From: an uncultured Dechloromonas sp.
GTDB lineage: Bacteria; Pseudomonadota; Gammaproteobacteria; Burkholderiales; Rhodocyclaceae
Direction of reading: 5' to 3'
NCBI RefSeq assembly: GCF_945957265.1
Contig: NZ_CAMFKO010000017.1
Location: 7,458-71,457 of the forward strand
Length of the DNA: 64,000 nucleotides
Shown: piece by piece, positions 1 through 64,000 of the stretch
How positions within the stretch are numbered: the first letter of the stretch is position 1
How the letters are laid out: every line of letters starts with the position of its first letter
Program-made: the position numbers and the translations under genes
The notes under the pieces: generated by a model
Seen by the model: the letters and a program-made list of their open reading frames with translations, nothing else
Database searches by the model: none
What the model was told of the DNA's origin: nothing

Positions 1-266
1 TGGGCAACATACGTGTTGAACTCGGACATGGTGTCGTTCGAGCATTTCCAGTTCGAGCACGATGCCGTCTTGCGATCAATGTACTGAGCCTTGGCTTGCA
101 GTTCAGAGAACTTCTCTTGCATGAACTTCGGATTCTGCTTCAGGTTGTTAATCTGACGTTGAATGTTGTTCAGCATCTCAAACGTACAGTTCTCAGCATT
201 CCAGTTACAGGCTTGAGCAGCCGTGACAGACAGCAGGCCACACAGGGCCGCTAATAGCTTTTTCAT
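1..266 (-). CDS. Small secreted Cys-containing protein; C-terminus runs off the window
   Basis: My own translation from the ATG at 264-266 gives MKKLLAALCGLLSVTAAQACNWNAENCTFEML... The reading frame stays open to position 1. The N-terminus looks like a signal peptide, and there are several Cys residues. Confidence 0.45.
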   Translation of the reverse strand, partial: MKKLLAALCGLLSVTAAQACNWNAENCTFEMLNNIQRQINNLKQNPKFMQEKFSELQAKAQYIDRKTASCSNWKCSNDTMSEFNTYVA

Positions 267-302
267 GTGCGCTCCTTGATTCCGAATGCGCTGCACTCGG
301 GC

Positions 303-641
303 TTACTTCATGTATTTGACGGTGACCGTACCGGCCAACTTGTTCTTGGCAATCTCGTAGTCGGGATTGAAGGTGGCGAGGTTATGCAACCCGATGCCGA
401 CCGCCGCGCCCAGTCCGACCACAGCAGCCGGACTGAAGGTCGCTGCCATCGCCGCCGAGCGGTATTCGGAATAGACACGACATTTGAGACCCTGCTTTTC
501 CAATCGCCCTTCGATTTTTTCGACGACGGCACTGATGTTGGAAACCGCGACAACCTGGAACGACTCGTGCTGCATAGCGAGCGTGTCGAGCTTTTCCAGG
601 GTGAGTTCGTCGGCCGTAAATTTCTGAATATCAATCGACAT
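303..641 (-). CDS. Hypothetical 112-aa protein with a Gly/Ala-rich hydrophobic segment
   Basis: ORF track. It contains the segment AAMAATFSPAAVVGLGAAVGIGL. It lies 44 nt downstream of the small TM ORF on the same strand. Confidence 0.5.
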   Translation of the reverse strand: MSIDIQKFTADELTLEKLDTLAMQHESFQVVAVSNISAVVEKIEGRLEKQGLKCRVYSEYRSAAMAATFSPAAVVGLGAAVGIGLHNLATFNPDYEIAKNKLAGTVTVKYMK

Positions 642-684
642 GCTGATCCTTTGAGTGTTGGGCGATTAGTTCGCCGGTTGCGGA

Positions 685-828
685 TTACGGGGAAACGACT
701 GGGCCTGCGGTGCGGCCCTGATGCTTCATCCATTTCCCATAGGCGGAAACAGCGATCACCGAGAGAGCACCTGCAACAAACGTGATCGCATAACTCGCCA
801 GGGTTTCGAGGGGTGATTGGTTGTACAT
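685..828 (-). CDS. 47-aa single-pass membrane peptide
   Basis: My own translation gives MYNQSPLETLASYAITFVAGALSVIAVSAYGKWMKHQGRTAGPVVSP. An AAGGAG RBS lies 8 nt upstream of the ATG at 826-828. The ORF is below the track's size cutoff. Confidence 0.4.
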   Translation of the reverse strand: MYNQSPLETLASYAITFVAGALSVIAVSAYGKWMKHQGRTAGPVVSP

Positions 829-847
829 AGAAACGGCTCCTTAAATG

Positions 848-890
848 GGTCGTAAATGCCGTGGTCGTGAATGCATCATATCGTCACGAT
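848..890. promoter_or_regulatory. Putative operator sites in the divergent XRE / small-protein promoter region
   Basis: A 12-nt direct repeat GGTCGT(A/G)AATGC occurs at 848-859 and 863-874. A palindrome ATCGTcACGAT occurs at 880-890. Confidence 0.3.
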
Positions 891-1143
891 TCGCGGCATG
901 GCAAGGGTTTCCGCAAAGCTCGATCTCAACCAGGACCTCGTGAAACTGGGTAGCGCCATCCGCGCACGACGGATGGCTTTAGCTCTATCCCAGGAGGCCC
1001 TGGCCGACTATGCCGAGATCGATCGCTCCCATATGGGCAAGATCGAACGGGGCGAACGGAATGTGACCTTCTTGAACATCTTGCGGATTGCCAAGGCCAT
1101 TCAGTGCCAGCCGTCTGATCTGCTGATCGACGCAGGACTCTGA
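871..1143 (+). CDS. XRE-family helix-turn-helix transcriptional regulator
   Basis: LSQEALADYAEIDRSHMGKIERGERNVTFLNILRIAKAI is a typical Cro/C1 HTH. An alternative start at ATG 898 would leave the repeats in the intergenic region. Confidence 0.8.
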   Translation: MHHIVTIRGMARVSAKLDLNQDLVKLGSAIRARRMALALSQEALADYAEIDRSHMGKIERGERNVTFLNILRIAKAIQCQPSDLLIDAGL

Positions 1144-1147
1144 TGGA

Positions 1148-2050
1148 TCAAGCGGAAGTGAGGGCTTCTGCCTTGGCTTCCAGTTTCTGACCCAGCGTAG
1201 CGTGCTGTGGCGTTGCTGGAACAGGTGACGTTGGTAGCGAGTCTGCCTCCGGTGATGTAGAGAAGAACTCCTCAACCACCGCACCGCCATCTTCCTCCCC
1301 ATCTTCAAACGCCCCATTCCCCAGCCCTTGCTTGGCCGCCTGATCCAGAGCATCCTGATCAAACCCAGCCTGCCGACGTGCCTGATCCAGTTGTTTGGCC
1401 TGCAGCAGCATCTCCTCCGTCGACAACCCCGATCTCGGGGTGATATCCACGTAGTAGATCGGCGTGCCCATACTCTGCCGCGTCGATTTCCCACGCAAGC
1501 GCAATTCAAGCGCTAGGCAGGACAGCTTGTTTCCCGAGATCGCCTGGAAGTATTGCAGTCGCGCACTCAGTGTCCGGATACTGTTGAAGCCGGTCGTCCG
1601 GAAGACAAAGCTCCCAAGCGGATCATCATCACCCAACGCAACATTCAAGCGTCCGTAGGGTTTGCAACCGGCCTTCGCCAGCGGACAGGCATCCGGCGAA
1701 GGACACGGAAACGATTTGATGCCCTCTTCCGTCTGCCGCTTGCAGCTTTCGCCATTTCCGACACAGAGCGGACGACCGGTTGTCCGGTCAAACAAGCTAT
1801 ATTCGGCCCGGAAGTTGAGATCGGGGTCGTTGAACAACAAGCGGATCGGAATACTGCGAATTTTGTCTCCTTGTTCCTTACGCAGGGTTTCATCCAGCGG
1901 ATGCGGCAACCAGCCATCCTTGTTCTGTACCTGGCTGGTGATGGTGAATTGATCGTCCTTCTCTGGCAGACGCTTGCCGTTCTTCTCGATCACCTTGCCG
2001 ATGGAAATTCTGCCCAGTACGGGTGGCGTGATGGCTAGACCTTTCAACAT
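1148..2050 (-). CDS. Conserved phage/ICE protein, recombination-directionality-factor-like (often annotated 'hydrolase or metal-binding protein')
   Basis: The N-terminus MLKGLAITPPVLGRISIGKVIEKNGKRLPEKDDQFTITSQV is one I recall from this family. The start was trimmed to the ATG at 2048-2050, which has an AGGAG RBS. The C-terminal tail is acidic and low in complexity. Confidence 0.55.
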   Translation of the reverse strand: MLKGLAITPPVLGRISIGKVIEKNGKRLPEKDDQFTITSQVQNKDGWLPHPLDETLRKEQGDKIRSIPIRLLFNDPDLNFRAEYSLFDRTTGRPLCVGNGESCKRQTEEGIKSFPCPSPDACPLAKAGCKPYGRLNVALGDDDPLGSFVFRTTGFNSIRTLSARLQYFQAISGNKLSCLALELRLRGKSTRQSMGTPIYYVDITPRSGLSTEEMLLQAKQLDQARRQAGFDQDALDQAAKQGLGNGAFEDGEEDGGAVVEEFFSTSPEADSLPTSPVPATPQHATLGQKLEAKAEALTSA

Positions 2051-2177
2051 AATTTGTGACTCCTGTAAAAAAATGCCTTCCGCCTGCACCGCTTGGGTTG
2101 CAGGTTGGGAAGGCGGATTGCGCTGTAATGGGATACCTGAGTCGATCAGGTCATCGGGAAGCGCCGGCTAGCGCGGG

Positions 2178-2501
2178 TCAGACGCGACCATGAAGATGAC
2201 GTTCAGCCAGAACATCACGCGCATGCGCGTCGATGGCCATCCAGTCCACCGTCTTGCACGCATAGCCTTGGATAAAACGCCCGATTGCTTCCCGTTTCTC
2301 TCCTTCGCTCAGGCCATAGGCCTCGTCGCTATCAACATCAGCGAAAGACCAGAGCGCAGGGGAACCGAAATGCTCGAATTCGCGCATCGCTGCGACGAGG
2401 CCGTGCTTTATTGATTCGGGTAGGTAGGCCAGCGCTGACTGACAGGCATTGAGCAGCCGATCAACGGCGGACGATTGCGGCAGAAAGTTGAACGATTCCA
2501 T
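2178..2501 (-). CDS. Hypothetical protein (107 aa)
   Basis: ORF track only. It is on the same strand as its neighbours, and no motif was recognised. Confidence 0.45.
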   Translation of the reverse strand: MESFNFLPQSSAVDRLLNACQSALAYLPESIKHGLVAAMREFEHFGSPALWSFADVDSDEAYGLSEGEKREAIGRFIQGYACKTVDWMAIDAHARDVLAERHLHGRV

Positions 2502-2515
2502 GTCTCTCCATCCTT

Positions 2516-2707
2516 TTAGCCAGCAACAGAGATAAAGGCAGCGGCCTGCTCTTTATGATGACAATCGCCACACATCGCATCATCTCGGTCGTCAAATACC
2601 TCGTCAGCAAATATCGCCCGGCCTGATGCTTCCCCAATGACGATATGCACGTTGTCGCTGCCACAGTCTGGGCACGCCAGCGTGACGTCACTCATGGTTT
2701 TTTCCAT
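2516..2707 (-). CDS. Small zinc-ribbon protein (CPDC...CGDC)
   Basis: Two CxxC pairs are present in a 63-aa ORF. Confidence 0.45.
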   Translation of the reverse strand: MEKTMSDVTLACPDCGSDNVHIVIGEASGRAIFADEVFDDRDDAMCGDCHHKEQAAAFISVAG

Positions 2708-2749
2708 TGCTTGCCTCTTGTGATCAAAAATGAGGTTGATGGGTATCGC

Positions 2750-3757
2750 TCAGGCCACCAGGAAGCGCCGGCTGCCGGTTTTGGTGACGGCGTAGCGTTG
2801 CTGCAGATCGGGCTGATCCTTGAGCAGTCGGGTGATATCGAGCCCGACGCTGTCCTTGGCTTTCTTCCAGGTGACGCTGCCGGTTTCGAAATTCGCCTTG
2901 GTGGCACTGCCCATGGCTTGCTGCAGGGTTTGCTTGAGTTGTGCTTCCAGTTTTTCGGCTTCGGCGATGCTTTGCCGAACCGAGAGCCAATCGGCGAAGG
3001 TGGCTGACAGGTTGCGCTCCTCGGTACAGTCGAGCGTCTGACCATCGTCGCCCGGATAGAGGCAACGTAAGGCCAAGTCGGCTGATTCGGTGCCATCGGC
3101 CGGTGGCGGCGTATCGCTCTCGACGTAGTGCCAGAAGTGCCGTTCGAGTTCGATCAATCGGGTAATCAAACGCTCATCGCGTTCGACCCGATGGATTTCG
3201 AGGTGTTGTCCACCAAGCAATACGGCCACATCGGCGGCTTGCTTGCCGGTGACGGCCAGCTGGTGCATGACCTGGAGTTGAACGTATTCAGGTACGCCGT
3301 CCTTCCAGAGCTTTACACCGTTGATACCGGCGGTCTTGCATTCGAGGATTTGTACCTCGCTGGAACCGGTGACTTCGCGGTCAATGTTGGCCAGCATCCA
3401 AGGCAGGCTGGGATCGGGATGCTGCAGGACGGCGTTGATGCGCCGTACCCGATTGCCTGTACGCCGGGTGTAGTGGGCAGCGACGATCGGCTCTAAGATG
3501 TTTCCCCAGTAGGTTGGGTTCTCCTCATCATGCGGATCGACCCTGGGCAAATTGCCATCACGACCGGTCTTCTCCAGCCACAGTTCCAGTTGGCTCTTAT
3601 AGGGATTCAGTCCGCAGGCCGTTGCAGCATCCGAACTGCCAATGCCTTGTTTGCGAACGGCCAGCCAATCGTCACGAGGCAAGTCCTTGGTCTTGACCAG
3701 TTTAAGTGCCGGACGATGTTTGATCGGGATGGCATTGGGTAAGGCGTTGGGTTGCAT
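2750..3757 (-). CDS. YqaJ-like viral recombinase / lambda-type exonuclease
   Basis: GIGSSDAATACGLNPYKSQLELWLEKTG is the YqaJ N-terminal signature. The start was trimmed to the ATG at 3755-3757, which has an AAGGAG RBS. Confidence 0.8.
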   Translation of the reverse strand: MQPNALPNAIPIKHRPALKLVKTKDLPRDDWLAVRKQGIGSSDAATACGLNPYKSQLELWLEKTGRDGNLPRVDPHDEENPTYWGNILEPIVAAHYTRRTGNRVRRINAVLQHPDPSLPWMLANIDREVTGSSEVQILECKTAGINGVKLWKDGVPEYVQLQVMHQLAVTGKQAADVAVLLGGQHLEIHRVERDERLITRLIELERHFWHYVESDTPPPADGTESADLALRCLYPGDDGQTLDCTEERNLSATFADWLSVRQSIAEAEKLEAQLKQTLQQAMGSATKANFETGSVTWKKAKDSVGLDITRLLKDQPDLQQRYAVTKTGSRRFLVA

Positions 3758-3780
3758 GAGTTTGCTCCTTCCAGAAATGC

Positions 3781-3814
3781 AAAATGCCCAGTCCGCCAAT
3801 AAACGGAACTGGGC
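3781..3814 (-). terminator. Rho-independent-type terminator after the DUF932 gene
   Basis: An 8-bp stem TGCCCAGT/ACTGGGCA (3785-3792 and 3807-3814) is followed on the minus strand by TTTTGCATTT. Confidence 0.45.
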
Positions 3815-3856
3815 ATGTGCGAGGGATGAATGGTTAAACGCGGATTCAGGTGACGA

Positions 3857-4825
3857 TCAGGCGACGAGTTGCAGGGCCGTATCGAGAGCGCGTTGCTTGA
3901 GGACGGCCCCCTGGCCGAACCAGGCAGAATCCATGCGGTATTCGGTGCTACGGGCACGGCGTTCGTGATCGACGTACTCCGTCACAGCGTTAAGTAATCC
4001 CCACGCAGTGTTCTTGGCGGCATCAAGTTCAGCCCCCTTGCCTTGTCCGTCGTAGAGGGCTTGCACCCGCTTCAAGGCACGTTCGTTAGCCAGTCCAGCC
4101 GGATCGATGGTGCCGGGCTGGACATCGCACATCACGCGCAGGAAGTAATTCATGGCTTCATGGCTCTTCACTTTGCGTTCGGCCAGTGTCTTCATGCGGT
4201 ACATAAAAGCGTCATACTGGGATACGGCAATACCGAGTTGCTGCTTCACTGCCTGCGGATCGAACCGGGTGCTGTGCGGCACCTTGATCGCCTGACTCGC
4301 ACCATTCACGGCAATGGTCAGTGTGTTGTTGCAGACCACACGGACGGTCGTGGGAGTTGCCGTGGTGGCGAGGGTTCCGTCACATGAAGTGGCCAACAAG
4401 AGGTAACCCCTAACTTGATCGTTACCCTTCAAGGCAGTGGATTGACCGGTCTTGGCAAGCGCCCAGAACTTCTTGCCGCCTTTCAATACACCAGCCGTCT
4501 CCAGCTGGTAGCCGGAAACGGTCGTGAGATCACGGTAGAACTCCAGGACTTCCTTGGGTTGAACCACCTGATAACGTTGCGAGACGACCGACAGGGCTTC
4601 CTTGGTGTCCGAGCGATACAGCACCTTCTGCTCTTCGAAGGAATGAATAGTGCCGAGACTGCCGATGCTGTCGGCCATGAAGCGAACCGGGGACTCCTGG
4701 ATGGTCCAGTCCATGCCGGCGGATTTGGCCCAGACTTCGATGGGTTGTTTGGCCGGAAGACGATTGCCGAGGCCATGCCACGGTTCGGCGCCGACATAGG
4801 CCATTTGTTGGACGAGGTGTGCCAT
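3857..4825 (-). CDS. DUF932-family phage/plasmid-like protein
   Basis: MAHLVQQMAYVGAEPWHGLGN...DWTIQESPVRF matches the DUF932/TIGR03299-type N-terminus. The start was trimmed to the ATG at 4823-4825, which has an AGGAAA RBS. Confidence 0.75.
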   Translation of the reverse strand: MAHLVQQMAYVGAEPWHGLGNRLPAKQPIEVWAKSAGMDWTIQESPVRFMADSIGSLGTIHSFEEQKVLYRSDTKEALSVVSQRYQVVQPKEVLEFYRDLTTVSGYQLETAGVLKGGKKFWALAKTGQSTALKGNDQVRGYLLLATSCDGTLATTATPTTVRVVCNNTLTIAVNGASQAIKVPHSTRFDPQAVKQQLGIAVSQYDAFMYRMKTLAERKVKSHEAMNYFLRVMCDVQPGTIDPAGLANERALKRVQALYDGQGKGAELDAAKNTAWGLLNAVTEYVDHERRARSTEYRMDSAWFGQGAVLKQRALDTALQLVA

Positions 4826-4962
4826 GAGATTTCCTTTCGGGAATGAATGCGCGCAGCCGCTCAACCGGATGCACGGCAGAGACGGGAGGCGTTGAATGAA
4901 TGGGAGGAAAGACGAGAACTGCGATGCCGTCCATTGCAGACGGCAGAGGTCAACCAAGCCGA

Positions 4963-5310
4963 TCAGTACGTGGTCGACTCGGGTGCGGTGAGGCTAAAAC
5001 AGTGGCCGCAAGCAAGGCAGCGGTAGTTATCGAGGATGCGACGGTCGACAAATTCGCCCAATCGGGCACCAGACAGACCGCCGGCAGTACCGCCAACCAC
5101 GGCGCCGAAAAGTGCACCGAGGACGCCGCCGAAGACCATACCTGGCGGACCGGCAACGATTCCGACAGTCATGCCGATTTCGATACCGGACAGGCTGCCG
5201 GTAGCGCCACCAACACAGCCGCCGACCGTGCCGATCAGGCCGGCAGTCTTGCGGGCACGATTGCGAGTGGTGATACGTGCAGAGTGACAGTTTGGGCATT
5301 GAATGTTCAT
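4963..5310 (-). CDS. Zinc-ribbon protein interrupted by a glycine-zipper membrane segment
   Basis: MNIQCPNCHS...GxxxG-rich core (GLIGTVGGCVGGATGSLSGIEIGMTVGIVAGPPGMVFGGVLGALFGAVVGGTAGG)...YRCLACGHCF. A GGAG RBS precedes the ATG at 5308-5310. Confidence 0.6.
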   Translation of the reverse strand: MNIQCPNCHSARITTRNRARKTAGLIGTVGGCVGGATGSLSGIEIGMTVGIVAGPPGMVFGGVLGALFGAVVGGTAGGLSGARLGEFVDRRILDNYRCLACGHCFSLTAPESTTY

Positions 5311-5723
5311 TGTCTGACTCCTGTAGATGAAAAGGACGAACGAAATCAGCGAACGCCATTTCTGGCACTCGCTGATTTGAACGTAATGAGGAGTTAGGTA
5401 CGGAGGCCAGCTGGTTGATTCTGGCCAATCTGCCATGTTTTGCGGCAGACGATCACCTTCTCAAGGAGGTGATATGTGATTGAAAAAAACTAAAATCCAC
5501 AGGATATTGCGTGGGATCACTCAGCATGATCATTTCAAGCCATACATTCCCGGCTCGCAAAACTGGCCTGGTAGATAGTCAGAAAACGCGTGCGCTTCCC
5601 TGCGAAGGAGTGGCATGCAAATACTTCCTGCCCTACTCCACCCCAAGTTATCATGCTGAATTGATTAACAGGTGGTCGGTATAGTGTTGATCGCCACCGG
5701 AGCAACCAAGGAGCAACGGACAA

Positions 5724-5757
5724 TGAAAAACAAAAAAGCCACTCCGAAGAATGGCTT
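5724..5757 (-). terminator. Rho-independent terminator downstream of the tRNA
   Basis: The minus strand reads AAGCCATTCTTCGGAGTGGCTT (stem AAGCCA/TGGCTT, CTTCGG-type loop) followed by TTTTTTGTTTTT. Confidence 0.6.
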
Positions 5758-5773
5758 AAGTGTTTGATTTTAC

Positions 5774-5847
5774 TGGTGCCCCCGAACGGAATCGAACCGC
5801 TACCTGATGATTACAAATCAACTGCACGACCTTCATGCTACGGGGGC
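5774..5847 (-). tRNA. tRNA-Thr (anticodon UGU), atypical
   Basis: I folded the reverse complement GCCCCCGTAGCATGAAGGTCGTGCAGTTGATTTGTAATCATCAGGTAGCGGTTCGATTCCGTTCGGGGGCACCA by hand. It has a 7-bp acceptor stem, a T-arm with a TTCGATT loop, an anticodon loop TTTGTAA and an encoded CCA. Oddities are a T-T mismatch in the anticodon stem and G instead of A at position 14. Confidence 0.6.
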
Positions 5848-5886
5848 CCTTTGCAACGGGCCGCAATTATAGCCTGATCATCGAAC

Positions 5887-7659
5887 ATGAGCACATTGAC
5901 GAATCCATTCGAGATTGCCCGCGAAACACTGCGGCTGCTGGCCGCCCGGCGCATTGCGCCAACTCCGGACAATTACCTGACGCTTTATCACGAGATTTCC
6001 GGCACCAAGGCGACCGCTCCCGGCTTCCCCGACACACAGCTCCGGTCGCTTGCCGCAGCGCTTCCCAGGACATCGCCAGACCAGCTGCGCCTGGCCAGGC
6101 AACTGGACGATGCCGTCAAGGCCGCCAATTGGGATGCATACAAAGGACATCTGGTCGAATTTGTCACGGCCTTATCGAGCAGCCAGAAGCTTGCCTGGTC
6201 CGACCTGATTGCGGACTTGCTGCGCCAGTGGGATGCCAAGCACCAAGGGCTCACGTCGGCACGCAAGCGCGAGTCGCTCGAACACGTCCTGGCCGGCAGT
6301 GGCGCCAATCCGGAAACCTTGTTCAACCGCCTTCAAGGACTACTCAAGTCATGGGGGCAGGGGCGGGATCAGGACAAACCGGAGGCGAGCACGGAAACCG
6401 CTGCCGAGGGCGGCCAGCCCGCCCCCGCAAGCGCGACCATGCCTGTTCAGGTCGAAGATTTACTGCCCGAATTACGCGAACTGTTCGCGTTTACGCTTGA
6501 AACGGCGATTGCCACGCAACTTCTTGAAACGCCGGCCTTATCGGTAGACGCGAAAACGCTGGCGCAGGATATCCGCGCGGCGGTCACGGCCAGCCAGCTT
6601 GCCGAGTTTCTGACGCGCCTGAAGCGCTTCGCCTTCAAACTGGAGTTGCTGGCCGAAGACCAGGCCGAACTGCGCCAAAGCCTGCTGAGCCTGCTCAGAT
6701 TGCTGGTCGAGAACATTACCGAACTGACGCTCGACGACCATTGGCTGCACGGGCAGATCGAGGTCGTGCGGGAAATCATCGGCAAGCCGCTTTCGCAACG
6801 CGCCCTGGACGACGCTGAACGGCGCCTGAAAGAAGTTCTGTTCAAGCAGAGCCAGCTCAAGGCGAGCCTGTTCGAGGCCAAAGAAGCGATCAAGCAGATG
6901 CTGGCCGGTTTTGTCGACCATCTCGCCGACTTTGCCGAAGTCACCTCCGACTACCACGACAAGATCGAAAGCTACGCCGGGAAAATCACGTCAGCCAAGG
7001 ACATCACGGAGTTGGGCGGCGTCCTTGACGAGGTCATGCGCGAGACGCGCGCCGTTCAGATCAACGCCCAGCGATCGCGCGACGAACTTCGCTCCACGCA
7101 AGAGAAGGTCAAGGAGTCCGAGGCTCGCATCCAGGAACTCGAACGAGAACTGGAAGCCACCAGCGACCTGGTGCGCCACGACCAACTCACCGGCGCCCTC
7201 AATCGACGCGGCCTGGAGGAAATATTCTCCAAGGAGTCGGCGCGCGCCAAACGCCACGAAACCCAACTGTGCGTTGCCCTGCTGGACATCGACAACTTCA
7301 AGAAACTGAACGACAGCCTGGGGCACGATGCCGGGGACAAGGCCCTGATTCACCTGGCCAACGTCTGCCGCGAAACCCTGCGCCCCCAGGATACGGTTGC
7401 GCGCTACGGGGGTGAGGAATTCATCATTCTGCTGCCGGACACCCTGATCGACGAAGCCGTCACGGCCCTGACCCGCCTGCAGCGGGAACTAACCAAGAAA
7501 TTCTTCCTGAGCGACAACGAGAAGGTGCTCATCACCTTCAGTGCCGGCGTAACGCCGCTACGCCCCGAAGACGGGCAGCACAGCGTGATCAAGCGTGCCG
7601 ACGAAGCCATGTATCAAGCCAAGCAGACGGGGAAGAACCGTGTGGTGGCGACAAACTGA
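5887..7659 (+). CDS. Diguanylate cyclase (GGDEF domain) with a long helical N-terminal region
   Basis: The active site is RYGGEEFIILL. An RxxD I-site (RPQD) lies 5 residues upstream of it. DQLTGALNRRGL is also present. The coiled-coil-like N-terminus is about 420 aa. Confidence 0.9.
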   Translation: MSTLTNPFEIARETLRLLAARRIAPTPDNYLTLYHEISGTKATAPGFPDTQLRSLAAALPRTSPDQLRLARQLDDAVKAANWDAYKGHLVEFVTALSSSQKLAWSDLIADLLRQWDAKHQGLTSARKRESLEHVLAGSGANPETLFNRLQGLLKSWGQGRDQDKPEASTETAAEGGQPAPASATMPVQVEDLLPELRELFAFTLETAIATQLLETPALSVDAKTLAQDIRAAVTASQLAEFLTRLKRFAFKLELLAEDQAELRQSLLSLLRLLVENITELTLDDHWLHGQIEVVREIIGKPLSQRALDDAERRLKEVLFKQSQLKASLFEAKEAIKQMLAGFVDHLADFAEVTSDYHDKIESYAGKITSAKDITELGGVLDEVMRETRAVQINAQRSRDELRSTQEKVKESEARIQELERELEATSDLVRHDQLTGALNRRGLEEIFSKESARAKRHETQLCVALLDIDNFKKLNDSLGHDAGDKALIHLANVCRETLRPQDTVARYGGEEFIILLPDTLIDEAVTALTRLQRELTKKFFLSDNEKVLITFSAGVTPLRPEDGQHSVIKRADEAMYQAKQTGKNRVVATN

Positions 7660-7689
7660 CACGACAGCAAAAGACTCCCGAGGAACCCT

Positions 7690-8916
7690 ATGCTTGCGCT
7701 CTGCCCGGACTACTATCCGAAATTCCAATGTATCGGGTCGACCTGTGAAGATTCTTGCTGTATCGGCTGGCGGGTCCATCTGGACAAGGCAACTTATCAC
7801 TTTTACAAACAGAACCAGCATCCCAATCTGCGTGAACGCTTCAAGAATACGATTCAGCGAACAGATATAAAGGGCGACACCCAGCATTTTGCCGTCATCG
7901 AGATGGCGGAGAGGGGGCGCTGCCCTTTTCTTGACCCGGACAATCTCTGCGCCATTCATCGCAATCTCGGCAGCACGGCACTCAGCAACGTGTGCGCGAC
8001 ATTCCCGAGGCGGGCGAATCTCAGCGGCAAGCAGCTGGAATACTCGCTATCGCTGGCGTGCCCGGAGGCCGCGCGCCTCGTGCTGCTGCAAAAGGAAGCG
8101 ATGGGGTTTGTCGAGATACCGATCGACACCACCCTGGCAAGTGCCGCCCCCCCGGCCGAACTCTCACCTCACGAAGAACAAAGCAGCCTGCTGCTCAACG
8201 ACCTGCGGGCGCTCATCATCGGCATTCTGCAGTTGCGCGAATTGCCCGTCGATCATCGACTAATCCTGCTGGGCCTGCTGCTCGAGGACTTCGAGGCGGC
8301 ATCCCTGGCCAACGAAGCCCTGCCGCCGGTGTTGCACCGTTACGTCGGATTGCTCGGCGCCCCGGACTTGCTGCGGAATGAACTGGATAAAATCGAGCCC
8401 TGCCTCGCCGTCAAGATTCACCTCGTCGCCCACCTGATCGGCGACATACCGACACCCGCCCATAACATTCGCTTTCGCACCCTGCTGGACGAGGCGGCCC
8501 AAGGCCTGAAATTCGAGTCCTCGCAACACGACGGGCAACATGAGGCCTACGAACGCGACTACCGCCCCTACTTTGAAGCGCACCCCCACATTCTCGAAAA
8601 CTACCTGGTTCACTACGTCATTCACAACCTCTTCCCCGTCGTGCGCACGTCGGTTGTCGTTCAATACCGGGAACTGATCTGCGACTATCTGGCGATCACG
8701 ACCTTGCTGTTCGGACAAGCCGTTTTTCACCGGGGGATGACCGATGCGCTGGCCGTCAAGACGATTCAATCCTACACACGCTTCGCCGGCCACTACTCCC
8801 AGTTCAAGGAGACCGTCGCGCGCACCCTTGAACAGCAGCAGCTATCCGATCTGCGCCGGCTGTTCCAGCTGATCGCTCCCCCCAAATCAAGCCGGGCGCC
8901 AGCGAGCGCTGCATAA
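7690..8916 (+). CDS. fliB: Flagellin lysine-N-methylase FliB
   Basis: Cys-rich N-terminus FQCIGSTCEDSCCIGWRVHLDK...CPFLDPDNLCAIHRNLG...CATFPRR...SLSLACPEAARL. I recognise it as matching Salmonella FliB. Confidence 0.8.
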   Translation: MLALCPDYYPKFQCIGSTCEDSCCIGWRVHLDKATYHFYKQNQHPNLRERFKNTIQRTDIKGDTQHFAVIEMAERGRCPFLDPDNLCAIHRNLGSTALSNVCATFPRRANLSGKQLEYSLSLACPEAARLVLLQKEAMGFVEIPIDTTLASAAPPAELSPHEEQSSLLLNDLRALIIGILQLRELPVDHRLILLGLLLEDFEAASLANEALPPVLHRYVGLLGAPDLLRNELDKIEPCLAVKIHLVAHLIGDIPTPAHNIRFRTLLDEAAQGLKFESSQHDGQHEAYERDYRPYFEAHPHILENYLVHYVIHNLFPVVRTSVVVQYRELICDYLAITTLLFGQAVFHRGMTDALAVKTIQSYTRFAGHYSQFKETVARTLEQQQLSDLRRLFQLIAPPKSSRAPASAA

Positions 8917-8947
8917 TCCCTGCGACACTTTGCCGAGGCCAACCCTG

Positions 8948-10246
8948 ATGCCCACAATCTACGTAGGAATGACCGTCGATGTTCTGCACCACGGACATAT
9001 CAACATCATCACGGAAGCCAGCAAACACGGCGAACTCATCGTCGGCCTGCTGACCGACGCGGCCATCGCCAATCACAAGCGACTCCCTTACCTGAGCTAC
9101 GAGCATCGCAAACAGATTCTGCAGAATATCAATGGCGTAGCACAGGTTGTTCCGCAGAACGAATGGGATTACGCCCCCAACCTGCGCAAGTACAAACCCG
9201 ATTTGATGATGCATGGCGACGATTGGCACGAAGGCCCGCTGGCCCCCTATCGCGAGCGCGCATTGGCCGCACTGGCGGAATACGGCGGGCGCCTGATCGA
9301 AATCCCATACACCCCGGGCGTCTCGTCGAAAGCCATCATTGCCCAGATGCAGGCGCTCGGCACCTCACCGGAAATACGTCGCCAGACGCTCAAACGCCTG
9401 CTGGGCGCGAAACCGATTTCCCGCTTCATCGAAGCGCACAACCCCATTTCCGCCCTGCTCGCGGAACATGTGAGCATCCAGCGTGACGGCGCGATCCGCC
9501 AGTTCGACGGCTTCTGGTCGAGTTCCCTGACCGACTCGACAGTCCGGGGGAAGCCGGATATCGAAGCGGTCGACATCACCAGCCGACTCTCCAACATCAA
9601 CGACATCTTCGACGTCACCACCAAGCCGCTGATCATGGACGCCGACACGGGCGGCAAACCGGAGCACTTCGAACTGCACGTCCGCAGCATGGAACGACTG
9701 GGCATCTCGGCGACGATCATCGAAGACAAGACCGGGCTGAAGAAAAATTCCCTGTTCGGAAACGATGTCGTACAAAGCCAGGACGACATCCCCCACTTCT
9801 GCGAAAAGATCCGCGCCGGACGAGCCGCCCGCGTCAGCGAAGATTTCATGGTCATCGCCCGCATTGAAAGCCTGATCCTGGAGCGCGGCATGGATGACGC
9901 CATTGCGCGCGCCCAGGCCTATGTCGAGGCCGGCGCCGACGGCATCATGATCCACAGCCGGCGCAAGACCCCGGACGAGGTTTTCGAATTCGCCCGCCGT
10001 TTCCGCCAGGATTTCCCCAGCGTGCCGCTGGTATCCGTACCCACCAGCTATAACAGCACCACCGAAGAACAGCTGGCGGAGCATGGATTCAACATCGTCA
10101 TCTACGCCAACCACCTGCTGCGAGCCGCCTATCCGGCCATGGAAAAGGTCGCCCGACAAATTCTGGAAAACGGCAGATCGGCCGAAACCGACCGTGACCT
10201 GATGGACATCAACGCCATCCTCGAACTGATCCCGGGAACCCGCTGA
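8948..10246 (+). CDS. Bifunctional cytidylyltransferase / phosphoenolpyruvate mutase (PepM)
   Basis: The N-terminal HxGH nucleotidyltransferase motif (VDVLHHGH) is at 8987-8998. The C-terminal domain carries the PepM hallmark EDKX5NS (EDKTGLKKNS, nt 9722-9751). The start was trimmed to ATG 8948. Confidence 0.85.
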   Translation: MPTIYVGMTVDVLHHGHINIITEASKHGELIVGLLTDAAIANHKRLPYLSYEHRKQILQNINGVAQVVPQNEWDYAPNLRKYKPDLMMHGDDWHEGPLAPYRERALAALAEYGGRLIEIPYTPGVSSKAIIAQMQALGTSPEIRRQTLKRLLGAKPISRFIEAHNPISALLAEHVSIQRDGAIRQFDGFWSSSLTDSTVRGKPDIEAVDITSRLSNINDIFDVTTKPLIMDADTGGKPEHFELHVRSMERLGISATIIEDKTGLKKNSLFGNDVVQSQDDIPHFCEKIRAGRAARVSEDFMVIARIESLILERGMDDAIARAQAYVEAGADGIMIHSRRKTPDEVFEFARRFRQDFPSVPLVSVPTSYNSTTEEQLAEHGFNIVIYANHLLRAAYPAMEKVARQILENGRSAETDRDLMDINAILELIPGTR

Positions 10247-11394
10247 TGATAGACCCGAAGGACTTCGCCGCCGCACTGCGCGATGCCGGCATCCAATTCA
10301 TCACCGGCGTCCCCGACTCCCTGCTCAAGGACATCTGTGCCCACCTCACGGCAAGCCTGCCGGCGGAAGCGCACCGGATCGCCACCAACGAAGGCTCGGC
10401 TGTCGGCCTCGCCATCGGGCATTACCTGGCGACGGGGAATCCGGCCATGGTCTATATGCAGAACTCCGGGCTGGGCAATATCGTCAACCCGGTCGCCTCC
10501 CTTGCCGACCCGCTCATCTATGGCATTCCGATGCTGCTGATGGTGGGCTGGCGCGGAGAAATGCTTCCGGACGGCAAGCAGATCAACGACGAACCCCAAC
10601 ACGTCAAGCAAGGCCGGATCACGCTGACGCAACTCGAAACGCTGGGCATTCCCTATCGCATCGTTGATGCCCAAACGACGGACATCCAGGGCTGCATCGC
10701 GGCAATGCGCGACCAATCGGTGCAACGTAACGGCCCTGTTGCCATGGTCGTCCGCAAACAGACTTTCGCCCCCTGCGCCCTGCCCGCCCGGAATGAAGCT
10801 GCCGAGCAGCCCAGCCGCGAAGAGACCATTCAGACGGTGGTCGACATACTCCCCCCCGATGCGGCCATCGTTGCCACGACCGGCATGGCATCCCGGGAGC
10901 TCTTCGAATACCGGCGCGCGCTCGACAGCGGCCACCAGCGCGACTTCCTGACCGTCGGCGGCATGGGGCATGCCTCGCAGATCGCCGTCGGCATTGCCCA
11001 GGCCCGACCCGATCGCCGGGTCGTCTGCCTGGATGGCGACGGCGCCATCCTGATGCACCTGGGCGGCCTGGCCCTTGCCGCACGGCAAGGCAACCTGCTC
11101 CACCTGGTCATCAACAACGGCGCTCACGACTCGGTGGGCGGGCAACCGACACTGGCCCGCGAACTCGACCTCGCCGCCATCGCCCTGGCGCTGGGCTACA
11201 CGCACGTCGAGTCGGTTGGCAGCCGTGCCGAATTGGGCGATGCACTGCGGCGCGCCCTGGCTTCCGCGGGCAGCGCCTTCGTCGAGGTGCGCTGCCGCAC
11301 CGGCGCCCGCGCCAACCTCGGGCGCCCCGACATACCGCCCTCCGACAACAAGCGGCACTTCATGAATTTTCTGGCAGGAACGATGGATGAATAA
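10246..11394 (+). CDS. Phosphonopyruvate decarboxylase (thiamine-diphosphate dependent)
   Basis: The N-terminus is FITGVPDSLLKD. The TPP motif LDGDGAILMHLGG...VINNGAHDSVGGQ is present. The start overlaps the pepM stop (TGATG). Confidence 0.85.
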   Translation: MIDPKDFAAALRDAGIQFITGVPDSLLKDICAHLTASLPAEAHRIATNEGSAVGLAIGHYLATGNPAMVYMQNSGLGNIVNPVASLADPLIYGIPMLLMVGWRGEMLPDGKQINDEPQHVKQGRITLTQLETLGIPYRIVDAQTTDIQGCIAAMRDQSVQRNGPVAMVVRKQTFAPCALPARNEAAEQPSREETIQTVVDILPPDAAIVATTGMASRELFEYRRALDSGHQRDFLTVGGMGHASQIAVGIAQARPDRRVVCLDGDGAILMHLGGLALAARQGNLLHLVINNGAHDSVGGQPTLARELDLAAIALALGYTHVESVGSRAELGDALRRALASAGSAFVEVRCRTGARANLGRPDIPPSDNKRHFMNFLAGTMDE

Positions 11395-12388
11395 GTCCGA
11401 CGAGTCGATTGCCGGTCTGGTCGCCCGACGCAATGCCGAAAAATGCCTGTTCACCGCCGGCCCGGCTAGCCTGCTCACGGAAAACCTGACCGGGCTCCGC
11501 CCCTGTTTCGGTCGGGGAGACGCCGATTACGCCTCGCTGGAAACGACGGTGCTGGATGCGTTGAAGGCGCTGTCCGGGCATCGTGAAATTGCCCGCCTGC
11601 AGGGCTCGGCCAGCCTGGCGCTCGAACTGGCCACGCTCAACTTCCTCGCCGGGCGCGTCCTGATCGTCTCCTCCGGCTACTACTCCGACCGTCTGCAAGC
11701 CATGGCCGAGGCGGCGCAACGCCAAACCGGACGCATCACGCACATCGGCAGCATTGCATGGAGCCAACTGCCGGAACTCAACGAAGGCTTCGACTGGCTG
11801 GTCGCTTGTTACACCGAAACCAGCGTCGGGCTGCGCCTGCCGATGGCCCAGCTCCTTGCCGCCAAGCAGCGTGCCGGCGCCCGGATGCTGCTCGATGCCA
11901 CGGCCTCGATCGGCCTGGAGACGGGGCACGAGCACGCGGACGTCATCGCCTACTCGTCGTGCAAGGGCCTGTTCGGCCTTACCGGTGCCGCCTTCATCGC
12001 CTTCAACGAGCACCCGGGCTATGCGCCGGATTCGTTCTATCTCAATCTCGACAACCACCTCGAGCGGCGGATGACCGGCCCCTACCATGCCATTGCCTCG
12101 CTGGCCGACGTATTGCCGAGGCATGCCGATTTCCGGTCGGCCGTCATGCAGAACAAGGCCGCCTTCATGGCCCGGATGCGCCCCTACCTGACGCGCCAGG
12201 AAGACCAGCAACCGGCGCTGTGCACCCAGATCAGCGCCACGATCACCTCGACGGACCCCAGAGCCATCCTATATGCTCCGCGAGGCAACCAGGGCGGCAG
12301 CGTGGTATGCCACCTCGGCGAAGCCCACCTTGGCGCGGCCGCGCGCGGAGACATTCTGAATCTTCTGGAGCTCGATCCAACACCATGA
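11387..12388 (+). CDS. Class V aminotransferase, 2-aminoethylphosphonate:pyruvate transaminase-like
   Basis: It has a PLP-type fold with the SSCKGL lysine motif. It sits directly after pepM and ppd, with an 8-nt overlap with ppd. Confidence 0.7.
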   Translation: MNKSDESIAGLVARRNAEKCLFTAGPASLLTENLTGLRPCFGRGDADYASLETTVLDALKALSGHREIARLQGSASLALELATLNFLAGRVLIVSSGYYSDRLQAMAEAAQRQTGRITHIGSIAWSQLPELNEGFDWLVACYTETSVGLRLPMAQLLAAKQRAGARMLLDATASIGLETGHEHADVIAYSSCKGLFGLTGAAFIAFNEHPGYAPDSFYLNLDNHLERRMTGPYHAIASLADVLPRHADFRSAVMQNKAAFMARMRPYLTRQEDQQPALCTQISATITSTDPRAILYAPRGNQGGSVVCHLGEAHLGAAARGDILNLLELDPTP

Positions 12389-12813
12389 CCGCAGGACAAG
12401 CCCCCTCGCATCAAAGGCGGATCATGGTCGACATGTCCGCCACGCTGCTGCACCACGGTCACATTCGCCTGCTCAAGGCAGCCAAGCAACTGGGCACCGT
12501 GGTCGTCGCGCTGACCACCGACGACGAGATCCGCAAGAAAAAGGGCTACGACCCCGAGCTCAGCTATGCCGAACGCAAGGAAATCCTCGAAGCAATCCGC
12601 TATGTCGACGAGGTCGTCCCATGCAACTGGCTGATCGAGAACGAGCTGCTCGAACGCCATCGGATCGACCTGCTGGTTCATGGACACGACAACGCCAACC
12701 CCATTCCAGACGACAAGCTCGTCATCCTGCCGCGCACCGAAGGCATCAGCAGCAGCGAGCTGCGCCAGCGGGTCGTCCATGCCCTGGCACAAATCGGCGA
12801 GAACCCGCGATGA
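12385..12813 (+). CDS. TagD-like cytidylyltransferase (glycerol-3-phosphate cytidylyltransferase family)
   Basis: The motifs LLHHGH, RYVDEVVP and LPRTEGISSSELR closely follow B. subtilis TagD. There is an ATGA overlap with the upstream gene. The long track ORF 11758-12813 is an out-of-frame extension. Confidence 0.75.
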   Translation: MTAGQAPSHQRRIMVDMSATLLHHGHIRLLKAAKQLGTVVVALTTDDEIRKKKGYDPELSYAERKEILEAIRYVDEVVPCNWLIENELLERHRIDLLVHGHDNANPIPDDKLVILPRTEGISSSELRQRVVHALAQIGENPR

Positions 12814-13538
12814 GTCATGAAAACTGGCAATCCATCTGGGCAAGGCGCGGCACCTCGGATGCAAGCGGGTTATCGCTCGAAGAGCTGCTGAGACTGGACG
12901 GATTCGATTCGGGCGCCGCCTGCATCGACCCACAGGATTGGCGCAGCTATGCCCAAGACCTGGCGAACCGCCTGAACATCCGCGAAGGCCAATCCGTCTT
13001 CGAAATCGGCTGCGGGGCAGGCGCCTTTCTCGCCGCGCTGTCCGAAACGCGATCGATCGTCGTTGGCGGCATCGACTATGCCGAAGGGCTCATCGGAAAC
13101 GCCCGTCAAGCCCTCCCGCAGGGCTCCTTTCAGGTTGGCGACGCCGAAGCGCTTGAGCCGGCGCCGCCTGCGCACCACGTCATCGCCAACAGCGTGTTTC
13201 AGTACTTTCCCCTTGGCAAAGCCGGAAACATCCTGCAGCGGATGCTGAGCAAAGCCGCGATGACAGTCGCCGTCCTGGACATTCCCAACCGCGAGACGCA
13301 GGCGGAATGCGAAGCCGTCCGTCGCGCGGCCCTGCCGGAGGCCGAGTACGAGCGCAAGTATGCGGGGCTGGAGCACACCTACTTCGACCGCGACTGGTTT
13401 GCCTGCCAGGTGAATCCGGATGAATGGCGCTGCGAAACAATCGATGGCTTCATCCCCAACTACACCCAGAACCAGTTTCGCTTCGCCGCCCTCTACCGAC
13501 GCGTCACCCCCCTGATCACCCCCACGGAACGCATCTGA
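12810..13538 (+). CDS. Class I SAM-dependent methyltransferase
   Basis: Motif I is VFEIGCGAGAFL. There is an ATGA overlap with the upstream gene. Confidence 0.75.
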   Translation: MSHENWQSIWARRGTSDASGLSLEELLRLDGFDSGAACIDPQDWRSYAQDLANRLNIREGQSVFEIGCGAGAFLAALSETRSIVVGGIDYAEGLIGNARQALPQGSFQVGDAEALEPAPPAHHVIANSVFQYFPLGKAGNILQRMLSKAAMTVAVLDIPNRETQAECEAVRRAALPEAEYERKYAGLEHTYFDRDWFACQVNPDEWRCETIDGFIPNYTQNQFRFAALYRRVTPLITPTERI

Positions 13539-13543
13539 CCCCC

Positions 13544-14950
13544 ATGCCCGCTTCTCTCGCCTCGTCACCCAGACAATTCACGTTTTTCCATACCGATGGC
13601 TGCGAACGACAGACGGTGGAGCCGATCGCCGACGAGGCGGCACGACGCGGCTACGCCGTTCGCTTCACGGAAGACATGGGGGAACGAGCCGACATAGGCG
13701 TCTATTGCCAACACGCCTGCCGGCCCAATGCCAATTTTTCCGTCATCACCCTGCACGACCTCGCGCAACGGCATGACATCTGGCCACGCTTCTGGCAGAC
13801 CGAGCCGTGGAACGACTTCGATATCGGCCTGGTGCCCGGTGAAACCTGGGTAGATCGCTGGCAATCGCAGGCCGACTTTCCGGTTGCACGCCCAAGACTT
13901 GGCCTCTTCAATCTCGGCTGGCCGAAAGCCGATCTGGTCTTTCGCAGCCGCACTCGCTTTGCCGAGGCGGCCGCCGAACTACGCCAGAAGCTGGGCTTGC
14001 AGCACGAACACTCCGTGCTGTATGCCCCGTCCTGGGAAAACGACGGCAAGCAGGACGATTTCGTCAAAGCCTTGAGCGAGTTGCCCGTCAACCTGTTGCT
14101 CAAGCAGGCCCCGTGGTCCAATGACTATCCGATGGTCCTCGAAAGCATACGGGCCATGAACGCCCTTCATCGGGGTTGCGCACCCAATGTCCACATCATC
14201 GACCCCGATGTGAGCATCATGTATTGCCTTGGCCTGGCCGACGTTCTCGTCTCGGACGAATCCAGCGTCCTCACGGAGGCCCTGTTGCTCGACGTGCCGG
14301 GTGTCGCGGTTGTCGACTGGCTGATTCCCGACCGCATTCCTTCGCGCTTTGCCGAAGTGCCCTACGATTACGTCATCAAGACGCAGAAAGCCGATTTGCG
14401 GCAAACCGTCCAGGAAATTCTGGCTGCGCCCGCCGCCTACCGCGCAGCCACCGCCCAGGTGAAACACCAGCAATTCAGCAACCTCGGGCAAAGTGCAAAA
14501 GCCATTGTCGACACTATCGAGGCCGCCCTTGGCGGCCATCCGCTTCCCTATCCGCCTTGCGCACCGCGCGTCGACCTGGATCGCCAGCAGTTTCGACTGG
14601 CGGAAGCCCTGATCCAGCAGGGAAAAGCAAGCGAAGGACTGCAGCAACTCTTCGCCATGGCCAATGCCGGGACCGCATGCTGGGAAGTGTTCAACTATCT
14701 TGGCTTGCTGGCCTACGATGAAGGCAAGATCGACGATGCCGCGCTTTTCCTGGAAGTCGCTGCCGACCGCGCCCCCGATCCACGAGCACCGCTGGCCAAC
14801 CTCATCGACCTCCAGTGCGGCCGACAAGACCGTGAGAAGGCACTCGCGGCACTCGGCGCCTACATGCAGCAAACCGCCACCTCGCCGCAGCTCTTCAAGG
14901 CCATCCAGGTCTTCCTGCATATGCTGAACGCCCCGTCGGCAGCCCACTAG
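13544..14950 (+). CDS. TagF-like CDP-alcohol phosphotransferase (Glyphos_transf family) with a C-terminal TPR region
   Basis: VLYAPSWEND and DVLVSDESSVLTEAL resemble the YAPTWR / DYSS motifs of teichoic-acid glycerophosphotransferases. The C-terminal ~110 aa are TPR-like (WEVFNYLGLLAYDEGKIDDAALFLEVA...). Confidence 0.65.
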   Translation: MPASLASSPRQFTFFHTDGCERQTVEPIADEAARRGYAVRFTEDMGERADIGVYCQHACRPNANFSVITLHDLAQRHDIWPRFWQTEPWNDFDIGLVPGETWVDRWQSQADFPVARPRLGLFNLGWPKADLVFRSRTRFAEAAAELRQKLGLQHEHSVLYAPSWENDGKQDDFVKALSELPVNLLLKQAPWSNDYPMVLESIRAMNALHRGCAPNVHIIDPDVSIMYCLGLADVLVSDESSVLTEALLLDVPGVAVVDWLIPDRIPSRFAEVPYDYVIKTQKADLRQTVQEILAAPAAYRAATAQVKHQQFSNLGQSAKAIVDTIEAALGGHPLPYPPCAPRVDLDRQQFRLAEALIQQGKASEGLQQLFAMANAGTACWEVFNYLGLLAYDEGKIDDAALFLEVAADRAPDPRAPLANLIDLQCGRQDREKALAALGAYMQQTATSPQLFKAIQVFLHMLNAPSAAH

Positions 14951-14994
14951 CAGCCTGACAGCCAACAACCTACCAGCCCTCATCCGAATCCGCC

Positions 14995-17900
14995 ATGAAG
15001 CATACCTACGACACCCAGAGGAATCTGTGGACCCGCCCCGACTTTTCCGGGATCGCCTATTCAGACGGCTCCGAAATCGAGGCCCGCTTGTTGCAGGTCA
15101 TGCGCTCGGTCAAGGACAAATCCGTATTCTCCATTGAGTTGGCGTCGCATATCAGTGACTGGGCAAGCGAATACCACCTGACGGCCAGCCGGCACTGCCT
15201 GATGCGGCCGATCCCGTTCGAGGCAGGCCAGAGCGTGCTGGAACTCGGTTGCGGCTGCGGTGCCATTACCCGCCACCTGGGGGAGCTCGGCCTGAATGTG
15301 ACGGCCGTGGAAGGGGGTGCCAAGCGTGCCGAAATTGCTGCCGAACGCGTGCGCGACCTTCCCGATGTCAAAGTGGTTTTCGACGACCTGGTGCAATTCC
15401 AGTCCGACGAAAAATTCGACTGGGTCACATTGATCGGCGTTCTCGAGTATTCACCGATGTTCGCCCCCGGAGACGACCCGGTCAGCGCCTACCTCAAGCA
15501 GGCGCTTTCCTACCTGAAGCCGGGCGGCCGACTGGTCATCGCCATCGAGAACCAGTTGGGGTTGAAGTACTTCAACGGTTGCGGCGAGGACCACGTCAAC
15601 CTCCCGTTTTTTGGCCCCCAGGGCCTGTATCAACGCGGAGGACCGGTCACTTTCGGCAAGCGGCAGCTGAAAAAACGTTTGCTCGATATCGGCTTTTCCG
15701 GGGTGGATTTCTTCTACCCCTACCCGGACTACAAGATTCCTCAGGCGATCATCTCCGAATCCGCCTTCATGACGCCGGAATTCAAGGTCGCCGACATCTT
15801 GTTGCGCATGGATTCCAGAGACTATACCGGACGTCCCTTCCGTCTCTTTTCCGAGCAACTGGTTGCCCGCGAACTGGAGGACAACGGCGTCCTCTCGGAT
15901 TTCGCCAATTCCTTCCTGCTCATCGCCCGTCAGACCGATCCGGTTGCTGCGCCCCCCGACGAAGCCATTGCCTGGTGCTTCAGCCTCAACCGTTTGACGC
16001 GCTACAAGACGGAAACGACCTTTCACGTATCCGGCGAACGGATCGAAGTCAGAAAAAACCGCGCCGCCCCTCCGCACCTGAGGCAATCGGTCCCCCCCGG
16101 CAAGATCACGCACCACCTGGGCAACGCGCTTTATCATCGGGGGCGGCTGCAAGCCTGGCACCTCCTCAAGGCCAAGTTCCGCCCCTACAACGAGGCCGAA
16201 CTGGCTGCCGCCTTCTTGCCGCATGCCCGCTACCTGCTTGATCGAAGCGAGCAAACCCCGGGGAGCAACCCGGCGCTTCTGGAGTCGTGGCTAACCGCCG
16301 GCACACTGCTCGACCTGACGCCTTTCAACGTCATCGAAACCAGCAACGGCCCACAAGAAATCGACATGGAATGGGAGGTGCCCGGACAAGTCCCAACCGG
16401 ATGGGTTCTTCTGCGCAGCATAGCCAATTCCCTGATGCTCGGCATGACGCCGGACGAAGCAGAACAGACGACCCTGGGCGGACTGACCCAAAAGATTCTG
16501 GCCGGACTGGGAATGCAGTACGCTCCGTCAAGCTTCAGGCAGTGGGCCCGGCTTGAGCAGGAATTCATCGAATCCGTTTGCGGCGTAAAAACCCGCCTGC
16601 TCCCCCCCGACATCTCGATCTCCCAACTCAGCTCCTACCGCAAGCTCGACATCGACCGCTGGGGCACCCAGCATTCCACGCCAGGCGGCCGAACTGCACC
16701 GCCCAAACAGATTGTCGCATCGGATGTGCAGTCGCCCGACCCCTTGACGCCAACCGGACATGTCGCGGTAAGCGCCGTGGTCATGTGCTACCAGCAACAT
16801 GACATCGTTCAGCGCACCCTGCAAAGCCTGCTGACCCAGGACTATCCGATTGACGAAATCATCGTCAGCGACGACTGCTCGACGGACGGAACGATCGAGA
16901 TGATTCTGGCGATGGAGCCACAGCTGCGCCAGCGCTGCAACAATCTGCTCATCCGCCAAAATCCGAAGAACCTGGGCATCGTCGGACACTTCAACGTGCT
17001 TTTCGAACAGGCCCGCAACGAATTCATCGTCTATTTTGCCGGTGACGACATTTCGGAACCGCAGCGTGTCCGCCGCCTCGCCGAACACTTCCGCAGCCAG
17101 GATCGTCCGCGCTATTACCTGATCCACAGCGATGTCCGGATGATCGATGACGCCGACAATCCCGGTGACGTCCTCAAACCACCGGTCATCACCGGTCGCC
17201 TCGACCTCATGGAAACGGCACTGTCGGCGAGCCTTCACATTGGCGCCACCGCCGCATTTACCCGTGCGCTGTGGGCCGACTACGGAGGCTTCGAGGAACG
17301 CTGGGTATACGAAGATCTGATCCTGGGCTGGCGCGCCGCCATGCACGGCCATTATCACTATCTTCCGGAGCCCCTCCTGCGCTACCGCGCGGGTGGCGTC
17401 ACCTTTAAGAACATGTCGCCTGAAAAACAGCGGCGGCATCTGCTCTCGCTGTATCGCCAGCGCCTCATCGACACGAACGTCGCCGAAGCTGCAGGCCTGA
17501 GAACCGACTTGGGCGACGTACGCTACCGTCTTTCGGTCAACCTCAATGCGCTGGAATCGTCGCAAGCGGTCTCCGAATTCGATCTTTCCTACGTCCAGTG
17601 GCGGGCCGCGCGACAAATCCTGCCCGAGGACTTGCGCCAGATAGGCCAGGAGCTGTCGACGCTGGCGGACAACGCCCCCCGATTCCAGATCGTGATGCGC
17701 CTGCCGGCCGATTCGACCCCGGCCCTGGCCGACACGCTGGACGCGCTGAACGGTCAATATTATCCCCATTGGCGCGTCGACCTGGTCACAACCCTGCCCG
17801 CCCCGGCAGGGATGGATGCAGTTGCCTGTATTGGATGGCACACGATCGATCCAGCCGTCGATGCCGCCCAGGCAATCAACGCGATTGTCTCGGCCCAACC

Positions 17901-20259
17901 GGGCGACTGGACCCTTGAACTCCCCCCCGGGGCCCAGCCGGATCCGCTTCTGTTCTGGCGTCTCGCCCGCGAGATTTCCCGAAATCCGGATGCCGTGGCG
18001 TACTTCGTCGATGACGACTGCCGCGACCAATTCGGCGAACGTTGTGCGCCGCGCTTCAAGCCGGGCACCAATCCCAGCGCCTTGAAATCCGCCGACCTGG
18101 CCGGTCCGCTCTGCATCCGCCGGGACACCTGGCAAGCCATCGGCGGTGCCCCTGTGCAGTCGGGCAGCCCGTGGTTCGCGCAGTTGCTGGGCATTGCCGA
18201 TCAAGCCGGCTGGCAAGCCATCCGGCACGTGCCAGATGTATTGCTGACCTACCCGAACGCCTTCCCAAGCGATGCGCAAGCCTGCCTGGAAACCCTGATC
18301 GCCCATCACGACGCCAAAGGCTGCCCGATCGAAATCGTGCCGAGCACCGAGTGCAGCTGGAACATCCAGCCGCTCCCCGCCGAGATGCCCGCCGTCAGCA
18401 TCGCGATCCTCTCCTGCGGCCAGGTCGATCTGTTGTCCCGCTGCTTCGACAGCATACTCAGCCAAACCAGCTATCCAAGCGTCGAGATCCTGGTCGTTCT
18501 CGATACGCTTAACGCCGACCCCGGCCTCGGCGACTGGCTCGCCACCCAGGAGGCCGGCAGCTTTCCGATTCGGACAATCCGCTCCAGCGAAGCGCAGACT
18601 TACGCCGAACGCTGCAATCTCGCCATGCGGGAGGCTCGCCATGAACATGTCGTGCTGATGCGCGAAGAAGCCGTCATCATTCAGCCGGCCTGGCTGGAGG
18701 AATTGACCAAAACCTCGATGGAAAGCGGCATCGGCGCCGTTTCGCCCCGTATGGTCCTGCCCGGCAGCGGCAACATATCCCACGCCGGCTTATATCGTGG
18801 ACTGGTCGGCTTGGCCGGTACCCCCGCCGACGAGCAAACCAGGCTTGGCGAACACGGTTATCTGGATACGCTCAGCGGCGCCCGGGACGTAGAGGTGCTG
18901 CCGACGGGATGCTTCCTGATCCGGAAAACGGCATATGAAGCATGCGGCGGCATGGATGGCGCCGCCTTCGGCGATCACTTTGCCGAAATCGACCTGTCGC
19001 TGAAACTGGCGGGCAATCGCTGGCGTATCGTATTCCAGCCCCTGGCAACCCTGGTTTATGGTGGCGCAACCCCCATCCCCGAACAACTGGGCATGAGTTC
19101 GCGGGCAGAGCAAGCCATTCGCGCCAGCAACGCCGAAAGGCTGCTGGTCGAAAAATGGGGAGGAGGCTGCGCAAACACAGGCTACCTGAACCCCAACCTC
19201 TCCCTGGCCAAGGGCAAGCCTATCCTCGAAACGGACACCCACCCGCAGTGGCAGTATCTGCCCACGGACAAACCCCGCTTCCTGGCGAGGACACTCCCCA
19301 ACGGCCAGGGCATCTTCCGGGTTACCGCTCCCCTGCGGGCATTGCGCAAACAAGGCCTGGCTGCCGAATGCGTCTGGGAGCAGGAAGCATCCCGCGAGCC
19401 GAGCATCTCCGAACTCGCCCGCCTGGCGCCGGACAGCCTGGTTGTCCAGCACTACGTTCAGGAACGTCAGCTCAAGAGCCTGAACGATTGGTCACGCATC
19501 AAGAACCGTCCATTCACGGTCTTTGCAATGGACGATCTGCTGACCAACCTGCCCGCCGACAACTTCATGCGCCAGTTCATGGCCCCCAACAGCCGCGCCT
19601 GTCTCAAGTACGCCCTGGACCGTTGCGATCGCCTGGTCGTGTCGACCGATTTCCTGGCCGATTACTACCGCAGCTTCATCAGCGACATTCGCGTTGTTCC
19701 GAACCGCCTGGAACAGGAAATCTGGCTGCCACTGACCAGCCGGAAACGCGTCTCGCCCCGCCCCCGCATCGGCTGGGCCGGCGGCACGACCCACCACGGC
19801 GACCTGCTTCTGCTCAAGGAAGTCATCGAACAAACCCGGGGCGAGGCCGACTGGGTGTTCTTCGGCATGTGCCCGGATGAAATTCTCCCCCTGGTTGCCG
19901 AATTCCACCCTCTCGCCGCCTTCCACGACTATCCGGCGCGACTGGCATCGCTCAACCTGGACATCGCTGTCGCGCCATTGCAGGATCATCCGTTCAATCA
20001 TGGCAAGAGCAATTTGCGCCTGCTGGAATACGGCGCACTGGGCATTCCGGTAGTGTGCAGCAACTTGACGCCCTATCGCGACAGCCCGGCCTGCTGCGTG
20101 CCGAATGACCCGGTCGCCTGGATCGAGGCGCTACGCGAGCGCATTCACGATGCTCCTGCGCGCGAAGCCGAGGGCTTGGCGCTGAAACGCTGGGTACGCC
20201 AGCATTACCTGCTGGAAAACCATTTGTCTCAATGGCTTACGGCGCACCTGCCAGGCTGA
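14995..20259 (+). CDS. 1754-aa multidomain enzyme: N-terminal SAM methyltransferase + three GT2-like domains + C-terminal GT-B-like glycosyltransferase domain
   Basis: Methyltransferase motif VLELGCGCGAITRHL is at aa 81-95. GT2-A is VSAVVMCYQQHD...IIVSDDCSTDGT...FAGDD (aa ~590-800). GT2-B is FQIVMRL...YFVDDDC (aa ~896-1090). GT2-C is VSIAILSCGQ...VEILVVLD...LMREEA (aa ~1133-1360). The C-terminal domain is RIGWAGGTTHHGD...NLRLLEYGALGIPVV (aa ~1425-1754). Confidence 0.8.
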   Translation: MKHTYDTQRNLWTRPDFSGIAYSDGSEIEARLLQVMRSVKDKSVFSIELASHISDWASEYHLTASRHCLMRPIPFEAGQSVLELGCGCGAITRHLGELGLNVTAVEGGAKRAEIAAERVRDLPDVKVVFDDLVQFQSDEKFDWVTLIGVLEYSPMFAPGDDPVSAYLKQALSYLKPGGRLVIAIENQLGLKYFNGCGEDHVNLPFFGPQGLYQRGGPVTFGKRQLKKRLLDIGFSGVDFFYPYPDYKIPQAIISESAFMTPEFKVADILLRMDSRDYTGRPFRLFSEQLVARELEDNGVLSDFANSFLLIARQTDPVAAPPDEAIAWCFSLNRLTRYKTETTFHVSGERIEVRKNRAAPPHLRQSVPPGKITHHLGNALYHRGRLQAWHLLKAKFRPYNEAELAAAFLPHARYLLDRSEQTPGSNPALLESWLTAGTLLDLTPFNVIETSNGPQEIDMEWEVPGQVPTGWVLLRSIANSLMLGMTPDEAEQTTLGGLTQKILAGLGMQYAPSSFRQWARLEQEFIESVCGVKTRLLPPDISISQLSSYRKLDIDRWGTQHSTPGGRTAPPKQIVASDVQSPDPLTPTGHVAVSAVVMCYQQHDIVQRTLQSLLTQDYPIDEIIVSDDCSTDGTIEMILAMEPQLRQRCNNLLIRQNPKNLGIVGHFNVLFEQARNEFIVYFAGDDISEPQRVRRLAEHFRSQDRPRYYLIHSDVRMIDDADNPGDVLKPPVITGRLDLMETALSASLHIGATAAFTRALWADYGGFEERWVYEDLILGWRAAMHGHYHYLPEPLLRYRAGGVTFKNMSPEKQRRHLLSLYRQRLIDTNVAEAAGLRTDLGDVRYRLSVNLNALESSQAVSEFDLSYVQWRAARQILPEDLRQIGQELSTLADNAPRFQIVMRLPADSTPALADTLDALNGQYYPHWRVDLVTTLPAPAGMDAVACIGWHTIDPAVDAAQAINAIVSAQPGDWTLELPPGAQPDPLLFWRLAREISRNPDAVAYFVDDDCRDQFGERCAPRFKPGTNPSALKSADLAGPLCIRRDTWQAIGGAPVQSGSPWFAQLLGIADQAGWQAIRHVPDVLLTYPNAFPSDAQACLETLIAHHDAKGCPIEIVPSTECSWNIQPLPAEMPAVSIAILSCGQVDLLSRCFDSILSQTSYPSVEILVVLDTLNADPGLGDWLATQEAGSFPIRTIRSSEAQTYAERCNLAMREARHEHVVLMREEAVIIQPAWLEELTKTSMESGIGAVSPRMVLPGSGNISHAGLYRGLVGLAGTPADEQTRLGEHGYLDTLSGARDVEVLPTGCFLIRKTAYEACGGMDGAAFGDHFAEIDLSLKLAGNRWRIVFQPLATLVYGGATPIPEQLGMSSRAEQAIRASNAERLLVEKWGGGCANTGYLNPNLSLAKGKPILETDTHPQWQYLPTDKPRFLARTLPNGQGIFRVTAPLRALRKQGLAAECVWEQEASREPSISELARLAPDSLVVQHYVQERQLKSLNDWSRIKNRPFTVFAMDDLLTNLPADNFMRQFMAPNSRACLKYALDRCDRLVVSTDFLADYYRSFISDIRVVPNRLEQEIWLPLTSRKRVSPRPRIGWAGGTTHHGDLLLLKEVIEQTRGEADWVFFGMCPDEILPLVAEFHPLAAFHDYPARLASLNLDIAVAPLQDHPFNHGKSNLRLLEYGALGIPVVCSNLTPYRDSPACCVPNDPVAWIEALRERIHDAPAREAEGLALKRWVRQHYLLENHLSQWLTAHLPG

Positions 20260-20293
20260 AACACCAAAAACAAAATTTTTTAATAAAAAGTAC

Positions 20294-20320
20294 TAAAGTT
20301 CTTCAAGGAAAGGTCGTTAA
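20294..20320 (+). promoter_or_regulatory. Sigma-28 (FliA) promoter of fliC
   Basis: TAAA (20294-20297), a 15-nt spacer, then GTCGTTAA (20313-20320), compared with consensus TAAA-N15-GCCGATAA. A nearly identical extended motif occurs upstream of flgM. Confidence 0.7.
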
Positions 20321-20418
20321 GGAACTTGTCAGCGAATTAATCGCCGTACAACCGGGACAACAGAACGCGGTAATGCAAGTAGGTCGCTCCCAGTACCAAC
20401 ATACTTAGGAGAATCAAA

Positions 20419-21114
20419 ATGGCTGTCATCAACACCAATGCCTATTCGCTCAATGCGCAACGCAACGTCGCCAAGAACGACGTCGGTCTGGCTTCCGCCC
20501 TTGAGCGCCTGTCCTCCGGTCTGCGCGTCAACTCCGCCAAGGACGACGCCGCCGGTCTGGCCATCGGCCTGAACATGGATGCCTACTCGCGTACGATCAG
20601 CTCCCGCATCCGCAACAACTCCGATCAGATTTCGGCCAACCAGATTGCTGACGGCGCGCTTCAATCGCTGGGCGACATCGCCCTGCGCGCTCAGGAACTG
20701 ACTGCCCAGAAAACCAACTCGCTGCTGGGCACCACCGAAAAGGGCTACATCGACAAGGAAATCGCTGCGCTCGCTACCGCTGCCAGCACCGTCGTTACCA
20801 ACGCCACCTTCAACGGCACGACCCAGGTCAGCCTGACCTTCACTTCGGCCACCATCGGCACGACCGCTGCCCTGACCTCGATCGCTTCCGCCCGCGCCAC
20901 GGCCGGTGCCAACATCAACGCCGCCCAGTTCCAGATCGAAGCCGACCGCTCCGCCTACGAAAACCAGATGGCTGCCAAGAGCCGCATCATGGACGCCGAC
21001 TTCGCGGAAGAAACCGCCCGCCTGTCCCGTCACCAGGTTCTGCAACAGGCCGGCATGGCGATGGTTTCGCAAGCCAACGCCGTTCCGCAAAACGTCCTGG
21101 CGCTGCTGCGTTAA
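20419..21114 (+). CDS. fliC: Flagellin, unusually short (231 aa, D0/D1 core only)
   Basis: The termini are conserved: MAVINTNAYSLNAQRN...LERLSSGLRVNSAKDDAAGLAI and ...MDADFAEETARLSRHQVLQQAGMAMVSQANAVPQNVLALLR. The centre is Ser/Thr-rich. Confidence 0.93.
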   Translation: MAVINTNAYSLNAQRNVAKNDVGLASALERLSSGLRVNSAKDDAAGLAIGLNMDAYSRTISSRIRNNSDQISANQIADGALQSLGDIALRAQELTAQKTNSLLGTTEKGYIDKEIAALATAASTVVTNATFNGTTQVSLTFTSATIGTTAALTSIASARATAGANINAAQFQIEADRSAYENQMAAKSRIMDADFAEETARLSRHQVLQQAGMAMVSQANAVPQNVLALLR

Positions 21115-21136
21115 TCACGGATCTCCCCAATCCGGT

Positions 21137-21171
21137 AATGGGTGCAGCGGCGGAAACGCCCTGCACCCATT
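21137..21171 (+). terminator. Strong hairpin after fliC with no U-tract (possible attenuator or partial terminator)
   Basis: AATGGGTGCAG...CTGCACCCATT forms an 11-bp stem, with an inner GGCG/CGCC extension. Confidence 0.4.
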
Positions 21172-21198
21172 CTGCCATTCACACCGGGAGTACATATC

Positions 21199-21579
21199 AT
21201 GAGCATCGGTGCAATTCAGGATAGTGGAAACATGGGAGCGGCTGCCACCAGGCTGCCAGTCAATACGCAGCAAGCCCGACCGACCCAGGCTGCCCCCCAG
21301 GCAAACCGGGCGGATAGCGGAAGCGATCAATCCGCAAACCAGAGCCGCCAGGGCGGGTCCCTCTCGGTCGAGCAGGCGGTTGAACGTTTGAAGCAGTTCG
21401 TATCCACCGCAGACGCGGATATTAATTTCGCGATCGACAGCAATTCCGGCGTATCGGTTGTGAAGATCGTGGACCGGAGCACCAAGGACATCATCAGGCA
21501 AATTCCTTCCGAAGAGGCAATCAGCCTGGCAATGGCCCTGGATAAACTGCAAGGCTTGTTCGTTCGCGAAAAGGCCTGA
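21199..21579 (+). CDS. flaG: FlaG flagellar protein
   Basis: INFAIDSNSGVSVVKIVDRSTKDIIRQIPSEEAISLA is a typical FlaG C-terminus. A GGGAG RBS precedes ATG 21199. Confidence 0.85.
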   Translation: MSIGAIQDSGNMGAAATRLPVNTQQARPTQAAPQANRADSGSDQSANQSRQGGSLSVEQAVERLKQFVSTADADINFAIDSNSGVSVVKIVDRSTKDIIRQIPSEEAISLAMALDKLQGLFVREKA

Positions 21580-21587
21580 TTTTTGCT
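21572..21587 (+). promoter_or_regulatory. Sigma-54 promoter of fliD
   Basis: aGGCCTGATTTTTGCTt has GG at 21573-74 and GC at 21585-86, the canonical GG-N10-GC spacing. It overlaps the flaG stop. Confidence 0.6.
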
Positions 21588-21620
21588 TTATTTCAGGGTC
21601 TGCAATTAGGAGTATCGATC

Positions 21621-22991
21621 ATGGCAAGCGTATCTTCCCTCGGCGTCGGTTCCGGGCTCGACCTGGAGTCTATGGTCACCAAGCTGATGAGCGCGGAGCG
21701 TGCGCCCATCGATGCCCTGACGACAAAGATCACCTCGGCGCAAACCAAGATTTCGCTGTTCGGCACGCTGAGCACCAAGCTCTCGGCTCTGCAGACAGCC
21801 GCCGATACCCTGCAATTTCCCAGCCGCCTCGCAGCAACCAAGGCCACCAGCGGCGACACCTCCATTGTGACCGCCACCAGCGCCTTTGGCGCCACCGCGG
21901 GAACGTACGGCATCGAAGTCACCCAACTGGCCTCCGCCCAAAAAAGCTTCACCCAGGAATACACCGCCGGCACCACCTTCACCCCCGGCAGCCTCAGCTT
22001 CACCGTGGCCGGAACGCCGGCCGCATCGATCGACCTGAACGAGGTCGGGAAAACCAGCTATACGCTGGATGAGGTGCGCGACAAGATCAACGCAGCCAAG
22101 ATCGGCGTCACGGCAACCGTCGTCAATACCTCGAGCGGCGGACAGCGCATGATCCTGACCAGCGACAACTCCGGCGCGACAAACGGCTTCTCCCTCACCT
22201 CCGGGCTCACCGCCTCGGGCGGGCAGGCCAACCTGGATGGCGCCAATTTCGACACGACCACGCCGGGCCTGGCCCGCGCGTCGGCACAGAACGGCCTCAT
22301 CAAGATCGACGGGGTCGAGGTCTCGTCCGCCACCAACGTATTCACGAATATTGCCGGCCTCAGCATTACCGCCAGCAAAGTGAGCACCCCGGGCGTTGCC
22401 ACCTCGCTCAAGGTGGAAACCGACAACGACAAGGTTGTCTCGGCGGTCAAAGCCCTGGTCGACGCGTACAACGGCATTGCCAGCACGATCAAGAGCAACA
22501 GCGCCTACAACAGCGCGACCAAGACGGCGCAACCGCTGAATGGCGACTTCGCGGCCCGCACGATATCTTCCGGCCTATCCGGCACCCTGACCACCGTCCC
22601 GGCCGAACTCGCCAGCGCGACCTACAAAACCTTGAGCGAACTGGGCGTTTCCATTACCCAGACCGGTCAGCTGACGCTGGATGAGACCAAGCTCCGGCAA
22701 GCGCTCAGCAAGTCGCCCTCGGACACGCTCACCACGCTGCAGGCATACGGAAAGGCATTCAGCGACTCCGCCGGCGGCATACTCAGCAGCGAAGGCGTCC
22801 TGACCAAACGGGTCTCCAGCCTTAACGACGCCGTCAAGATATACAAGGACAACCAGGCCTCGCTCGAAGTGCGCATGGTGGCCATTGAAAAACGCTTCCG
22901 CGCCCAATTCACCGCCATGGATAAACTGGTCGCCCAGTTCAAGTCGACCAGCAGCCAGCTTACGCAAATTTTCAACAAATCCAGCTCCTGA
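21621..22991 (+). CDS. fliD: Flagellar filament cap protein FliD
   Basis: The N-terminus is SLGVGSGLDLESMVTKLMSAERAPIDAL. The C-terminus is RFRAQFTAMDKLVAQFKSTSSQL. Confidence 0.93.
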   Translation: MASVSSLGVGSGLDLESMVTKLMSAERAPIDALTTKITSAQTKISLFGTLSTKLSALQTAADTLQFPSRLAATKATSGDTSIVTATSAFGATAGTYGIEVTQLASAQKSFTQEYTAGTTFTPGSLSFTVAGTPAASIDLNEVGKTSYTLDEVRDKINAAKIGVTATVVNTSSGGQRMILTSDNSGATNGFSLTSGLTASGGQANLDGANFDTTTPGLARASAQNGLIKIDGVEVSSATNVFTNIAGLSITASKVSTPGVATSLKVETDNDKVVSAVKALVDAYNGIASTIKSNSAYNSATKTAQPLNGDFAARTISSGLSGTLTTVPAELASATYKTLSELGVSITQTGQLTLDETKLRQALSKSPSDTLTTLQAYGKAFSDSAGGILSSEGVLTKRVSSLNDAVKIYKDNQASLEVRMVAIEKRFRAQFTAMDKLVAQFKSTSSQLTQIFNKSSS

Positions 22992-23057
22992 TGACAATCG
23001 GGCTTCGCCGATAACGTAAGATAGCCATCCTGTTGCCTCCCTTCGCCTGCCCTCGCC

Positions 23058-23465
23058 ATGTTTTCTGACCCGATTGCCTCCTACCGCCGCATGGACCTCG
23101 AGTCCGACGTATTGGGTGCCGATCCGCATCGGCTCATCGTGCTCCTGTTCGATGGCGCAGAGGCAGCCTTGACCAGGGCACAGGCCTGCCTTGCCACCAA
23201 GGACATCAACGGCAAGTCCGACGCCTTGGTCAAAGCCATCGAAATCATCAACGACGGCCTTGCCGCCAGCCTGAACACGGAGTCGGGTGGCGAACTGGCA
23301 GGCAACCTCAAGGCCCTGTACGACTACATGGTTTCCCGCCTGATTCACGCCAATATCCACATGGACCCGATCGCGGTATCCGAGGTCCAGAAGCTGCTCG
23401 GAGAAATTGCCGGGGCATGGCGCGAACTGGGCATCAAGCTCAGACAACCGTCGCAACCGGGCTGA
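23058..23465 (+). CDS. fliS: Flagellin chaperone FliS
   Basis: ADPHRLIVLLFDGAEAALTRA...LYDYMVSRLIHANI. Confidence 0.9.
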   Translation: MFSDPIASYRRMDLESDVLGADPHRLIVLLFDGAEAALTRAQACLATKDINGKSDALVKAIEIINDGLAASLNTESGGELAGNLKALYDYMVSRLIHANIHMDPIAVSEVQKLLGEIAGAWRELGIKLRQPSQPG

Positions 23466-23484
23466 ACGCGGGGGTTTCGTCCAC

Positions 23485-23805
23485 ATGCTCGCACCGGGAG
23501 TTGCCTCGAGACCCGACCTGACCGCCCTCGTTTCGCTATTGACCCAGTTGATAGGGCAAGCCGATGCGGGAGACTGGGAAGCCGTCGTCCTCATGCAACC
23601 CGAGGTATGCCTGCAACTGGCTCAACTCGAGCGCCTGTATCAATCACCGGCCGCCGCCAGCACCACCTCGCCTGCGGATCGAACCAGGCTCGCGGAAATC
23701 GTCGCCTTGATCAACAAGGCGGAAGCGGTGTGCGCCACGCGCCGCGAGCAGATAGCGCCACTGGTCAATAGCCTGAAAGCGCTCCCCGACTCGATCCAGG
23801 CATGA
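23485..23805 (+). CDS. fliT: FliT-like flagellar chaperone (tentative)
   Basis: The call rests on position after fliS, the ~106-aa helical size and the GDWEAV segment. The start was trimmed to ATG 23485. Confidence 0.5.
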   Translation: MLAPGVASRPDLTALVSLLTQLIGQADAGDWEAVVLMQPEVCLQLAQLERLYQSPAAASTTSPADRTRLAEIVALINKAEAVCATRREQIAPLVNSLKALPDSIQA

Positions 23806-24962
23806 TCCCGCCAGACGTCGCCAGCGCGCTGCGACTGCAACTTCCGGATCAGGCACGCATTGCGGCGGAACAGCCGCAGAACCAGCCGGTCGCCTCCATC
23901 CAGCGCCTGACCGACGCCTTGACCGACCTGGCGCCTGGCCAGCGCATCATGGCCGAAATACAGGCACTGCTGCCGAACGGCACCTATCGCGCCGTCGTCG
24001 CCCAGCGCAACGTCACGCTGGCGCTCCCTTTCTCCGCCAAACCCGGCGACACCCTCGAACTGGAAGTCGCCGAAAGCAACGGCAAGCTAACGCTGGCCTT
24101 CGTCGCCAACCGCACGGACAGCGATGTTGCGGCAGCATCGCCCAACGAATCGGTGCCGACCACGCTGAGCCCGGCCGGGCGACTGATCGGCCAGCTCATC
24201 GGCAACAAGGAAAACGAAGGCCAGCGGGCAGCCCCCGCGCCACTCAACGGCAGCCAGCCCCTGGTCACCGAGATGCCGGAATCCGGCGCCGAACTGGCGC
24301 CGGTACTCAAGCAGGCGCTGACCCAGAGCGGCATGTTCTACGAAGCGCACCAGGCGCGCTGGGTGGCCGGTCAATTACCGACCGAGACCCTGAAGCAGGA
24401 ACCGCAGGGAAAACTCCCCGCCGTGGCGCAATTGCCGCATGCACCAGCCCCCGCCGCCACCACCGCCACCGTCGGACCCGATGGCGAAGCGCAAGGCGCG
24501 CCGGCGCCCAGCGCCACCAGCCCGATCGGCGCAAGCCTGCCCGCCACCAACGCGCCGGAGCTCAAAGCGGCCGGCAGCCCCATCCCGGAAGGCGTCGCCT
24601 CGCTGGTTCGGCAGCAACTGGATGGCTTGGCAACGAACAATTTCGTCTGGCAAGGCCAGATATGGCCAGGCCAGCAAATGCAATGGGAAATTGCCGACAA
24701 CCCCGAGCGCCAGGGATCGGGAGAGTTGGGCACGGAAAGGGAATGGCAAAGCCGGCTCAAGCTGAGCCTGCCGTCGCTGGGTTCGCTGGATGTCATGCTG
24801 CGCCTGCAACCGGGCGGAAAGATAGCCCTGTCGGTGAATGCGGACTCGGACGGCGCCGAGGATCGGCTGCGCGGCAACATCGAGCGGCTGCAACAGCAAC
24901 TCTCATCGGCCGGCCTCGAGCTTGCCCAGATCGCCATCAGCCATGACCGCGGCAGCGAATGA
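23802..24962 (+). CDS. Second FliK-like hook-length-control-family protein
   Basis: The middle is Pro/Ala-rich. The C-terminal block WQGQIW...LSLPSLGSLDVMLRLQPGGKIALSVNADSDGAEDRLRGNIERLQQQLSSAGL is of the FliK C-terminal-domain type. Confidence 0.65.
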   Translation: MIPPDVASALRLQLPDQARIAAEQPQNQPVASIQRLTDALTDLAPGQRIMAEIQALLPNGTYRAVVAQRNVTLALPFSAKPGDTLELEVAESNGKLTLAFVANRTDSDVAAASPNESVPTTLSPAGRLIGQLIGNKENEGQRAAPAPLNGSQPLVTEMPESGAELAPVLKQALTQSGMFYEAHQARWVAGQLPTETLKQEPQGKLPAVAQLPHAPAPAATTATVGPDGEAQGAPAPSATSPIGASLPATNAPELKAAGSPIPEGVASLVRQQLDGLATNNFVWQGQIWPGQQMQWEIADNPERQGSGELGTEREWQSRLKLSLPSLGSLDVMLRLQPGGKIALSVNADSDGAEDRLRGNIERLQQQLSSAGLELAQIAISHDRGSE

Positions 24963-25236
24963 CCCGGTGCGCGAGGCAATCGCCCTCGCCTACAGCCAGA
25001 CCGATGCAGCCCCCCGGGTGGTGGCCAAAGGGAAAGGGCTGATCGCCGAAAAGATCATTGCGCGCGCCAGGGAACATGGCGTTTATGTCCATGAATCGCC
25101 CGAACTGGTCGCACTGCTGACCCAGGTCGACCTGGACGAGCATATTCCGCCGCAACTCTACATGGCGGTTGCCGAACTCCTGGCCTGGCTGTACCGCATC
25201 GAACACGGGGAAGGCGCACCGCCACGCGGCGCCTGA
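24943..25236 (+). CDS. Free-standing FlhB C-terminal-domain-like protein (EscU/YscU/HrcU family)
   Basis: AIALAYSQTDAAPRVVAKGKGLIAEKIIARAREHGVYVHESPELVALL...LYMAVAELLAWLY aligns with the residues just after NPTH in the full-length FlhB of this window. Confidence 0.8.
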   Translation: MTAAANDPVREAIALAYSQTDAAPRVVAKGKGLIAEKIIARAREHGVYVHESPELVALLTQVDLDEHIPPQLYMAVAELLAWLYRIEHGEGAPPRGA

Positions 25237-25318
25237 GCGAAGCAAGGGCAACGAGAAATGCGCGAAGCGGCGCAATGCTATACCATATTCGCATTTCGCC
25301 CGATAGTTACCAAACGGC

Positions 25319-26113
25319 ATGCCTTCAAGCCTCGACGAACAGACGCCGCACGAATTCGAAATTGACCGGTTCGACGAGTACGCCCAATACGCCCTGAATC
25401 AGGCGCCGGAAATTCACTACTACCTTGGCCAGTTGGCCAGGCAAGGCGACCTGATCAGCGCCTACCTCGACGACGGGCGACAGAGCTTCCTGACCACCCT
25501 GCTGGCGGTGGAGACGGAAAGCGGCGAACTCTTTTTCGACGCCCCCCAATCGCCGGAGCAATCCAGCGCTGCCGTTCAGGCGCAGCAAATCACCTTCATC
25601 GTCCGCATCGAACGAATCAAGGTGCAGTTTCGCCTCAACGCACTGCAGGCGACCACCCGCGACAATCGCCCGGCGCTCAAGGGCGCGATCCCGAGCATGC
25701 TGCTGCGCCTGCAGCGCCGCGAGCACTTCCGCCTCGAACCGCCGGGCGGGACGCCGATCCGCTGCGGCATCGCCATCGACGGCACGAACACCGGAATCCA
25801 CCGCCACGACCTGCCCGCCCTCGACATCAGCGGCGGCGGCATCAGCCTGGAAGCGCCGATCGGCCTGCTGGAAGATCTCGAACCCGGAAGCATATTCAAG
25901 GATTGCCGCCTGGACATCCCGGACGAGTGCGTCCTGCAGATCAACCTGCAAGTGCGCAAGGTCGTGGAGATATCGTCAGCCAGAGGGCCGCACACCCTCC
26001 GCATCGGCTGCTCCTTCGTCGGCGTTCCCGCCATGCGGCAGGGCATGATCGAGCGCTATATCACCCGCATCGAACGCGAACGCACCGCCAGGAATTCCGG
26101 CCTGGTCGATTAG
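25319..26113 (+). CDS. ycgR: YcgR-type flagellar brake protein (PilZN + PilZ c-di-GMP receptor)
   Basis: The PilZ motifs LQRREHFR (RxxxR) and DISGGGIS (DxSxxG) are present, with a YcgR-like N-terminal domain. Confidence 0.8.
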   Translation: MPSSLDEQTPHEFEIDRFDEYAQYALNQAPEIHYYLGQLARQGDLISAYLDDGRQSFLTTLLAVETESGELFFDAPQSPEQSSAAVQAQQITFIVRIERIKVQFRLNALQATTRDNRPALKGAIPSMLLRLQRREHFRLEPPGGTPIRCGIAIDGTNTGIHRHDLPALDISGGGISLEAPIGLLEDLEPGSIFKDCRLDIPDECVLQINLQVRKVVEISSARGPHTLRIGCSFVGVPAMRQGMIERYITRIERERTARNSGLVD

Positions 26114-26433
26114 ACCTGGATGTTCATCACATCCTGGTAGGCGGAAACCAGCTTGTTGCGCACCTGCACCATTTCCTGGAACGACACGCTGGCCGTCTGC
26201 AAGGCGATCATGACCTCATGAAGGTTCTGGCTGGTATCGCCGGCGGCAAGTTTTTCCGCCATCTGGTTGGCCTGCTGCTGGGTTTCGTTCACCTTGTCGA
26301 TGGAGCTCTGCAAAATCTGGGCGAAATCGGAACCGCCGGCAGCCGGTGCCGCGGGCGCTGCGGCCTTGCCGGACGCCTGTGCCGCCGTGGTGCGCAGCGC
26401 ACTCAACATTTGTTCGATTCCGTTCGTATCCAT
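26110..26433 (-). CDS. fliE: Flagellar hook-basal body protein FliE
   Basis: FAQILQSSIDKVNETQQQA...MIALQTASVSFQEMVQVRNKLVSAYQDVMNIQV. The start was trimmed to ATG 26431-26433. Confidence 0.93.
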   Translation of the reverse strand: MDTNGIEQMLSALRTTAAQASGKAAAPAAPAAGGSDFAQILQSSIDKVNETQQQANQMAEKLAAGDTSQNLHEVMIALQTASVSFQEMVQVRNKLVSAYQDVMNIQV

Positions 26434-26463
26434 GATGTGCTCCAACCTAGTCGGCCATTAACA

Positions 26464-26479
26464 AGCAATTCCCAGGCCA
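26464..26479 (-). promoter_or_regulatory. Sigma-54 promoter of fliE
   Basis: The minus strand reads TGGCCTGGGAATTGCT, a full TGGC-N7-TTGC match. It lies ~30 nt upstream of the fliE ATG, between the fleR stop and fliE. Confidence 0.7.
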
Positions 26480-26480
26480 A

Positions 26481-27843
26481 TCAACCCTCGAAATACCCTT
26501 CATCGCGATACTGCTGCAGTTTGTAGCGCAAGGTACGCTCCGATATCCCCAGGCGCTCGATGGCCTTCTTGCGCGAACCGCCCACTTCGGTGAGCGTCCG
26601 CAGGATATGGTCGCGTTCCAGGTCCTTCATATTATCGACCTTTTTTGCCGCTTCCGGCACGCCAGGCGACGTGCCGGGCGCCGCGGCAAGCGGGCTGGCT
26701 TGCGCCACCCCGTCCACCGGCCGGACCACCAGATTCAGGGCTTCCGGTCCGATGGCACTGCCCGATGCCATGATCAAGGCGCGCTGAATGACGTTCTCGA
26801 GCTCGCGGATATTGCCGGGCCAGGCGTGCGCGGCCAGCGCCGCCTCGGCGCCGGACGACAGCGACATGCCGGTCCGCCCGAAGCGCCCGCCATGCTCGGT
26901 CACGAAATGGCGGGCGATGGCGACGATATCCTCCGGACGCTGCCGCAGCGCGGGAATGGCGATGGGGAACACGTTCAGCCGGTAATAAAGGTCTTCGCGG
27001 AAGACGCCCCTGGCAACTGCTTCCGCCATGTCGCGATTGGAAGTCGCGACAATGCGGATGTTCAGGGCCACCGGCTTCTTGCCGCCGACCCGCTCGACTT
27101 CGCGCTCCTGCAACACCCGCAGCAACTTGGCCTGCAGCCCCATTGGCATCTCGGTCACCTCGTCGAGCAGCAAGGTCCCGTCCTGTGCCTGCTCGAACTT
27201 GCCGGCCTGCGCCTGCTGGGCGCCGGTAAACGCGCCTTTTTCGTAACCGAACAAGGTCGCCTCGAGCAGGCTGTCCGGGATCGCCGCGCAGTTGATGGCG
27301 ACGAAAGGACCATCCCGGCGCGCCGAATGACGATGGATGTAGCGAGCAACCACTTCCTTGCCGACGCCCGATTCACCGGTGAGGAGCACTGTCGCATCGG
27401 TCTGGGCGACACGCTGGGCGATGGCGAACAGCTCGCGGCTGGCCGGATCGTTGGCGACAACTCCCGCTCCACCCTCCGCGGCCGGCAATTCGTACTTGTC
27501 GATGTGGGCGAGCAAGGCCTGCGGCTCAAACGGCTTGAGCAGGAAATCGCACGCCCCGGAACGCATCGCATCGACCGCCTTGTCGACCTCGGCATAGGCC
27601 GTCATCAGAACCACCGGCAGGTGCGGCAGGCGGGCACGAACCTCCTTGAGCAGGGTGATGCCGTCCATCGGCATCATGCGCACATCGCTGACCACGATGG
27701 AAAAGGCCTGCTCCGCCAACACCTTGAGCGCGGCTTCGCCGCCATCCACCGCGACGTAGGCGCGCCCGGACAATTCGAGCGTATCGCCGATGGCCTCGCG
27801 CAGACTGGGATCATCCTCGACAACGAGGATGGGCAAGCGATGA

Positions 27844-27851
<8 letters not shown>
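26481..27851 (-). CDS. fleR: Sigma-54-dependent response regulator (FleR/FlrC type)
   Basis: It has a receiver domain, an AAA+ domain (GESGVGKEVVARYIH, GAFTGA) and a C-terminal HTH. Confidence 0.9.
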
Positions 27852-29040
<1,189 letters not shown>

Positions 29041-29097
29041 TGAAAAAAGATAGGGTGAATTCAGGCGCGGTAATAGTAGAATATTTCTAGGAAAATT

Positions 29098-29113
29098 TGG
29101 CTTCTCAATTGAT
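29098..29113 (+). promoter_or_regulatory. Sigma-54-like promoter of fliF
   Basis: TGGCTTCTCAATTGAT has correct GG to TTG spacing, but the -12 element is TTGA rather than TTGC. It lies 39 nt upstream of the ATG. Confidence 0.5.
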
Positions 29114-29149
29114 TCTTCTTCTGTTTCACCGCATTTCAACCGAGTATTG

Positions 29150-30901
29150 ATGGCAGCAACTACCGAGACGACAGCAGGAAACGCACCGGCCGCAAATCCG
29201 GCCGAACGCCTGCGCGACGCCTTCAACCGGCTCGGCAGCCAGCAGAAGCTCGTCCTCATGGTCGCTCTTGCCGCCATCGTCGCGGTCATCGTCGGCACCA
29301 TCCTGTGGAGCCGCCAGCCCAACTGGAAAGTCCTCTTTTCCAACCTGAACGAGAAAGATGGCGGCTCGATCGCCGCCGTTCTCGAACAGCAGAACATCCC
29401 GCACCGCTACAGCGACACCGGCGCCCTGCTCGTTCCCGCCGAACGCGTCCATGAAGTCCGCCTGAAACTGGCCTCGCAAGGCCTGCCGCGCGGCGGCATG
29501 GTGGGCTTCGAACTGATGGAGAACCAGAAGTTCGGGGTCAGCCAGTTCGCCGAACAGGTCAATTACCAGCGCGGCCTCGAAGGCGAGCTGGCGCGCACCA
29601 TCCAGTCCATCGGCTCGGTCCAGTCGGCGCGCGTCCACCTGGCGATCCCCAAGCCCTCGGTTTTCGTCCGCGAAGAACAGAAGCCGACCGCCTCGGTGAT
29701 GCTCAACCTCTACCCCGGCCGCAACCTGGATGCCGGACAGATCGCCGGCATCACGCACCTGGTGTCGTCGAGCGTGCCGCAATTGCCGGCCGCCAACGTC
29801 ACCGTCATCGACCAGAGCGGCGCCCTGCTGTCGCAACTGAAGAGCAAGCTGACCGAAGCCGGCCTCGACCCGGCCCAGATCAAGTACGTGCGCGAGGTCG
29901 AGAACAGCATCATCAAGCGTATCGACGAAATTCTCGCCCCGCTGCTCGGGCAGGACAACTTCAAGGTGCAGGTCGCCGCCGACGTCGATTTTTCGCAGAC
30001 GGAACAGACGGCCGAGAGCTTCCGCCCGAACAACACGCCGGAAAGCACCAGCATCCGCAGCCAGCAGAACAACGAGTCGGCCAACGTCAACCAGGCCGCC
30101 GGCGGCGTCCCCGGCGCGCTGACCAACCAGCCGCCGGTGCCGGCCACCGCCCCCCTGACCAGCCCGGCCACCGGCAATGCGCCGGGGCAACCCGGAAAGC
30201 CGGGCGAGCTCCAGGGCAAGATCGATGCCGCGGGGGTCACGGCCCCGCTCAATGCGGCCGGCCAGCCGATCAGCACCAGCAAGAACGCGACGATCAATTA
30301 CGAGCTGGACAAGACCATCCGCCACACCCGCCAGGGCATGGGCAACATCCGCCGCCTGTCGGCCGCGGTCGTCCTCAATCACCGCAAGGAAGTCGACAAG
30401 GCCGGCAAGCAGATCACGAAGGCGCTTCCCGACGCGGAAATGAAGCAGATCAACGAACTGGTGCGCGAAGCGATGGGCTACAGCAAGGAGCGCGGCGACA
30501 CCCTGTCGGTCGCCAACGCCCCTTTCACAGCCGTCGACAAGAGCGACAGCGAACTGCCGATCTGGAAGGACCCGGAGAACGTCTCGTTCGCCAAGGACAT
30601 CGTCAAGTACCTGCTGATCGCGGCCATCATCGGCTTCCTGTACCTGAAGATCATCCAGCCGCTGCTCAAGACCATGTTCCCGCCGCATCATGAAGGCGAG
30701 CGGCACGGTGCCGGCGAAGGCGCCGGCGGCATCTTCGGCGGGGCCGAGGCGGGCGCCGAGGAAGGCGGCGAAGAGGGCGCCACCCAGGTGCACATCGACC
30801 ATTACGCGGTCAAGGTCCAGAAGGCGCGGGATATCGCCGACCAGGACCCGAAGGCCATTGCCAACATGATCAAGGACTGGATGGGCGTCAATGGCAACTA
30901 G
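29150..30901 (+). CDS. fliF: Flagellar MS-ring protein FliF
   Basis: The size and motifs (GMVGFELM, VHLAIPKPSVFV) fit FliF. The track start at 29147 is a TTG, and the ATG is at 29150. Confidence 0.95.
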   Translation: MAATTETTAGNAPAANPAERLRDAFNRLGSQQKLVLMVALAAIVAVIVGTILWSRQPNWKVLFSNLNEKDGGSIAAVLEQQNIPHRYSDTGALLVPAERVHEVRLKLASQGLPRGGMVGFELMENQKFGVSQFAEQVNYQRGLEGELARTIQSIGSVQSARVHLAIPKPSVFVREEQKPTASVMLNLYPGRNLDAGQIAGITHLVSSSVPQLPAANVTVIDQSGALLSQLKSKLTEAGLDPAQIKYVREVENSIIKRIDEILAPLLGQDNFKVQVAADVDFSQTEQTAESFRPNNTPESTSIRSQQNNESANVNQAAGGVPGALTNQPPVPATAPLTSPATGNAPGQPGKPGELQGKIDAAGVTAPLNAAGQPISTSKNATINYELDKTIRHTRQGMGNIRRLSAAVVLNHRKEVDKAGKQITKALPDAEMKQINELVREAMGYSKERGDTLSVANAPFTAVDKSDSELPIWKDPENVSFAKDIVKYLLIAAIIGFLYLKIIQPLLKTMFPPHHEGERHGAGEGAGGIFGGAEAGAEEGGEEGATQVHIDHYAVKVQKARDIADQDPKAIANMIKDWMGVNGN

Positions 30902-31895
30902 CCCCGAGGAAGGACTGGAAAAGAGCGCCACGCTGCTCATCGCGCTCGGCGAGGATCGCGCGGCGGAAGTGCTCAAGCACCTGGGGCCGCGCGAAGTCCA
31001 GAAGATCGGCCATGCCATGGCATCGCTGAAATCGGTGCCGCGCGCCAAGGTCGAAGGCATCCTCGACGAATTCCTCCAGGCCTCCGAAGAGCATGCCGCC
31101 GTCCACGTCGACACCGACAACTACGTCCGCTCCGTGCTGACCAAGGCGCTGGGCGACGACAAGGCCTCCAACCTCATTTCGCGCATCCTGCAGACGGGCG
31201 AAACCTCAGGCATCGAGGGCCTCAAGTGGATGGACGCGGCAACCGTGGCCGACCTGATCAAGAACGAACACCCGCAGATCATCTCGACCATCCTGGTGCA
31301 CCTGGAACACGACCACGCCAGCGAAATCCTGAATCACTTCACCGAGCGCCTGCGCAACGACGTGGTTCTGCGCATCGCCACCCTCGAAGGCATCCAGCCC
31401 GCCGCCCTGCGCGAGCTGAATGAAGCCATGATGCGCATCCTCGCCGGCTCGGCGAGCGTCAAGCGGACGGCGATGGGCGGCGTGCGGACCGTTGCCGAAA
31501 TCCTCAACTTCATCGGCACCGCCAACGAAACGTCGGTGGTGGACGCCATCCGCGAATACGACCCGGATCTCGCCCAGAAGATTCTCGACGAGATGTTCGT
31601 CTTCGAGAACCTGATGGACATCGACGATCGCTCGATCCAGCTGATCCTGCGCGAAGTCCAGTCCGACTCGCTGATCCTGGCCCTCAAGGGCGCCTCGCCC
31701 GAATTGCGCGAGAAGATTTTCAAGAACATGTCGCAACGCGCCGCCGAAATGCTGCGCGAAGACCTGGAGTCGAAGGGTCCGGTTCGACTTTCCGAAGTGG
31801 AAGCCGAACAGAAGGAAATCCTCAAGATCGTTCGTCGCCTCGCCGACGAAGGCCAGATCGTGCTCGGCGGCGCCGGCGGCGAGCAGATGGTTTAA
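30891..31895 (+). CDS. fliG: Flagellar motor switch protein FliG
   Basis: EHPQIISTILVHLE...MFVFENLMDIDDRSIQ. Confidence 0.95.
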   Translation: MATSPEEGLEKSATLLIALGEDRAAEVLKHLGPREVQKIGHAMASLKSVPRAKVEGILDEFLQASEEHAAVHVDTDNYVRSVLTKALGDDKASNLISRILQTGETSGIEGLKWMDAATVADLIKNEHPQIISTILVHLEHDHASEILNHFTERLRNDVVLRIATLEGIQPAALRELNEAMMRILAGSASVKRTAMGGVRTVAEILNFIGTANETSVVDAIREYDPDLAQKILDEMFVFENLMDIDDRSIQLILREVQSDSLILALKGASPELREKIFKNMSQRAAEMLREDLESKGPVRLSEVEAEQKEILKIVRRLADEGQIVLGGAGGEQMV

Positions 31896-31898
31896 CCG

Positions 31899-32621
31899 AT
31901 GTCGCGCATCATTCCCAAGGAGCAGCTGGCCGGCTATCAGCGCTGGCAGATCGGCTCCTTCGACAAGCCAGCCGAGCCAAGCGCGCCGCCCGCCAGCGAG
32001 ACCGCCGGATCGCCGTCGATGCAGCCCGCGGCCGAATCCGGGCAACTCGACGCGGGCATGGTCGTCGACATTCCCTTCCCGACCGCCGACGACCTGGCGC
32101 GCATCAACGATGCCGCGCGCACCGAAGGCTACCAGGCCGGCTACGAAGAAGGCCTGGCCGCCGGGCAGGCCGAGTTCGACGCGCGCACGGCGGAGCAGAC
32201 CGCACAGTTCTCGGCCATCATCGGCAATCTCCAGGTTTCGCTGGCCCACCTCGACCAGGAAGTATCCGACCAGTTGCTCGACCTCGCGCTCGAGGTCGCC
32301 TCGCAAGTGCTCCGCAGCGCGCTCAAGGTCGAACGCGAGCGCCTGCTGCCGACCATACGCGAAGCCCTGGCCGAATTGCCGCTGCACCACGGCACCATCT
32401 CGCTGCACCTCAACCCGCTGGATGCCGAGGCGCTCTCCGCGACGCTCAAGGATCAACTGCCCCATACCGGCGCCCACATCGTTCCGGACGTGGCCGTTTC
32501 CGAAGGCGGCTGCCAGGTCCGGGCGGGCAGCAGCGAAATCGATGCCTCGATCGAAACGCGCTGGCGGCGGGTTCTCGAGGCCATCGGCATTGAACCGACG
32601 CCATGGCTGACGAAAACCTGA
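31899..32621 (+). CDS. fliH: Flagellar assembly protein FliH
   Basis: Called from its position between fliG and fliI and a FliH-like C-terminus. Confidence 0.85.
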
Positions 32622-34021
32622 GCACGCCGCCGCCCGACCACATCGGTCGCTGGCGGCGCTTCCTGGCCAACTGCCAAGCAGCCGCCAGCCAGGCCCAACC
32701 CCTGTGGGCGACCGGCCGCCTGACGCGCATCAACGGCCTGGTCATGGAGGCATCCGGCCTCAAGCTGCCGCTCGGCAGCACCTGCCGCATCATCCCGGGC
32801 GGCGGAACGCCGGTGGAAGCCGAAGTCGTCGGCTTTTCCGGCGAGAAAGTCTACCTGATGCCATCCGACGACGTTTTCGGCCTCGCTCCCGGCGCCCGCG
32901 TCGAGGCGGTCGATGTGCCGCAGACCGGGCCGCGCGTCGACTTCCCCCAGTTCAAGCGGCGCCGCGCGATCGATCGCGCCAAGCAGGTGCCGGTCGGCGA
33001 CGAACTGCTCGGCCGCGTCGTCGACGGCGTCGGACGCCCGCTGGACAACAAGGGCCCGCTCGCCATTTCGACCACGCGCTCGCTGCAGAGCCGCCCCTTC
33101 AACCCGATGATGCGCGCCGCCATCGATCAGCCGCTCGATGTCGGCATACGGGCGATCAACGCCCTGCTGACCGTCGGACGCGGCCAGCGGATGGGGCTTT
33201 TCGCCGGCTCCGGCGTCGGCAAGTCGGTTCTCCTCGGCATGATGGCGCGCTACACCGAAGCCGAGGTCATCGTCGTCGGCCTGATCGGCGAACGGGGTCG
33301 CGAGGTCAAGGAATTCATCGAACAGATTCTCGGCGAGGAAGGCATGCGGCGCTCCGTCGTCGTCGCCGCGCCGGCCGACACCGGGCCGCTCATGCGCCTG
33401 CAGGGCGCCGCCTATGCGACGACCATCGCCGAATACTTCCGCGACCAGGGCAAGCAGGTCCTGCTGATCATGGACTCGCTGACCCGCTTCGCCATGGCCC
33501 AGCGCGAGATAGCGCTGGCCATCGGCGAGCCGCCGGCGACGCGCGGCTACCCGCCATCGGTCTTCGCCCGCCTGCCGCAGCTGGTCGAGCGCGCCGGCAA
33601 CGGCCCGGAAGGCGGCGGCTCGATTACCGCCTTCTATACCGTGCTCGCCGAAGGCGACGACCAGCAGGACCCGATCGCCGACTCGGCGCGCGCCATCCTC
33701 GACGGTCACATCGTGCTCTCGCGCACGCTGGCCGACGCCGGCCACTACCCGGCCATCGACATCGAACAGTCGATCAGCCGCGCCATGGTCAACCTGATCG
33801 ATGCGCCGCACCTCGACCAGATCCGCAAATTCAAGGTGCTCTTCGCGCGCTATCAACGCTCGCGCGACCTGATCTCGGTCGGCGCCTATGCGCCGGGCTC
33901 CGACCCCGTTCTCGACCAGGCCATCGCGCTCTACCCGAGGATGGAAGGCTTCCTGCAACAACAACTGGCCGAGCAGGCGGACTTTCCGGCCAGCCTTGAA
34001 GCGCTCAGAACGCTGCTCTGA
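32603..34021 (+). CDS. fliI: Flagellum-specific ATPase FliI
   Basis: Walker [12 protein letters not shown] is present, with an F1-ATPase-like fold. Confidence 0.95.
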
Positions 34022-34027
34022 TAACCC

Positions 34028-34486
34028 ATGCCCCAGACATTCTCGCTGCAGCCCCTGCTCGACCTGATGCAAACCCGCACCGACGAGGCGACCCGGACCC
34101 TCGGCAAGCTGATCGCGGCGGAACAAAGCCAGCGCAGCCGCCTGCAGATGCTCGAGCAATATCGCGAGGAATATGCCCAGCGCCTGCGGGAAGCCGTCGC
34201 CCAGGGCATTACCCGCCTGGTCATGCTCAACTACCAGGACTTCCTGGCCAGGATCGACGAAGCCATCGAGCAGCAGCGGCTTGCCGTGCAGGACTCCGAA
34301 CGCAACACCAAGGCGGGCCAGGCGCACTGGCAAAGCCAGAACAAGCAACTGAAGGCCATCGACACCCTGTCCCAGCGGCATGACGCCCGTGAGCGCTATC
34401 GCGAAAACAAGATCGAGCAAAAGCTTCAGGACGAGTTCTCCACGCGGAAATACGGCAGCAAGGATCCGTCCGACCCGGATTCCTGA
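34028..34486 (+). CDS. fliJ: Flagellar export chaperone FliJ
   Basis: A coiled-coil protein of 152 aa located after fliI. Confidence 0.85.
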   Translation: MPQTFSLQPLLDLMQTRTDEATRTLGKLIAAEQSQRSRLQMLEQYREEYAQRLREAVAQGITRLVMLNYQDFLARIDEAIEQQRLAVQDSERNTKAGQAHWQSQNKQLKAIDTLSQRHDARERYRENKIEQKLQDEFSTRKYGSKDPSDPDS

Positions 34487-34539
34487 CAGGCACGCATATT
34501 GCTGACAGCTGGCTGAACGATCTTTTCGAGGATTTGGCC

Positions 34540-35643
34540 ATGGGCCTGAGTGTTATTTCACAGCTAGCGACCGTCATCAGCGCAACGCCAGCCGCCGGCT
34601 CAATTGCCGCCGGCGACGCCCTGCCCGGCGATTTTGCCGCCCTGCTGGCGGGCCAGGCGCTGCCCGCGCTGATGTCGCTGGGCGGCGATGCGGCCATCGT
34701 CCCGAAAACCCTTGCCGACGACACCGCCAAGCAGGACCCGGCCACCGGCGACACCGCCGCCGACACCGGCGTATCCGTGCTCGATCCGGCGGCGCTCATC
34801 GCCATGCTCGGCAACGCCCAGGGCCAACCCGTCACCCGCAGCGAGCCCCCGAAGAAGGAAGCCAACGACGAGACGCTCGCCGCAGCGGCGACCGGCCAAT
34901 GGCTGCCGGGCAACATCCCGGCCGAATCGAAACCCCGTGATCTTCCCGTTCCGGACAAGGCCTTGCCCGCGCAACGCGCCACCCTGGGCACTCCGGGCCC
35001 GCAGGCCGCGACGGCGCCCCACGCCAGCGACCCGGCGCCGGCAAGCAAACCGGCGCTCGACACGGCAAATATTGCCGCTGGCAGCGAGCCCGGCACCAGC
35101 CAGGCCCCGGCATTCAGCGAGGCGATCGCCACCTCCCTTCAGCAACGGGGCGTCGCGCCGAGCGTTCATTCGACCGCGACCGCGACCACGAACACAGCCA
35201 CGGGCAGTGTCCCCGCCCACCTGCACAGCTCGGCATGGTCGCAGCAATTCAGCGAAAAGGTGGTCTGGATGGCCAGCCACGATGTGCAAAGCGCCCAGAT
35301 CAACATCAACCCGCCGCAACTCGGACCGCTGCAGATCACCCTGAGCCTGAACGGCGACCAGGCCAGCGCCGTATTCGCATCGCCTCATGCCGAGGTGCGC
35401 CAGGCGATCGAAAGTTCCATGCCCCAACTGAAGGAAATGCTCGCCTCCGCCGGCATCAGCCTGGGCGACACCAATGTCGGGGCGAATCTGGCACAGCAAA
35501 ACCAGAACAGCCCTTTCACCACGCCAAACAGAACCCAAGCGACGCTTGAAAACGCTATACTCCCGGCCAATGACAATGCGCCAGGCGCAGGTGTCGCAAC
35601 GCCCCTGCAACAAGGCCGGGGCCTTGTAGACCTGTTTGCCTGA
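34540..35643 (+). CDS. fliK: Flagellar hook-length control protein FliK
   Basis: The protein is Pro/Ala-rich. The C-terminus is ININPPQLGPLQITLSLNGDQASAVFASPHAEVRQAIE. The track start 34534 is a TTG. Confidence 0.85.
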   Translation: MGLSVISQLATVISATPAAGSIAAGDALPGDFAALLAGQALPALMSLGGDAAIVPKTLADDTAKQDPATGDTAADTGVSVLDPAALIAMLGNAQGQPVTRSEPPKKEANDETLAAAATGQWLPGNIPAESKPRDLPVPDKALPAQRATLGTPGPQAATAPHASDPAPASKPALDTANIAAGSEPGTSQAPAFSEAIATSLQQRGVAPSVHSTATATTNTATGSVPAHLHSSAWSQQFSEKVVWMASHDVQSAQININPPQLGPLQITLSLNGDQASAVFASPHAEVRQAIESSMPQLKEMLASAGISLGDTNVGANLAQQNQNSPFTTPNRTQATLENAILPANDNAPGAGVATPLQQGRGLVDLFA

Positions 35644-35673
35644 CGGACAAGGAAACTCTAGACAGGAGGGAAC

Positions 35674-36240
35674 ATGGCCAAGGATGCCAAGCCAGCGGAA
35701 GAAGGGGCGGAAGTCGCTCCCAAGAAAAGCAAAAAACTGTTGATCATCATCTTGGCTGTCGTTCTGGTGGTTGTCCTGGCCGGCGGTGGCGCGGCCTTCA
35801 TGCTGCTCAAGAAGGGCGATCACGAGGAAGGCGACGAGGAAGTCGCCGAAGAAACCGCCAAGCCCAAGAAAAAGGACAAGAAGAAGGATGCGCACGCCGC
35901 GCCGGTCTTCGTCAACCTCGACCCCTTCACGGTCAACCTGGTGCCCGAAACCGGCGACCAGTACCTGCAGGTCATCCTTTCGCTCGAACTCGAAGATGCA
36001 GCGGCGGATCCGCAGCTCAAGGCCTTGACGCCCAAGATCCGCAACAACATCACCTTGCTGCTGTCCTCCAAGAAGGCGTCGGAGCTGTTGCCGAAGGAAG
36101 GCAAGGAGAAGCTGGCCGAAGCGCTCAAGGAGGAGATCAACTCGGTGATCGAGCCGCCGAAGAAGAACAAGAAAGGCGAAACCACGCCCTCCGAGGGCCC
36201 GGTCAAAGCCGTTCTTTTCACCTCTTTCATCATCCAGTAA
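35674..36240 (+). CDS. fliL: Flagellar basal-body-associated protein FliL
   Basis: It has a single TM helix and the segment FVNLDPFTVNL. Confidence 0.9.
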   Translation: MAKDAKPAEEGAEVAPKKSKKLLIIILAVVLVVVLAGGGAAFMLLKKGDHEEGDEEVAEETAKPKKKDKKKDAHAAPVFVNLDPFTVNLVPETGDQYLQVILSLELEDAAADPQLKALTPKIRNNITLLLSSKKASELLPKEGKEKLAEALKEEINSVIEPPKKNKKGETTPSEGPVKAVLFTSFIIQ

Positions 36241-36246
36241 GGAGCC

Positions 36247-37263
36247 ATGGCAGGCGACTTTCTCTCACAGGATGAGGTTGACGCCCTACTCAAGGGCGTC
36301 ACCGGCGAGACTGACGAACCTGAGGACAGCGCAGGTGAGGGCGGCGGTGTTCGCGCCTACAACATCGGCACCCAGGAACGGATCGTCCGCGGCCGGATGC
36401 CGACCCTGGAGTTGGTCAACGAGCGCTTTGCCCGCTACCTGCGCATCGGCCTGTTCAACTACATGCACCGGAATGCGGAAATCTCGGTCGGCCCGATCCG
36501 CGTCCAGAAATACAGCGAGTTCATCCGCAACCTCGTCGTCCCGACCAACCTGAATCTTGTCGTCGCCAAGCCGCTGCGCGGCACCGCGCTGTTCGTATTC
36601 GACCCGAACCTGGTTTTCCTGGTCGTCGACAACATGTTCGGGGGCGACGGGCGCTTTCACACGCGCGTCGAAGGACGGGACTTCACTCCGACCGAGCAGC
36701 GCATCATCCAGGGCCTGCTCAACGTCGTGTTCACCGAATACAGCAAGTCCTGGAAACCGGTTTACGACATCAGCTTCGAATACATCCGCTCGGAGATGAA
36801 TTCGCAGTTCGCCAACATCGCCACCCCCTCCGAAATCGTCGTGTCGACGACCTTCACGCTGGAGTTCGGCGGCGCGACGGCGGACATGCACATCTGCTTC
36901 CCCTATTCGATGCTGGAGCCCATCCGCGACCTCCTGTACAGCACCATGCAAAGCGACCAGCTGTCGTCGGACAAACGCTGGATCGGCACCCTGCGCAAGC
37001 AACTGCAGGGCGCCGAGGTTGAAATCGTGGCCATGCTGGGCTCGGGCAAGGTATCGCTGGGGCAGATACTCAAGCTCAAGGTCGGGGACGTCATTCCCCT
37101 GCACATCCCGGACAAGATCGAAGCCTTGGTCGATAGCGTTCCGCTCATGGAATGCACCTACGGCCAGCTGAACGGTCAATATGCTTTGAAGGTCGAGCGA
37201 TTCATCGCCGCACCGCCGGAAGCCCCCAACGTGGAACCGGCACCAGGAGAAAACAATGGCTGA
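36247..37263 (+). CDS. fliM: Flagellar motor switch protein FliM
   Basis: LSQDEVDALL is the CheY-P binding N-terminus, and the rest of the protein looks like FliM. Confidence 0.95.
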   Translation: MAGDFLSQDEVDALLKGVTGETDEPEDSAGEGGGVRAYNIGTQERIVRGRMPTLELVNERFARYLRIGLFNYMHRNAEISVGPIRVQKYSEFIRNLVVPTNLNLVVAKPLRGTALFVFDPNLVFLVVDNMFGGDGRFHTRVEGRDFTPTEQRIIQGLLNVVFTEYSKSWKPVYDISFEYIRSEMNSQFANIATPSEIVVSTTFTLEFGGATADMHICFPYSMLEPIRDLLYSTMQSDQLSSDKRWIGTLRKQLQGAEVEIVAMLGSGKVSLGQILKLKVGDVIPLHIPDKIEALVDSVPLMECTYGQLNGQYALKVERFIAAPPEAPNVEPAPGENNG

Positions 37264-37699
37264 CGAAATGGAAAACATCGAGAGCAACGCCGCCGAAGAA
37301 GGCCAGATCAGCGAAGACGACTGGGCTGCCGCAATGGCCGAACAGGCCGTTTCCGACGCCCCGGCCGAGCAGTTCAATGCCCAGCCGGCGAACATTTTCC
37401 CCTCGTTCGGCGGCAACAGCGGCAATGGCGGCATGATGAACGAACTCGACATGATCCTGGACATCCCGGTCCAGATCACGGTCGAGCTCGGCCGCACCAA
37501 GATCACCATCAAGAACCTGTTGCAGCTCGCCCATGGCTCGGTCGTCGAACTCGATGCCATGGCCGGCGAGCCGATGGATGTCATGGTCAATGGAACGCTC
37601 ATCGCCCAGGGCGAGGTCGTCGTGGTCAATGACAAGTTCGGCATCCGCCTGACCGACATCATCACGCCATCGGAGCGGATGCGTAAGCTCAATCGCTGA
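37256..37699 (+). CDS. fliN: Flagellar motor switch protein FliN
   Basis: The SpoA-type C-terminus is LDIPVQITVELGRTKITIKNLLQL. Confidence 0.95.
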   Translation: MADEMENIESNAAEEGQISEDDWAAAMAEQAVSDAPAEQFNAQPANIFPSFGGNSGNGGMMNELDMILDIPVQITVELGRTKITIKNLLQLAHGSVVELDAMAGEPMDVMVNGTLIAQGEVVVVNDKFGIRLTDIITPSERMRKLNR

Positions 37700-37758
37700 A
37701 CGCGCCGGGGAGTTTCGATTAAGATAGCGGGCTACGATCTCCGCTAGCGAAACCCGCC

Positions 37759-38163
37759 TTGTTACGCACCCTCTTCCTGCTCCTTCCGGCCGTCGCCCAA
37801 GCCGGCGAAGCCGCTCAACCAGGCGTCTCGCCGGGGACCTACCTGCAGGCCGGCTTTGCCCTGGCCCTCATCGTCGCCCTGCTTGCGGCGACCGCCTGGC
37901 TGGCCCGCAAGGTATCCGGCGGCAAGGGCTTCGGCCAGGCCGGCATGAAAGTCATCGGCGGCGTCGCCCTCGGCCCCCGCGAGCGCATCGTGCTGGTCGA
38001 AGTCGGCAACGACTGGCTGGTCATCGGCATCGTTCCCGGCCAGATTCGCACGCTGCACCGCCTGGACAAGGGCAGCCTCCCGGATGCGACGCCCGCCTCC
38101 ACGACCGACAAACCTTTCGCCCAGTGGCTGCAAACCGTCGCCCATCGCTCACCACATGATTAA
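37759..38163 (+). CDS. fliO: Flagellar biosynthesis protein FliO
   Basis: It has a TM helix and the segment RIVLVEVGNDWLVIG. It uses a TTG start. Confidence 0.8.
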   Translation: MLRTLFLLLPAVAQAGEAAQPGVSPGTYLQAGFALALIVALLAATAWLARKVSGGKGFGQAGMKVIGGVALGPRERIVLVEVGNDWLVIGIVPGQIRTLHRLDKGSLPDATPASTTDKPFAQWLQTVAHRSPHD

Positions 38164-38902
38164 GCGCCTGCTCGCCTCGCTCCTGCTCTTGCTCCCCACC
38201 GGACTGGCGCTGGCCCAGGCCGCGGGCGGCCTGCCGGCGATCACCAGCGCACCGGCCGCCGGCGGCGGCACGACCTACTCGCTGACCATCCAGACGCTGC
38301 TGCTGATGACGGCGCTGACCTTCATCCCGGCCTCGGTGCTGATGATGACCGGCTTCACGCGCATCGTGATCGTGCTCTCGCTGTTGCGCCATGCGCTGGG
38401 CACGCAGACCACGCCGCCCAACCAGGTCATCGTCGGCCTGGCCTTGTTCCTGACCTTCTTCGTGATGAGCCCGGTGCTCGACAAGGTTTATACGGAAGCC
38501 TACCTCCCGCTGTCGGAAAACAAGATCAACGTCATGCAGGCCGCCGAGCGTGCCGCGGCACCGATGCGCGGCTTCATGCTCAAGCAGACGCGCGAAGCCG
38601 ACCTGGCGCTGTTCGCCGGCATCGCGAAGATAGACAAGATCGACAAGCCGGAGGACACGCCGTTGCGCATCCTGATCCCCGCCTTTGTGATCAGCGAACT
38701 CAAGACGGCCTTCCAGATCGGTTTCATCCTGTTCATTCCCTTCCTGGTCATCGACATGGTGGTCGCCAGCCTGCTCATGTCGATGGGCATGATGATGATG
38801 TCCCCGGTCATGGTTGCCCTGCCGTTCAAGCTGATGCTGTTCGTCCTGGTCGACGGCTGGCACCTGATCATCGGCTCCCTGGTCCAGAGCTTTACGCCAT
38901 GA
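38156..38902 (+). CDS. fliP: Flagellar export apparatus protein FliP
   Basis: It has a signal peptide and the segment TLLLMTALTFIPASVLMMTGFTRIVIVLSLLR. The ATG at 38156 overlaps the fliO end. Confidence 0.95.
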   Translation: MIKRLLASLLLLLPTGLALAQAAGGLPAITSAPAAGGGTTYSLTIQTLLLMTALTFIPASVLMMTGFTRIVIVLSLLRHALGTQTTPPNQVIVGLALFLTFFVMSPVLDKVYTEAYLPLSENKINVMQAAERAAAPMRGFMLKQTREADLALFAGIAKIDKIDKPEDTPLRILIPAFVISELKTAFQIGFILFIPFLVIDMVVASLLMSMGMMMMSPVMVALPFKLMLFVLVDGWHLIIGSLVQSFTP

Positions 38903-39168
38903 CGCCGGGAACCGTCATGGAGATCGGCCGCCAGGCGATCGAGGTCACCTTGATGATTTCGGCGCCGCTGCTCGTCACCGCGCTGGTCGTCGGCCTGATC
39001 ATCAGCATCTTCCAGGCGGCGACGCAGCTGAACGAATCGACCCTGCAGTTCGTTCCCAAGCTGGTCGCCATGTTTGTCGTCCTGCTGCTGGTCGGCCCGT
39101 GGATGCTGCAGTACCTGATCGACTACATCCAGCGCCTCTTCGGCAGCATTCCGCAACTCATCGGCTAA
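38899..39168 (+). CDS. fliQ: Flagellar export apparatus protein FliQ
   Basis: An 89-aa membrane protein with the segment IFQAATQLNESTLQFVPK. Confidence 0.93.
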   Translation: MTPGTVMEIGRQAIEVTLMISAPLLVTALVVGLIISIFQAATQLNESTLQFVPKLVAMFVVLLLVGPWMLQYLIDYIQRLFGSIPQLIG

Positions 39169-39171
39169 GCC

Positions 39172-39957
39172 ATGATCAGCGTCGGCTCCGCCCAGATCGA
39201 TGCCTGGATCGTCGCCTTCATCTTTCCGCTGAGCCGCATCCTGGGATTCATCGCGACGGCTCCGCTGTGGAGCACGGCCGGGGTGCCCAAGCGCATCCGC
39301 CTGACCATCGGCATCGCCATCGCCGTCGCCCTCGCCCCCGGCCTGCCGCCGATGCCGGAGGTGCAGCCGGCTTCGCTGGCCGGGCTGTGGATCATGGCTC
39401 AGCAGATGTTGATCGGCATCGGCATGGGCTTCGCCGCCAAGATCGTCTTTACCGCATTCCTGTTCGCGGGCGAATTCATCGGCAACCAGATGGGGCTTGG
39501 GTTTGCCACCTTCTACGACCCCTTGAGCGCGTCGCAGACGCCGGTCGTCTCGGAATTCATCAACCTGATCGCGCTGCTGCTCTTCCTGTCGCTGAACGGG
39601 CACCTGCTCTACCTGGCGACCCTGGCCCAGAGCTTTGCGGCCATTCCGATCAGCAGCCTGCCGGTCGGCGCCGGCTCCTGGCTGAACATTGCCGAACTCG
39701 GCAGCAAGATATTCTCGGCGGGGCTGCTCTTGTCCCTGCCCATCATGGCGGCGCTGATGATCACCAACGTCGCCCTGGCCGTGCTGACGCGTGCCGCGCC
39801 GCAGCTAAACCTTTTCGCACTGGGCTTCCCGCTCACCCTGATCGGCGGCTTCCTCGTCCTGGCGATCAGCCTGAACTACCTGGCCTCGCCGTTCCAGGGC
39901 ATTTTCCAGCTTGGACTCGAATCGATGCTCGGGGCTATCGTCCCCGGCAAACCGTAG
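39172..39957 (+). CDS. fliR: Flagellar export apparatus protein FliR
   Basis: A polytopic membrane protein located after fliQ. Confidence 0.93.
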   Translation: MISVGSAQIDAWIVAFIFPLSRILGFIATAPLWSTAGVPKRIRLTIGIAIAVALAPGLPPMPEVQPASLAGLWIMAQQMLIGIGMGFAAKIVFTAFLFAGEFIGNQMGLGFATFYDPLSASQTPVVSEFINLIALLLFLSLNGHLLYLATLAQSFAAIPISSLPVGAGSWLNIAELGSKIFSAGLLLSLPIMAALMITNVALAVLTRAAPQLNLFALGFPLTLIGGFLVLAISLNYLASPFQGIFQLGLESMLGAIVPGKP

Positions 39958-39960
39958 CCC

Positions 39961-40419
39961 TCAGTTCAGCATGAACGAATCGGCCTGCTGGGGCCTGACC
40001 AGCTTGATCGTCCCTTCGGCGATACGCCGGGCACCGATGGTCTGCGAATCGATGCCTTCGGTGTATTCGAGAATCTGGTAGCCGCCGAATCCCTGCTCGC
40101 GCTGTATCTGGTTGGCCCGGCGCTTGAGTATCTGCATCGACTCGCCCGAGCCGCCGGTATGGTAGCGCTTCATCTTCATCGAGAATCGATAGGTCTCGTC
40201 GTCCAGCCGCGCCTCCTCGATCTCCCAGTTCGGCGCCAGCGGGTCGTAGTAGGCATAGATCGCCGCGCCGACCAGCAAGGTAGACAGCGACACCGAGGTA
40301 TGCGCGGTCAGGCGGATGGCCTGATCGGGAATCAGCGGCGAACCACCCGTCCTGCCGGTATTGGTGCACCCGACCAGGGCGACGCACGCCGCCACCCCCA
40401 ATAGAAGTCTGGTTTTCAT
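39961..40419 (-). CDS. Uncharacterised lipoprotein, co-transcribed downstream of flgL
   Basis: It has a signal peptide and lipobox (LLLGVAACVALVGC). There is a 4-nt overlap with the flgL stop. No family was recognised. Confidence 0.65.
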   Translation of the reverse strand: MKTRLLLGVAACVALVGCTNTGRTGGSPLIPDQAIRLTAHTSVSLSTLLVGAAIYAYYDPLAPNWEIEEARLDDETYRFSMKMKRYHTGGSGESMQILKRRANQIQREQGFGGYQILEYTEGIDSQTIGARRIAEGTIKLVRPQQADSFMLN

Positions 40420-41375
40420 AGGATGTTGAACAGGCTCAGCTGGCTGATTTCCTTGAAGGTCGTTTGCGCCGCCTCAAGCTGCACCTTGTAGTTCGCGAAG
40501 CGCGAAATGGCCTCGGTGTAGTCGAGATCCTGCAGGTCGGAAAGACGCTGGGTGTACTGCAGGTTGCGATCCTTGCTCCCCTCGATCAGGGTCTCCAGGG
40601 AGTTCTGGCGAGCACCGACCGTGGCGCGCACGTTGGCGACGTGGGAAATGGCTGAGCGCAGGTCGCCGATCGACTGGTTGTACGCCGCCGCCGTATAGGG
40701 AACGCCGCTGGTCGGATCGAGGATGTCGATCATGTTCTGCAGGCTGTCGAAGACGCTGCGACCGGTGACGTTGCCCGAGGCGTCCTTGACCCGCATGAAC
40801 ACGTCGAGACCGTTCTCGCTGATGGCCATTTCAGCGGACTGGGAAACCAGCAGCGACTGTTGCCCGGCATCGCCGTTGTAATTGACCAGCGTCCCGCCGC
40901 CCAGGGCGTAGGGTTGCGTCGCGCCGACATTGTTCTGGAAGGGCTGGGTCGTCGACTTGAAGCCGGCGAAGACATACAGACCGGTCCCATCCTGCGTATT
41001 GGCCAGGCTGACCAGGTTCTGCATGCGCTTTTTCAACTCGGCGGCGAGCATGCCGCGATCCGAAGCGCTGTAGGTCGGATTGCCGGCATCGCTTGCCCGC
41101 GCGAATATCGCGTCCAGCTCGTTGTTCACGCTGTCCAGCGTTCCCTCCAGGAAGGTCAGGGACGACAGGGCGTTGTTCTGGTTCTCGAGCATCTGGGTGG
41201 TGACACCCTTGGATTGCTCCACCTTGAGGGCTTCCGACGCCGCGATCGGGTCATCGGCCGGCGTCAGCACCCGGCGTCCGGTGGACAGCTGGTTCTGGGT
41301 CTTGTACAGGTCGAACTGCCGGTCCTGGATACCCTGCTTGCCGCTGGTGAAAATCATCGAGGTACTGACACGCAT
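40416..41375 (-). CDS. flgL: Hook-filament junction protein FlgL
   Basis: It has flagellin-like termini (MRVSTSMIF..., ...QLSLFNIL). Confidence 0.93.
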   Translation of the reverse strand: MRVSTSMIFTSGKQGIQDRQFDLYKTQNQLSTGRRVLTPADDPIAASEALKVEQSKGVTTQMLENQNNALSSLTFLEGTLDSVNNELDAIFARASDAGNPTYSASDRGMLAAELKKRMQNLVSLANTQDGTGLYVFAGFKSTTQPFQNNVGATQPYALGGGTLVNYNGDAGQQSLLVSQSAEMAISENGLDVFMRVKDASGNVTGRSVFDSLQNMIDILDPTSGVPYTAAAYNQSIGDLRSAISHVANVRATVGARQNSLETLIEGSKDRNLQYTQRLSDLQDLDYTEAISRFANYKVQLEAAQTTFKEISQLSLFNIL

Positions 41376-41386
41376 GAGCTTACTCC

Positions 41387-43378
41387 TTATCTGCCAAGCG
41401 ACAGGATCGTGTCGAACAGCTGATTGCCGATCTCCAGTATCTTGGAAGATGCCTGGTAGGCGCGCTGGAACTTCAGCATTTCAGCGGCCTCTTCATCCAG
41501 ATTGACCCCGGAAAGGGCTTCGCGCGCCGATTGCGCCTGCTTGAGCACGGAAGTCTGCGCGTCCATCTTGACCTTGGTCTCCCGGGTCATGATGCCGTTG
41601 TCGGCGACCAGGCGGGAAAAGGCCGCCTGGAAGGTCGCCGTGCCGCCGGAGACGGTGTTCTGCGTCTGCAGCTTGGCGAACAGCACCGCATTCCGGCCAT
41701 CCTGGACGCCCGCCGTATTGCGCTGCACCGTGAACTGGTCGCCGGCCGCCGGGCTGCCCTTGATATCGAAGCTCATGCCGCTGAAGCTGATCTTTGCCAG
41801 CGTCGCCGTGCCGGCGGTCAAGGGCACGTTGCCCGTACTCGGGGCCGAGGTGGTGCCGTCCGAATAAACGGCCGTCCAGGTCCCCGGGACGCCATTGAGC
41901 GTGGTCGCCGTCGCGCTCAGCGTCACGGGCAGGCCCGCCGCGCTGTAGCCGGTCGTCACGCTGCCCTGCGAGATGGTCATCGAACCGGTGTTGGTCTGAG
42001 TCGGCGCCGTACGGACCGGCGCGGCCGCGGCGACCAGACGTGGGTCGGCGGCGATCCGGCTGTCTACGCTGATCGTCATCGCCGCGTCGGCCACCGGCTT
42101 GATCACGAAGGTATCGCCGCTGTTGCCGACCGCGCCGATGCTGATCGACACGCCATCGACGGTCACCGACCCGGCACCGCTGCCGGTGGCGACCTGCTGC
42201 TGGTCGCTCAGGCGGGTGATGGTGTAGGCGCCGGCGGCGCCGAAGGTCACCTGATAGTTGCTGTTCGTCAGGTTGGTGTAGAAATTCCCGGAATTGCTCG
42301 GTGCGGCAAGGCTTGCCGATACGGCGCCGCTACCGGTGTTGCCGGCGTTCGGCAGCACCATGGGGGAAGGCACCGAGAAGAAATTGCCGACGAATCCGAC
42401 ATCCCCCGCAATACTGCCCTGCAGGTCCTGGCCAAGCCCGTGCTGTGCGTTGAAAGTGAGCGCCACCGAGGCGGCAATGCGACCCAGCTCGTTACCCACC
42501 GAATCCAGCGAACGATTGCGGAAATCGACCAGCCCGCCCAGTTGCCCGCCGACGATCAGCGAATCCGGCATCTGCAGCGTCCCGCTGTTGGTCTTCAGGC
42601 CGACGACGATCTTCGACGGGTCGGAGGTCGAGGCGGTCGCCGTCAGCTGCATCACCTGCGAGCCGACGACCAGTTGCTGGCCGTTGCCGATATAGACGTT
42701 GTAGCTGCCATTGGAGTTGGTGCTCGTCTGCACCCTGATCCGCTTGTTGAGCTCGCTGACCAGCTGGTCGCGCTGGTCGAGCAGGTCGTTGGCCGGCTGT
42801 TGATACGCGGCTTCGGCGACCACGATGCGCTGGTTCACATCGGCGATCTGGGCCGCATAGGTATTGATTTCGCTTACCGCGTCCGTGATGCGGCCATTGA
42901 CCTCGTCGGCGATTTCGCTGATCCGGCTCTGGATGTCCTGAAAGCGGGTCACCAGCGTCTGCGCGCTGCTGATCATCGACTGCCTGGCCGGCAGGAGCGA
43001 CGGATTCGAGGCGACCTGCTGGACGCCGGCAAAAAAGCTCTGCAGCGCCGGCGACAGGCCGGCATTGGGATCGGCCAGCAGGTTGTCGATCTGGCTGATT
43101 TCGCTGTAGAAGGCGTCCAGCTGGCTGACCTGGGTCTGCGCGGTGTTGACCTGGGAATTGACGTAGCTGTCGTACATCCGCTTGACGGTCTGGACGTGGA
43201 CGCCCTGCCCCATGGCGCCGGCGCCGGTATTGACCGCGATGTTGGTCGCCTGCGTCGCCGTCTGACGGCTGTAGCCCGGCGTATTGGCGTTAACCACGTT
43301 GTGTTCGGTCGTCAGCAAGCCCATCTGCGCTGCCGCGATGCCACTGACCCCGATGCTGAAAATTCCTGTACCCATCAT
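41387..43378 (-). CDS. flgK: Hook-filament junction protein FlgK
   Basis: The N-terminus is GVSGIAAAQMGLLTTEHNVVNANTPGYSRQ. Confidence 0.95.
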   Translation of the reverse strand: MMGTGIFSIGVSGIAAAQMGLLTTEHNVVNANTPGYSRQTATQATNIAVNTGAGAMGQGVHVQTVKRMYDSYVNSQVNTAQTQVSQLDAFYSEISQIDNLLADPNAGLSPALQSFFAGVQQVASNPSLLPARQSMISSAQTLVTRFQDIQSRISEIADEVNGRITDAVSEINTYAAQIADVNQRIVVAEAAYQQPANDLLDQRDQLVSELNKRIRVQTSTNSNGSYNVYIGNGQQLVVGSQVMQLTATASTSDPSKIVVGLKTNSGTLQMPDSLIVGGQLGGLVDFRNRSLDSVGNELGRIAASVALTFNAQHGLGQDLQGSIAGDVGFVGNFFSVPSPMVLPNAGNTGSGAVSASLAAPSNSGNFYTNLTNSNYQVTFGAAGAYTITRLSDQQQVATGSGAGSVTVDGVSISIGAVGNSGDTFVIKPVADAAMTISVDSRIAADPRLVAAAAPVRTAPTQTNTGSMTISQGSVTTGYSAAGLPVTLSATATTLNGVPGTWTAVYSDGTTSAPSTGNVPLTAGTATLAKISFSGMSFDIKGSPAAGDQFTVQRNTAGVQDGRNAVLFAKLQTQNTVSGGTATFQAAFSRLVADNGIMTRETKVKMDAQTSVLKQAQSAREALSGVNLDEEAAEMLKFQRAYQASSKILEIGNQLFDTILSLGR

Positions 43379-43393
43379 GTCACCTCTAAGAGG

Positions 43394-43420
43394 TTAACGG
43401 CCAAACCACCGTAAAGTTTA
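43394..43420 (-). promoter_or_regulatory. Sigma-28 promoter of flgKL
   Basis: The minus strand reads TAAA, a 15-nt spacer, then GCCGTTAA. It sits in the 50-nt gap between flgJ and flgK. Confidence 0.7.
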
Positions 43421-43428
43421 GGCAGCCG

Positions 43429-44394
43429 TCAACCGATCAATGCCTGCCGCAACGCGGGGCCGTTGATGATGCGCGACAACTTGTCGGCATACATCGGATC
43501 GGTGGCATAGCCAGCCTGCTGCAAACGTTTCGCAAACTCCGTGCCATCCTGGGAGCCGATCACCGCGCCAAAGCGCGAATTGTTGCGCAACAGGTTGGCG
43601 TAATCGCGGAAAGCTTCCTCGTACGAGCCGTAGGCCCGAAAACGCTCGACCGACTGCTGCGCCTGGCCGTTGACGTACTCCGTCGTCGTCGCGTCCGTCG
43701 TCGCGCCGTTCCAGCTCTTGCCGGCCTTGATGCCGAACAGGTTGTAACTGGGCGAACCGTCGGCCCGCCGTATTTCCGAACGCCCCCAGCCGCTTTCCAG
43801 CGCCGAATGGGCGACCAGAAACTGCGGCGGCACGCCGGTCGAGCGCGACGCCTCGACGGCATGCGGCCATACCCGGTTGACGAATTCCTTGGAACTGGCC
43901 GGCGCATCGCTTGCGACAGCCGGCGCGGCCGTCGCATCGGCACGCGGATAGGCAGCCGATGTCGGCAGGTTGCCGAGCACCGTCTTGTACTGCAGGTGGC
44001 GACCGTCGGAAGCGGCAAGCGGCAAGTCGCCGGCGGCAGCGTTTGCCGCCCCGGCCGCATTGGCCTCCGGCGAGGGGCTGACCAGCGTGCGCCCCAGCTG
44101 CTGCTCGATCAACCGGGCGAAACCGACGCCCTTGCCGTTGGACGAAAGGTTCTGCGCCATCTGCTGGTCGAGCAGGCTGGTGTAGAACTTCGATTGCTCG
44201 CTGTTGAGCATGCCGTCGTCCGGCACGGTGTCGCGCATGCTCTTCATGACCATCTGCAGGAACATGGTCTCGAACTGCTGCGCAGCCGCCTTCAGCCCCT
44301 CCTGGGGATTCTTGGCGAACTGGCTGCGCAGATCCTGCGCCGACTGGACATCGAAAGCCGCCCGGTTCGGCGTGTTCTGGATTTTCATCGACAT
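43429..44394 (-). CDS. flgJ: Rod-assembly protein / peptidoglycan hydrolase FlgJ
   Basis: The rod-binding N-terminus is QQFETMFLQMVMKSMRD. The C-terminal glucosaminidase domain contains YATDPMYADKL. Confidence 0.93.
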   Translation of the reverse strand: MSMKIQNTPNRAAFDVQSAQDLRSQFAKNPQEGLKAAAQQFETMFLQMVMKSMRDTVPDDGMLNSEQSKFYTSLLDQQMAQNLSSNGKGVGFARLIEQQLGRTLVSPSPEANAAGAANAAAGDLPLAASDGRHLQYKTVLGNLPTSAAYPRADATAAPAVASDAPASSKEFVNRVWPHAVEASRSTGVPPQFLVAHSALESGWGRSEIRRADGSPSYNLFGIKAGKSWNGATTDATTTEYVNGQAQQSVERFRAYGSYEEAFRDYANLLRNNSRFGAVIGSQDGTEFAKRLQQAGYATDPMYADKLSRIINGPALRQALIG

Positions 44395-44402
44395 CGCCGG
44401 GA

Positions 44403-45497
44403 TCAGATGATTTCGAGATCGGCGCGCAGCGCCCCGGCAGCCTTCATGGCCTGGAGGATGGCGAGCAGGTCGAGCGGATTGGCGCCCAACGCGTTCAATG
44501 CCTTGACCACGTCGGCCAGGTTGGCGCCGGCCTTGACGTTCATCAGGCTGCCGTTGTCCTGCTTGACCTGGATGTCGGCGCCCTGCCCGAATTGCGGCTG
44601 GCCGGCATCGACCACCACGGACAGGCTGCCGTGCGCGACGGCGCAGGCCTCCAGGGTCACCTTCTGGTTCATGACCACCGAGCCGGTACGCGGATTGACG
44701 ATGACCTTGGCCATGCCCGCCACCGGCTGGACGTCGATATTCTCGACCCGCCCCAGGAAGGCGACGCGCGCGTCGGCATCATCCGGGGTGCGCACCGCGA
44801 TGCGCCGACCGTCGATGGCCTGGGCGGTGCCGGGAGCCATGGCCCTGTTGATGGCATCGACCACCTTCTGGGCGGTGCCGAAGTCGGTCGTCGACAGTTC
44901 GTAATAAACCACGCCGCCCTGCCCGACCGCGGTCGGGACGGCGCGCTCGACGCTGGCGCCGCCGGGAATGCGTCCGGCCGACAAGTGGTTGACCGTGACC
45001 TTGGAGCCGCCCGAGGAAGCCCCCGCACCGCCGACCATGACGTTGCCCTGGGCGATGGCGTACACCTGCCCGTCGGCGCCCTTGAGCTGCGTCATCAGCA
45101 GCGTGCCGCCGCGCAGGCTCTTGGCGTTACCCATCGACGACACGGTGACGTCGATGTTCTGCCCTTGCCGCGAGAAGGGCGGCAGGTTGGCGGTGACCAT
45201 GACCGCCGCCACGTTCTTGAGCTGCAGCTTCTGCGACTGCTCCTGGGTCAGGTTGACGCCCAGTTGCGACAGCATGTTGGCGATGGCCTGCGTGGTGAAC
45301 GGGGTCTGCGTGGTCTGGTCGCCGGTGTTGTCGAGACCGACCACGATGCCGTAACCGATCAGCTGGTTGTTGCGCACGCCCTGGATGCTGGCCAGGTCCT
45401 TGATCCGGTCGGCCAGCGCCGGCTGGCACCACAGCGGCAGCAGACAGGCGGCCAGAATTGCCGTCTGCCGGAACAGTTTGCCGCTTTTCGTCTTCAT
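44403..45497 (-). CDS. flgI: Flagellar P-ring protein FlgI
   Basis: [25 protein letters not shown]. Confidence 0.95.
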
Positions 45498-45520
45498 GAT
45501 GCGCCTCCGGATGAAATCTC

Positions 45521-46189
45521 TTAGAACGGCATCACACTAAGGAAGAAGCGTGCCAGCCAACCCATGACCTGGCCATCGCTGATCTGCCCGGCAGACTTGT
45601 ACTCGAAGCGGGCATCGGCGATCTTGGAGGATTCGACGGTATTGAAGGCGTCGACGAAGCTCGGGTTGATCACCCCGGAAATGCGGACGAACTCCTGCTC
45701 GTGCCCGATCGCCACCTGTTTTTCGCCGGATACCAGCAGGTTGCCGTTGGGCATGACATCGATCACGGTCACCGTCATGTTGCCGGTGAAGATGTTGTTG
45801 TTCGCCGCCTCGCCCTTGCCGCTGAAGGCGTTGGCGCTTTCGGCGCCGAGGTCGAGACCGACCAGGCCCTTGCCGGGCAGCTTGCTCAGCCCGGTAATCG
45901 ACGCCGAGGCCGTGTTCGACTTGTCCAGCTTGTTGTTGGACTTGGTGGACGCCGTCGTGCTTTCGGTGATCTTGACCGTAATCGTGTCGCCGACGTAGCG
46001 CGCGCGGCGATCCTCGAACAGCGGCCGGCTGCTGGCCGCCTGGTAGATCGAGCCGTTGCCGCTCGGCATGTCGAAACGCGCCGAGGGGCGTGCCGTCATC
46101 GGTTGATGCACATTGGTCGGCGGCACCGTCGTACACCCGGCCGACGCCAGCAACGAGGTCAGCACCAAGATCAGGACAGGGCGTTTCAT
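45521..46189 (-). CDS. flgH: Flagellar L-ring lipoprotein FlgH
   Basis: The lipobox is LLASAGC, followed by [10 protein letters not shown]. Confidence 0.95.
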
Positions 46190-46198
46190 GAGATCACC

Positions 46199-46981
46199 TT
46201 ACAACTGGGTCAGGCGCCCGAGCATCGCATCGGAAGTCGACACCACCTTGGAGTTCAGTTCGTAGGCGCGCTGGGTCTGGATCATGGTGACCAGTTCCTC
46301 GGCCACGTTCACGTTGGAGGTCTCGACGTAACCCTGGTTCACGATGCCGGCACCGTTGGTTCCCGGTGTATTGGGCGTCGGCGTGCCGCTCGCCGCGGTT
46401 TCCTGGAACAGGTTCTGGCCCATGCTCAGCATGCCGGCCGGGTTGATGAAGGTGGCCAGCTGGATGCTGCCGATCTGCGTCGCCGCCGCCGAGCCCGGCT
46501 GGGTCACGGTCACCGTGCCGTCGGTGCCGATCGACATGCTCAGCGCGTTGGCGGGAATGGTGATGTTCGGCTGCAGCGGGTAGCCGTCGGAGGTGACGAT
46601 CTGGCCCTGGTTATCCTTCTGGAAGGAGCCATCGCGGGTGTAACCCGTCGTCCCGTCCGGCAGCAGCACCTGGAAGAAACCGTTGCCCTGCACGGCAAGA
46701 TCGAGCGTGTTGTCGGTCTTCTGCAGGTTGCCCTGGGTGAAGATGCGCGCCGTGGACACCGGACGAGCGCCGGTGCCCAGCTGCAGGCCGGCGGGAACCT
46801 GGGTCTGCTGCGACGACTGGGCGCCGGGCTGACGCATGGTCTGGTAGAGCAGGTCCTCGAACACCGCGCGCGAGCGCTTGAAGCCGTTGGTGCTGACGTT
46901 CGCCAGATTGTTGGAAATGACGTCCAGCTGGGTCTGCTGGGCATCGAGACCGGTACGGGCAATCCATAGGGAACGGATCAT
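46199..46981 (-). CDS. flgG: Distal rod protein FlgG
   Basis: [35 protein letters not shown]. Confidence 0.95.
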
Positions 46982-46994
46982 GATTCAGGTCCTA

Positions 46995-47738
46995 TCAGGC
47001 ATTCAGGGAGAGCAGCTGATCGGCGCGCTGGGCGTTCGTATCGGCTGTCTGCAGCATCTTGATTTGCATTTCGAACTGACGCGACAGGCTGATCAGATTG
47101 ACCATGGCGTCGGTCACATTCACATTGCTGCCTTCCAGCGTTCCGGAAGCCAGCTTGATATTCGTATCGGCATCGGCCGGCTGGTTGTTGCGCAGGCGGA
47201 ACAGGCCGTCCGAGCCGCGCACCAGATCGGATTCCGGCGGATTGACCAGCTTGATCCGGCCGATCGCATTGGCATTGTTCGGCGTGCCGAAGGCGGGGAC
47301 CACGGAGACCGTGCCATCGGGCGCGATCTCGATGTTGTTGTCGGGCGGCACGTTGATCGGCCCGCCATCGCCGGCCACGGTGTAGCCGCTCTTGGTCTGC
47401 AGCAGGCCGGTGACATCGACATCCAGGCTGCCGGCGCGGGTATAGGCCTCACTGCCATCGGGCAACTGGACGGCGATCCACCCCTTGCCGCGCACCGCCA
47501 CGTCGAGATTGCGGCCGGTGAACATCAGCGGCCCTTCGTCCATCACGTCGCTGACCGACGCATCGACCGTAAACGCCCGCGTCGGCATTCCCTCGCCGAC
47601 CACCGGCACGGCGCGGAAGCGGTGCTCCTGCGCCTTGAAACCGATGGTGCTGGCGTTGGCGAGGTTGTTCGCCGTACCGGCCTGCTGCATGAACACATGC
47701 TTGGCGCCGGTCATTGCGGTGTAGATCAGGCGATCCAT
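46995..47738 (-). CDS. flgF: Proximal rod protein FlgF
   Basis: MDRLIYTAMTGAKHVFMQQAGTANNLANAST. Confidence 0.93.
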   Translation of the reverse strand: MDRLIYTAMTGAKHVFMQQAGTANNLANASTIGFKAQEHRFRAVPVVGEGMPTRAFTVDASVSDVMDEGPLMFTGRNLDVAVRGKGWIAVQLPDGSEAYTRAGSLDVDVTGLLQTKSGYTVAGDGGPINVPPDNNIEIAPDGTVSVVPAFGTPNNANAIGRIKLVNPPESDLVRGSDGLFRLRNNQPADADTNIKLASGTLEGSNVNVTDAMVNLISLSRQFEMQIKMLQTADTNAQRADQLLSLNA

Positions 47739-47759
47739 GTCAGCGACTCAATCGACGGT

Positions 47760-49070
47760 TTAGCGCAGGTTCACCAGCGTCTGCATGACCTGGTCCTGCG
47801 TCTTGATCGACTGGGCATTGGCCTGGTAGTTGCGCTGCTGGGTGATCAGGTTGACCAGTTCGGCCGTCAGGTCGACGTTGGACTCCTCGATGGTCGAGGA
47901 GGAAATGACCCCCAGGTTCGAGGTGTTGGGGGCACCGACCAGGGCCGGGCCGGATACCGAGGTTTCCGACCACTGGTTGTTGCCCAGCGCCTGCAGGCCG
48001 TTCGGGTTGGTGAAGTTGGCCAGCACGACCTGCCCCTGGGCAAAGGTCTGGCCGTTGCTGTAGCGCCCCTGCACCACACCGTCGCTGCCGATGGACAGGC
48101 CGATCAGGTTGCCGGCGGCATAGCCGTCCTGCTCCAGGCGATTGGTGCCGAACGGGCTGCCGAACTGGGTGCTGCCGGTAAAGTCGATCGGAAAGGTCTG
48201 CGTCGCCTGGGCGCCGTTGGGCGGCTTGCTCTGGCTGGCCACGACATTACTGATATTGACCGTCACGTTCATCGGCGAACCGGAAGTGATCTGCCCGTTG
48301 GTACCGAAGGTCAGCGTGCCGATCGGGGCGGCGCCGCCGTTGTTCTGGTTGGTCGTCCCATCGACGTTGGCATAGACGTCCCACTGCCCCGACACCGCCG
48401 TCTTGCGGAAGTAGAAGGTCATGGTGTGGTCGTTGCCCAGCGAGTCGTACATCGACAGGGCGGTCGAGTAGTTGTAGGTCAGCGGGTCCGGCGTGAAGGC
48501 GGTGGTCGAGCCGGCGGCACCGCCGTTGACCCAGGGCGAGGTCGGCGTCGACTGCCGCGAATCGAGGTTCAGGTTGGCCTTGATGCCGTTGAAGCTGCTG
48601 CTCGTGTTGTAGCCGGTTGCCTTGGGCGACAGCGCGGAGGCGGAAATCTGCAGCGGCGCCGGGGTCGACGGCACGATGACGCCGGAAAGCGCCGCGTAGC
48701 CGGTCAGCTTCAGGTTCTGGTCATTGACGATATAGCCGTTCTTGTCGAGGTGGAACTGGCCGTTGCGGGTGTAGGTCGTCGCCCCGTTCTGGTCCATCTG
48801 GAAGAAGCCCGCGCCGTTGATCGAGACATCGAGCGCATTGCTGGTCGCCGTGATGTTGCCCTGGGTGAATTGCTGCTGCACGGCACCGAGATTCACACCG
48901 ATACCGATCTGGCTGGCGCCGGCACCGGCCAGCGATGCCGCATAGACGTCGCCGAAGTGGGTGACCGAAGCCTTGTAGCCGACCGTGCTCGAGTTGGCAA
49001 TGTTGTGGCTGGTCGCGTCAATCGCCTTGGAAGCAGTGTTCAGGCCGCTCAATGCTTGTTGGAATGCCAT
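47760..49070 (-). CDS. flgE: Flagellar hook protein FlgE
   Basis: MAFQQALSGLNTASKAIDATSHNIANSSTVGYK. Confidence 0.95.
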   Translation of the reverse strand: MAFQQALSGLNTASKAIDATSHNIANSSTVGYKASVTHFGDVYAASLAGAGASQIGIGVNLGAVQQQFTQGNITATSNALDVSINGAGFFQMDQNGATTYTRNGQFHLDKNGYIVNDQNLKLTGYAALSGVIVPSTPAPLQISASALSPKATGYNTSSSFNGIKANLNLDSRQSTPTSPWVNGGAAGSTTAFTPDPLTYNYSTALSMYDSLGNDHTMTFYFRKTAVSGQWDVYANVDGTTNQNNGGAAPIGTLTFGTNGQITSGSPMNVTVNISNVVASQSKPPNGAQATQTFPIDFTGSTQFGSPFGTNRLEQDGYAAGNLIGLSIGSDGVVQGRYSNGQTFAQGQVVLANFTNPNGLQALGNNQWSETSVSGPALVGAPNTSNLGVISSSTIEESNVDLTAELVNLITQQRNYQANAQSIKTQDQVMQTLVNLR

Positions 49071-49082
49071 TGCTGTTACCCC

Positions 49083-49769
49083 TTACAGAATTTGCTGGAC
49101 GTCCTTGAAGGCCACATCGCCCAAGGTACCCATATCGAGGATGAATCCGTCTTTGCTGCGAGTAACAGCAGAAACCGTGCCAATTTTCATTGCCGTCGCA
49201 TCGACCTTCTTGCCGGCTGCCGTGGCCTCGATGGCGAAGGTGTACTTCCCTTCGCTCATCGCGTTGCCGGCCTCGTCCTTGCCATCCCAGGAGAAGTACA
49301 TGATGCCGGCTTCCTGCGCACCGAGCTCTTTCGACTGCACGAGCTTGCCGCTGGCGTCCTTGATGGTCAGCGTCACCTTGTCCGCCGCGGCGGCCAGCGA
49401 GGCGCCACCGAAGGCCGTCTTGCCGGCAGCGAGCGGCAAACTGTTGCCGGCAACCATCACATTCTTGCCGATGATGCCTGCCGCCTGCATGCCCTGCGCC
49501 TCGTTGTAGCCGCTCAGCAACTGCGACAGGGTAGCGTTGAGCTTTTCGATGCCATTCACCGTATTCAGCTGGGCAAGCTGGGTGGTGACCGCGGCGTTAT
49601 CCATCGGATTCAGCGGATCCTGATTCTTGATCTGGGTCATCAGCAACGTCAGGAAGCGATCTTCCATTTCCGCCGTCGTGCTGGTCGAGCTTGTTTTCTT
49701 GGTGCCGTTGATATTTGCAAAGATATCGGCAGCCGTGTTCGTTGTGGTGTTGGTGACGCTGGAAGCCAT
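49083..49769 (-). CDS. flgD: Hook capping/assembly protein FlgD
   Basis: FLTLLMTQIKNQDPLNPMDN. Confidence 0.93.
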   Translation of the reverse strand: MASSVTNTTTNTAADIFANINGTKKTSSTSTTAEMEDRFLTLLMTQIKNQDPLNPMDNAAVTTQLAQLNTVNGIEKLNATLSQLLSGYNEAQGMQAAGIIGKNVMVAGNSLPLAAGKTAFGGASLAAAADKVTLTIKDASGKLVQSKELGAQEAGIMYFSWDGKDEAGNAMSEGKYTFAIEATAAGKKVDATAMKIGTVSAVTRSKDGFILDMGTLGDVAFKDVQQIL

Positions 49770-49790
49770 TTCTACTCTCCTCGACGAGTC

Positions 49791-50204
49791 TTAGCCCTGG
49801 GCGATCTGCAGGGTACGCAGCAGCATGGCCTTGGCGGTGTTCATGACCTCGACGTTGGTCTGATACGAACGCGAGGCGGAAATCATGTTGGTCATTTCCT
49901 CGACCACATTGACGTTGGAAAACGCGACATAGCCCTTGTCGTCGGCTGCCGGGTTCTTGGGGTCGTACACCATGCGCGGCGGCGAAGCGTCATCGACCAC
50001 CTGGCGCACCCGAACCCCCTTCGACAATTCGCCGGCACCGCCCATCGGCGTCGCCTCGAAGACGACCTGTTTGGCGCGATAGGGCTTGCCGTCCGAGGAA
50101 ACGATGCTGTCGGCGTTGGCCAGGTTGGAGGCCACGGCATTGAGACGCATCGATTGCGCCGTCATGGCGCTGGAAGAAACCTTGAATACGTTGAGCAGAC
50201 TCAT
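49791..50204 (-). CDS. flgC: Proximal rod protein FlgC
   Basis: MSLLNVFKVSSSAMTAQSMRLNAVASNLANADS. The start was trimmed to ATG 50202-50204. Confidence 0.93.
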   Translation of the reverse strand: MSLLNVFKVSSSAMTAQSMRLNAVASNLANADSIVSSDGKPYRAKQVVFEATPMGGAGELSKGVRVRQVVDDASPPRMVYDPKNPAADDKGYVAFSNVNVVEEMTNMISASRSYQTNVEVMNTAKAMLLRTLQIAQG

Positions 50205-50214
50205 CTGTCGTCCC

Positions 50215-50625
50215 TTAGGCGTTGTTTGAAGCCAGGGCACTGCGGATACCCTTGAACTTGTCGCTGATCAGCTGGGTCAGGATCTGGTACTGCATGGCGT
50301 TCTCGGCGATCTGGGTGCGCTCGACATCCATGTCCACCGTGTTGCCGTCCACCGCCGACTGGGTTTCCTTGCGGTACTGGAGCGCCGCCGACCCGCTCGC
50401 CGAGCCGCCCGCGATATGGCCGGCAGCGGTACGCGCCAGCGCCACACCGCCGGCCTGCGCGCGGCCGCCCATCGCATTCTGCATGGCGGTCTCGAAGCTG
50501 AAATCGCGCGCCTTGTAGTGCGGGGTATCGGCATTGGCGATATTGGAGGCCAGCACCTGGTGGCGCTGGGTCCGCAGGTTGAGCGCCTGGCTGTAGACTG
50601 AAATGCTTTGTTCGATGCTTGCCAT
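50215..50625 (-). CDS. flgB: Proximal rod protein FlgB
   Basis: LRTQRHQVLASNIANADTPHYKARD. The start was trimmed to ATG 50623-50625, which has a GGAG RBS. Confidence 0.93.
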   Translation of the reverse strand: MASIEQSISVYSQALNLRTQRHQVLASNIANADTPHYKARDFSFETAMQNAMGGRAQAGGVALARTAAGHIAGGSASGSAALQYRKETQSAVDGNTVDMDVERTQIAENAMQYQILTQLISDKFKGIRSALASNNA

Positions 50626-50654
50626 GATGGACTCCGGATGATCAGTCTGTGGAT

Positions 50655-50670
50655 AGCACGCTCCGTGCCA
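50655..50670 (-). promoter_or_regulatory. Sigma-54 promoter of the flgB operon
   Basis: The minus strand reads TGGCACGGAGCGTGCT, one mismatch from TGGCACG-N4-TTGCW. It lies ~30 nt upstream of the flgB ATG. Confidence 0.7.
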
Positions 50671-50768
50671 TGGCCGGCAAACGGCAATTTGCCCGCTTCC
50701 CGGCAAAGTCCTCGGCAATTCTTGCCGGAAGACATGCAGCATCCTGATTGCTCAGGCAAAATGTACGG

Positions 50769-51443
50769 ATGATCCGCTACCTGGCATCCCTGTTCCTCCT
50801 GGTTTCCGCCGCCACCGGCCACGCCGCGGAAACCGATCTCGTCGTCGACACGGCCGAGCGCTACGTTCGACAGCAGACGCAAGGCCTGCCGGGCAAGGTC
50901 CAGATCAAGATGGGCAGCCTGGATGTCGCCCGCCTGCCCCCATGCACCGCCCACGAGGCCTTTTCGCCCGCCGGCGCCCGGCTCAGCGGCAAGACCCATG
51001 TCGGCGTGCGCTGCCTGGGGCCGGCGATCTGGAGCGTTCTGGTGCCCGTGCACATCGCCATCACCGGCAACTACGTCACCACCGGCCGCCCCCTTGCCGC
51101 CGGCCAAACCATTGCCGCCGGCGACCTGATCGTCAGCACGGGAGACTTGAGCGCCATGCCGGCCGGCATTCTCGGCGACCCGCAACAGGCCATCGGCAAG
51201 ACCTTGCGCAACTCGCTCGGCGCCGGCCAGCCGCTGCGCTCCGACCAGCTCGTCGCGCCGCTGGTCATCCGGCAGGGGCAGACAGTCCGCGTCATCTCGG
51301 CAGGCCCGGGATTTGCTGTCAGTTCCGAAGGCAAGGCCATGAACAACGCCACCGAGGGGCAGATCGCGCAGATCCGGATGGGTTCCGGGCAAACCGTCAG
51401 CGGCGTGGCCAAAGCCGACGGTAGTGTAGAAATATCTTTTTAG
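50769..51443 (+). CDS. flgA: P-ring assembly chaperone FlgA
   Basis: It has a signal peptide and a SAF-like C-terminus, and it is divergent from flgB. The ATG is at 50769. Confidence 0.85.
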   Translation: MIRYLASLFLLVSAATGHAAETDLVVDTAERYVRQQTQGLPGKVQIKMGSLDVARLPPCTAHEAFSPAGARLSGKTHVGVRCLGPAIWSVLVPVHIAITGNYVTTGRPLAAGQTIAAGDLIVSTGDLSAMPAGILGDPQQAIGKTLRNSLGAGQPLRSDQLVAPLVIRQGQTVRVISAGPGFAVSSEGKAMNNATEGQIAQIRMGSGQTVSGVAKADGSVEISF

Positions 51444-51445
51444 GC

Positions 51446-51472
51446 TAAAGTTCTGTCTCGAACGGTCGTTAA
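51446..51472 (+). promoter_or_regulatory. Sigma-28 promoter of flgMN
   Basis: TAAA (51446-49), a 15-nt spacer, then GTCGTTAA (51465-72). The extended motif CTAAAGTTCT...GGTCGTTAA is shared with the fliC promoter. Confidence 0.7.
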
Positions 51473-51496
51473 CAGGATTGAGCAAAAAGTTTTGAG

Positions 51497-51793
51497 ATGA
51501 TCACCATGAAGATCGACAACAGTTACAAGCCTACGACGACCGGCATTCCGAGCAAGCCATCGACTGCCCAGGCAGCCGTTGCGACACCGGCACAGGACGC
51601 TGTCAGCCTGAGCCAGGTGGCGGGCAGCCTGAACGCGGGCGCCAACCAGCCCCCGGTCAATACGGCGCGCATCCAGGAAATCAAGCAGGCTATTTCGGAA
51701 GGTCGTTTCAAGATCAATCCGGAAGCGATTGCCGACCGCCTGATCGAATCGACCCGCGACCTGCTCAACAGCAACGGCAAGCGCCAGGCCTGA
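51497..51793 (+). CDS. flgM: Anti-sigma-28 factor FlgM
   Basis: RIQEIKQAISEGRFKINPEAIADRLI. Confidence 0.9.
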   Translation: MITMKIDNSYKPTTTGIPSKPSTAQAAVATPAQDAVSLSQVAGSLNAGANQPPVNTARIQEIKQAISEGRFKINPEAIADRLIESTRDLLNSNGKRQA

Positions 51794-52257
51794 TGTCCGA
51801 CATTGCCGGCATCCTGGCCCGGGAAATTGAACTGGTTTCCCGGTTCATCTCGCTGCTCGACAACGAACAGGACAGCCTGAAAAGAGCCGATGCCGACAGC
51901 CTGCAAGCGATCACCGCCGAAAAAGGCCCGCTGATTGCGCTGATGAACGGCGCCGAAGCCGAGCGCACGGCTGCCCTCGGTGCCGTCGGGCACCCCGACG
52001 CCAAGTCCGGCATGCAGCGCTGGCTTGCAGACAACGCCGGCGATGCCGCAGCCGCCGCAAACTGGCGGAAACTCCTGGAACTGGCCCGCGAAGCCAAGAC
52101 ATTGCACGACCTGAACATCCAGCTGGTCGCCATGCACCTCAAGAACGCCACCGAGGCGCTCGCCATCCTGACCCAGCCGCCGGAATCGTCGAGCCTCTAC
52201 GGATCGAGCGGCCAGACCATGAGCAGTTCCGGCAGCCGCATCGTCGACTCGGCCTGA
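51793..52257 (+). CDS. flgN: FlgK/FlgL chaperone FlgN
   Basis: Called from its position after flgM (TGATG overlap) and a helical 154-aa protein. Confidence 0.8.
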   Translation: MSDIAGILAREIELVSRFISLLDNEQDSLKRADADSLQAITAEKGPLIALMNGAEAERTAALGAVGHPDAKSGMQRWLADNAGDAAAAANWRKLLELAREAKTLHDLNIQLVAMHLKNATEALAILTQPPESSSLYGSSGQTMSSSGSRIVDSA

Positions 52258-52266
52258 ACAAGCGGC

Positions 52267-53064
52267 CTACTGGCCCGAACGCAGCTCCTTCACTTCCGTC
52301 GGCTCCTCCGGGCGGTTCGAGTCGATCAGGATGCTGACCCGGCGGTTCCTGGCCCGCCCTTCCAAAGTCGTATTCGTTTCGAGCGGCCGCGTTTCGCCGT
52401 AGCCGATGGCGGTCAGGCGCTCGGCACCGACCCCGCCGTCGTTGAACAGCCTGAGCACCGTCGTGGCACGCATGGCCGACAGCTCCCAGTTTGACGGGAA
52501 TTGGGCGGTGGCGATCGGTACGTTGTCGGTATGCCCCTCGATCGTGATCGGGAAGTCCGAGTCGGCCAGGACCTGGGCGATGGCCTGCATCGCGCTGATC
52601 GACGCCGGTTGCAGCCTGGCCTGCCCGGCCGGGAAAAGAATGCTGTCGTTGATCTCGACCGTGACGCCGCGACTGGTTTCGAGCAGCTTGACCTTGCCCT
52701 GGGCAATCAAAGGCTGCAGCGCATTCTTGATATCGTCGGCGACATTGCGCATTTTCTGCCGCTGTTCGGTCTTCTTTTCTTCCGTCTTCTTCTGGTCGGG
52801 AAGCTTGTCGGGCTTGGCAATCGGCTTGACCGGCAGGAGCGGCGCGCCCTGGATGGTCGCAATCGGCTGCCCCCCGGGCTGCCCGGTCGTGTTCTTGAAG
52901 GCGTTGGTCAGGGAATTGGAGAGGACCTTGTATTTCCCCTCATTCACCGACGAGATGGCATACATGACCACGAAAAAGGCGAACAGCAGGGTGATGAAGT
53001 CGGCGTAGGAAACCAGCCACCGCTCGTGGTTTTCGTGCTCCTCCTCGCGCCGGCGCCGGGCCAT
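52267..53064 (-). CDS. motB: Flagellar stator protein MotB/MotD (OmpA-like)
   Basis: WLVSYADFITLLFAFFVVMYAIS is the plug/TM segment, with an OmpA C-terminal domain. Confidence 0.9.
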   Translation of the reverse strand: MARRRREEEHENHERWLVSYADFITLLFAFFVVMYAISSVNEGKYKVLSNSLTNAFKNTTGQPGGQPIATIQGAPLLPVKPIAKPDKLPDQKKTEEKKTEQRQKMRNVADDIKNALQPLIAQGKVKLLETSRGVTVEINDSILFPAGQARLQPASISAMQAIAQVLADSDFPITIEGHTDNVPIATAQFPSNWELSAMRATTVLRLFNDGGVGAERLTAIGYGETRPLETNTTLEGRARNRRVSILIDSNRPEEPTEVKELRSGQ

Positions 53065-53804
53065 CAGTGCAGATAGCCCTTGAGGCGGCCTTCGATGATG
53101 CGCGGGTTGTCGCCCACGGCGATGCCGACCAGCCCATCGACCAGCATTTCACGGGTCGCCACCATGCGGCCGATGTAGTACTTCAGCTTCCCGGCGATCG
53201 GCAGGTAGACCAGGTTGGCCAGGCCGACGCCATAGATCGTGGCGACAAAGGCTACCGCGATCCCGGCCCCGAGCTTGGTCGGATCGGACAGGTTTTCCAT
53301 CACGTGGATCAGCCCCATCACCGCCCCGAGAATGCCGATGGTCGGCGAATAGCCGCCCGCCGACTCCCAAATCTTGGCGGACTGCCGCAACTCGTCCTCG
53401 TAGGTGTCGATCTCGACCTCGAGCAACTCGCGGATACGCTCGGGGTCCGCGCCGTCGACCAACAGCTGCAGGCCGCGCCGGGTGAATTCGTCCTTGACGC
53501 GGGGCATCTGGTTTTCCAGCGCCAGCAAGCCCTCGCGGCGCGACAGCTGGCTCCACATCAGCACTTGCTCGATCAGGCGCTTCTGCTCGATCACCGGCGG
53601 CACCCAGACCCACTTCACCATCCGCATGCCGCGCCGGAAGACATGGATCGGGCTCTGCAGCAGCACGGCCCCCAGCGTGCCGCCGAGGACGATCAACAGC
53701 GCCGTCGGCTGGACCAGCGAGCCGACGTGCCCGCCTTCGAGATACTGGCCGCCGACGATGGCAAACAATCCGATGGCCAGGCCGGCCAGGCTGATCTTAT
53801 CCAC
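53064..53804 (-). CDS. motA: Flagellar stator protein MotA/MotC
   Basis: It has four TM helices and a MotA/PomA-like segment, IGILGAVMGLIHVMENL. Confidence 0.9.
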   Translation of the reverse strand: MDKISLAGLAIGLFAIVGGQYLEGGHVGSLVQPTALLIVLGGTLGAVLLQSPIHVFRRGMRMVKWVWVPPVIEQKRLIEQVLMWSQLSRREGLLALENQMPRVKDEFTRRGLQLLVDGADPERIRELLEVEIDTYEDELRQSAKIWESAGGYSPTIGILGAVMGLIHVMENLSDPTKLGAGIAVAFVATIYGVGLANLVYLPIAGKLKYYIGRMVATREMLVDGLVGIAVGDNPRIIEGRLKGYLH

Positions 53805-54549
53805 CGACGCGCTCCTTGCGTCGCCTGACGGCCTTTGGCACCTCGCCGGCCATTCGGGTACGCAAGCGGGCGATGGCCTGACTGTGCAGCTGGCAGACGC
53901 GCGACTCGCTGACGCCCATGACCTCGCCGATTTCCCGGAGATTGAGATCCTGCTCGTAGTAAAGCGCCATCATCAGCTTCTCCCGTTCGGGCAGATCGCC
54001 GATGGCTGCCACCAGCAGCGTCTTCATGCCCTGATCCTCGAGTATCGCCGCCGGATCGGCATTGTTGTCGGTGAAGTGACGCTCCAGGAAGTCGTCGTCA
54101 TCCTCGCCCGAGAAGTCCTCGAAATAGACCAGCTGGTGACCGCGCGCATCGTGCAGGGTCTTCTGGTAGTCGGCCAGCGAAAGACCCAGCGCATCGGCCA
54201 GTTCGCGCTCGGAAGGCGCGCGCCCATGCGTGTGCTCGAGCTGGTTGATCGCCGTTTCGATGCGGCGCAGTTCCCGCCTCAGATTCCGGGGCAACCAGTC
54301 GTTTTCCCGAAGGCCGTCGAGCATGGCGCCGCGCACGCGCTGCGTGGCATAGGTTTCGAACTGCGCCCCGAAACCCTCCTGGTAACGGTCGATGGCATCC
54401 AGCAGGCCGATCATCCCGTTCTGGACCAGGTCGTCGAACTGCACGCTGGGCGGCAGGCGGGCCATCAAATGATAGGCGACACGTTTCACCAGCGGCACGA
54501 AGCGCTGAACCAGCTGTTCCCTGTCTGGCTGCCCGGCAGCGGTATACAT
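53797..54549 (-). CDS. fliA: Flagellar sigma factor FliA (sigma-28)
   Basis: Region 2 is DDLVQNGMIGLLDAIDRY. Region 4 is LNLREIGEVMGVSESRVCQLHSQA. The start was trimmed to ATG 54547-54549 (ATGA overlap with the flhG stop). Confidence 0.93.
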   Translation of the reverse strand: MYTAAGQPDREQLVQRFVPLVKRVAYHLMARLPPSVQFDDLVQNGMIGLLDAIDRYQEGFGAQFETYATQRVRGAMLDGLRENDWLPRNLRRELRRIETAINQLEHTHGRAPSERELADALGLSLADYQKTLHDARGHQLVYFEDFSGEDDDDFLERHFTDNNADPAAILEDQGMKTLLVAAIGDLPEREKLMMALYYEQDLNLREIGEVMGVSESRVCQLHSQAIARLRTRMAGEVPKAVRRRKERVGG

Positions 54550-55439
54550 CAGGCTCGTAATACGTTGGGAGTTATGCGTTGGCTCAAGTGTAGCAGTTGC
54601 TGCATGAACTGCTCGACTCCGCCCGCCTCGCTTTCGCTGCGCTGCCAATACAGCATGTCCGAAGCGATATCGCGGAACGCCGCGGCCGCTGCCGAATCCG
54701 GAGCCTGAACCAGCACCGGACGGCACAACTGGGCGGCCAGACGCAGGGATTCGTCGAGCGGAACGGCACCGGCGTAGTCCAGGCGGGCGATACCCCGCTG
54801 CGCGGCGACCTGCGCGATGTTCTCGTAGATCGAGCGGGCATCGGGCTGGCTGCGCACCTTGTTCACCAGGATGCGGAAATGCTTGCGGGAAAAGGCGTGG
54901 CTCACCTTCTTGATCAGCGAATACGCTTCGGTGATCGAGGCGCTGCTCCCGGAAAGAACGACGACCGCCTCCTGGGCCGCTATGCCGAACGGGGAAAAGC
55001 CGTGGGGATGCGCCATGCTGGCATCGACCAGAATCACATCGACCGGCCGCTCGAGGCCCGACATGGCATCGAGCAGGGTCTGCTGCTGGTGCAGTGACAG
55101 ACGCCCCAGCTTCTTCACCGCGCGGGCCGCCGGCAGGACGCGAAGGCCGTGCATCGGCTGCAGCAGCACTTGCGACAGCGGCAATTCGCGCTGCACGACA
55201 TTGAGCAGGTCGCTGCGCGCGACCAGGCCGAAGGTGGAAGCGATGTCATCGCCCGGCGCATGCTCGTCGATGATCAGCACTTCCTTGCCGAGGCGCGCCA
55301 GGGCCACGCCGATGTTGGCCACGGCGACGCTGCGCCCGACGCCTTCGCAGCCGGCGACGAAGGTGACGACCTGAAGTTGCTGCCCGCCCCCGAGAAGACG
55401 ACGCAGGCCGGCAGCCTGGTCGACGCGAAAATCAGCCAC
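54549..55439 (-). CDS. flhG: FlhG/FleN-like MinD-family protein with a degenerate P-loop
   Basis: It sits between flhF and fliA and has a MinD/ParA-like fold. The Walker A region reads AGCEGVGRS instead of GKGGVGKT. Confidence 0.75.
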   Translation of the reverse strand: MADFRVDQAAGLRRLLGGGQQLQVVTFVAGCEGVGRSVAVANIGVALARLGKEVLIIDEHAPGDDIASTFGLVARSDLLNVVQRELPLSQVLLQPMHGLRVLPAARAVKKLGRLSLHQQQTLLDAMSGLERPVDVILVDASMAHPHGFSPFGIAAQEAVVVLSGSSASITEAYSLIKKVSHAFSRKHFRILVNKVRSQPDARSIYENIAQVAAQRGIARLDYAGAVPLDESLRLAAQLCRPVLVQAPDSAAAAAFRDIASDMLYWQRSESEAGGVEQFMQQLLHLSQRITPNVLRA

Positions 55440-56886
55440 GACGTCCTCCAGCCGCGACCATGCCGGCGTTGGCCATCATCATCGCCGGCTCGATCCCGTC
55501 GTACTTGTGCGGAGAGGCTTCCGGCACGTCCTTGAAGGCGCGGTGCAGCAGGTAACTGCGGTTCGGGAGATGGATATCCTCCGGCACGCGCTGTCCGTTC
55601 GACACGTAGAGCAGCCTGAGGCTGTGCCGCATGATCACGTCGAGCGCCGTGGCCAGGCTCGCCGCCTCGTCGATCTTGGTCAGGATGCAACCGGCCAGCG
55701 AGTCGCCGGCATAGGCACGCACCACATCGTCCAGGGTATCGCCGCGCGCCGTCGAATTGAGCAGCAGCAGGCGCTGCACGTCGCACCCGGCCAGCATGTC
55801 GGTCAGCTCCGGAACCAGCTTGTCCTTCTGGCTCATCCCCATGGTGTCGATCAAGACCATGTGCTTGTGCTGCAATTCGTTGAGCGTCTGGCGCAGCTCC
55901 GCCGCATCCTTGACCAGATGCACGGACACCCCGAGGATGCGGCCATAGATGCGCAACTGCTCGTGGGCGCCGATACGGTAGCCGTCGGTGGTCACCAGCG
56001 CCACCTTGCTCGGCCCGTGGCGCAGCACGCAGCGCGCGGCCAGCTTGGCCGTCGTCGTCGTCTTGCCGACGCCGGTCGGCCCGACCAGCGCATAGACGCC
56101 ACCCCGGTCGACGATGTCGTTTTCGTTGCCCAGCGTCATCAGCGAACGATCGGCCGCGCCTTTGACCCAGGCCATGGCTTCGACGGCGCTCATGTCCACC
56201 GGCAGATCGGACAACAGGTCGCGGGCGAATTGCGGCGAGAACCCGGCATCGAGCATCTGGCGAAGGATGTCGGTCTTCACCGGCTCCGAACGCGCCACCT
56301 CGCCCCAGGCAAAGCCGGCCAGATGCTGCTCGACGATCTTGCGCAGCGAACGGATTTCCTCCATGACCTCCATCGGCACGACCTCCGCCTCGGCACGTCG
56401 CACTGCGGCAGGCTGCTGCGGGATGGCGGGCGCGGCGGCCGGTGCCGGGCGCTGCTGTGCGGGCGGCGGCGACGGGCGCGTCATTTCCAGGTTGCGCAAG
56501 GCGCCGGTCTTGGGAATGCCGGCATTGACGGTTGCCGCCGGCTTGCCCAGGAAAGCGTGATTCGCGGTCGGCCGGGGCGCCTGCTGCGGCGCCGAAGGCA
56601 CCGCCATCGGCGGCGTCGGCTGCGAAATGCGGGCACGGGCCGAATTGAGCACGACCCGGTAATCATCCTCAGCGTCGATCTTCGGTTGCGGGCGTTGTTG
56701 CACCGGCGCGCTGTCGGCCACCGGTGTCGGCACGATCATGGCCATGTCCCGGGCGGCGACAGCCATGATCTCCACGCCACCGGGGACGCCCCGGTTGGAG
56801 AGGATGATCGCGTCGTTGCCCAGGGTCTCCTTGACCTTCCTCAAGGCATCCCTTGCGTTGGCGGCGATGAATTTTCTGACGTTCAT
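55432..56886 (-). CDS. flhF: Flagellar SRP-type GTPase FlhF
   Basis: G1 is GPTGVGKTTTTAKLA. DTMG and TKIDE are also present. Confidence 0.93.
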   Translation of the reverse strand: MNVRKFIAANARDALRKVKETLGNDAIILSNRGVPGGVEIMAVAARDMAMIVPTPVADSAPVQQRPQPKIDAEDDYRVVLNSARARISQPTPPMAVPSAPQQAPRPTANHAFLGKPAATVNAGIPKTGALRNLEMTRPSPPPAQQRPAPAAAPAIPQQPAAVRRAEAEVVPMEVMEEIRSLRKIVEQHLAGFAWGEVARSEPVKTDILRQMLDAGFSPQFARDLLSDLPVDMSAVEAMAWVKGAADRSLMTLGNENDIVDRGGVYALVGPTGVGKTTTTAKLAARCVLRHGPSKVALVTTDGYRIGAHEQLRIYGRILGVSVHLVKDAAELRQTLNELQHKHMVLIDTMGMSQKDKLVPELTDMLAGCDVQRLLLLNSTARGDTLDDVVRAYAGDSLAGCILTKIDEAASLATALDVIMRHSLRLLYVSNGQRVPEDIHLPNRSYLLHRAFKDVPEASPHKYDGIEPAMMMANAGMVAAGGRRG

Positions 56887-58967
56887 GTTCTACCTCCGAT
56901 GATCGAGGTCACCTTGATGATTCGGGCTTCAGGCACTTCATTGTGCGAAAGCACCTTGAGTTGAGGAATGGTGCGGCGCAGGAACCTGGACAACAGCAGG
57001 CGCAGGCTTCCTGGAACCAGCAATACGGCGGGCAGGCCCAGGCTTTCCTGGCGCCCGGCGGCGGCGGCGGTCTCGCGGATCAGCGTATCCGCCAGGCCGG
57101 GCTCGAAACTGGTGTTTTCCGAGCCGCCGGCCACCGCCTGGGTGAGCAGGCGCTCGAGCGTCGGGTCCAGCGACATGACCTGCATTTCGCCGGTCCCCGG
57201 GAAAAGCTGCTGGACGATGGCGCGGCCCAGCGCCGTACGCACCTGGACGGTGAGATCGTCCGCGTTCTGGGTCCGCGTCGCGTGATCGGCGACGGTTTCG
57301 ATGATGGTCCGCATGTCGCGGATATGGACGCCTTCCTCGAGCATGCCCTGGAGGACTTTCTGCAGGGTGCCGAGCGGCAGGATCTTGGGCACCAGATCCT
57401 CGACCAGCTTGGGCATTTCCTTGGCCAGGTGGTCGAGCAACTGCTGGACCTCCTGGCGCCCCAGCAACTCGGCGGCGTGCGTCAGGATGAGATGGTTGAG
57501 GTGCGTGGCGACGACCGTCGAGGCATCGACCACGGTATAGCCGTAAGCCTGCGCCTGGTCGCGCTGCGCCGCGTCGATCCAGGTGGCCGGCAGGCCGAAG
57601 GCGGGATCCTTGGTGCTGACGCCGTTCAGGGTTCCGGCAACGCGGCCCGGATTGATCGCCAGGTACTGGCCGGTGTAAGCCTCGCCCTGGCCGATCTCCA
57701 CGCCCTTGAGCAGGATGCGGTAGGTATTCGGCTTGAGTTCCAGGTTGTCGCGGATATGGACGGGCGACACGAGGAAGCCGACTTCCTGGGCGAATTTCTT
57801 GCGGATGCCCCGAATGCGACGCAACAGCTCGCCGTCCTGCGACTTGTCGACCAGCGGGATCAGGCGGTAGCCGACTTCCAGGCCAAGCACATCGAGCGGC
57901 GCCACATCGGCCCAGCTCGCCTCGAGCGCCTCCTGCACCGGCGCCGGGGCGACATGCACGGGGGTTTCGACGATGCGCTTCTCGCGCTGCATCATGGTCC
58001 AGGAGAACCAGCCGAGGATGGAAGCGAGCAACAGGAAGACCAGGTTGGGCATCCCCGGGATGAGCCCCAGGAAGCCGACGATGGCGGCCGTGATGCCGAT
58101 CACCCTGGCGTTGCGGAACATCTGGCCCATGACCTGCTGGCCGATATCGCGGTCATCCGAAACGCGGGTCACCACCATACCGGCGGCAATCGAAATGATC
58201 AGCCCCGGAATCTGCGCCACCAGGCCGTCGCCGATGGTCAGCAGCGTGTAGTTCTTGGCCGCCTGGGCGAGCTCCATGTTGTGCTGCAGGACGCCGACGA
58301 TCAGGCCGCCGACGACGTTGAGCAGCATGATGATGATGCCGGCCACCGCGTCGCCGCGCACGAACTTCGACGCACCGTCCATCGAACCGAAAAACTCGGA
58401 TTCGCGGGAGATGTCGGTCCGCCGCTTGCGTGCCTCTTCCTCGCCGATCAGGCCGGCATTGAGATCGGCGTCGATGGCCATCTGCTTGCCCGGCATCGCA
58501 TCGAGCGTGAAACGCGCGGACACTTCGGCAACCCGACCGGCACCCTTGGTGATCACGACGAAGTTGATGACCACCAGGATCAGGAAGACCATGATGCCGA
58601 CGGCAAAATTGCCGCCGACCAGGAAATGGCCGAAGGCCTCGATCACCTTGCCGGCCGCATCCGGGCCGTTGTGCCCCTCAAGCATCACGATCCGCGTCGA
58701 GGCCACGTTCAGCGACAGGCGCAGCAGGGTCGTCACCAGCAGCACGGTCGGAAAAACCGAGAACTCGAGCGTTTTCTGGGTATTGACGGCGACCAGCAGG
58801 ACGAGCACCGAGATCGCGATGTTGAAGGTGAAGAACACATCCAGCACGAATGCCGGCAGCGGCAACACCATCATCGCCAGGATCATCAGGATCAGGACCG
58901 GCGCGGCCACCTGGGTCAGATTCAGGCGCCCCAGCAGGTTCTGCATGCTCATCGACGAGGCGGCCAT
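56883..58967 (-). CDS. flhA: Flagellar export gate protein FlhA
   Basis: FHFLVGGNFAVGIMVFLILVVINFVVITKGAGRVAEVSARFTLDAMPGKQMAIDADL. Confidence 0.96.
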   Translation of the reverse strand: MAASSMSMQNLLGRLNLTQVAAPVLILMILAMMVLPLPAFVLDVFFTFNIAISVLVLLVAVNTQKTLEFSVFPTVLLVTTLLRLSLNVASTRIVMLEGHNGPDAAGKVIEAFGHFLVGGNFAVGIMVFLILVVINFVVITKGAGRVAEVSARFTLDAMPGKQMAIDADLNAGLIGEEEARKRRTDISRESEFFGSMDGASKFVRGDAVAGIIIMLLNVVGGLIVGVLQHNMELAQAAKNYTLLTIGDGLVAQIPGLIISIAAGMVVTRVSDDRDIGQQVMGQMFRNARVIGITAAIVGFLGLIPGMPNLVFLLLASILGWFSWTMMQREKRIVETPVHVAPAPVQEALEASWADVAPLDVLGLEVGYRLIPLVDKSQDGELLRRIRGIRKKFAQEVGFLVSPVHIRDNLELKPNTYRILLKGVEIGQGEAYTGQYLAINPGRVAGTLNGVSTKDPAFGLPATWIDAAQRDQAQAYGYTVVDASTVVATHLNHLILTHAAELLGRQEVQQLLDHLAKEMPKLVEDLVPKILPLGTLQKVLQGMLEEGVHIRDMRTIIETVADHATRTQNADDLTVQVRTALGRAIVQQLFPGTGEMQVMSLDPTLERLLTQAVAGGSENTSFEPGLADTLIRETAAAAGRQESLGLPAVLLVPGSLRLLLSRFLRRTIPQLKVLSHNEVPEARIIKVTSIIGGRT

Positions 58968-60101
58968 TTAGCTCGCCTCCGGGACAAGTTCGGGCGGCAC
59001 CGGCAGATCGCGCGGCGGCACCGGATAGGTGCCCCCCGCCTGGCGCCAGCTGGCCAACTGGTAGATATAAGCAAGAACCTCCGCGACTGCGTTATACAGG
59101 GCGGAGGGGATTTCGGCGTCGATTTCGGTGTGTTTGTGGAGCGCTCGCGCCAGGGGCGGCGCCTCCAGTATCGGCACCGCGTTCTCGGAAGCCACCTCGC
59201 GTATCTTCAGGGCGACCGCACCGACTCCCTTGGCGACCACCTTGGGCGCCGCCATCCCCGCCTTGTAGGAAAGCGCCACCGCGTAATGCGTCGGGTTGGT
59301 GACCACCACGTTCGCCGTCGGCACGGCGGCCATCATCCGCTTGCGCGCGGCCTGCATCTGAAGGCTGCGGATGCGTCCCTTGACGTGCGGGTCGCCCATC
59401 ATTTCCTTCATTTCCTGCTTGACCTCTTCCTTGGTCATTTTCAGCTTGTCGAAATACTGCCAGAGCTGGAACGGAACGTCGGCGGCGACAACCAGCACCA
59501 GGGTGGCGACCAGAATCAGGAACGAGAACGCGATCATATGGCCGGCATGCGCCAGGCCCGCCTCCAGCGGCTCACCGAGCAGGCCGAACAACTCGTCGCG
59601 CTCCTTCCAGATGAGCAGCGCCGCGACGCCGCCCACCAGCACCGCCTTGAGAACGGCCTTGAGCAGCTCCATCAGGCTGGCCCAGGAAAACATGCGGCCG
59701 AAGCCGCTCAGGGGATTCAGGCGCTTCAGGTCCGGCACCAGCGCCTTGGGCGAAAAGACCCAGGCGTTCAGGAAAAACGGCGGCAGGATGGCAGCGACCA
59801 GCAGCAGGCCCAGCAAGGGGGAAAACACGAAAAGCGCGTCGCCGGAAATGTCGGCCAGCCGGGGCAGCATCAGGTTCGGCTCGCGCATGACCTGCGATTC
59901 GATGACGAAGCCCTTCTGCATGATGGCCATTGCGCGCTGCGCGAACCAGCCGCCCATCATCCAGATGGTTGCCGCGGCGACAGCCAGGACGAGAAAAGTA
60001 CCAAGTTCACGGGAATGGGGGACCTGGCCCTGCTCGCGGGCTTGCTCGATTCGCCTACCAGTAGGCTCTTCGGTTTTCTCGAGGTCGCTATCTTCCGCCA
60101 T
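58968..60101 (-). CDS. flhB: Flagellar export switch protein FlhB
   Basis: It contains VVVTNPTHYAVAL (the NPTH autocleavage site) and has a typical N-terminus, EKTEEPTGRRIEQAREQGQVP. Confidence 0.96.
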   Translation of the reverse strand: MAEDSDLEKTEEPTGRRIEQAREQGQVPHSRELGTFLVLAVAAATIWMMGGWFAQRAMAIMQKGFVIESQVMREPNLMLPRLADISGDALFVFSPLLGLLLVAAILPPFFLNAWVFSPKALVPDLKRLNPLSGFGRMFSWASLMELLKAVLKAVLVGGVAALLIWKERDELFGLLGEPLEAGLAHAGHMIAFSFLILVATLVLVVAADVPFQLWQYFDKLKMTKEEVKQEMKEMMGDPHVKGRIRSLQMQAARKRMMAAVPTANVVVTNPTHYAVALSYKAGMAAPKVVAKGVGAVALKIREVASENAVPILEAPPLARALHKHTEIDAEIPSALYNAVAEVLAYIYQLASWRQAGGTYPVPPRDLPVPPELVPEAS

Positions 60102-60221
60102 AGCCGTATCTAGTTGGTGTTGCGGCTATTATAGGAAAAAACGAGAAAAATTAAATAGGTACACCACTTTTTTTAGATTGTTTCTCAGATGCCAGATGCA
60201 AGCCCATGACATCAGAGTAAA

Positions 60222-60256
60222 CATCCAAAAAGAAAGAGAGGGCCGCAGCCCTCTCT
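60222..60256 (-). terminator. Rho-independent terminator after cheA
   Basis: A 9-bp stem AGAGAGGGC/GCCCTCTCT (60235-60243 and 60248-60256) is followed on the minus strand by TTCTTTTT. Confidence 0.7.
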
Positions 60257-60280
60257 CAACTCGTTGACTTGGAACGGGAA

Positions 60281-62206
60281 TCAGGCGAAGTCGAGCGCCC
60301 TGACTGCCGACCCGATATCGACATGCTGCCCGATATCGGTCAGCAACTCCTTCATGTCCAGGATCAGTACGATCTGGCCGTTGGACAGGGTGGTCACCCC
60401 GGCCACGCCCTTGGGACGGAAATCCTCGAGCGACTTGATCACCGCGTCGTCGCGCCCGGCGAAGCTGTCGACGCCAAGGATGAAGCTGCGCTCCGCCGTC
60501 TGCATGAAGACCCCGTACTCGGGGTAGTGCTCCCGCGGCCAACCCAGCAGGCGGGAGAGCGTAATGACCGGCAGGACTTCGCCGCGCACCACCAGCGTTT
60601 CCTTGCCGCCCACTTCCTGAATGCGGCTCTGCTCGATCGGCAGGATCTCGCGAACCAGCGACAGGGGCAGTGCGAACGGCTGGTCGCCCAGCAGCACCAG
60701 CAATACCGGCAGGATGGCCAGGGTCAGCGGCAGCGAGATCATGAACACCGACCCCTTGCCCGGCTCGGAGCGGATTTCGATCGAACCGTTGAGCTTCTGG
60801 ATGTTGGTCTTGACCACGTCCATGCCCACGCCGCGCCCGGAGACGTCGGAAATCTGGGTCTTGGTCGAGAATCCCGGCAGGAAAATCAGGTTCAGGCTCT
60901 GGCGCTCGTCCAGCGTGTTGGCCTCCTCCTCGGAAATCAGGCCCTTCTCGATGGCCTTGGCACGAATGCGCTCGGCGCTCATGCCCTTGCCGTCGTCGGC
61001 GATGATCAGGACGATGTGGTCGCCCTCCTGACGCGCCTCCAGGCGCACCAGGCTCTTCGGCGGCTTGCCTGCCGCCTGGCGCTCGGCCGGCATTTCGACG
61101 CCATGGTCGACGGCATTGCGGATCAGGTGGATCAGCGGATCGGCCAGATCCTCGATCATGGTCTTGTCGACCTCGGTCTCTTCACCGGCGAGCACCAGTT
61201 CCACGTCCTTGCCCAATTGGCGGGCCAGGTCGCGGGCGATGCGGGGGTATTTCTGGAACAGGCGGCCGATCGGCTGCATCCGGGTCTTCATGACCGAGTT
61301 CTGCAGGTCGGAAACCAGCAGATCGAGCTGGCTGACCGCCTGGTCAAGGGCATGCAGGGTTTCGGAATCGTTCTTGCCGGCCAGGATGTCGGCGCGCAAG
61401 CTGGTCAGCCGGTTCTTGGTCAGGCCGATTTCGCCGGACAGGTTGAGCACCTGGTCGAGACGCGAGGTATCGACGCGGATGGTGTTCTCGCGGACGCGCT
61501 CTTCCGCACGCCGGGCATTGGCCGGCGACGCTCCCGGACGATCCGTCGCCCGGCGCCCGTACGGCGAAGCCGGAGCCTGCTGGCCCGGCTGGGCCGGCAC
61601 GCTGGCAGCCGGCGTCACGGCGATGCCGCCGGCGGCCGCTTCCGCCTTGGTGATCAATTCGCTGACCGGCGCCGCTGCCACCGGCTGGCCGGCGACGGCT
61701 GCATGCAGCAGGCTCCAGTCGGGCTCATCGGCAGCCGGGGATGGCGCCGGAGCGGCTTCCTGCGCTGCCGGTGCCGGGGCCGGGGCTGCCGCCACCGGCG
61801 CGACGACCGGCTGCTCGCCGGACAGCGCGCCCTGCAAGGCGGCAATCACTTCGGCATCGGCCGGTTGCGGCTGCACCATCTGGCCCAGTTCGCCGAACAT
61901 CTCGCGCACGCCCTTGGTCGCCGCCATGATGACGTCCATCAACTCGGGGGTCAGCTCCAGTTCGCCATTGCGCAGACGATCGAAGAGGTTTTCCGTCAAA
62001 TGGCAGAGCGTCACGAGCTCGGTGGCATTGAGGAATCCGGCACCGCCCTTGACGGTATGGAAACCACGGAAAATATCGTTGAGAAGCCCGCGGTCATCCG
62101 GCATCTTTTCGAGATCGACGAGTTTGTTGTCGACATCGGACAACAGGTCGCTCGCCTCCTGCAGGAAATCCTGCAGCAGGTCTTCCATTCCGCTAAAGTC
62201 ACTCAT
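60281..62206 (-). CDS. cheA: Chemotaxis histidine kinase CheA
   Basis: The HPt domain contains FHTVKGGAGFL. The kinase core contains HLIRNAVDHG and GRGVGMDVV. The C-terminus is CheW-like. Confidence 0.95.
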   Translation of the reverse strand: MSDFSGMEDLLQDFLQEASDLLSDVDNKLVDLEKMPDDRGLLNDIFRGFHTVKGGAGFLNATELVTLCHLTENLFDRLRNGELELTPELMDVIMAATKGVREMFGELGQMVQPQPADAEVIAALQGALSGEQPVVAPVAAAPAPAPAAQEAAPAPSPAADEPDWSLLHAAVAGQPVAAAPVSELITKAEAAAGGIAVTPAASVPAQPGQQAPASPYGRRATDRPGASPANARRAEERVRENTIRVDTSRLDQVLNLSGEIGLTKNRLTSLRADILAGKNDSETLHALDQAVSQLDLLVSDLQNSVMKTRMQPIGRLFQKYPRIARDLARQLGKDVELVLAGEETEVDKTMIEDLADPLIHLIRNAVDHGVEMPAERQAAGKPPKSLVRLEARQEGDHIVLIIADDGKGMSAERIRAKAIEKGLISEEEANTLDERQSLNLIFLPGFSTKTQISDVSGRGVGMDVVKTNIQKLNGSIEIRSEPGKGSVFMISLPLTLAILPVLLVLLGDQPFALPLSLVREILPIEQSRIQEVGGKETLVVRGEVLPVITLSRLLGWPREHYPEYGVFMQTAERSFILGVDSFAGRDDAVIKSLEDFRPKGVAGVTTLSNGQIVLILDMKELLTDIGQHVDIGSAVRALDFA

Positions 62207-62217
62207 AGTGCCCCTCC

Positions 62218-63072
62218 TCAGAATCCGAGGCTGTCGAGCAAGTCATCGACCTGCTCCTGGTTGACCACGACATCGCTGCGCCCCTCAGCATTGACGACCG
62301 GCCCGTTCATCAGGCTCGCCACCTCTTCGGTCCGCCGGGTCGCCGGCAGGACATCGATCAGCGCCCCCATCAGCCCTGCCTCAAGCTCCTGAGCCAGAAC
62401 CACGACCTTCTTGATCACCTGCCCGGTCAAATCCTGGAAATCCTGCGCCATCATGATTTCGGTCAATTGGGCATGGGTTCCGCGCGTCTTCGCCGGCAGC
62501 TGATCCTTCAGGTAAGCGCGGGTCTCCTCGGCCAGCTGCTTGAATTCCGCAACGCCGAGCTGGTTGGCAAAGGCCTTGTCCCAGCGCGCGCCAAGTTCCG
62601 TCGCGCCGTTTTCGATCTCGTCGACCAGCGGGCCGGCGATATCGGTGGCGTTGAGGACGCGGCAGGCAGCCTGTTCGGTCAGATTGGCCACGTAGGCCAG
62701 GCGGTCCTTCGCATCCGGCAAGGCGGTTACCGTCTGCTCCAGCAACTTGTCGTAGCCGAGTTCACGCAGCGTGTCGTGCAGCGATCGCGCCATGTGGCCG
62801 AGCCGGTTGAATACGGCCTCCTGCTGCGGCCAGTCTTCGGGAGCGATACCCGACGCAGGCGGTGTGGCAGCCGCTTCGGGAACGGCTGCGGTCGACCTGG
62901 TTTCCGCGGAAACGCTGTCGAACAGCGCCTGCAGGTCGTCGGAGTCGCCGTCGGCCGAGGCTTTCGGCGCCGCCGCTACGGGCGCAGGTGCGGCAGCCGC
63001 AGGCGGCGGAAAATCGGCGGCGATGGAATCGAACAGCGCCTCAAGATCGGCAGAATCGTTATTGGCAGCCAT
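62218..63072 (-). CDS. cheZ: CheY-P phosphatase CheZ
   Basis: The MMAQDFQDLTGQVIKK active-site motif is present, and the C-terminus is DDLLDSLGF. Confidence 0.9.
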   Translation of the reverse strand: MAANNDSADLEALFDSIAADFPPPAAAAPAPVAAAPKASADGDSDDLQALFDSVSAETRSTAAVPEAAATPPASGIAPEDWPQQEAVFNRLGHMARSLHDTLRELGYDKLLEQTVTALPDAKDRLAYVANLTEQAACRVLNATDIAGPLVDEIENGATELGARWDKAFANQLGVAEFKQLAEETRAYLKDQLPAKTRGTHAQLTEIMMAQDFQDLTGQVIKKVVVLAQELEAGLMGALIDVLPATRRTEEVASLMNGPVVNAEGRSDVVVNQEQVDDLLDSLGF

Positions 63073-63081
63073 GATATCCCC

Positions 63082-63477
63082 TTAGGCCTGACCCATCTTT
63101 TCGAAAATCTTGTTCAGCTTTTCGGAAAGAGTACCCGCCGTGAATGGCTTGACGATATAGCCGCTCGCACCGGCCTGGGCCGCCGCGATGATGTTCTCCT
63201 TCTTGGCTTCCGCCGTGATCATCAGCACCGGCAGGTGCTTGAGATTCGGGGTGGCGCGGATGGTTTGCAGCAAGGTCAGCCCATCCATGTTGGGCATGTT
63301 CCAGTCCGTGACGACGAACTCGAAACCGCCGCCCTGCAGCTTCTGCAGGGCAATCGCCCCATCCTCGGCTTCGTCCACGTTGGTGTAGCCGAGCTCCTTG
63401 AGGAGGTTTCGGACAATACGGCGCATCGTGGAAAAATCATCCACCACCAGGAATCTCATTTTGGGATCAGCCATCAA
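63082..63477 (-). CDS. cheY: Chemotaxis response regulator CheY
   Basis: [16 protein letters not shown]...[12 protein letters not shown]...MITAEAKK. Confidence 0.95.
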
Positions 63478-63498
63478 CTACTCCGGTAATTCTGCTTG

Positions 63499-64000
63499 TT
63501 ATCGTTCAATCAGCGGGCGCAGGGTATCGGCCAAGGCCTCGGCATCGAACTTGGCCACGTACGCATCCACCCCCACCGACTTGCCCATCGCACGATTCGC
63601 CTCCGACGAGAGCGAAGAGTGCATGACGACCGGCACGCCGTCGAAGCGCGGGTCGGACTTGATATTCTTGGTCAGCACATAACCATCCATCTCCGGCATC
63701 TCGGCGTCGACCAGGATCAGCCGGACATCGTCGCGAATGTTCCGCCCCATCTGGGACGCGTGCGCGGCCAGCCCCTGCAGGCGGGTCCATGCCTCCATGC
63801 CGTTCGTGGCGTGCTTGTGACGGACGCCCAGCTTGTCGAGCACCTCGGAAATCTTCCGCCGGGCGACGATCGAGTCATCCACGAAGAACACGCTGGTTTC
63901 GGGGTCGACGCGGGCCGGCGGGATGTCGATGATCATCGCCTCGCCGAACGCGTTGGCGAGAATTTGCTCGACGTCGAGAATCGAAACCAGGCCGCCGCCT
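63499..64000 (-). CDS. cheV: CheV (CheW-receiver fusion), N-terminal part beyond the window
   Basis: A receiver domain is visible (FFVDDS...LVDAEMPEMDG). The frame stays open upstream of the track's Met (…GGGLVSILDVEQILANAFGEA), which is the end of a CheW-like domain. Confidence 0.75.
   Translation of the reverse strand, partial: GGGLVSILDVEQILANAFGEAMIIDIPPARVDPETSVFFVDDSIVARRKISEVLDKLGVRHKHATNGMEAWTRLQGLAAHASQMGRNIRDDVRLILVDAEMPEMDGYVLTKNIKSDPRFDGVPVVMHSSLSSEANRAMGKSVGVDAYVAKFDAEALADTLRPLIER

Follow-up and report, generated by a model that had tools for sequence, protein, structure and literature searches.

Phosphonate biosynthesis genes in a predicted flagellin-modification island of an uncultured Dechloromonas sp.

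The locus described here raises the question of why genes for the synthesis of a carbon-phosphorus (C-P) compound are found next to a flagellin gene, and which molecule their product decorates. The window, a stretch of 64,000 nucleotides from a contig of an uncultured Dechloromonas sp., contains a run of genes on the + strand, the strand of all features described below. The run encodes FliB, a cytidylyltransferase-PEP mutase (PepM) fusion, a phosphonopyruvate decarboxylase (Ppd), an aminotransferase, a TagD-like cytidylyltransferase, a methyltransferase, a TagF-like phosphotransferase and a 1754-aa protein, and is followed by the flagellin. The gene order and overlaps reported in a first-pass annotation were borne out by the open reading frame calls and by the junctions read from the sequence. 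The sequence TGATG at 10244-10248 contains both the stop of pepM and the start of the Ppd gene, the Ppd and aminotransferase genes overlap by 8 nt (11387-11394) and ATGA overlaps occur at 12385 and at 12810. The remaining intergenic gaps are 31, 5 and 44 nt, and 159 nt separate the end of the giant gene from the start of fliC. HMM searches agreed with the family assignments of the first-pass annotation, the aminotransferase being the sole weak point. The GC content of the island is that of the remaining flagellar region and differs from that of the mobile element; a tRNA-Thr and mobile-element genes are located 2 kb upstream of the island.

The fusion protein (8948-10246) consists of a cytidylyltransferase domain at approximately 8951-9340 and a PEP mutase domain at approximately 9380-10240. 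The C-terminal domain is placed as a PEP mutase by the curated NCBIfam model TIGR02320, with a score of 415 bits (cut-off 319.55); the models for PnPy hydrolase and methylisocitrate lyase stayed far under their own cut-offs on this domain. The active-site motif of PEP mutase, EDKX5NS, was found exactly where it had been reported, at 9722-9751, and reads EDKTGLKKNS (residues 259-268 of the fusion). The N-terminal domain belongs to PF01467 and matched the structure of the Fom1 cytidylyltransferase (5x3d) over residues 2-131 with E=6.6e-47; this similarity and the N-terminal fusion to PepM mark it as a putative Fom1-type phosphonate cytidylyltransferase, for which HEP, AEP and methyl-AEP are candidate substrates. 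Ppd (10246-11394) scored 458 bits against TIGR03297 (cut-off 312.5), and with its gene overlapping the pepM stop codon it provides the coupled downstream enzyme expected to pull the PEP mutase equilibrium.

The next gene (11387-12388) encodes a divergent class-V aminotransferase of 333 aa, which fell below the cut-offs of both TIGR03301 (55 bits, cut-off 360.8) and Aminotran_5 (19.8 bits, cut-off 21.5). A formal assignment as PhnW/AepZ was rejected because the equivalog cut-off of TIGR03301 was missed. The top PDB relatives of the protein are the 2-aminoethylphosphonate (AEP)-pyruvate transaminases 7e7g (2.3e-10) and 1m32, it carries an SSCKG lysine motif, and it follows Ppd in all cassettes at 60-75% identity. 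Because of these relatives, the lysine motif and the invariant synteny, it is a likely AEP transaminase acting on phosphonoacetaldehyde. With PepM and Ppd above their cut-offs and an aminotransferase related to AEP transaminases, the AEP pathway proposed in the first-pass annotation holds and, judged from sequence, the genes of the cluster cover every step from phosphoenolpyruvate to AEP.

The CTP_transf_like family (PF01467) was matched twice in the island, by the domain fused to PepM and by the stand-alone TagD-like cytidylyltransferase, which extends from 12424 (gene call) or 12385 to 12813. The latter scored 62.9 bits against PF01467 and 77 bits, under the cut-off, against TIGR01518, and is 66-83% identical among full cassettes. 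It is followed by a class I SAM methyltransferase of 242 aa (12810-13538; Methyltransf_25, _11 and _12). Phosphoethanolamine N-methyltransferases are among its weak PDB matches and, although the similarity is weak and of a generic class I kind, this enzyme may N-methylate the AEP head group. Gene fusions tie the steps of the pathway together, as the aminotransferase and the TagD-like cytidylyltransferase form one protein in locus L050 and the methyltransferase and the TagF-like enzyme are likewise joined in P0169 and P0195.

The TagF-like phosphotransferase (13544-14950) contains a core at approximately 13571-14548 and a C-terminal TPR-like helical repeat at approximately 14567-14929, with weak TPR matches over residues 351-450. 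Its score of 25.4 bits against Glyphos_transf (PF04464) barely exceeds the cut-off of 22.1. The AlphaFold model (pLDDT 93) gave Cps3D (8qoy), TagF (3l7m) and TarL (8va1) as the top folds with E=1e-11 to 1e-10, followed by UDP-GlcNAc 2-epimerases; the same dual resemblance, a likeness by fold, has been described for CD0244 of Clostridioides difficile (PMC10714395). The Pfam gathering cut-off and the modelled TagF fold together place the predicted protein in the TagF-like family PF04464. Two histidines, H71 and H209, were invariant across 54 homologues and are candidate counterparts of H444 and H584 of TagF. The enzyme is predicted to share with TagF, TarL and Cps3D a GT-B-like fold and phosphotransfer to a hydroxyl with CMP as the leaving group. 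It differs from them in being much shorter, soluble, non-polymerising by context and equipped with the TPR-like tail, in having an identity of just 14-16%, and in its proposed donor, a CMP-phosphonate. In the island it would act as a phosphonyl (AEP) transferase.

The 1754-aa protein (14995-20259) contains, by Pfam, a methyltransferase together with a conserved unknown domain (14995-16614), two GT2 domains (Glycos_transf_2; 16768-17379 and 18382-19053) and a weak GT-B-like C-terminus (19762-20244). Its N-terminal module of ~530 aa, the model of which (pLDDT 92) had phosphoethanolamine N-methyltransferases as best folds, recurs beside TagF-like genes in flagellar and O-antigen loci. At the other end, the run is opened by fliB (7690-8916), the product of which scored 277 bits against the flagellin lysine-N-methylase model NF038110 (cut-off 85); an identical fliB in locus L001 is recorded with FliB_C (PF27117). 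The gene fliC (20419-21114) encodes a very short flagellin of 231 aa with Flagellin_N (93 bits) and Flagellin_C (61 bits) domains. Its centre is Ser/Thr-rich, with 39% Ser and Thr compared to 12% in the termini, and there are six lysines. The proposed sigma-28 control of the flagellin agrees with a sigma-28-like promoter motif, TAAAGTTCTTCAAGGAAAGGTCGTTAA (TAAA-N15-GTCGTTAA), at 20294-20320 upstream of fliC. The window contains three matches to the degenerate form of this motif, compared with an expectation of 0.01, and one of the other two lies upstream of flgK. Directly downstream of fliC are flaG, fliD and fliS (21142-23465; Pfam), a set that also accompanies fliC in related loci.

The island combines cytidylyltransferase, N-methyltransferase, TagF-like phosphotransferase and glycosyltransferase in a predicted enzyme logic that is known from the flagellin glycans of C. 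difficile (type A, CD0240-CD0244) and Pseudomonas aeruginosa (b-type, PA1088-PA1091) (PMC10714395, PMC11833859). In C. difficile 630 and P. aeruginosa PAO1 the genes are likewise found beside fliC; a glycosyltransferase sets a sugar on Ser/Thr of flagellin, the cytidylyltransferase gives a CDP- or CMP-activated head group, the SAM N-methyltransferase acts on the amine and the TagF-like phosphotransferase, which in PA1091 is fused with a glycosyltransferase, attaches the head group to that sugar. Here, genes for each of these four classes are found on the same strand, no more than 8 kb upstream of fliC. In contrast, Pfam and NCBIfam detected no HAD or phosphoserine-phosphatase-like gene in the run that could correspond to the ThrH-like phosphoserine:threonine phosphotransferase (CD0241/PA1089), and the head group, with its C-P bond, would come from PepM, Ppd and the aminotransferase. 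Since these three take the role of the absent ThrH-like enzyme, the island is best described as a variant, not a member, of the type A/b-type systems. Its cytidylyltransferases are of the PF01467 (Fom1/TagD) type, while CD0242 is of the LicC/NTP-transferase type, and it has three glycosyltransferase domains and a second methyltransferase module.

The first-pass annotation was not aware of any description of a phosphonate-modified flagellin and needs correcting here: Hensbergen et al. (2022; PMC8861647) reported 2-AEP attached to GlcNAc in the type A glycan of C. difficile FliC, a finding mentioned in a 2025 review (PMC12645811). There, 2-AEP is a minor species of which the source is not known, the genome having no pepM (PMC8861647). 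A phosphonate on a flagellin O-glycan is the chemistry predicted for the island, which, unlike C. difficile, encodes a predicted dedicated biosynthetic pathway in the flagellin locus. The core AEP pathway is shared with the Pnt cell-surface AEP clusters (PepM-Ppd-AEP transaminase with PntC), which likewise have two nucleotidyltransferases, one of them fused to PepM and the other encoded nearby, and in which CMP-AEP is the activated donor (Rice et al., 2019, PMC6697681; Li and Horsman, 2022, PMC8942020). The characterised PntC enzymes belong to PF12804, whereas the cytidylyltransferases of the island belong to PF01467; PF01467-PepM fusions account for 23.6% of all PepM, and most of them serve surface tailoring (PMC6697681). 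The string "flagell" had no matches in these two inventories (PMC6697681, PMC8942020), where the contexts are glycan, lipid and small molecule, and neither of them treats the TagF-like transferase or the ~530-aa methyltransferase module. We found no earlier description of a pepM pathway encoded within flagellin loci.

The linkage to flagellin was examined in 30 TagF-like clusters for which 12 kb or more of surrounding sequence was available. fliC lay within 10 kb in 15 and pepM in 19 of these clusters, and both in 8; polysaccharide exporters were present in 5, none of which (0/5) contained fliC. The cassette (cytidylyltransferase-PepM, Ppd, aminotransferase, TagD-like, methyltransferase and TagF-like genes) adjoins fliC-flaG-fliD-fliS in many metagenome lineages, with GC contents of 0.42 to 0.70 and varied gene orders and orientations. 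Close relatives retain the order GGDEF-(FliB)-cassette-giant gene, with the flagellin directly after the giant gene in L047; L045 and L046 end within that gene. In Methylophilus methylotrophus DSM 46235 the cassette is divergent from fliC-flaG-fliD-fliS, and a convergent giant protein combines GT41, TPR and methyltransferase domains. A Vogesella MAG (L049) has the PF12804 type of cytidylyltransferase instead, but its flagellar cluster still includes the methyltransferase, the TagF-like enzyme and FliB, which comes last there and first in the run described here. Further flagellar arrangements contain the full cassette (L052, L054, L059, L073, L086) or lack pepM in the stretch covered (L069, L077). 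As a point against the flagellin reading, only 2 of 38 GTDB-species loci with the cytidylyltransferase-PepM fusion have an adjacent flagellin. Recurrence beside fliC in many lineages and in differing arrangements strongly backs the earlier proposal of flagellin as the target, and, as gene neighbourhoods indicate, the link between cassette and flagellin is no coincidence.

The gene content, the families to which the proteins belong, the TagF fold and the recurrent linkage of pepM to fliC are direct observations, and with reasonable though not high confidence we read the run as a flagellin-modification island on the C. difficile type A/P. aeruginosa b-type plan with a head group from a phosphonate pathway. 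From the genes we infer the substrates and products, the order of methylation and the acceptor, including the CMP-AEP donor, the N-methylation and attachment to sugar rather than protein. PepM would convert PEP to phosphonopyruvate, and Ppd would decarboxylate this to phosphonoacetaldehyde, drawing the unfavourable PepM equilibrium forward. The 333-aa aminotransferase would then give AEP, from which one or both PF01467 cytidylyltransferases (the PepM-fused Fom1-like domain and the TagD-like protein) would make CMP-AEP. The amine would be N-methylated by the 242-aa methyltransferase and possibly also by the methyltransferase module of the giant protein, whose glycosyltransferase domains would glycosylate Ser/Thr residues in the exposed central part of the short flagellin. 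The soluble TagF-like enzyme would transfer the (methyl)AEP-phosphonyl group from its CMP donor to a sugar hydroxyl, and its TPR-like tail may aid the engagement of flagellin. FliB would separately methylate flagellin lysines, all modification steps being cytoplasmic and ahead of export through the flagellar apparatus.

It is unlikely that a different glycoconjugate (for example LPS O-antigen, capsule or a glycoprotein other than flagellin) is decorated instead, and that the cassette lies near fliC only because the edge of the flagellar cluster is a hot spot of variable insertion. The PepM-Ppd-aminotransferase-cytidylyltransferase module does occur in Wzm/Wzt, Wzx or Wza/Wzz loci (Methyloglobulus, Fibrobacteria, Accumulibacter, Halioglobus), so the module alone does not define the target, and the nearby tRNA-Thr and mobile-element genes speak for this rival, as do two clusters with a TPR-like tail that lie away from flagellar genes (L051, L055). 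However, fliC is absent where the cassette stands beside Wzx, Wzm/Wzt or Wza genes, exporter and fliC occurred together in 0/30 clusters, and the repeated fliC linkage spans the whole range of GC contents, varied gene orders and either cytidylyltransferase type. FliB at the head of the run here and at the end in Vogesella, and a GC content that fits the flagellar region and not the mobile element, also point to flagellin. No island protein has a clear predicted membrane-spanning segment, a Pfam search of the island found no exporter, flippase, polymerase or initiating transferase, and tblastn with Wzm, Wzt, Wzx and Wza queries against positions 1-31000 of the window gave no match, in agreement with the absence of export and polymerisation genes stated in the first-pass annotation. 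A polysaccharide (Wzx/Wzy or ABC) biosynthesis locus was rejected, there being no flippase, polymerase, ABC exporter or membrane-bound initiating transferase.

Esterification of AEP straight to Ser/Thr of flagellin by the TagF-like enzyme, with the glycosyltransferases of the giant protein serving a separate modification, is improbable. Sugar-transferase content varies greatly between lineages while the phosphonate genes are constant, L049 and the stand-alone L051 have no glycosyltransferase within 10 kb, and the TPR-like tail suggests a protein partner; yet in the window and most relatives glycosyltransferase domains adjoin or are fused to the conserved methyltransferase module, and the phospho group is on sugar in C. 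difficile and P. aeruginosa. To our knowledge, every TagF-family enzyme characterised so far acts on a hydroxyl of a sugar or polyol, which also counts against direct attachment. We give very little weight to a free small-molecule phosphonate (antibiotic-like, compare Fom1) or a phosphonolipid as the product. The Fom1-like fused cytidylyltransferase, the name "2-hydroxyethylphosphonate cytidylyltransferase" given by JGI to some homologues and a CDP-alcohol phosphatidyltransferase downstream of the cassette in L028 would suit such a product, but the island has no Fom3/Fom4-type enzymes, alcohol dehydrogenase, resistance or export gene or membrane-bound CDP-alcohol transferase, and the prevalence of surface tailoring among PF01467-PepM fusions (PMC6697681) argues against it.

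With modification of flagellin as the preferred reading, the bacterium of the window and several unrelated ones probably attach a C-P compound to sugars of the flagellar filament. A more speculative proposal, which we put forward as possible but doubtful, is that the ~330-aa TagF-like core performs the phosphonyl transfer that has been missing from bacterial phosphonate tailoring, and that it travels with the ~530-aa methyltransferase module. The two would serve flagellin glycans, in many cases together with a TPR-like tail, as well as O-antigens exported by ABC systems, where the group may cap the chain end. In the flagellar version, the two phosphoethanolamine-methyltransferase-like enzymes would jointly convert AEP to N,N,N-trimethyl-AEP. 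If this is true, the filament would bear a non-hydrolysable phosphonate analogue of phosphocholine.

Nine tightly packed ORFs were called on the + strand of the window between 7690 and 21114, and the gene calls of independent metagenome contigs with an identical PepM protein agree with them. They encode FliB, a cytidylyltransferase (CyTase)-PepM fusion, phosphonopyruvate decarboxylase (Ppd), a 333-aa aminotransferase (11387–12388), a TagD-like CyTase, a 242-aa methyltransferase (12810–13538), a TagF-like protein, a giant 1754-aa protein (14995–20259) and flagellin (20419–21114); the six genes from CyTase-PepM to TagF-like are referred to as the cassette. The gene order and overlaps reported in the first-pass annotation were all re-read from the sequence, with a TGATG junction between pepM and ppd (10244–10248, +), an 8-nt overlap of ppd with the aminotransferase gene (11387–11394, +) and ATGA overlaps at 12385 and 12810 (+). 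The other gaps are 31, 5 and 44 nt, and the giant gene is separated from fliC by 159 nt. The start codon of the TagD-like gene is uncertain (12385 or 12424), as is that of the TagF-like gene, for which 13544 is most likely. As the first-pass annotation had noted, the island lacks exporter, flippase and polymerase genes, and no clear hydrophobic segment of membrane type was found in any of its eight proteins.

The family assignments were examined using HMM searches. FliB (277 bits against an NCBIfam cut-off of 85), PEP mutase (415 against 319.55) and Ppd (458 against 312.5) all scored above the curated cut-offs, and the proposed EDKX5NS motif of PEP mutase is present as EDKTGLKKNS exactly at 9722–9751. 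The N-terminal domain of the PepM protein is a PF01467 cytidylyltransferase that matches the solved phosphonate CyTase domain of Fom1 (5x3d, E = 6.6e-47). The aminotransferase, in contrast, fell below both the AEP (2-aminoethylphosphonate)-transaminase and the Aminotran_5 cut-offs and is the sole weak family assignment in the island; its closest solved relatives are two AEP-pyruvate transaminases, and it carries the expected Ser-x-x-Lys motif. The TagF-like protein lies narrowly above the PF04464 cut-off (25.4 against 22.1 bits), and its predicted model (pLDDT 93) gave Cps3D, TagF and TarL as the best fold matches, followed by UDP-GlcNAc 2-epimerases, with the final ~120 residues forming a TPR-like helical repeat. 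The 1754-aa protein comprises an N-terminal methyltransferase, a conserved domain of unknown type, two GT2 domains and a weak GT-B-like C-terminus. PepM is 76% identical to that of the closest contig in the GTDB-species scan, and among named relatives of the island proteins the closest, at 56% identity, comes from an Azonexus MAG; the source is probably a betaproteobacterium.

The flagellin is only 231 aa long, and Ser and Thr make up 39% of its centre compared to 12% of the termini. It retains the conserved N- and C-terminal regions with ~46 residues between them; the cassette-adjacent flagellins of other proteobacterial-type loci are likewise short, at 263–292 aa. The flagellin gene had been described as sigma-28-driven, and a sigma-28-like motif is located 99 nt 5' of fliC. 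It fits a relaxed form of which the window has three copies, compared to 0.01 expected; no sequence fits the exact consensus TAAA-N15-GCCGATAA. The other two copies of the relaxed motif, TAAA-N15-GNCGTTAA, are at 43394–43420 (−) and 51446–51472 (+); one of these two copies is directly 5' of flgK, and no downstream gene was identified for the other.

On the 3' side the island is followed by flaG, fliD, fliS, a FliK-like gene, ycgR and a FleS/FleR-like pair, and beyond these by fliF, fliG, fliI, fliM, fliP, flgL, flgK, flgH and motB. The island is thus the border of an extensive flagellar region, whose GC content it shares. Several ORFs picked beyond 44 kb had no Pfam match. Moving outward on the 5' side there is a GGDEF gene, tRNA-Thr and mobile-element genes of lower GC. 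The GGDEF gene (5887–7659) encodes a 590-aa diguanylate cyclase, ends 30 nt before fliB and keeps the same position in three related loci (L045, L046 and L047), which hints that filament modification is co-regulated with c-di-GMP signalling. Within 1148–5847, tRNA-Thr (tgt; 5774–5847, −) is flanked by mobile-element genes with a GC content of 0.55, for a Gp3-like recombination directionality factor, a YqaJ recombinase and DUF932; they look like an element integrated at the tRNA, just 5' of GGDEF and the island genes. In L045 an integrase and a HigB toxin are located 5' of the GGDEF gene.

The decisive test of whether the flagellin link goes beyond coincidence was positive: the association of pepM-ppd clusters with fliC was recovered in many lineages and in several arrangements. 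Close relatives, whose PepM is 80–88% identical, preserve a GGDEF-(FliB)-cassette-giant gene order; in L047 a flagellin gene follows the giant gene immediately, and the L045 and L046 contigs stop within the giant gene. The cassette of Methylophilus methylotrophus DSM 46235 is divergent from fliC-flaG-fliD-fliS, and a convergent gene encodes a protein of 1727 aa in which the methyltransferase module of the giant protein recurs together with TPRs and a GT41 O-GlcNAc-transferase-like domain. In a Vogesella MAG the order is fliD-fliS-fliT-fliK, a PepM-PF12804 CyTase fusion, Ppd, aminotransferase, PntC, methyltransferase, TagF-like and FliB; here a non-orthologous enzyme has taken over activation, with the flagellar context retained. 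Loci joining the enzyme set to flagellar genes range in GC from 0.42 to 0.70 and have several gene orders.

An alignment scan of metagenomes with the TagF-like protein added 80 loci. Clustering of the TagF-like genes at 85% identity gave 44 clusters, 30 with at least 12 kb of context. Within 10 kb, fliC was found in 15 of these 30, pepM in 19, both in 8 and a polysaccharide exporter in 5, and an exporter together with fliC in none. Two findings limit this evidence: adjacent flagellin was present at just 2 of 38 GTDB-species loci with the CyTase-PepM fusion, and two tailed clusters (L051 and L055) occur away from flagellar genes. The TPR-like tail was dropped as a strict marker of flagellar loci, fliC being found also with untailed or otherwise extended clusters (8/20). 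There is a tendency for the tail to go with flagellar loci, with fliC in 7 and an exporter in none of the 10 tailed clusters.

The PepM-Ppd-aminotransferase-CyTase module also occurs next to Wzm/Wzt, Wzx or Wza/Wzz genes, in Methyloglobulus, a Fibrobacteria MAG, Accumulibacter and Halioglobus; at these loci no flagellar gene was seen. Since the module accompanies fliC at some loci and exporters at others, it behaves as a portable supply unit whose locus indicates the target, and the locus of the island indicates flagellin. In L048 (Accumulibacter), L080 and L009 (Methyloglobulus) the AEP module adjoins Wzm/Wzt, and Wzt has a C-terminal cap-binding domain; L048 and L080 also contain a TagF-like gene and the methyltransferase module, and the L009 contig stops before that point. 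The phosphonate at such loci may be a chain-end cap controlling O-antigen export.

The ~530-aa N-terminal module of the giant protein was found beside TagF-like genes at both flagellar and O-antigen loci, and is therefore assigned to the phosphonate-tailoring part of the system and not to the sugar part. Phosphoethanolamine N-methyltransferases are nearest to its methyltransferase domain, by a margin over other class I methyltransferases so small that the likeness is only a hint. Residues ~250–540 (15700–16614) form a conserved domain with more than 1000 family members and a confident model (pLDDT above 90); the fold search gave no solved-structure match for this domain, so that only the methyltransferase half of the module is explained.

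In the Firmicute isolate Agathobaculum desmolans ATCC 43058 (L038, 8925–14651), genes for a radical-SAM/SPASM protein, CyTase, PepM and Ppd directly precede that of a 368-aa flagellin; no TagF-like match was found at this locus, which may be a second, independent link between phosphonate and flagellin, in Clostridia. A human-gut contig (L091, 5208–16007) and ~30 similar low-GC contigs (L092–L133) encode flagellin, Glyco_tranf_2_5, a 657-aa methyltransferase module, a 617-aa TagF-like protein, DUF3880 glycosyltransferases, an AMP-binding enzyme and LicD. In contigs of the L091 type pepM was not found within 10 kb; among the relatives, pepM occurs in L119, and together with ppd in L126 and L130. 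These loci suggest that flagellins of gut Firmicutes carry a family of phospho-head-group decorations.

The biology proposed in the first-pass annotation was largely right, but its suggestion that phosphonate-modified flagellin was undescribed was mistaken: in the type A glycan of C. difficile FliC, the GlcNAc was shown to carry 2-AEP by Hensbergen et al. (2022), who point out that the genome lacks pepM (PMC8861647). In C. difficile CD0240–CD0244 and P. aeruginosa PA1088–PA1091, a TagF-like phosphotransferase uses a CDP-activated donor to modify the flagellin sugar, the head group being N-methyl- or N,N-dimethyl-threonine phosphate (PMC10714395, PMC11833859). The island shares this enzyme logic; however its head group would be supplied by PepM, Ppd and the aminotransferase instead of a ThrH-like enzyme, its CyTase belongs to a different family, and its predicted product has a C–P bond. 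In the openly accessible full-text literature, nothing that links pepM or Ppd to flagellin, or phosphonates to glycosylation islands, was found beyond the C. difficile work, and no paper there places pepM within a flagellin locus. Two published inventories of pepM neighbourhoods make no mention of flagella. The pepM-type flagellin glycan system is widespread and apparently undescribed.

From the observed gene content, folds and linkage we infer every substrate and product of the pathway, most likely in the following order. PEP would be converted through phosphonopyruvate and phosphonoacetaldehyde to AEP and then to CMP-AEP, with N-methylation at some stage. The TagF-like enzyme would move the head group to a sugar set on flagellin Ser/Thr by the glycosyltransferase domains, and the head-group and sugar steps would all be cytoplasmic; FliB would separately methylate flagellin lysines. 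The steps are tied together by gene fusions, of the TagD-like CyTase with the aminotransferase (L050, 3461–4792) and of the methyltransferase with the TagF-like enzyme (P0169 and P0195); in L073 (5651 onward) one 1776-aa ORF joins the TagF-like enzyme to the methyltransferase module. Glycosyltransferase content varies from lineage to lineage.

If correct, this would provide a genetic basis for phosphonate-bearing flagella, for which the sole report so far, in C. difficile, has no known AEP source, and would single out an enzyme that may catalyse the little-understood transfer of an activated phosphonate to a surface acceptor. M. methylotrophus DSM 46235 (= ATCC 53528) is a cultured, sequenced organism with the cassette. 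The C–P bond resists phosphatases and phosphodiesterases, so a phosphonate decoration could give an unusually stable filament surface; it could also alter how phages, predators or immune receptors recognise the filament. The TagF-like/methyltransferase pairs beside flagellin genes in human-gut Firmicutes suggest that the theme extends to medically relevant flagellins.

Follow-up and report, generated by a model that had tools for sequence, protein, structure and literature searches.

A Fom1-type cytidylyltransferase-PEP mutase fusion heads a putative phosphonate branch in a flagellin glycosylation island

The window (the whole stretch of 64,000 nucleotides of an uncultured Dechloromonas sp. 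analyzed here) contains a variable gene island between fliB and fliC. The second gene of this island encodes a fusion of a cytidylyltransferase and a PEP mutase (PepM). The following features were assigned.

7690 to 8916, + strand: fliB, flagellin lysine-N-methylase, left border of the variable island
8948 to 10246, + strand: bifunctional cytidylyltransferase-PEP mutase, 432 amino acids; cytidylyltransferase domain at approximately 8975-9343 (residues 10-132), PepM domain at approximately 9389-10240 (residues 148-431)
10246 to 11394, + strand: phosphonopyruvate decarboxylase (Ppd), TIGR03297 with 458.3 bits (cutoff 312.5)
11387 to 12388, + strand: divergent class-V aminotransferase, 333 amino acids, likely a PnAA-to-AEP transaminase
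12385 to 12813, + strand: CT2, free HxGH cytidylyltransferase, 142 amino acids, PF01467 with 62.5 bits
12810 to 13538, + strand: class I SAM methyltransferase, 242 amino acids, PF13649 and PF08241
13544 to 14950, + strand: TagF-like transferase of the CDP-alcohol type, 468 amino acids including a TPR-like tail, candidate phosphonyl transferase
14995 to 20259, + strand: multidomain protein of 1754 amino acids, Pfam and NCBIfam matches
20294 to 20322, + strand: candidate sigma-28-like promoter upstream of fliC, found by eye (TAAAGTTC, 11 bases, GTCGTTAA)
20419 to 21114, + strand: fliC, short flagellin of 231 amino acids, flagellin models, presumed acceptor
21621 to 22991, + strand: fliD, right border; NF005955 and TIGR00208 cover the fliD/fliS pair
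23058 to 23465, + strand: fliS, right border of the locus together with fliD

The eight genes from fliB to the gene of the 1754-residue protein (7690-20259) are connected by overlapping stop and start codons or separated by gaps of at most 45 bases. The last gene of this array stops 160 bases short of fliC. The fusion gene and the Ppd gene overlap at stop and start, which couples PEP mutase to Ppd, and the start codons of the genes for CT2 and the methyltransferase each overlap the stop of the preceding gene (ATGA). The three open reading frames in three different frames between 11387 and 13538 were also considered as broken or frameshifted genes. This was rejected: with the overlaps just described they are read as intact genes for the aminotransferase, CT2 and the methyltransferase, and full-length homologues of all three occur at other loci in unchanged order. 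A truncated aminotransferase was rejected as well, since its full-length homologues at five genome loci align across residues 1-331 with 60-65% identity and the PLP lysine aligns.

The fliB product was recognized by NF038110 (277 bits, cutoff 85) and is 58% identical to the protein at the same position in G017, the closest relative (FliD 94% and FliC 93.5% identical). The central stretch of the window flagellin (residues ~117-165) is rich in Ser and Thr. With FliB upstream and fliC, fliD, fliS and the fli/flg operons downstream, the cell-surface or flagellar context given in the initial annotation was confirmed. In G017, GGDEF-fliB and fliC flank the same slot, which is filled there with an NDP-sugar/radical-SAM/GT1 cassette. 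The glycosyltransferase core is retained: residues 853-1753 of the 1754-residue protein are 52% identical to a glycosyltransferase of 1237 amino acids adjoining fliC in G017. We therefore read the fliB-fliC array as a hypervariable island for flagellin glycosylation in a form specific to this species. Contigs of the metatranscriptome run X15 lie on the genes for FliB, the methyltransferase, the TagF-like transferase and the giant glycosyltransferase, on the PepM domain and, at much greater depth, on fliC; contigs of an RNA library are no proof of transcription.

The reading frame of the fusion gene is open from 8930 to 10246, and translation from the ATG at 8948 yields the N-terminus MPTIYVGM. 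Residues 10-132 matched the Pfam family PF01467 (CTP_transf_like, 55.6 bits, cutoff 21) and residues 150-406 matched PF13714 (PEP_mutase, 194 bits). The NCBIfam PEP mutase model TIGR02320 scored 415.1 bits on residues 148-431, which exceeds its equivalog cutoff of 319.55. The top solved structure for residues 2-131 was the cytidylyltransferase domain of Fom1 (5x3d, E 6.6e-47), with approximately 54% identity (70 of 130 positions, counted by hand on the identity line of the alignment). Matching PEP mutase structures were 5unc (E 2e-43) and 1m1b (E 2e-38). The two motifs quoted in the initial annotation, VDVLHHGH (HHGH at residues 14-17) and EDKTGLKKNS, were both found. The latter fits the Ppm motif EDKxxxxxNS, which separates Ppm from paralogues of the isocitrate-lyase family and is defined as Ppm-specific by Rice et al. 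2019 (PMC6697681). Both domains are present in 120 of 120 homologues among the matches listed (425-500 amino acids, mostly 432). At the loci of fusion homologues HxGH is conserved in all 36 detected N-terminal domains and EDKxxxxxNS in 38 of 39 C-terminal domains. For the folds the sequence evidence is decisive. At this level, the claim of a Fom1-type HxGH cytidylyltransferase and a true PEP mutase in one gene is confirmed, and the protein is, judged by its sequence, an ordinary member of the large Fom1-type cytidylyltransferase-PEP mutase family.

Fom1 from the fosfomycin pathway of Streptomyces wedmorensis and the fusion both consist of an N-terminal HxGH cytidylyltransferase and a PEP mutase in a chain of about 430 amino acids. 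Their N-terminal domains align from end to end and share the second motif YTPG(V/I)SS and an insert absent from CT2, whereas the first motif reads HPGH in Fom1 and HHGH in the fusion. Fom1-type clusters contain an alcohol dehydrogenase in the place occupied here by the aminotransferase. None of FomC (Fe-ADH), Fom3 (radical SAM/cobalamin methyltransferase), Fom4 and FomD was found among the eight genes from 7690 to 20259. According to Rice et al. 2019 (PMC6697681) Fom1 acts on HEP; its pathway yields an antibiotic, whereas the predicted output here is the decoration of a glycoconjugate. The location of a Fom1-like architecture outside an antibiotic cluster was thus found as annotated, but it is not novel, since such fusions have already been described as common. 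In that paper, 59.5% of 1485 non-redundant Ppm proteins are fused, 23.6% to PF01467, the PF01467 fusions occur mostly in cell-surface clusters, and a role of PF01467-Ppm in cell-surface tailoring is discussed. These phosphonyl-tailoring (Pnt) fusions share with our protein the two Pfam domains, EDKxxxxxNS, an adjacent Ppd and surface-glycan partners. Some clusters of a later inventory (Microb Genom 2022, PMC8942020) contain two cytidylyltransferases, one of them Ppm-fused. The enzymes characterized by Rice and by the inventory authors are PF12804 PntCs and differ from the PF01467 domain investigated here. The stem "flagell" is absent from the main texts of PMC6697681 and PMC8942020, and TagF-like transferases are not mentioned in the text of PMC6697681. 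The fusion protein per se offers nothing new; the interest lies in its flagellar-island setting.

For the complete cassette we propose the following route. The PepM domain, whose family membership is seen directly, would convert PEP to phosphonopyruvate, and Ppd would pull this reaction forward and yield phosphonoacetaldehyde. The divergent aminotransferase would then form 2-aminoethylphosphonate (AEP). It reached 55 bits with TIGR03301, far below the AEP-transaminase cutoff of 361, and its closest solved structures are the AEP-pyruvate transaminases 7e7g (E 2.3e-10) and 1m32, with which its PLP lysine aligns. The HxGH cytidylyltransferases are predicted to produce the CMP-phosphonate. CT2 contains the motifs HHGH, RYVDEV and RTEGISSS, and its closest structures are an ethanolamine-phosphate cytidylyltransferase (3elb, E 1e-20) followed by TagD (1coz, E 2e-20), whose substrates are phosphoethanolamine and glycerol phosphate, respectively. 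The SAM methyltransferase would probably N-methylate the CMP-bound phosphonate. This step is assigned only by analogy with FtaC and its substrate CDP-threonine, since the methyltransferase is generic: its solved relatives are of a general kind, with phosphoethanolamine N-methyltransferases among the weak matches.

The TagF-like enzyme may attach the phosphonyl group to one of the hydroxyls on the flagellin O-glycan. Its PF04464 score of 25.4 bits lies barely above the cutoff of 22.1, and the alignment with the TagF-like polymerase Cps3D (8qoy, E 3.5e-7) spans LYAPSW and SDESS. The enzyme, encoded within the array at a distance of 5.5 kb upstream of fliC, fits the Fta-type description of a TagF-like transferase that lacks the classical CDP-alcohol motif. 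The O-glycan itself would be built on flagellin by the giant glycosyltransferase, i.e. the 1754-residue protein, in which residues ~1-530 form a methyltransferase module, residues ~590-800 a GT2 domain and residues 853-1753 a core of GT2 and GT1-like parts. The N-terminal methyltransferase module recurs beside TagF-like genes at other loci. As deduced from these sequences, it is probable (about 0.6) that the fusion heads a phosphonate cassette through which CMP-activated, probably N-methylated AEP is delivered to the flagellin glycan, a phosphonate counterpart of the Fta pathway of C. difficile.

FtaABCD of C. difficile and PA1088-1091 of P. aeruginosa, which belong to the type A and b-type post-glycosylation modification of flagellin, lie beside fliC like the cassette described here. 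In the Fta preprint (bioRxiv 10.64898/2026.02.12.704994) FtaC is a CDP-threonine N-methyltransferase and FtaD is a TagF-like transferase working on GlcNAc-FliC. The likeness concerns the kinds of genes and their logic: a cytidylyltransferase to provide a CDP- or CMP-linked head group, a class I SAM methyltransferase of small size to N-methylate it and a TagF-like transferase to place it on the sugar of flagellin. The transferase-glycosyltransferase fusion PA1091 resembles that of the relative L076 (see below). The head group of the Fta system is phosphothreonine, whereas for our cassette we predict a phosphonate that arises through PepM, Ppd and the aminotransferase, and the cassette contains two cytidylyltransferases and two methyltransferase modules. 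An FtaA-like gene for the formation of phosphothreonine was not found in the island, which carries PepM, Ppd and aminotransferase genes instead. Consequently, the island is a variant of the Fta-type system and not a member of it. AEP itself was detected on the type A glycan of C. difficile FliC (PMC8861647), and according to that paper it is a minor variant of unexplained origin in an organism without pepM. In contrast, the flagellar island described here itself includes the biosynthetic genes. The C. difficile case shows that a flagellin O-glycan can carry AEP.

The gene order fusion, Ppd, aminotransferase, CT2, methyltransferase is retained at 45-79% identity in genomes of Fibrobacteria, Verrucomicrobiota, Methyloglobulus and Methylophilus and in metagenome contigs. 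Vertical inheritance within the genus was rejected for the genomes searched, since a fusion orthologue was found in none of 40 relatives and a TagF-like orthologue in none of 60 other genomes of the genus. In the class, TagF-like orthologues were found in one of 400 other genomes. Thirty-five metagenome loci carry such an orthologue, 19 of them with a PepM gene, while the remainder are mostly short contigs. Flagellar genes occur at 12 of the 35, and these 12 loci represent four lineages (90% clustering), in addition to the window. In Methylophilus methylotrophus DSM 46235 (L018) the same cassette adjoins fliC-flaG-fliD-fliS-fliT. At the locus L076 a gene for a PepM-PF12804 fusion is joined by genes for Ppd, an aminotransferase, a free PF12804 enzyme and a methyltransferase and by one that unites TagF-like, methyltransferase and glycosyltransferase domains, with fliC coming next; it is the same logic realized with another nucleotidyltransferase family. 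Rheinheimera soli and Agathobaculum desmolans contain HEP-type or other variants. We tentatively propose, at slightly less than even odds, that the PepM fusion, Ppd, aminotransferase, free cytidylyltransferase, methyltransferase and TagF-like transferase form a portable phosphonate module which adds N-methylated aminoethylphosphonate to the filament. This module would reside in the flagellin glycosylation islands of several unrelated bacteria, namely the window organism, Methylophilus methylotrophus and several uncultured lineages.

The presence of two cytidylyltransferases bears on the suggestion of the initial annotation that C-P bond formation and CMP activation, as first and last steps, are physically coupled. 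The architectural part of this suggestion holds, but the inference of coupling is weak for several reasons. CMP activation is not the last step, because the methyltransferase and the TagF-like transferase come after it in the operon, and a second, free HxGH cytidylyltransferase directly follows the aminotransferase. Moreover, the partner of the fused enzyme is an Fe-alcohol dehydrogenase (HEP route, as in Fom1), with no second PF01467 cytidylyltransferase, at 24 of 39 loci. The free CT2 follows the aminotransferase at all six loci with this aminotransferase and at none of the 24 Fe-alcohol dehydrogenase loci. As the six loci form one clade (67-78% identity), this contrast corresponds approximately to a single evolutionary event and not to 30 independent ones. 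Ppd and the aminotransferase, both separate enzymes, act between the two fused activities, and thus nothing points to channelling. Most likely, the fusion reflects co-expression and stoichiometry and not channelling between first and last steps.

Within this clade the fused N-terminal domain (67-72% identity) equals the mutase domain (74-78%) in its degree of conservation and is therefore clearly still functional in some way. By its position directly after the aminotransferase, CT2 is the better candidate for AEP activation. We slightly favor an assignment in which CT2 activates AEP or methyl-AEP for the methyltransferase and the transferase, while the fused domain has a second specificity, e.g. 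for HEP or the unmethylated form. A principal role of the fused domain in AEP activation appears unlikely, and a need for both enzymes on different substrates a little less likely again. A role of the fused domain as the cytidylyltransferase for AEP or the final phosphonate could be combined with an unrelated CT2, producing for instance CDP-glycerol for the TagF-like enzyme. The identity of the fused domain to a Fom1 domain that cytidylylates a phosphonate agrees with this, as does the lack of another PF01467 enzyme at most CT-PepM loci; TagD is the second-best solved relative of CT2, and a TagF-family gene lies two genes on. However, the loci L014 and L019 contain CT2 and the aminotransferase without a TagF-like gene detected in the flanks fetched, which ties CT2 to the phosphonate module and not to TagF. 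In addition, a non-homologous free PF12804 enzyme occupies the same slot between aminotransferase and methyltransferase in L076, the TagF-like family tracks PepM cassettes, and no glycerol-3-phosphate-related gene was seen. We consider this combination doubtful.

Alternatively, the target of the cassette might be a lipid or a surface polymer other than flagellin (LPS, capsule or EPS), and its location between fliB and fliC would then be incidental. Close copies are indeed found near genes for polysaccharide export or flippases, i.e. Wza/Wzz in L014, ABC-2/Wzt in L017 and a flippase in both L015 and G449, so that the target must be set by the context and not by the cassette. The copy in L015 has a CDP-alcohol phosphatidyltransferase downstream, and the Atlas clusters nearest to the glycosyltransferase core are auto-named only "glycosyltransferase" or "O-antigen biosynthesis protein". 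In the window, however, the context is flagellar: the array is packed together with fliB and ends just before fliC, and no flippase, Wzx/Wzy or export gene was found among the eight island genes (7690-20259). Furthermore, G017 fills the same slot with a different glycan cassette and keeps the glycosyltransferase core, and the cassette lies beside fliC in five lineages. Hence another target is improbable, and flagellin remains our preferred acceptor. A diffusible, fosfomycin-type phosphonate natural product, which the Fom1-like architecture of the first enzyme might suggest, is very improbable, because the array contains no Fe-ADH, cobalamin/radical-SAM methyltransferase, epoxidase, ATP-grasp, NRPS or exporter gene and the partner genes encode transferases and glycosyltransferases.

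An assembly error or frameshift that created the fusion or its placement, named in the initial annotation as a possible refutation, has a negligible probability even though the genome is a draft of 71 contigs with 91% completeness: contigs from three other studies are gap-free across the reading frame, the fliB junction and the fliC junction (X8 record 25 spans 8105-10511, X4 record 10 9203-10224 and X5 record 18 8980-9520), no indels are listed between 8948 and 10246 against contigs of other public runs, the architecture is common to the homologues, and the metagenome contig L079 is 86-93% identical over aminotransferase, CT2 and TagF-like transferase and 71% over the methyltransferase.

The literature search for work connecting genes of phosphonate biosynthesis with the glycosylation of flagellin yielded the C. 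difficile AEP paper only, and that for a CMP-AEP methyltransferase phospholipid papers only. A report of a cluster of this kind was not found; Supplemental table S1 of the Fta preprint, on species with partial fta clusters, may bear on this. The island joins phosphonate surface tailoring and post-glycosylation modification of flagellin, which are kept apart in the literature searched. It is a possible genetic source for the modification of flagellin with AEP, so far just an unexplained minor species in C. difficile. The rare TagF-like family becomes a named candidate for the uncharacterized transfer from CMP-phosphonate to glycan, and the cassette offers a clean test of the role of a PepM-fused cytidylyltransferase in the presence of a second one. 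Since Methylophilus methylotrophus DSM 46235 is a cultured and harmless strain and carries the same island, the prediction can be checked by mass spectrometry of its flagellin. If the portable module exists as proposed, the pairs of one fused plus one free enzyme (PF01467 or PF12804) would mean two distinct cytidylylations, and consequently the PepM-fused domain would not be the maker of the final donor. The CMP-phosphonate:glycan transferase that is still missing would then have its first family of candidates, and bacteria their first phosphonylated glycoprotein with a defined genetic basis.

The reading frame 8930-10246 is open throughout, and translation from the ATG at 8948 yields a protein of 432 residues with the N-terminus MPTIYVGM. 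Pfam assigned residues 10-132 to the cytidylyltransferase-like family PF01467 (55.6 bits) and residues 150-406 to the PEP-mutase domain PF13714 (194 bits), and the NCBIfam PEP-mutase equivalog scored 415.1 bits (cutoff 319.55). The motifs VDVLHHGH and EDKTGLKKNS were both present. The initial annotation had described one ORF combining an HxGH cytidylyltransferase with a PEP mutase, and this description was confirmed. The alignment to Fom1 which it proposed was also obtained: the top solved-structure match to residues 2-131 was the Fom1 cytidylyltransferase domain (5x3d, E 6.6e-47, about 54% identity counted from the alignment). The C-terminal part resembled phosphonopyruvate hydrolase and two PEP mutases (E 1e-43 to 2e-38). 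A search of a large protein collection returned at least 8000 homologues at E 1e-3 or better, and all 120 homologues listed carried both Pfam domains (425-500 residues, mostly 432; identity 72-97%). Gap-free contigs from public sequencing runs of three other studies covered the ORF and its junctions (run X8 record 25, 8105-10511; X4 record 10, 9203-10224; X5 record 17, 8146-9004, and record 18, 8980-9520), and no indels within 8948-10246 were listed among them. Because of these contigs and the two-domain homologues, a frameshift or assembly error, the possibility raised beforehand against a single gene, is excluded.

The fusion lies in a tightly packed gene array (7690-20259; overlaps or gaps of at most 45 bases) with the following members.

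7690-8916: fliB, flagellin lysine methylase
8948-10246: fused cytidylyltransferase-PEP mutase (CT-PepM; Pfam, NCBIfam, solved structures)
10246-11394: phosphonopyruvate decarboxylase (Ppd; TIGR03297, 458 bits)
11387-12388: divergent class-V aminotransferase (closest solved relatives AEP transaminases, PLP lysine aligned)
12385-12813: CT2, second, free HxGH cytidylyltransferase (PF01467, 62.5 bits; HHGH, RYVDEV, RTEGISSS)
12810-13538: class I SAM methyltransferase
13544-14950: TagF-like transferase (PF04464, 25.4 bits; 8qoy, E 3.5e-7, with LYAPSW and SDESS in the alignment)
14995-20259: giant protein of 1754 residues (methyltransferase module, two GT2 domains, GT1-like end)

The closest solved relatives of CT2 are ethanolamine-phosphate cytidylyltransferase and TagD. 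Frameshifts were considered for the three overlapping frames at 11387-13538 and rejected; these are three genes with ATGA overlaps, all conserved elsewhere. The array is followed by fliC (231 residues, Ser/Thr-rich centre), fliD, fliS and the fli and flg operons, and X8 record 32 (18506-20543) joins the giant glycosyltransferase gene to fliC. About 100 bases 5' of fliC lies a putative promoter of the sigma-28 (FliA) type, TAAAGTTC-N11-GTCGTTAA (20294-20322). In the metatranscriptome X15 the fliC contig (20312-21200) had a word depth of about 214 versus about 2-11 on the cassette genes; such depths cannot rank expression, and flagellins of other organisms map there too. The flagellar region also contains two genes with a FliK (hook-length control) C-terminal domain (23802-24962 and 34534-35643) and a YcgR-like flagellar brake gene (25319-26113). 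Directly upstream of fliB a GGDEF diguanylate cyclase is encoded (5887-7659). Further left, the minus strand of 1-5850 carries genes for a Gp3-like recombination directionality factor (1148-2089), a YqaJ/lambda-exonuclease-like protein (2750-3799) and a DUF932/TIGR03299 protein (3857-4957); tRNA-Thr(tgt) (5774-5847, minus strand) adjoins the end of these phage or integrative-element genes. The arrangement resembles a mobile element that has inserted at a tRNA immediately to the left of the flagellar region.

The initial interpretation is partly supported. The Fom1-like architecture and its non-antibiotic setting, both pointed out initially, stand, but the architecture is not new, such fusions having been described as common. 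In the survey by Rice et al. 2019 (PMC6697681), which covers 1485 non-redundant PEP mutases with EDKxxxxxNS, 59.5% are joined to additional domains: 33.0% to PF12804, 23.6% to PF01467, with Fom1 as example, and about 2.8-2.9% to both, with 42 triple fusions listed. The authors argue that phosphonate tailoring of the cell surface follows, as its dominant logic, nucleotidyl activation. A 2022 inventory (PMC8942020) names gene-cluster families with PF01467 fusions and records that some clusters have a pair of cytidylyltransferases, of which one is fused to the mutase. Our genome scan found CT-PepM in 38 further loci from many phyla including archaea. The protein is a further member of a known family. 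In an Aestuariivirga MAG (8976-14622), CT-PepM (73% identical) and Ppd form a minimal pair flanked by truB and priA; the 10 kb on each side yielded no aminotransferase, dehydrogenase or transferase. In genome G449 two CT-PepM copies (55% identical; contigs C24 and C4) are each cut at residue 334 by the contig end, which suggests a repeat left unresolved by the assembler, and a TagF-like gene lies at another contig end.

A parallel for the late steps is type A flagellin modification of C. difficile. According to a 2026 preprint (10.64898/2026.02.12.704994), CDP-threonine is an in vivo intermediate of this pathway, FtaC N-methylates the CDP-bound threonine and the TagF-like FtaD moves the CDP-activated head group to GlcNAc-FliC. 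P. aeruginosa PA1088-1091 is described there and in PMC11833859 as acting alike, with transferase and glycosyltransferase fused. Beside fliC the window likewise encodes these three types of late enzyme, with PepM, Ppd and an aminotransferase in place of the phosphothreonine source. 2-AEP was detected on the C. difficile flagellin glycan, the species being reported to lack pepM (PMC8861647). In the proposed pathway an AEP-type phosphonate would be made via PepM, Ppd and the aminotransferase, and the TagF-like enzyme would deliver it from CMP-phosphonate onto the flagellin O-glycan. Beyond the family assignments, we infer that the product is most likely a flagellin O-glycan with AEP, probably N-methylated.

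In order to assign the two cytidylyltransferases the 38 loci and the window were classed with tblastn probes. In 24 of the 39 loci an Fe-alcohol dehydrogenase follows Ppd, as in the HEP route of Fom1/FomC, and the probes detected a free PF01467 enzyme in none of these (0/24). The window-type aminotransferase occurs in six loci with CT2 directly after it in 6/6, but these form one clade and the contrast with the dehydrogenase loci equals about a single evolutionary event. Metagenome contig L076 (292-12081) contains a PF12804 version of the island: PepM with a C-terminal NTP_transf_3 domain, Ppd, Aminotran_5, a free NTP_transf_3 and a methyltransferase, then a 1774-residue TagF-like/methyltransferase/GT2 fusion directly upstream of fliC, fliD and fliS. 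Because of the 6/6 versus 0/24 contrast, this layout and the triple fusions, the free cytidylyltransferase looks like the step feeding methyltransferase and transferase. We put at roughly 55% the reading that CT2 activates AEP or methyl-AEP and the fused domain has a second role. That the fused domain is the main activator is rather unlikely, and that both enzymes are needed, for different substrates, slightly less likely still. In the aminotransferase clade the fused N-domain is still under selection: it is 67-72% identical versus 74-78% for the mutase domain, and HHGH is kept. It differs from CT2 by an insert of about 14 residues and by YTPGVSS where CT2 has RTEGISSS. We do not favour the suggestion that the first and last steps are coupled through the fusion: the second cytidylyltransferase occupies the AEP-activating position, the steps between the two fused activities belong to two separate enzymes, and methylation and transfer come after cytidylylation.

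The closest relative, G017, shares FliD (94% identical) and FliC (93.5%). Its slot between GGDEF-fliB and fliC encodes NDP-sugar enzymes, a DegT aminotransferase, three radical-SAM proteins, a GT1, an FkbM methyltransferase and a 1237-residue glycosyltransferase, whose last approximately 900 residues share 52% identity with residues 853-1753 of the giant protein. The pattern is that of a hypervariable flagellin glycosylation island, the core transferase conserved and the tailoring cassette swapped. One of the radical-SAM proteins of the G017 island (C1:223100-243000) has a SPASM domain and a 717-residue protein gave no Pfam match at E<=1e-5. The island also encodes dTDP-sugar enzymes, DegT and FkbM, and represents a distinct, uncharacterised flagellin glycan pathway. 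No orthologue of the fusion was found in 40 relatives searched (24 of the same genus, 16 of the same order), and none of the TagF-like gene in 60 genomes of the genus; the latter occurred in only a single genome among 400 others from the class.

Methylophilus methylotrophus DSM 46235 has the same six-gene cassette back to back with fliC-flaG-fliD-fliS-fliT, then a giant TPR-GT41-methyltransferase protein. A scan with the TagF-like alignment gave 35 metagenome loci, 19 of them with a PepM gene, usually in the order CT-PepM, Ppd, aminotransferase, CT2, methyltransferase, TagF-like, methyltransferase module. Flagellar genes were present in 12 of the 35. Clustering of the TagF-like proteins at 90% gave 18 clusters in total and placed these 12 in four lineages in addition to the window, many other clusters being on contigs too short to judge. 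In Rheinheimera soli (7297-21279) HEP-type CT-PepM, Ppd and Fe-alcohol dehydrogenase are flanked by a methyltransferase-TagF-like fusion, with a PF12804 nucleotidyltransferase, HAD hydrolase, methyltransferase, LicD and Maf flagellin glycosyltransferase, then fliS and fliD. Agathobaculum desmolans ATCC 43058 (8925-14651) encodes a radical SAM protein, a free cytidylyltransferase of the Fom1 type (49% identity to the N-domain of the fusion at 8948-10246), CT-PepM and Ppd, with a flagellin gene about 600 bases downstream and APS-kinase-like and PHP-domain genes further along; it is a Firmicute flagellar locus with different phosphonate chemistry. Nor is the cassette confined to flagella; close copies also occur among Wza/Wzz, ABC-2/Wzt or flippase genes.

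The literature searched, which lay outside subscription journals and preprint supplements, yielded no description of flagellin glycosylation islands that contain a phosphonate cassette with a TagF-like transferase, and 'flagell' has 0 occurrences in the main texts of the two phosphonate surveys (PMC6697681, PMC8942020). We rate the system as a variant both of Pnt tailoring and of Fta-type modification, each already known.
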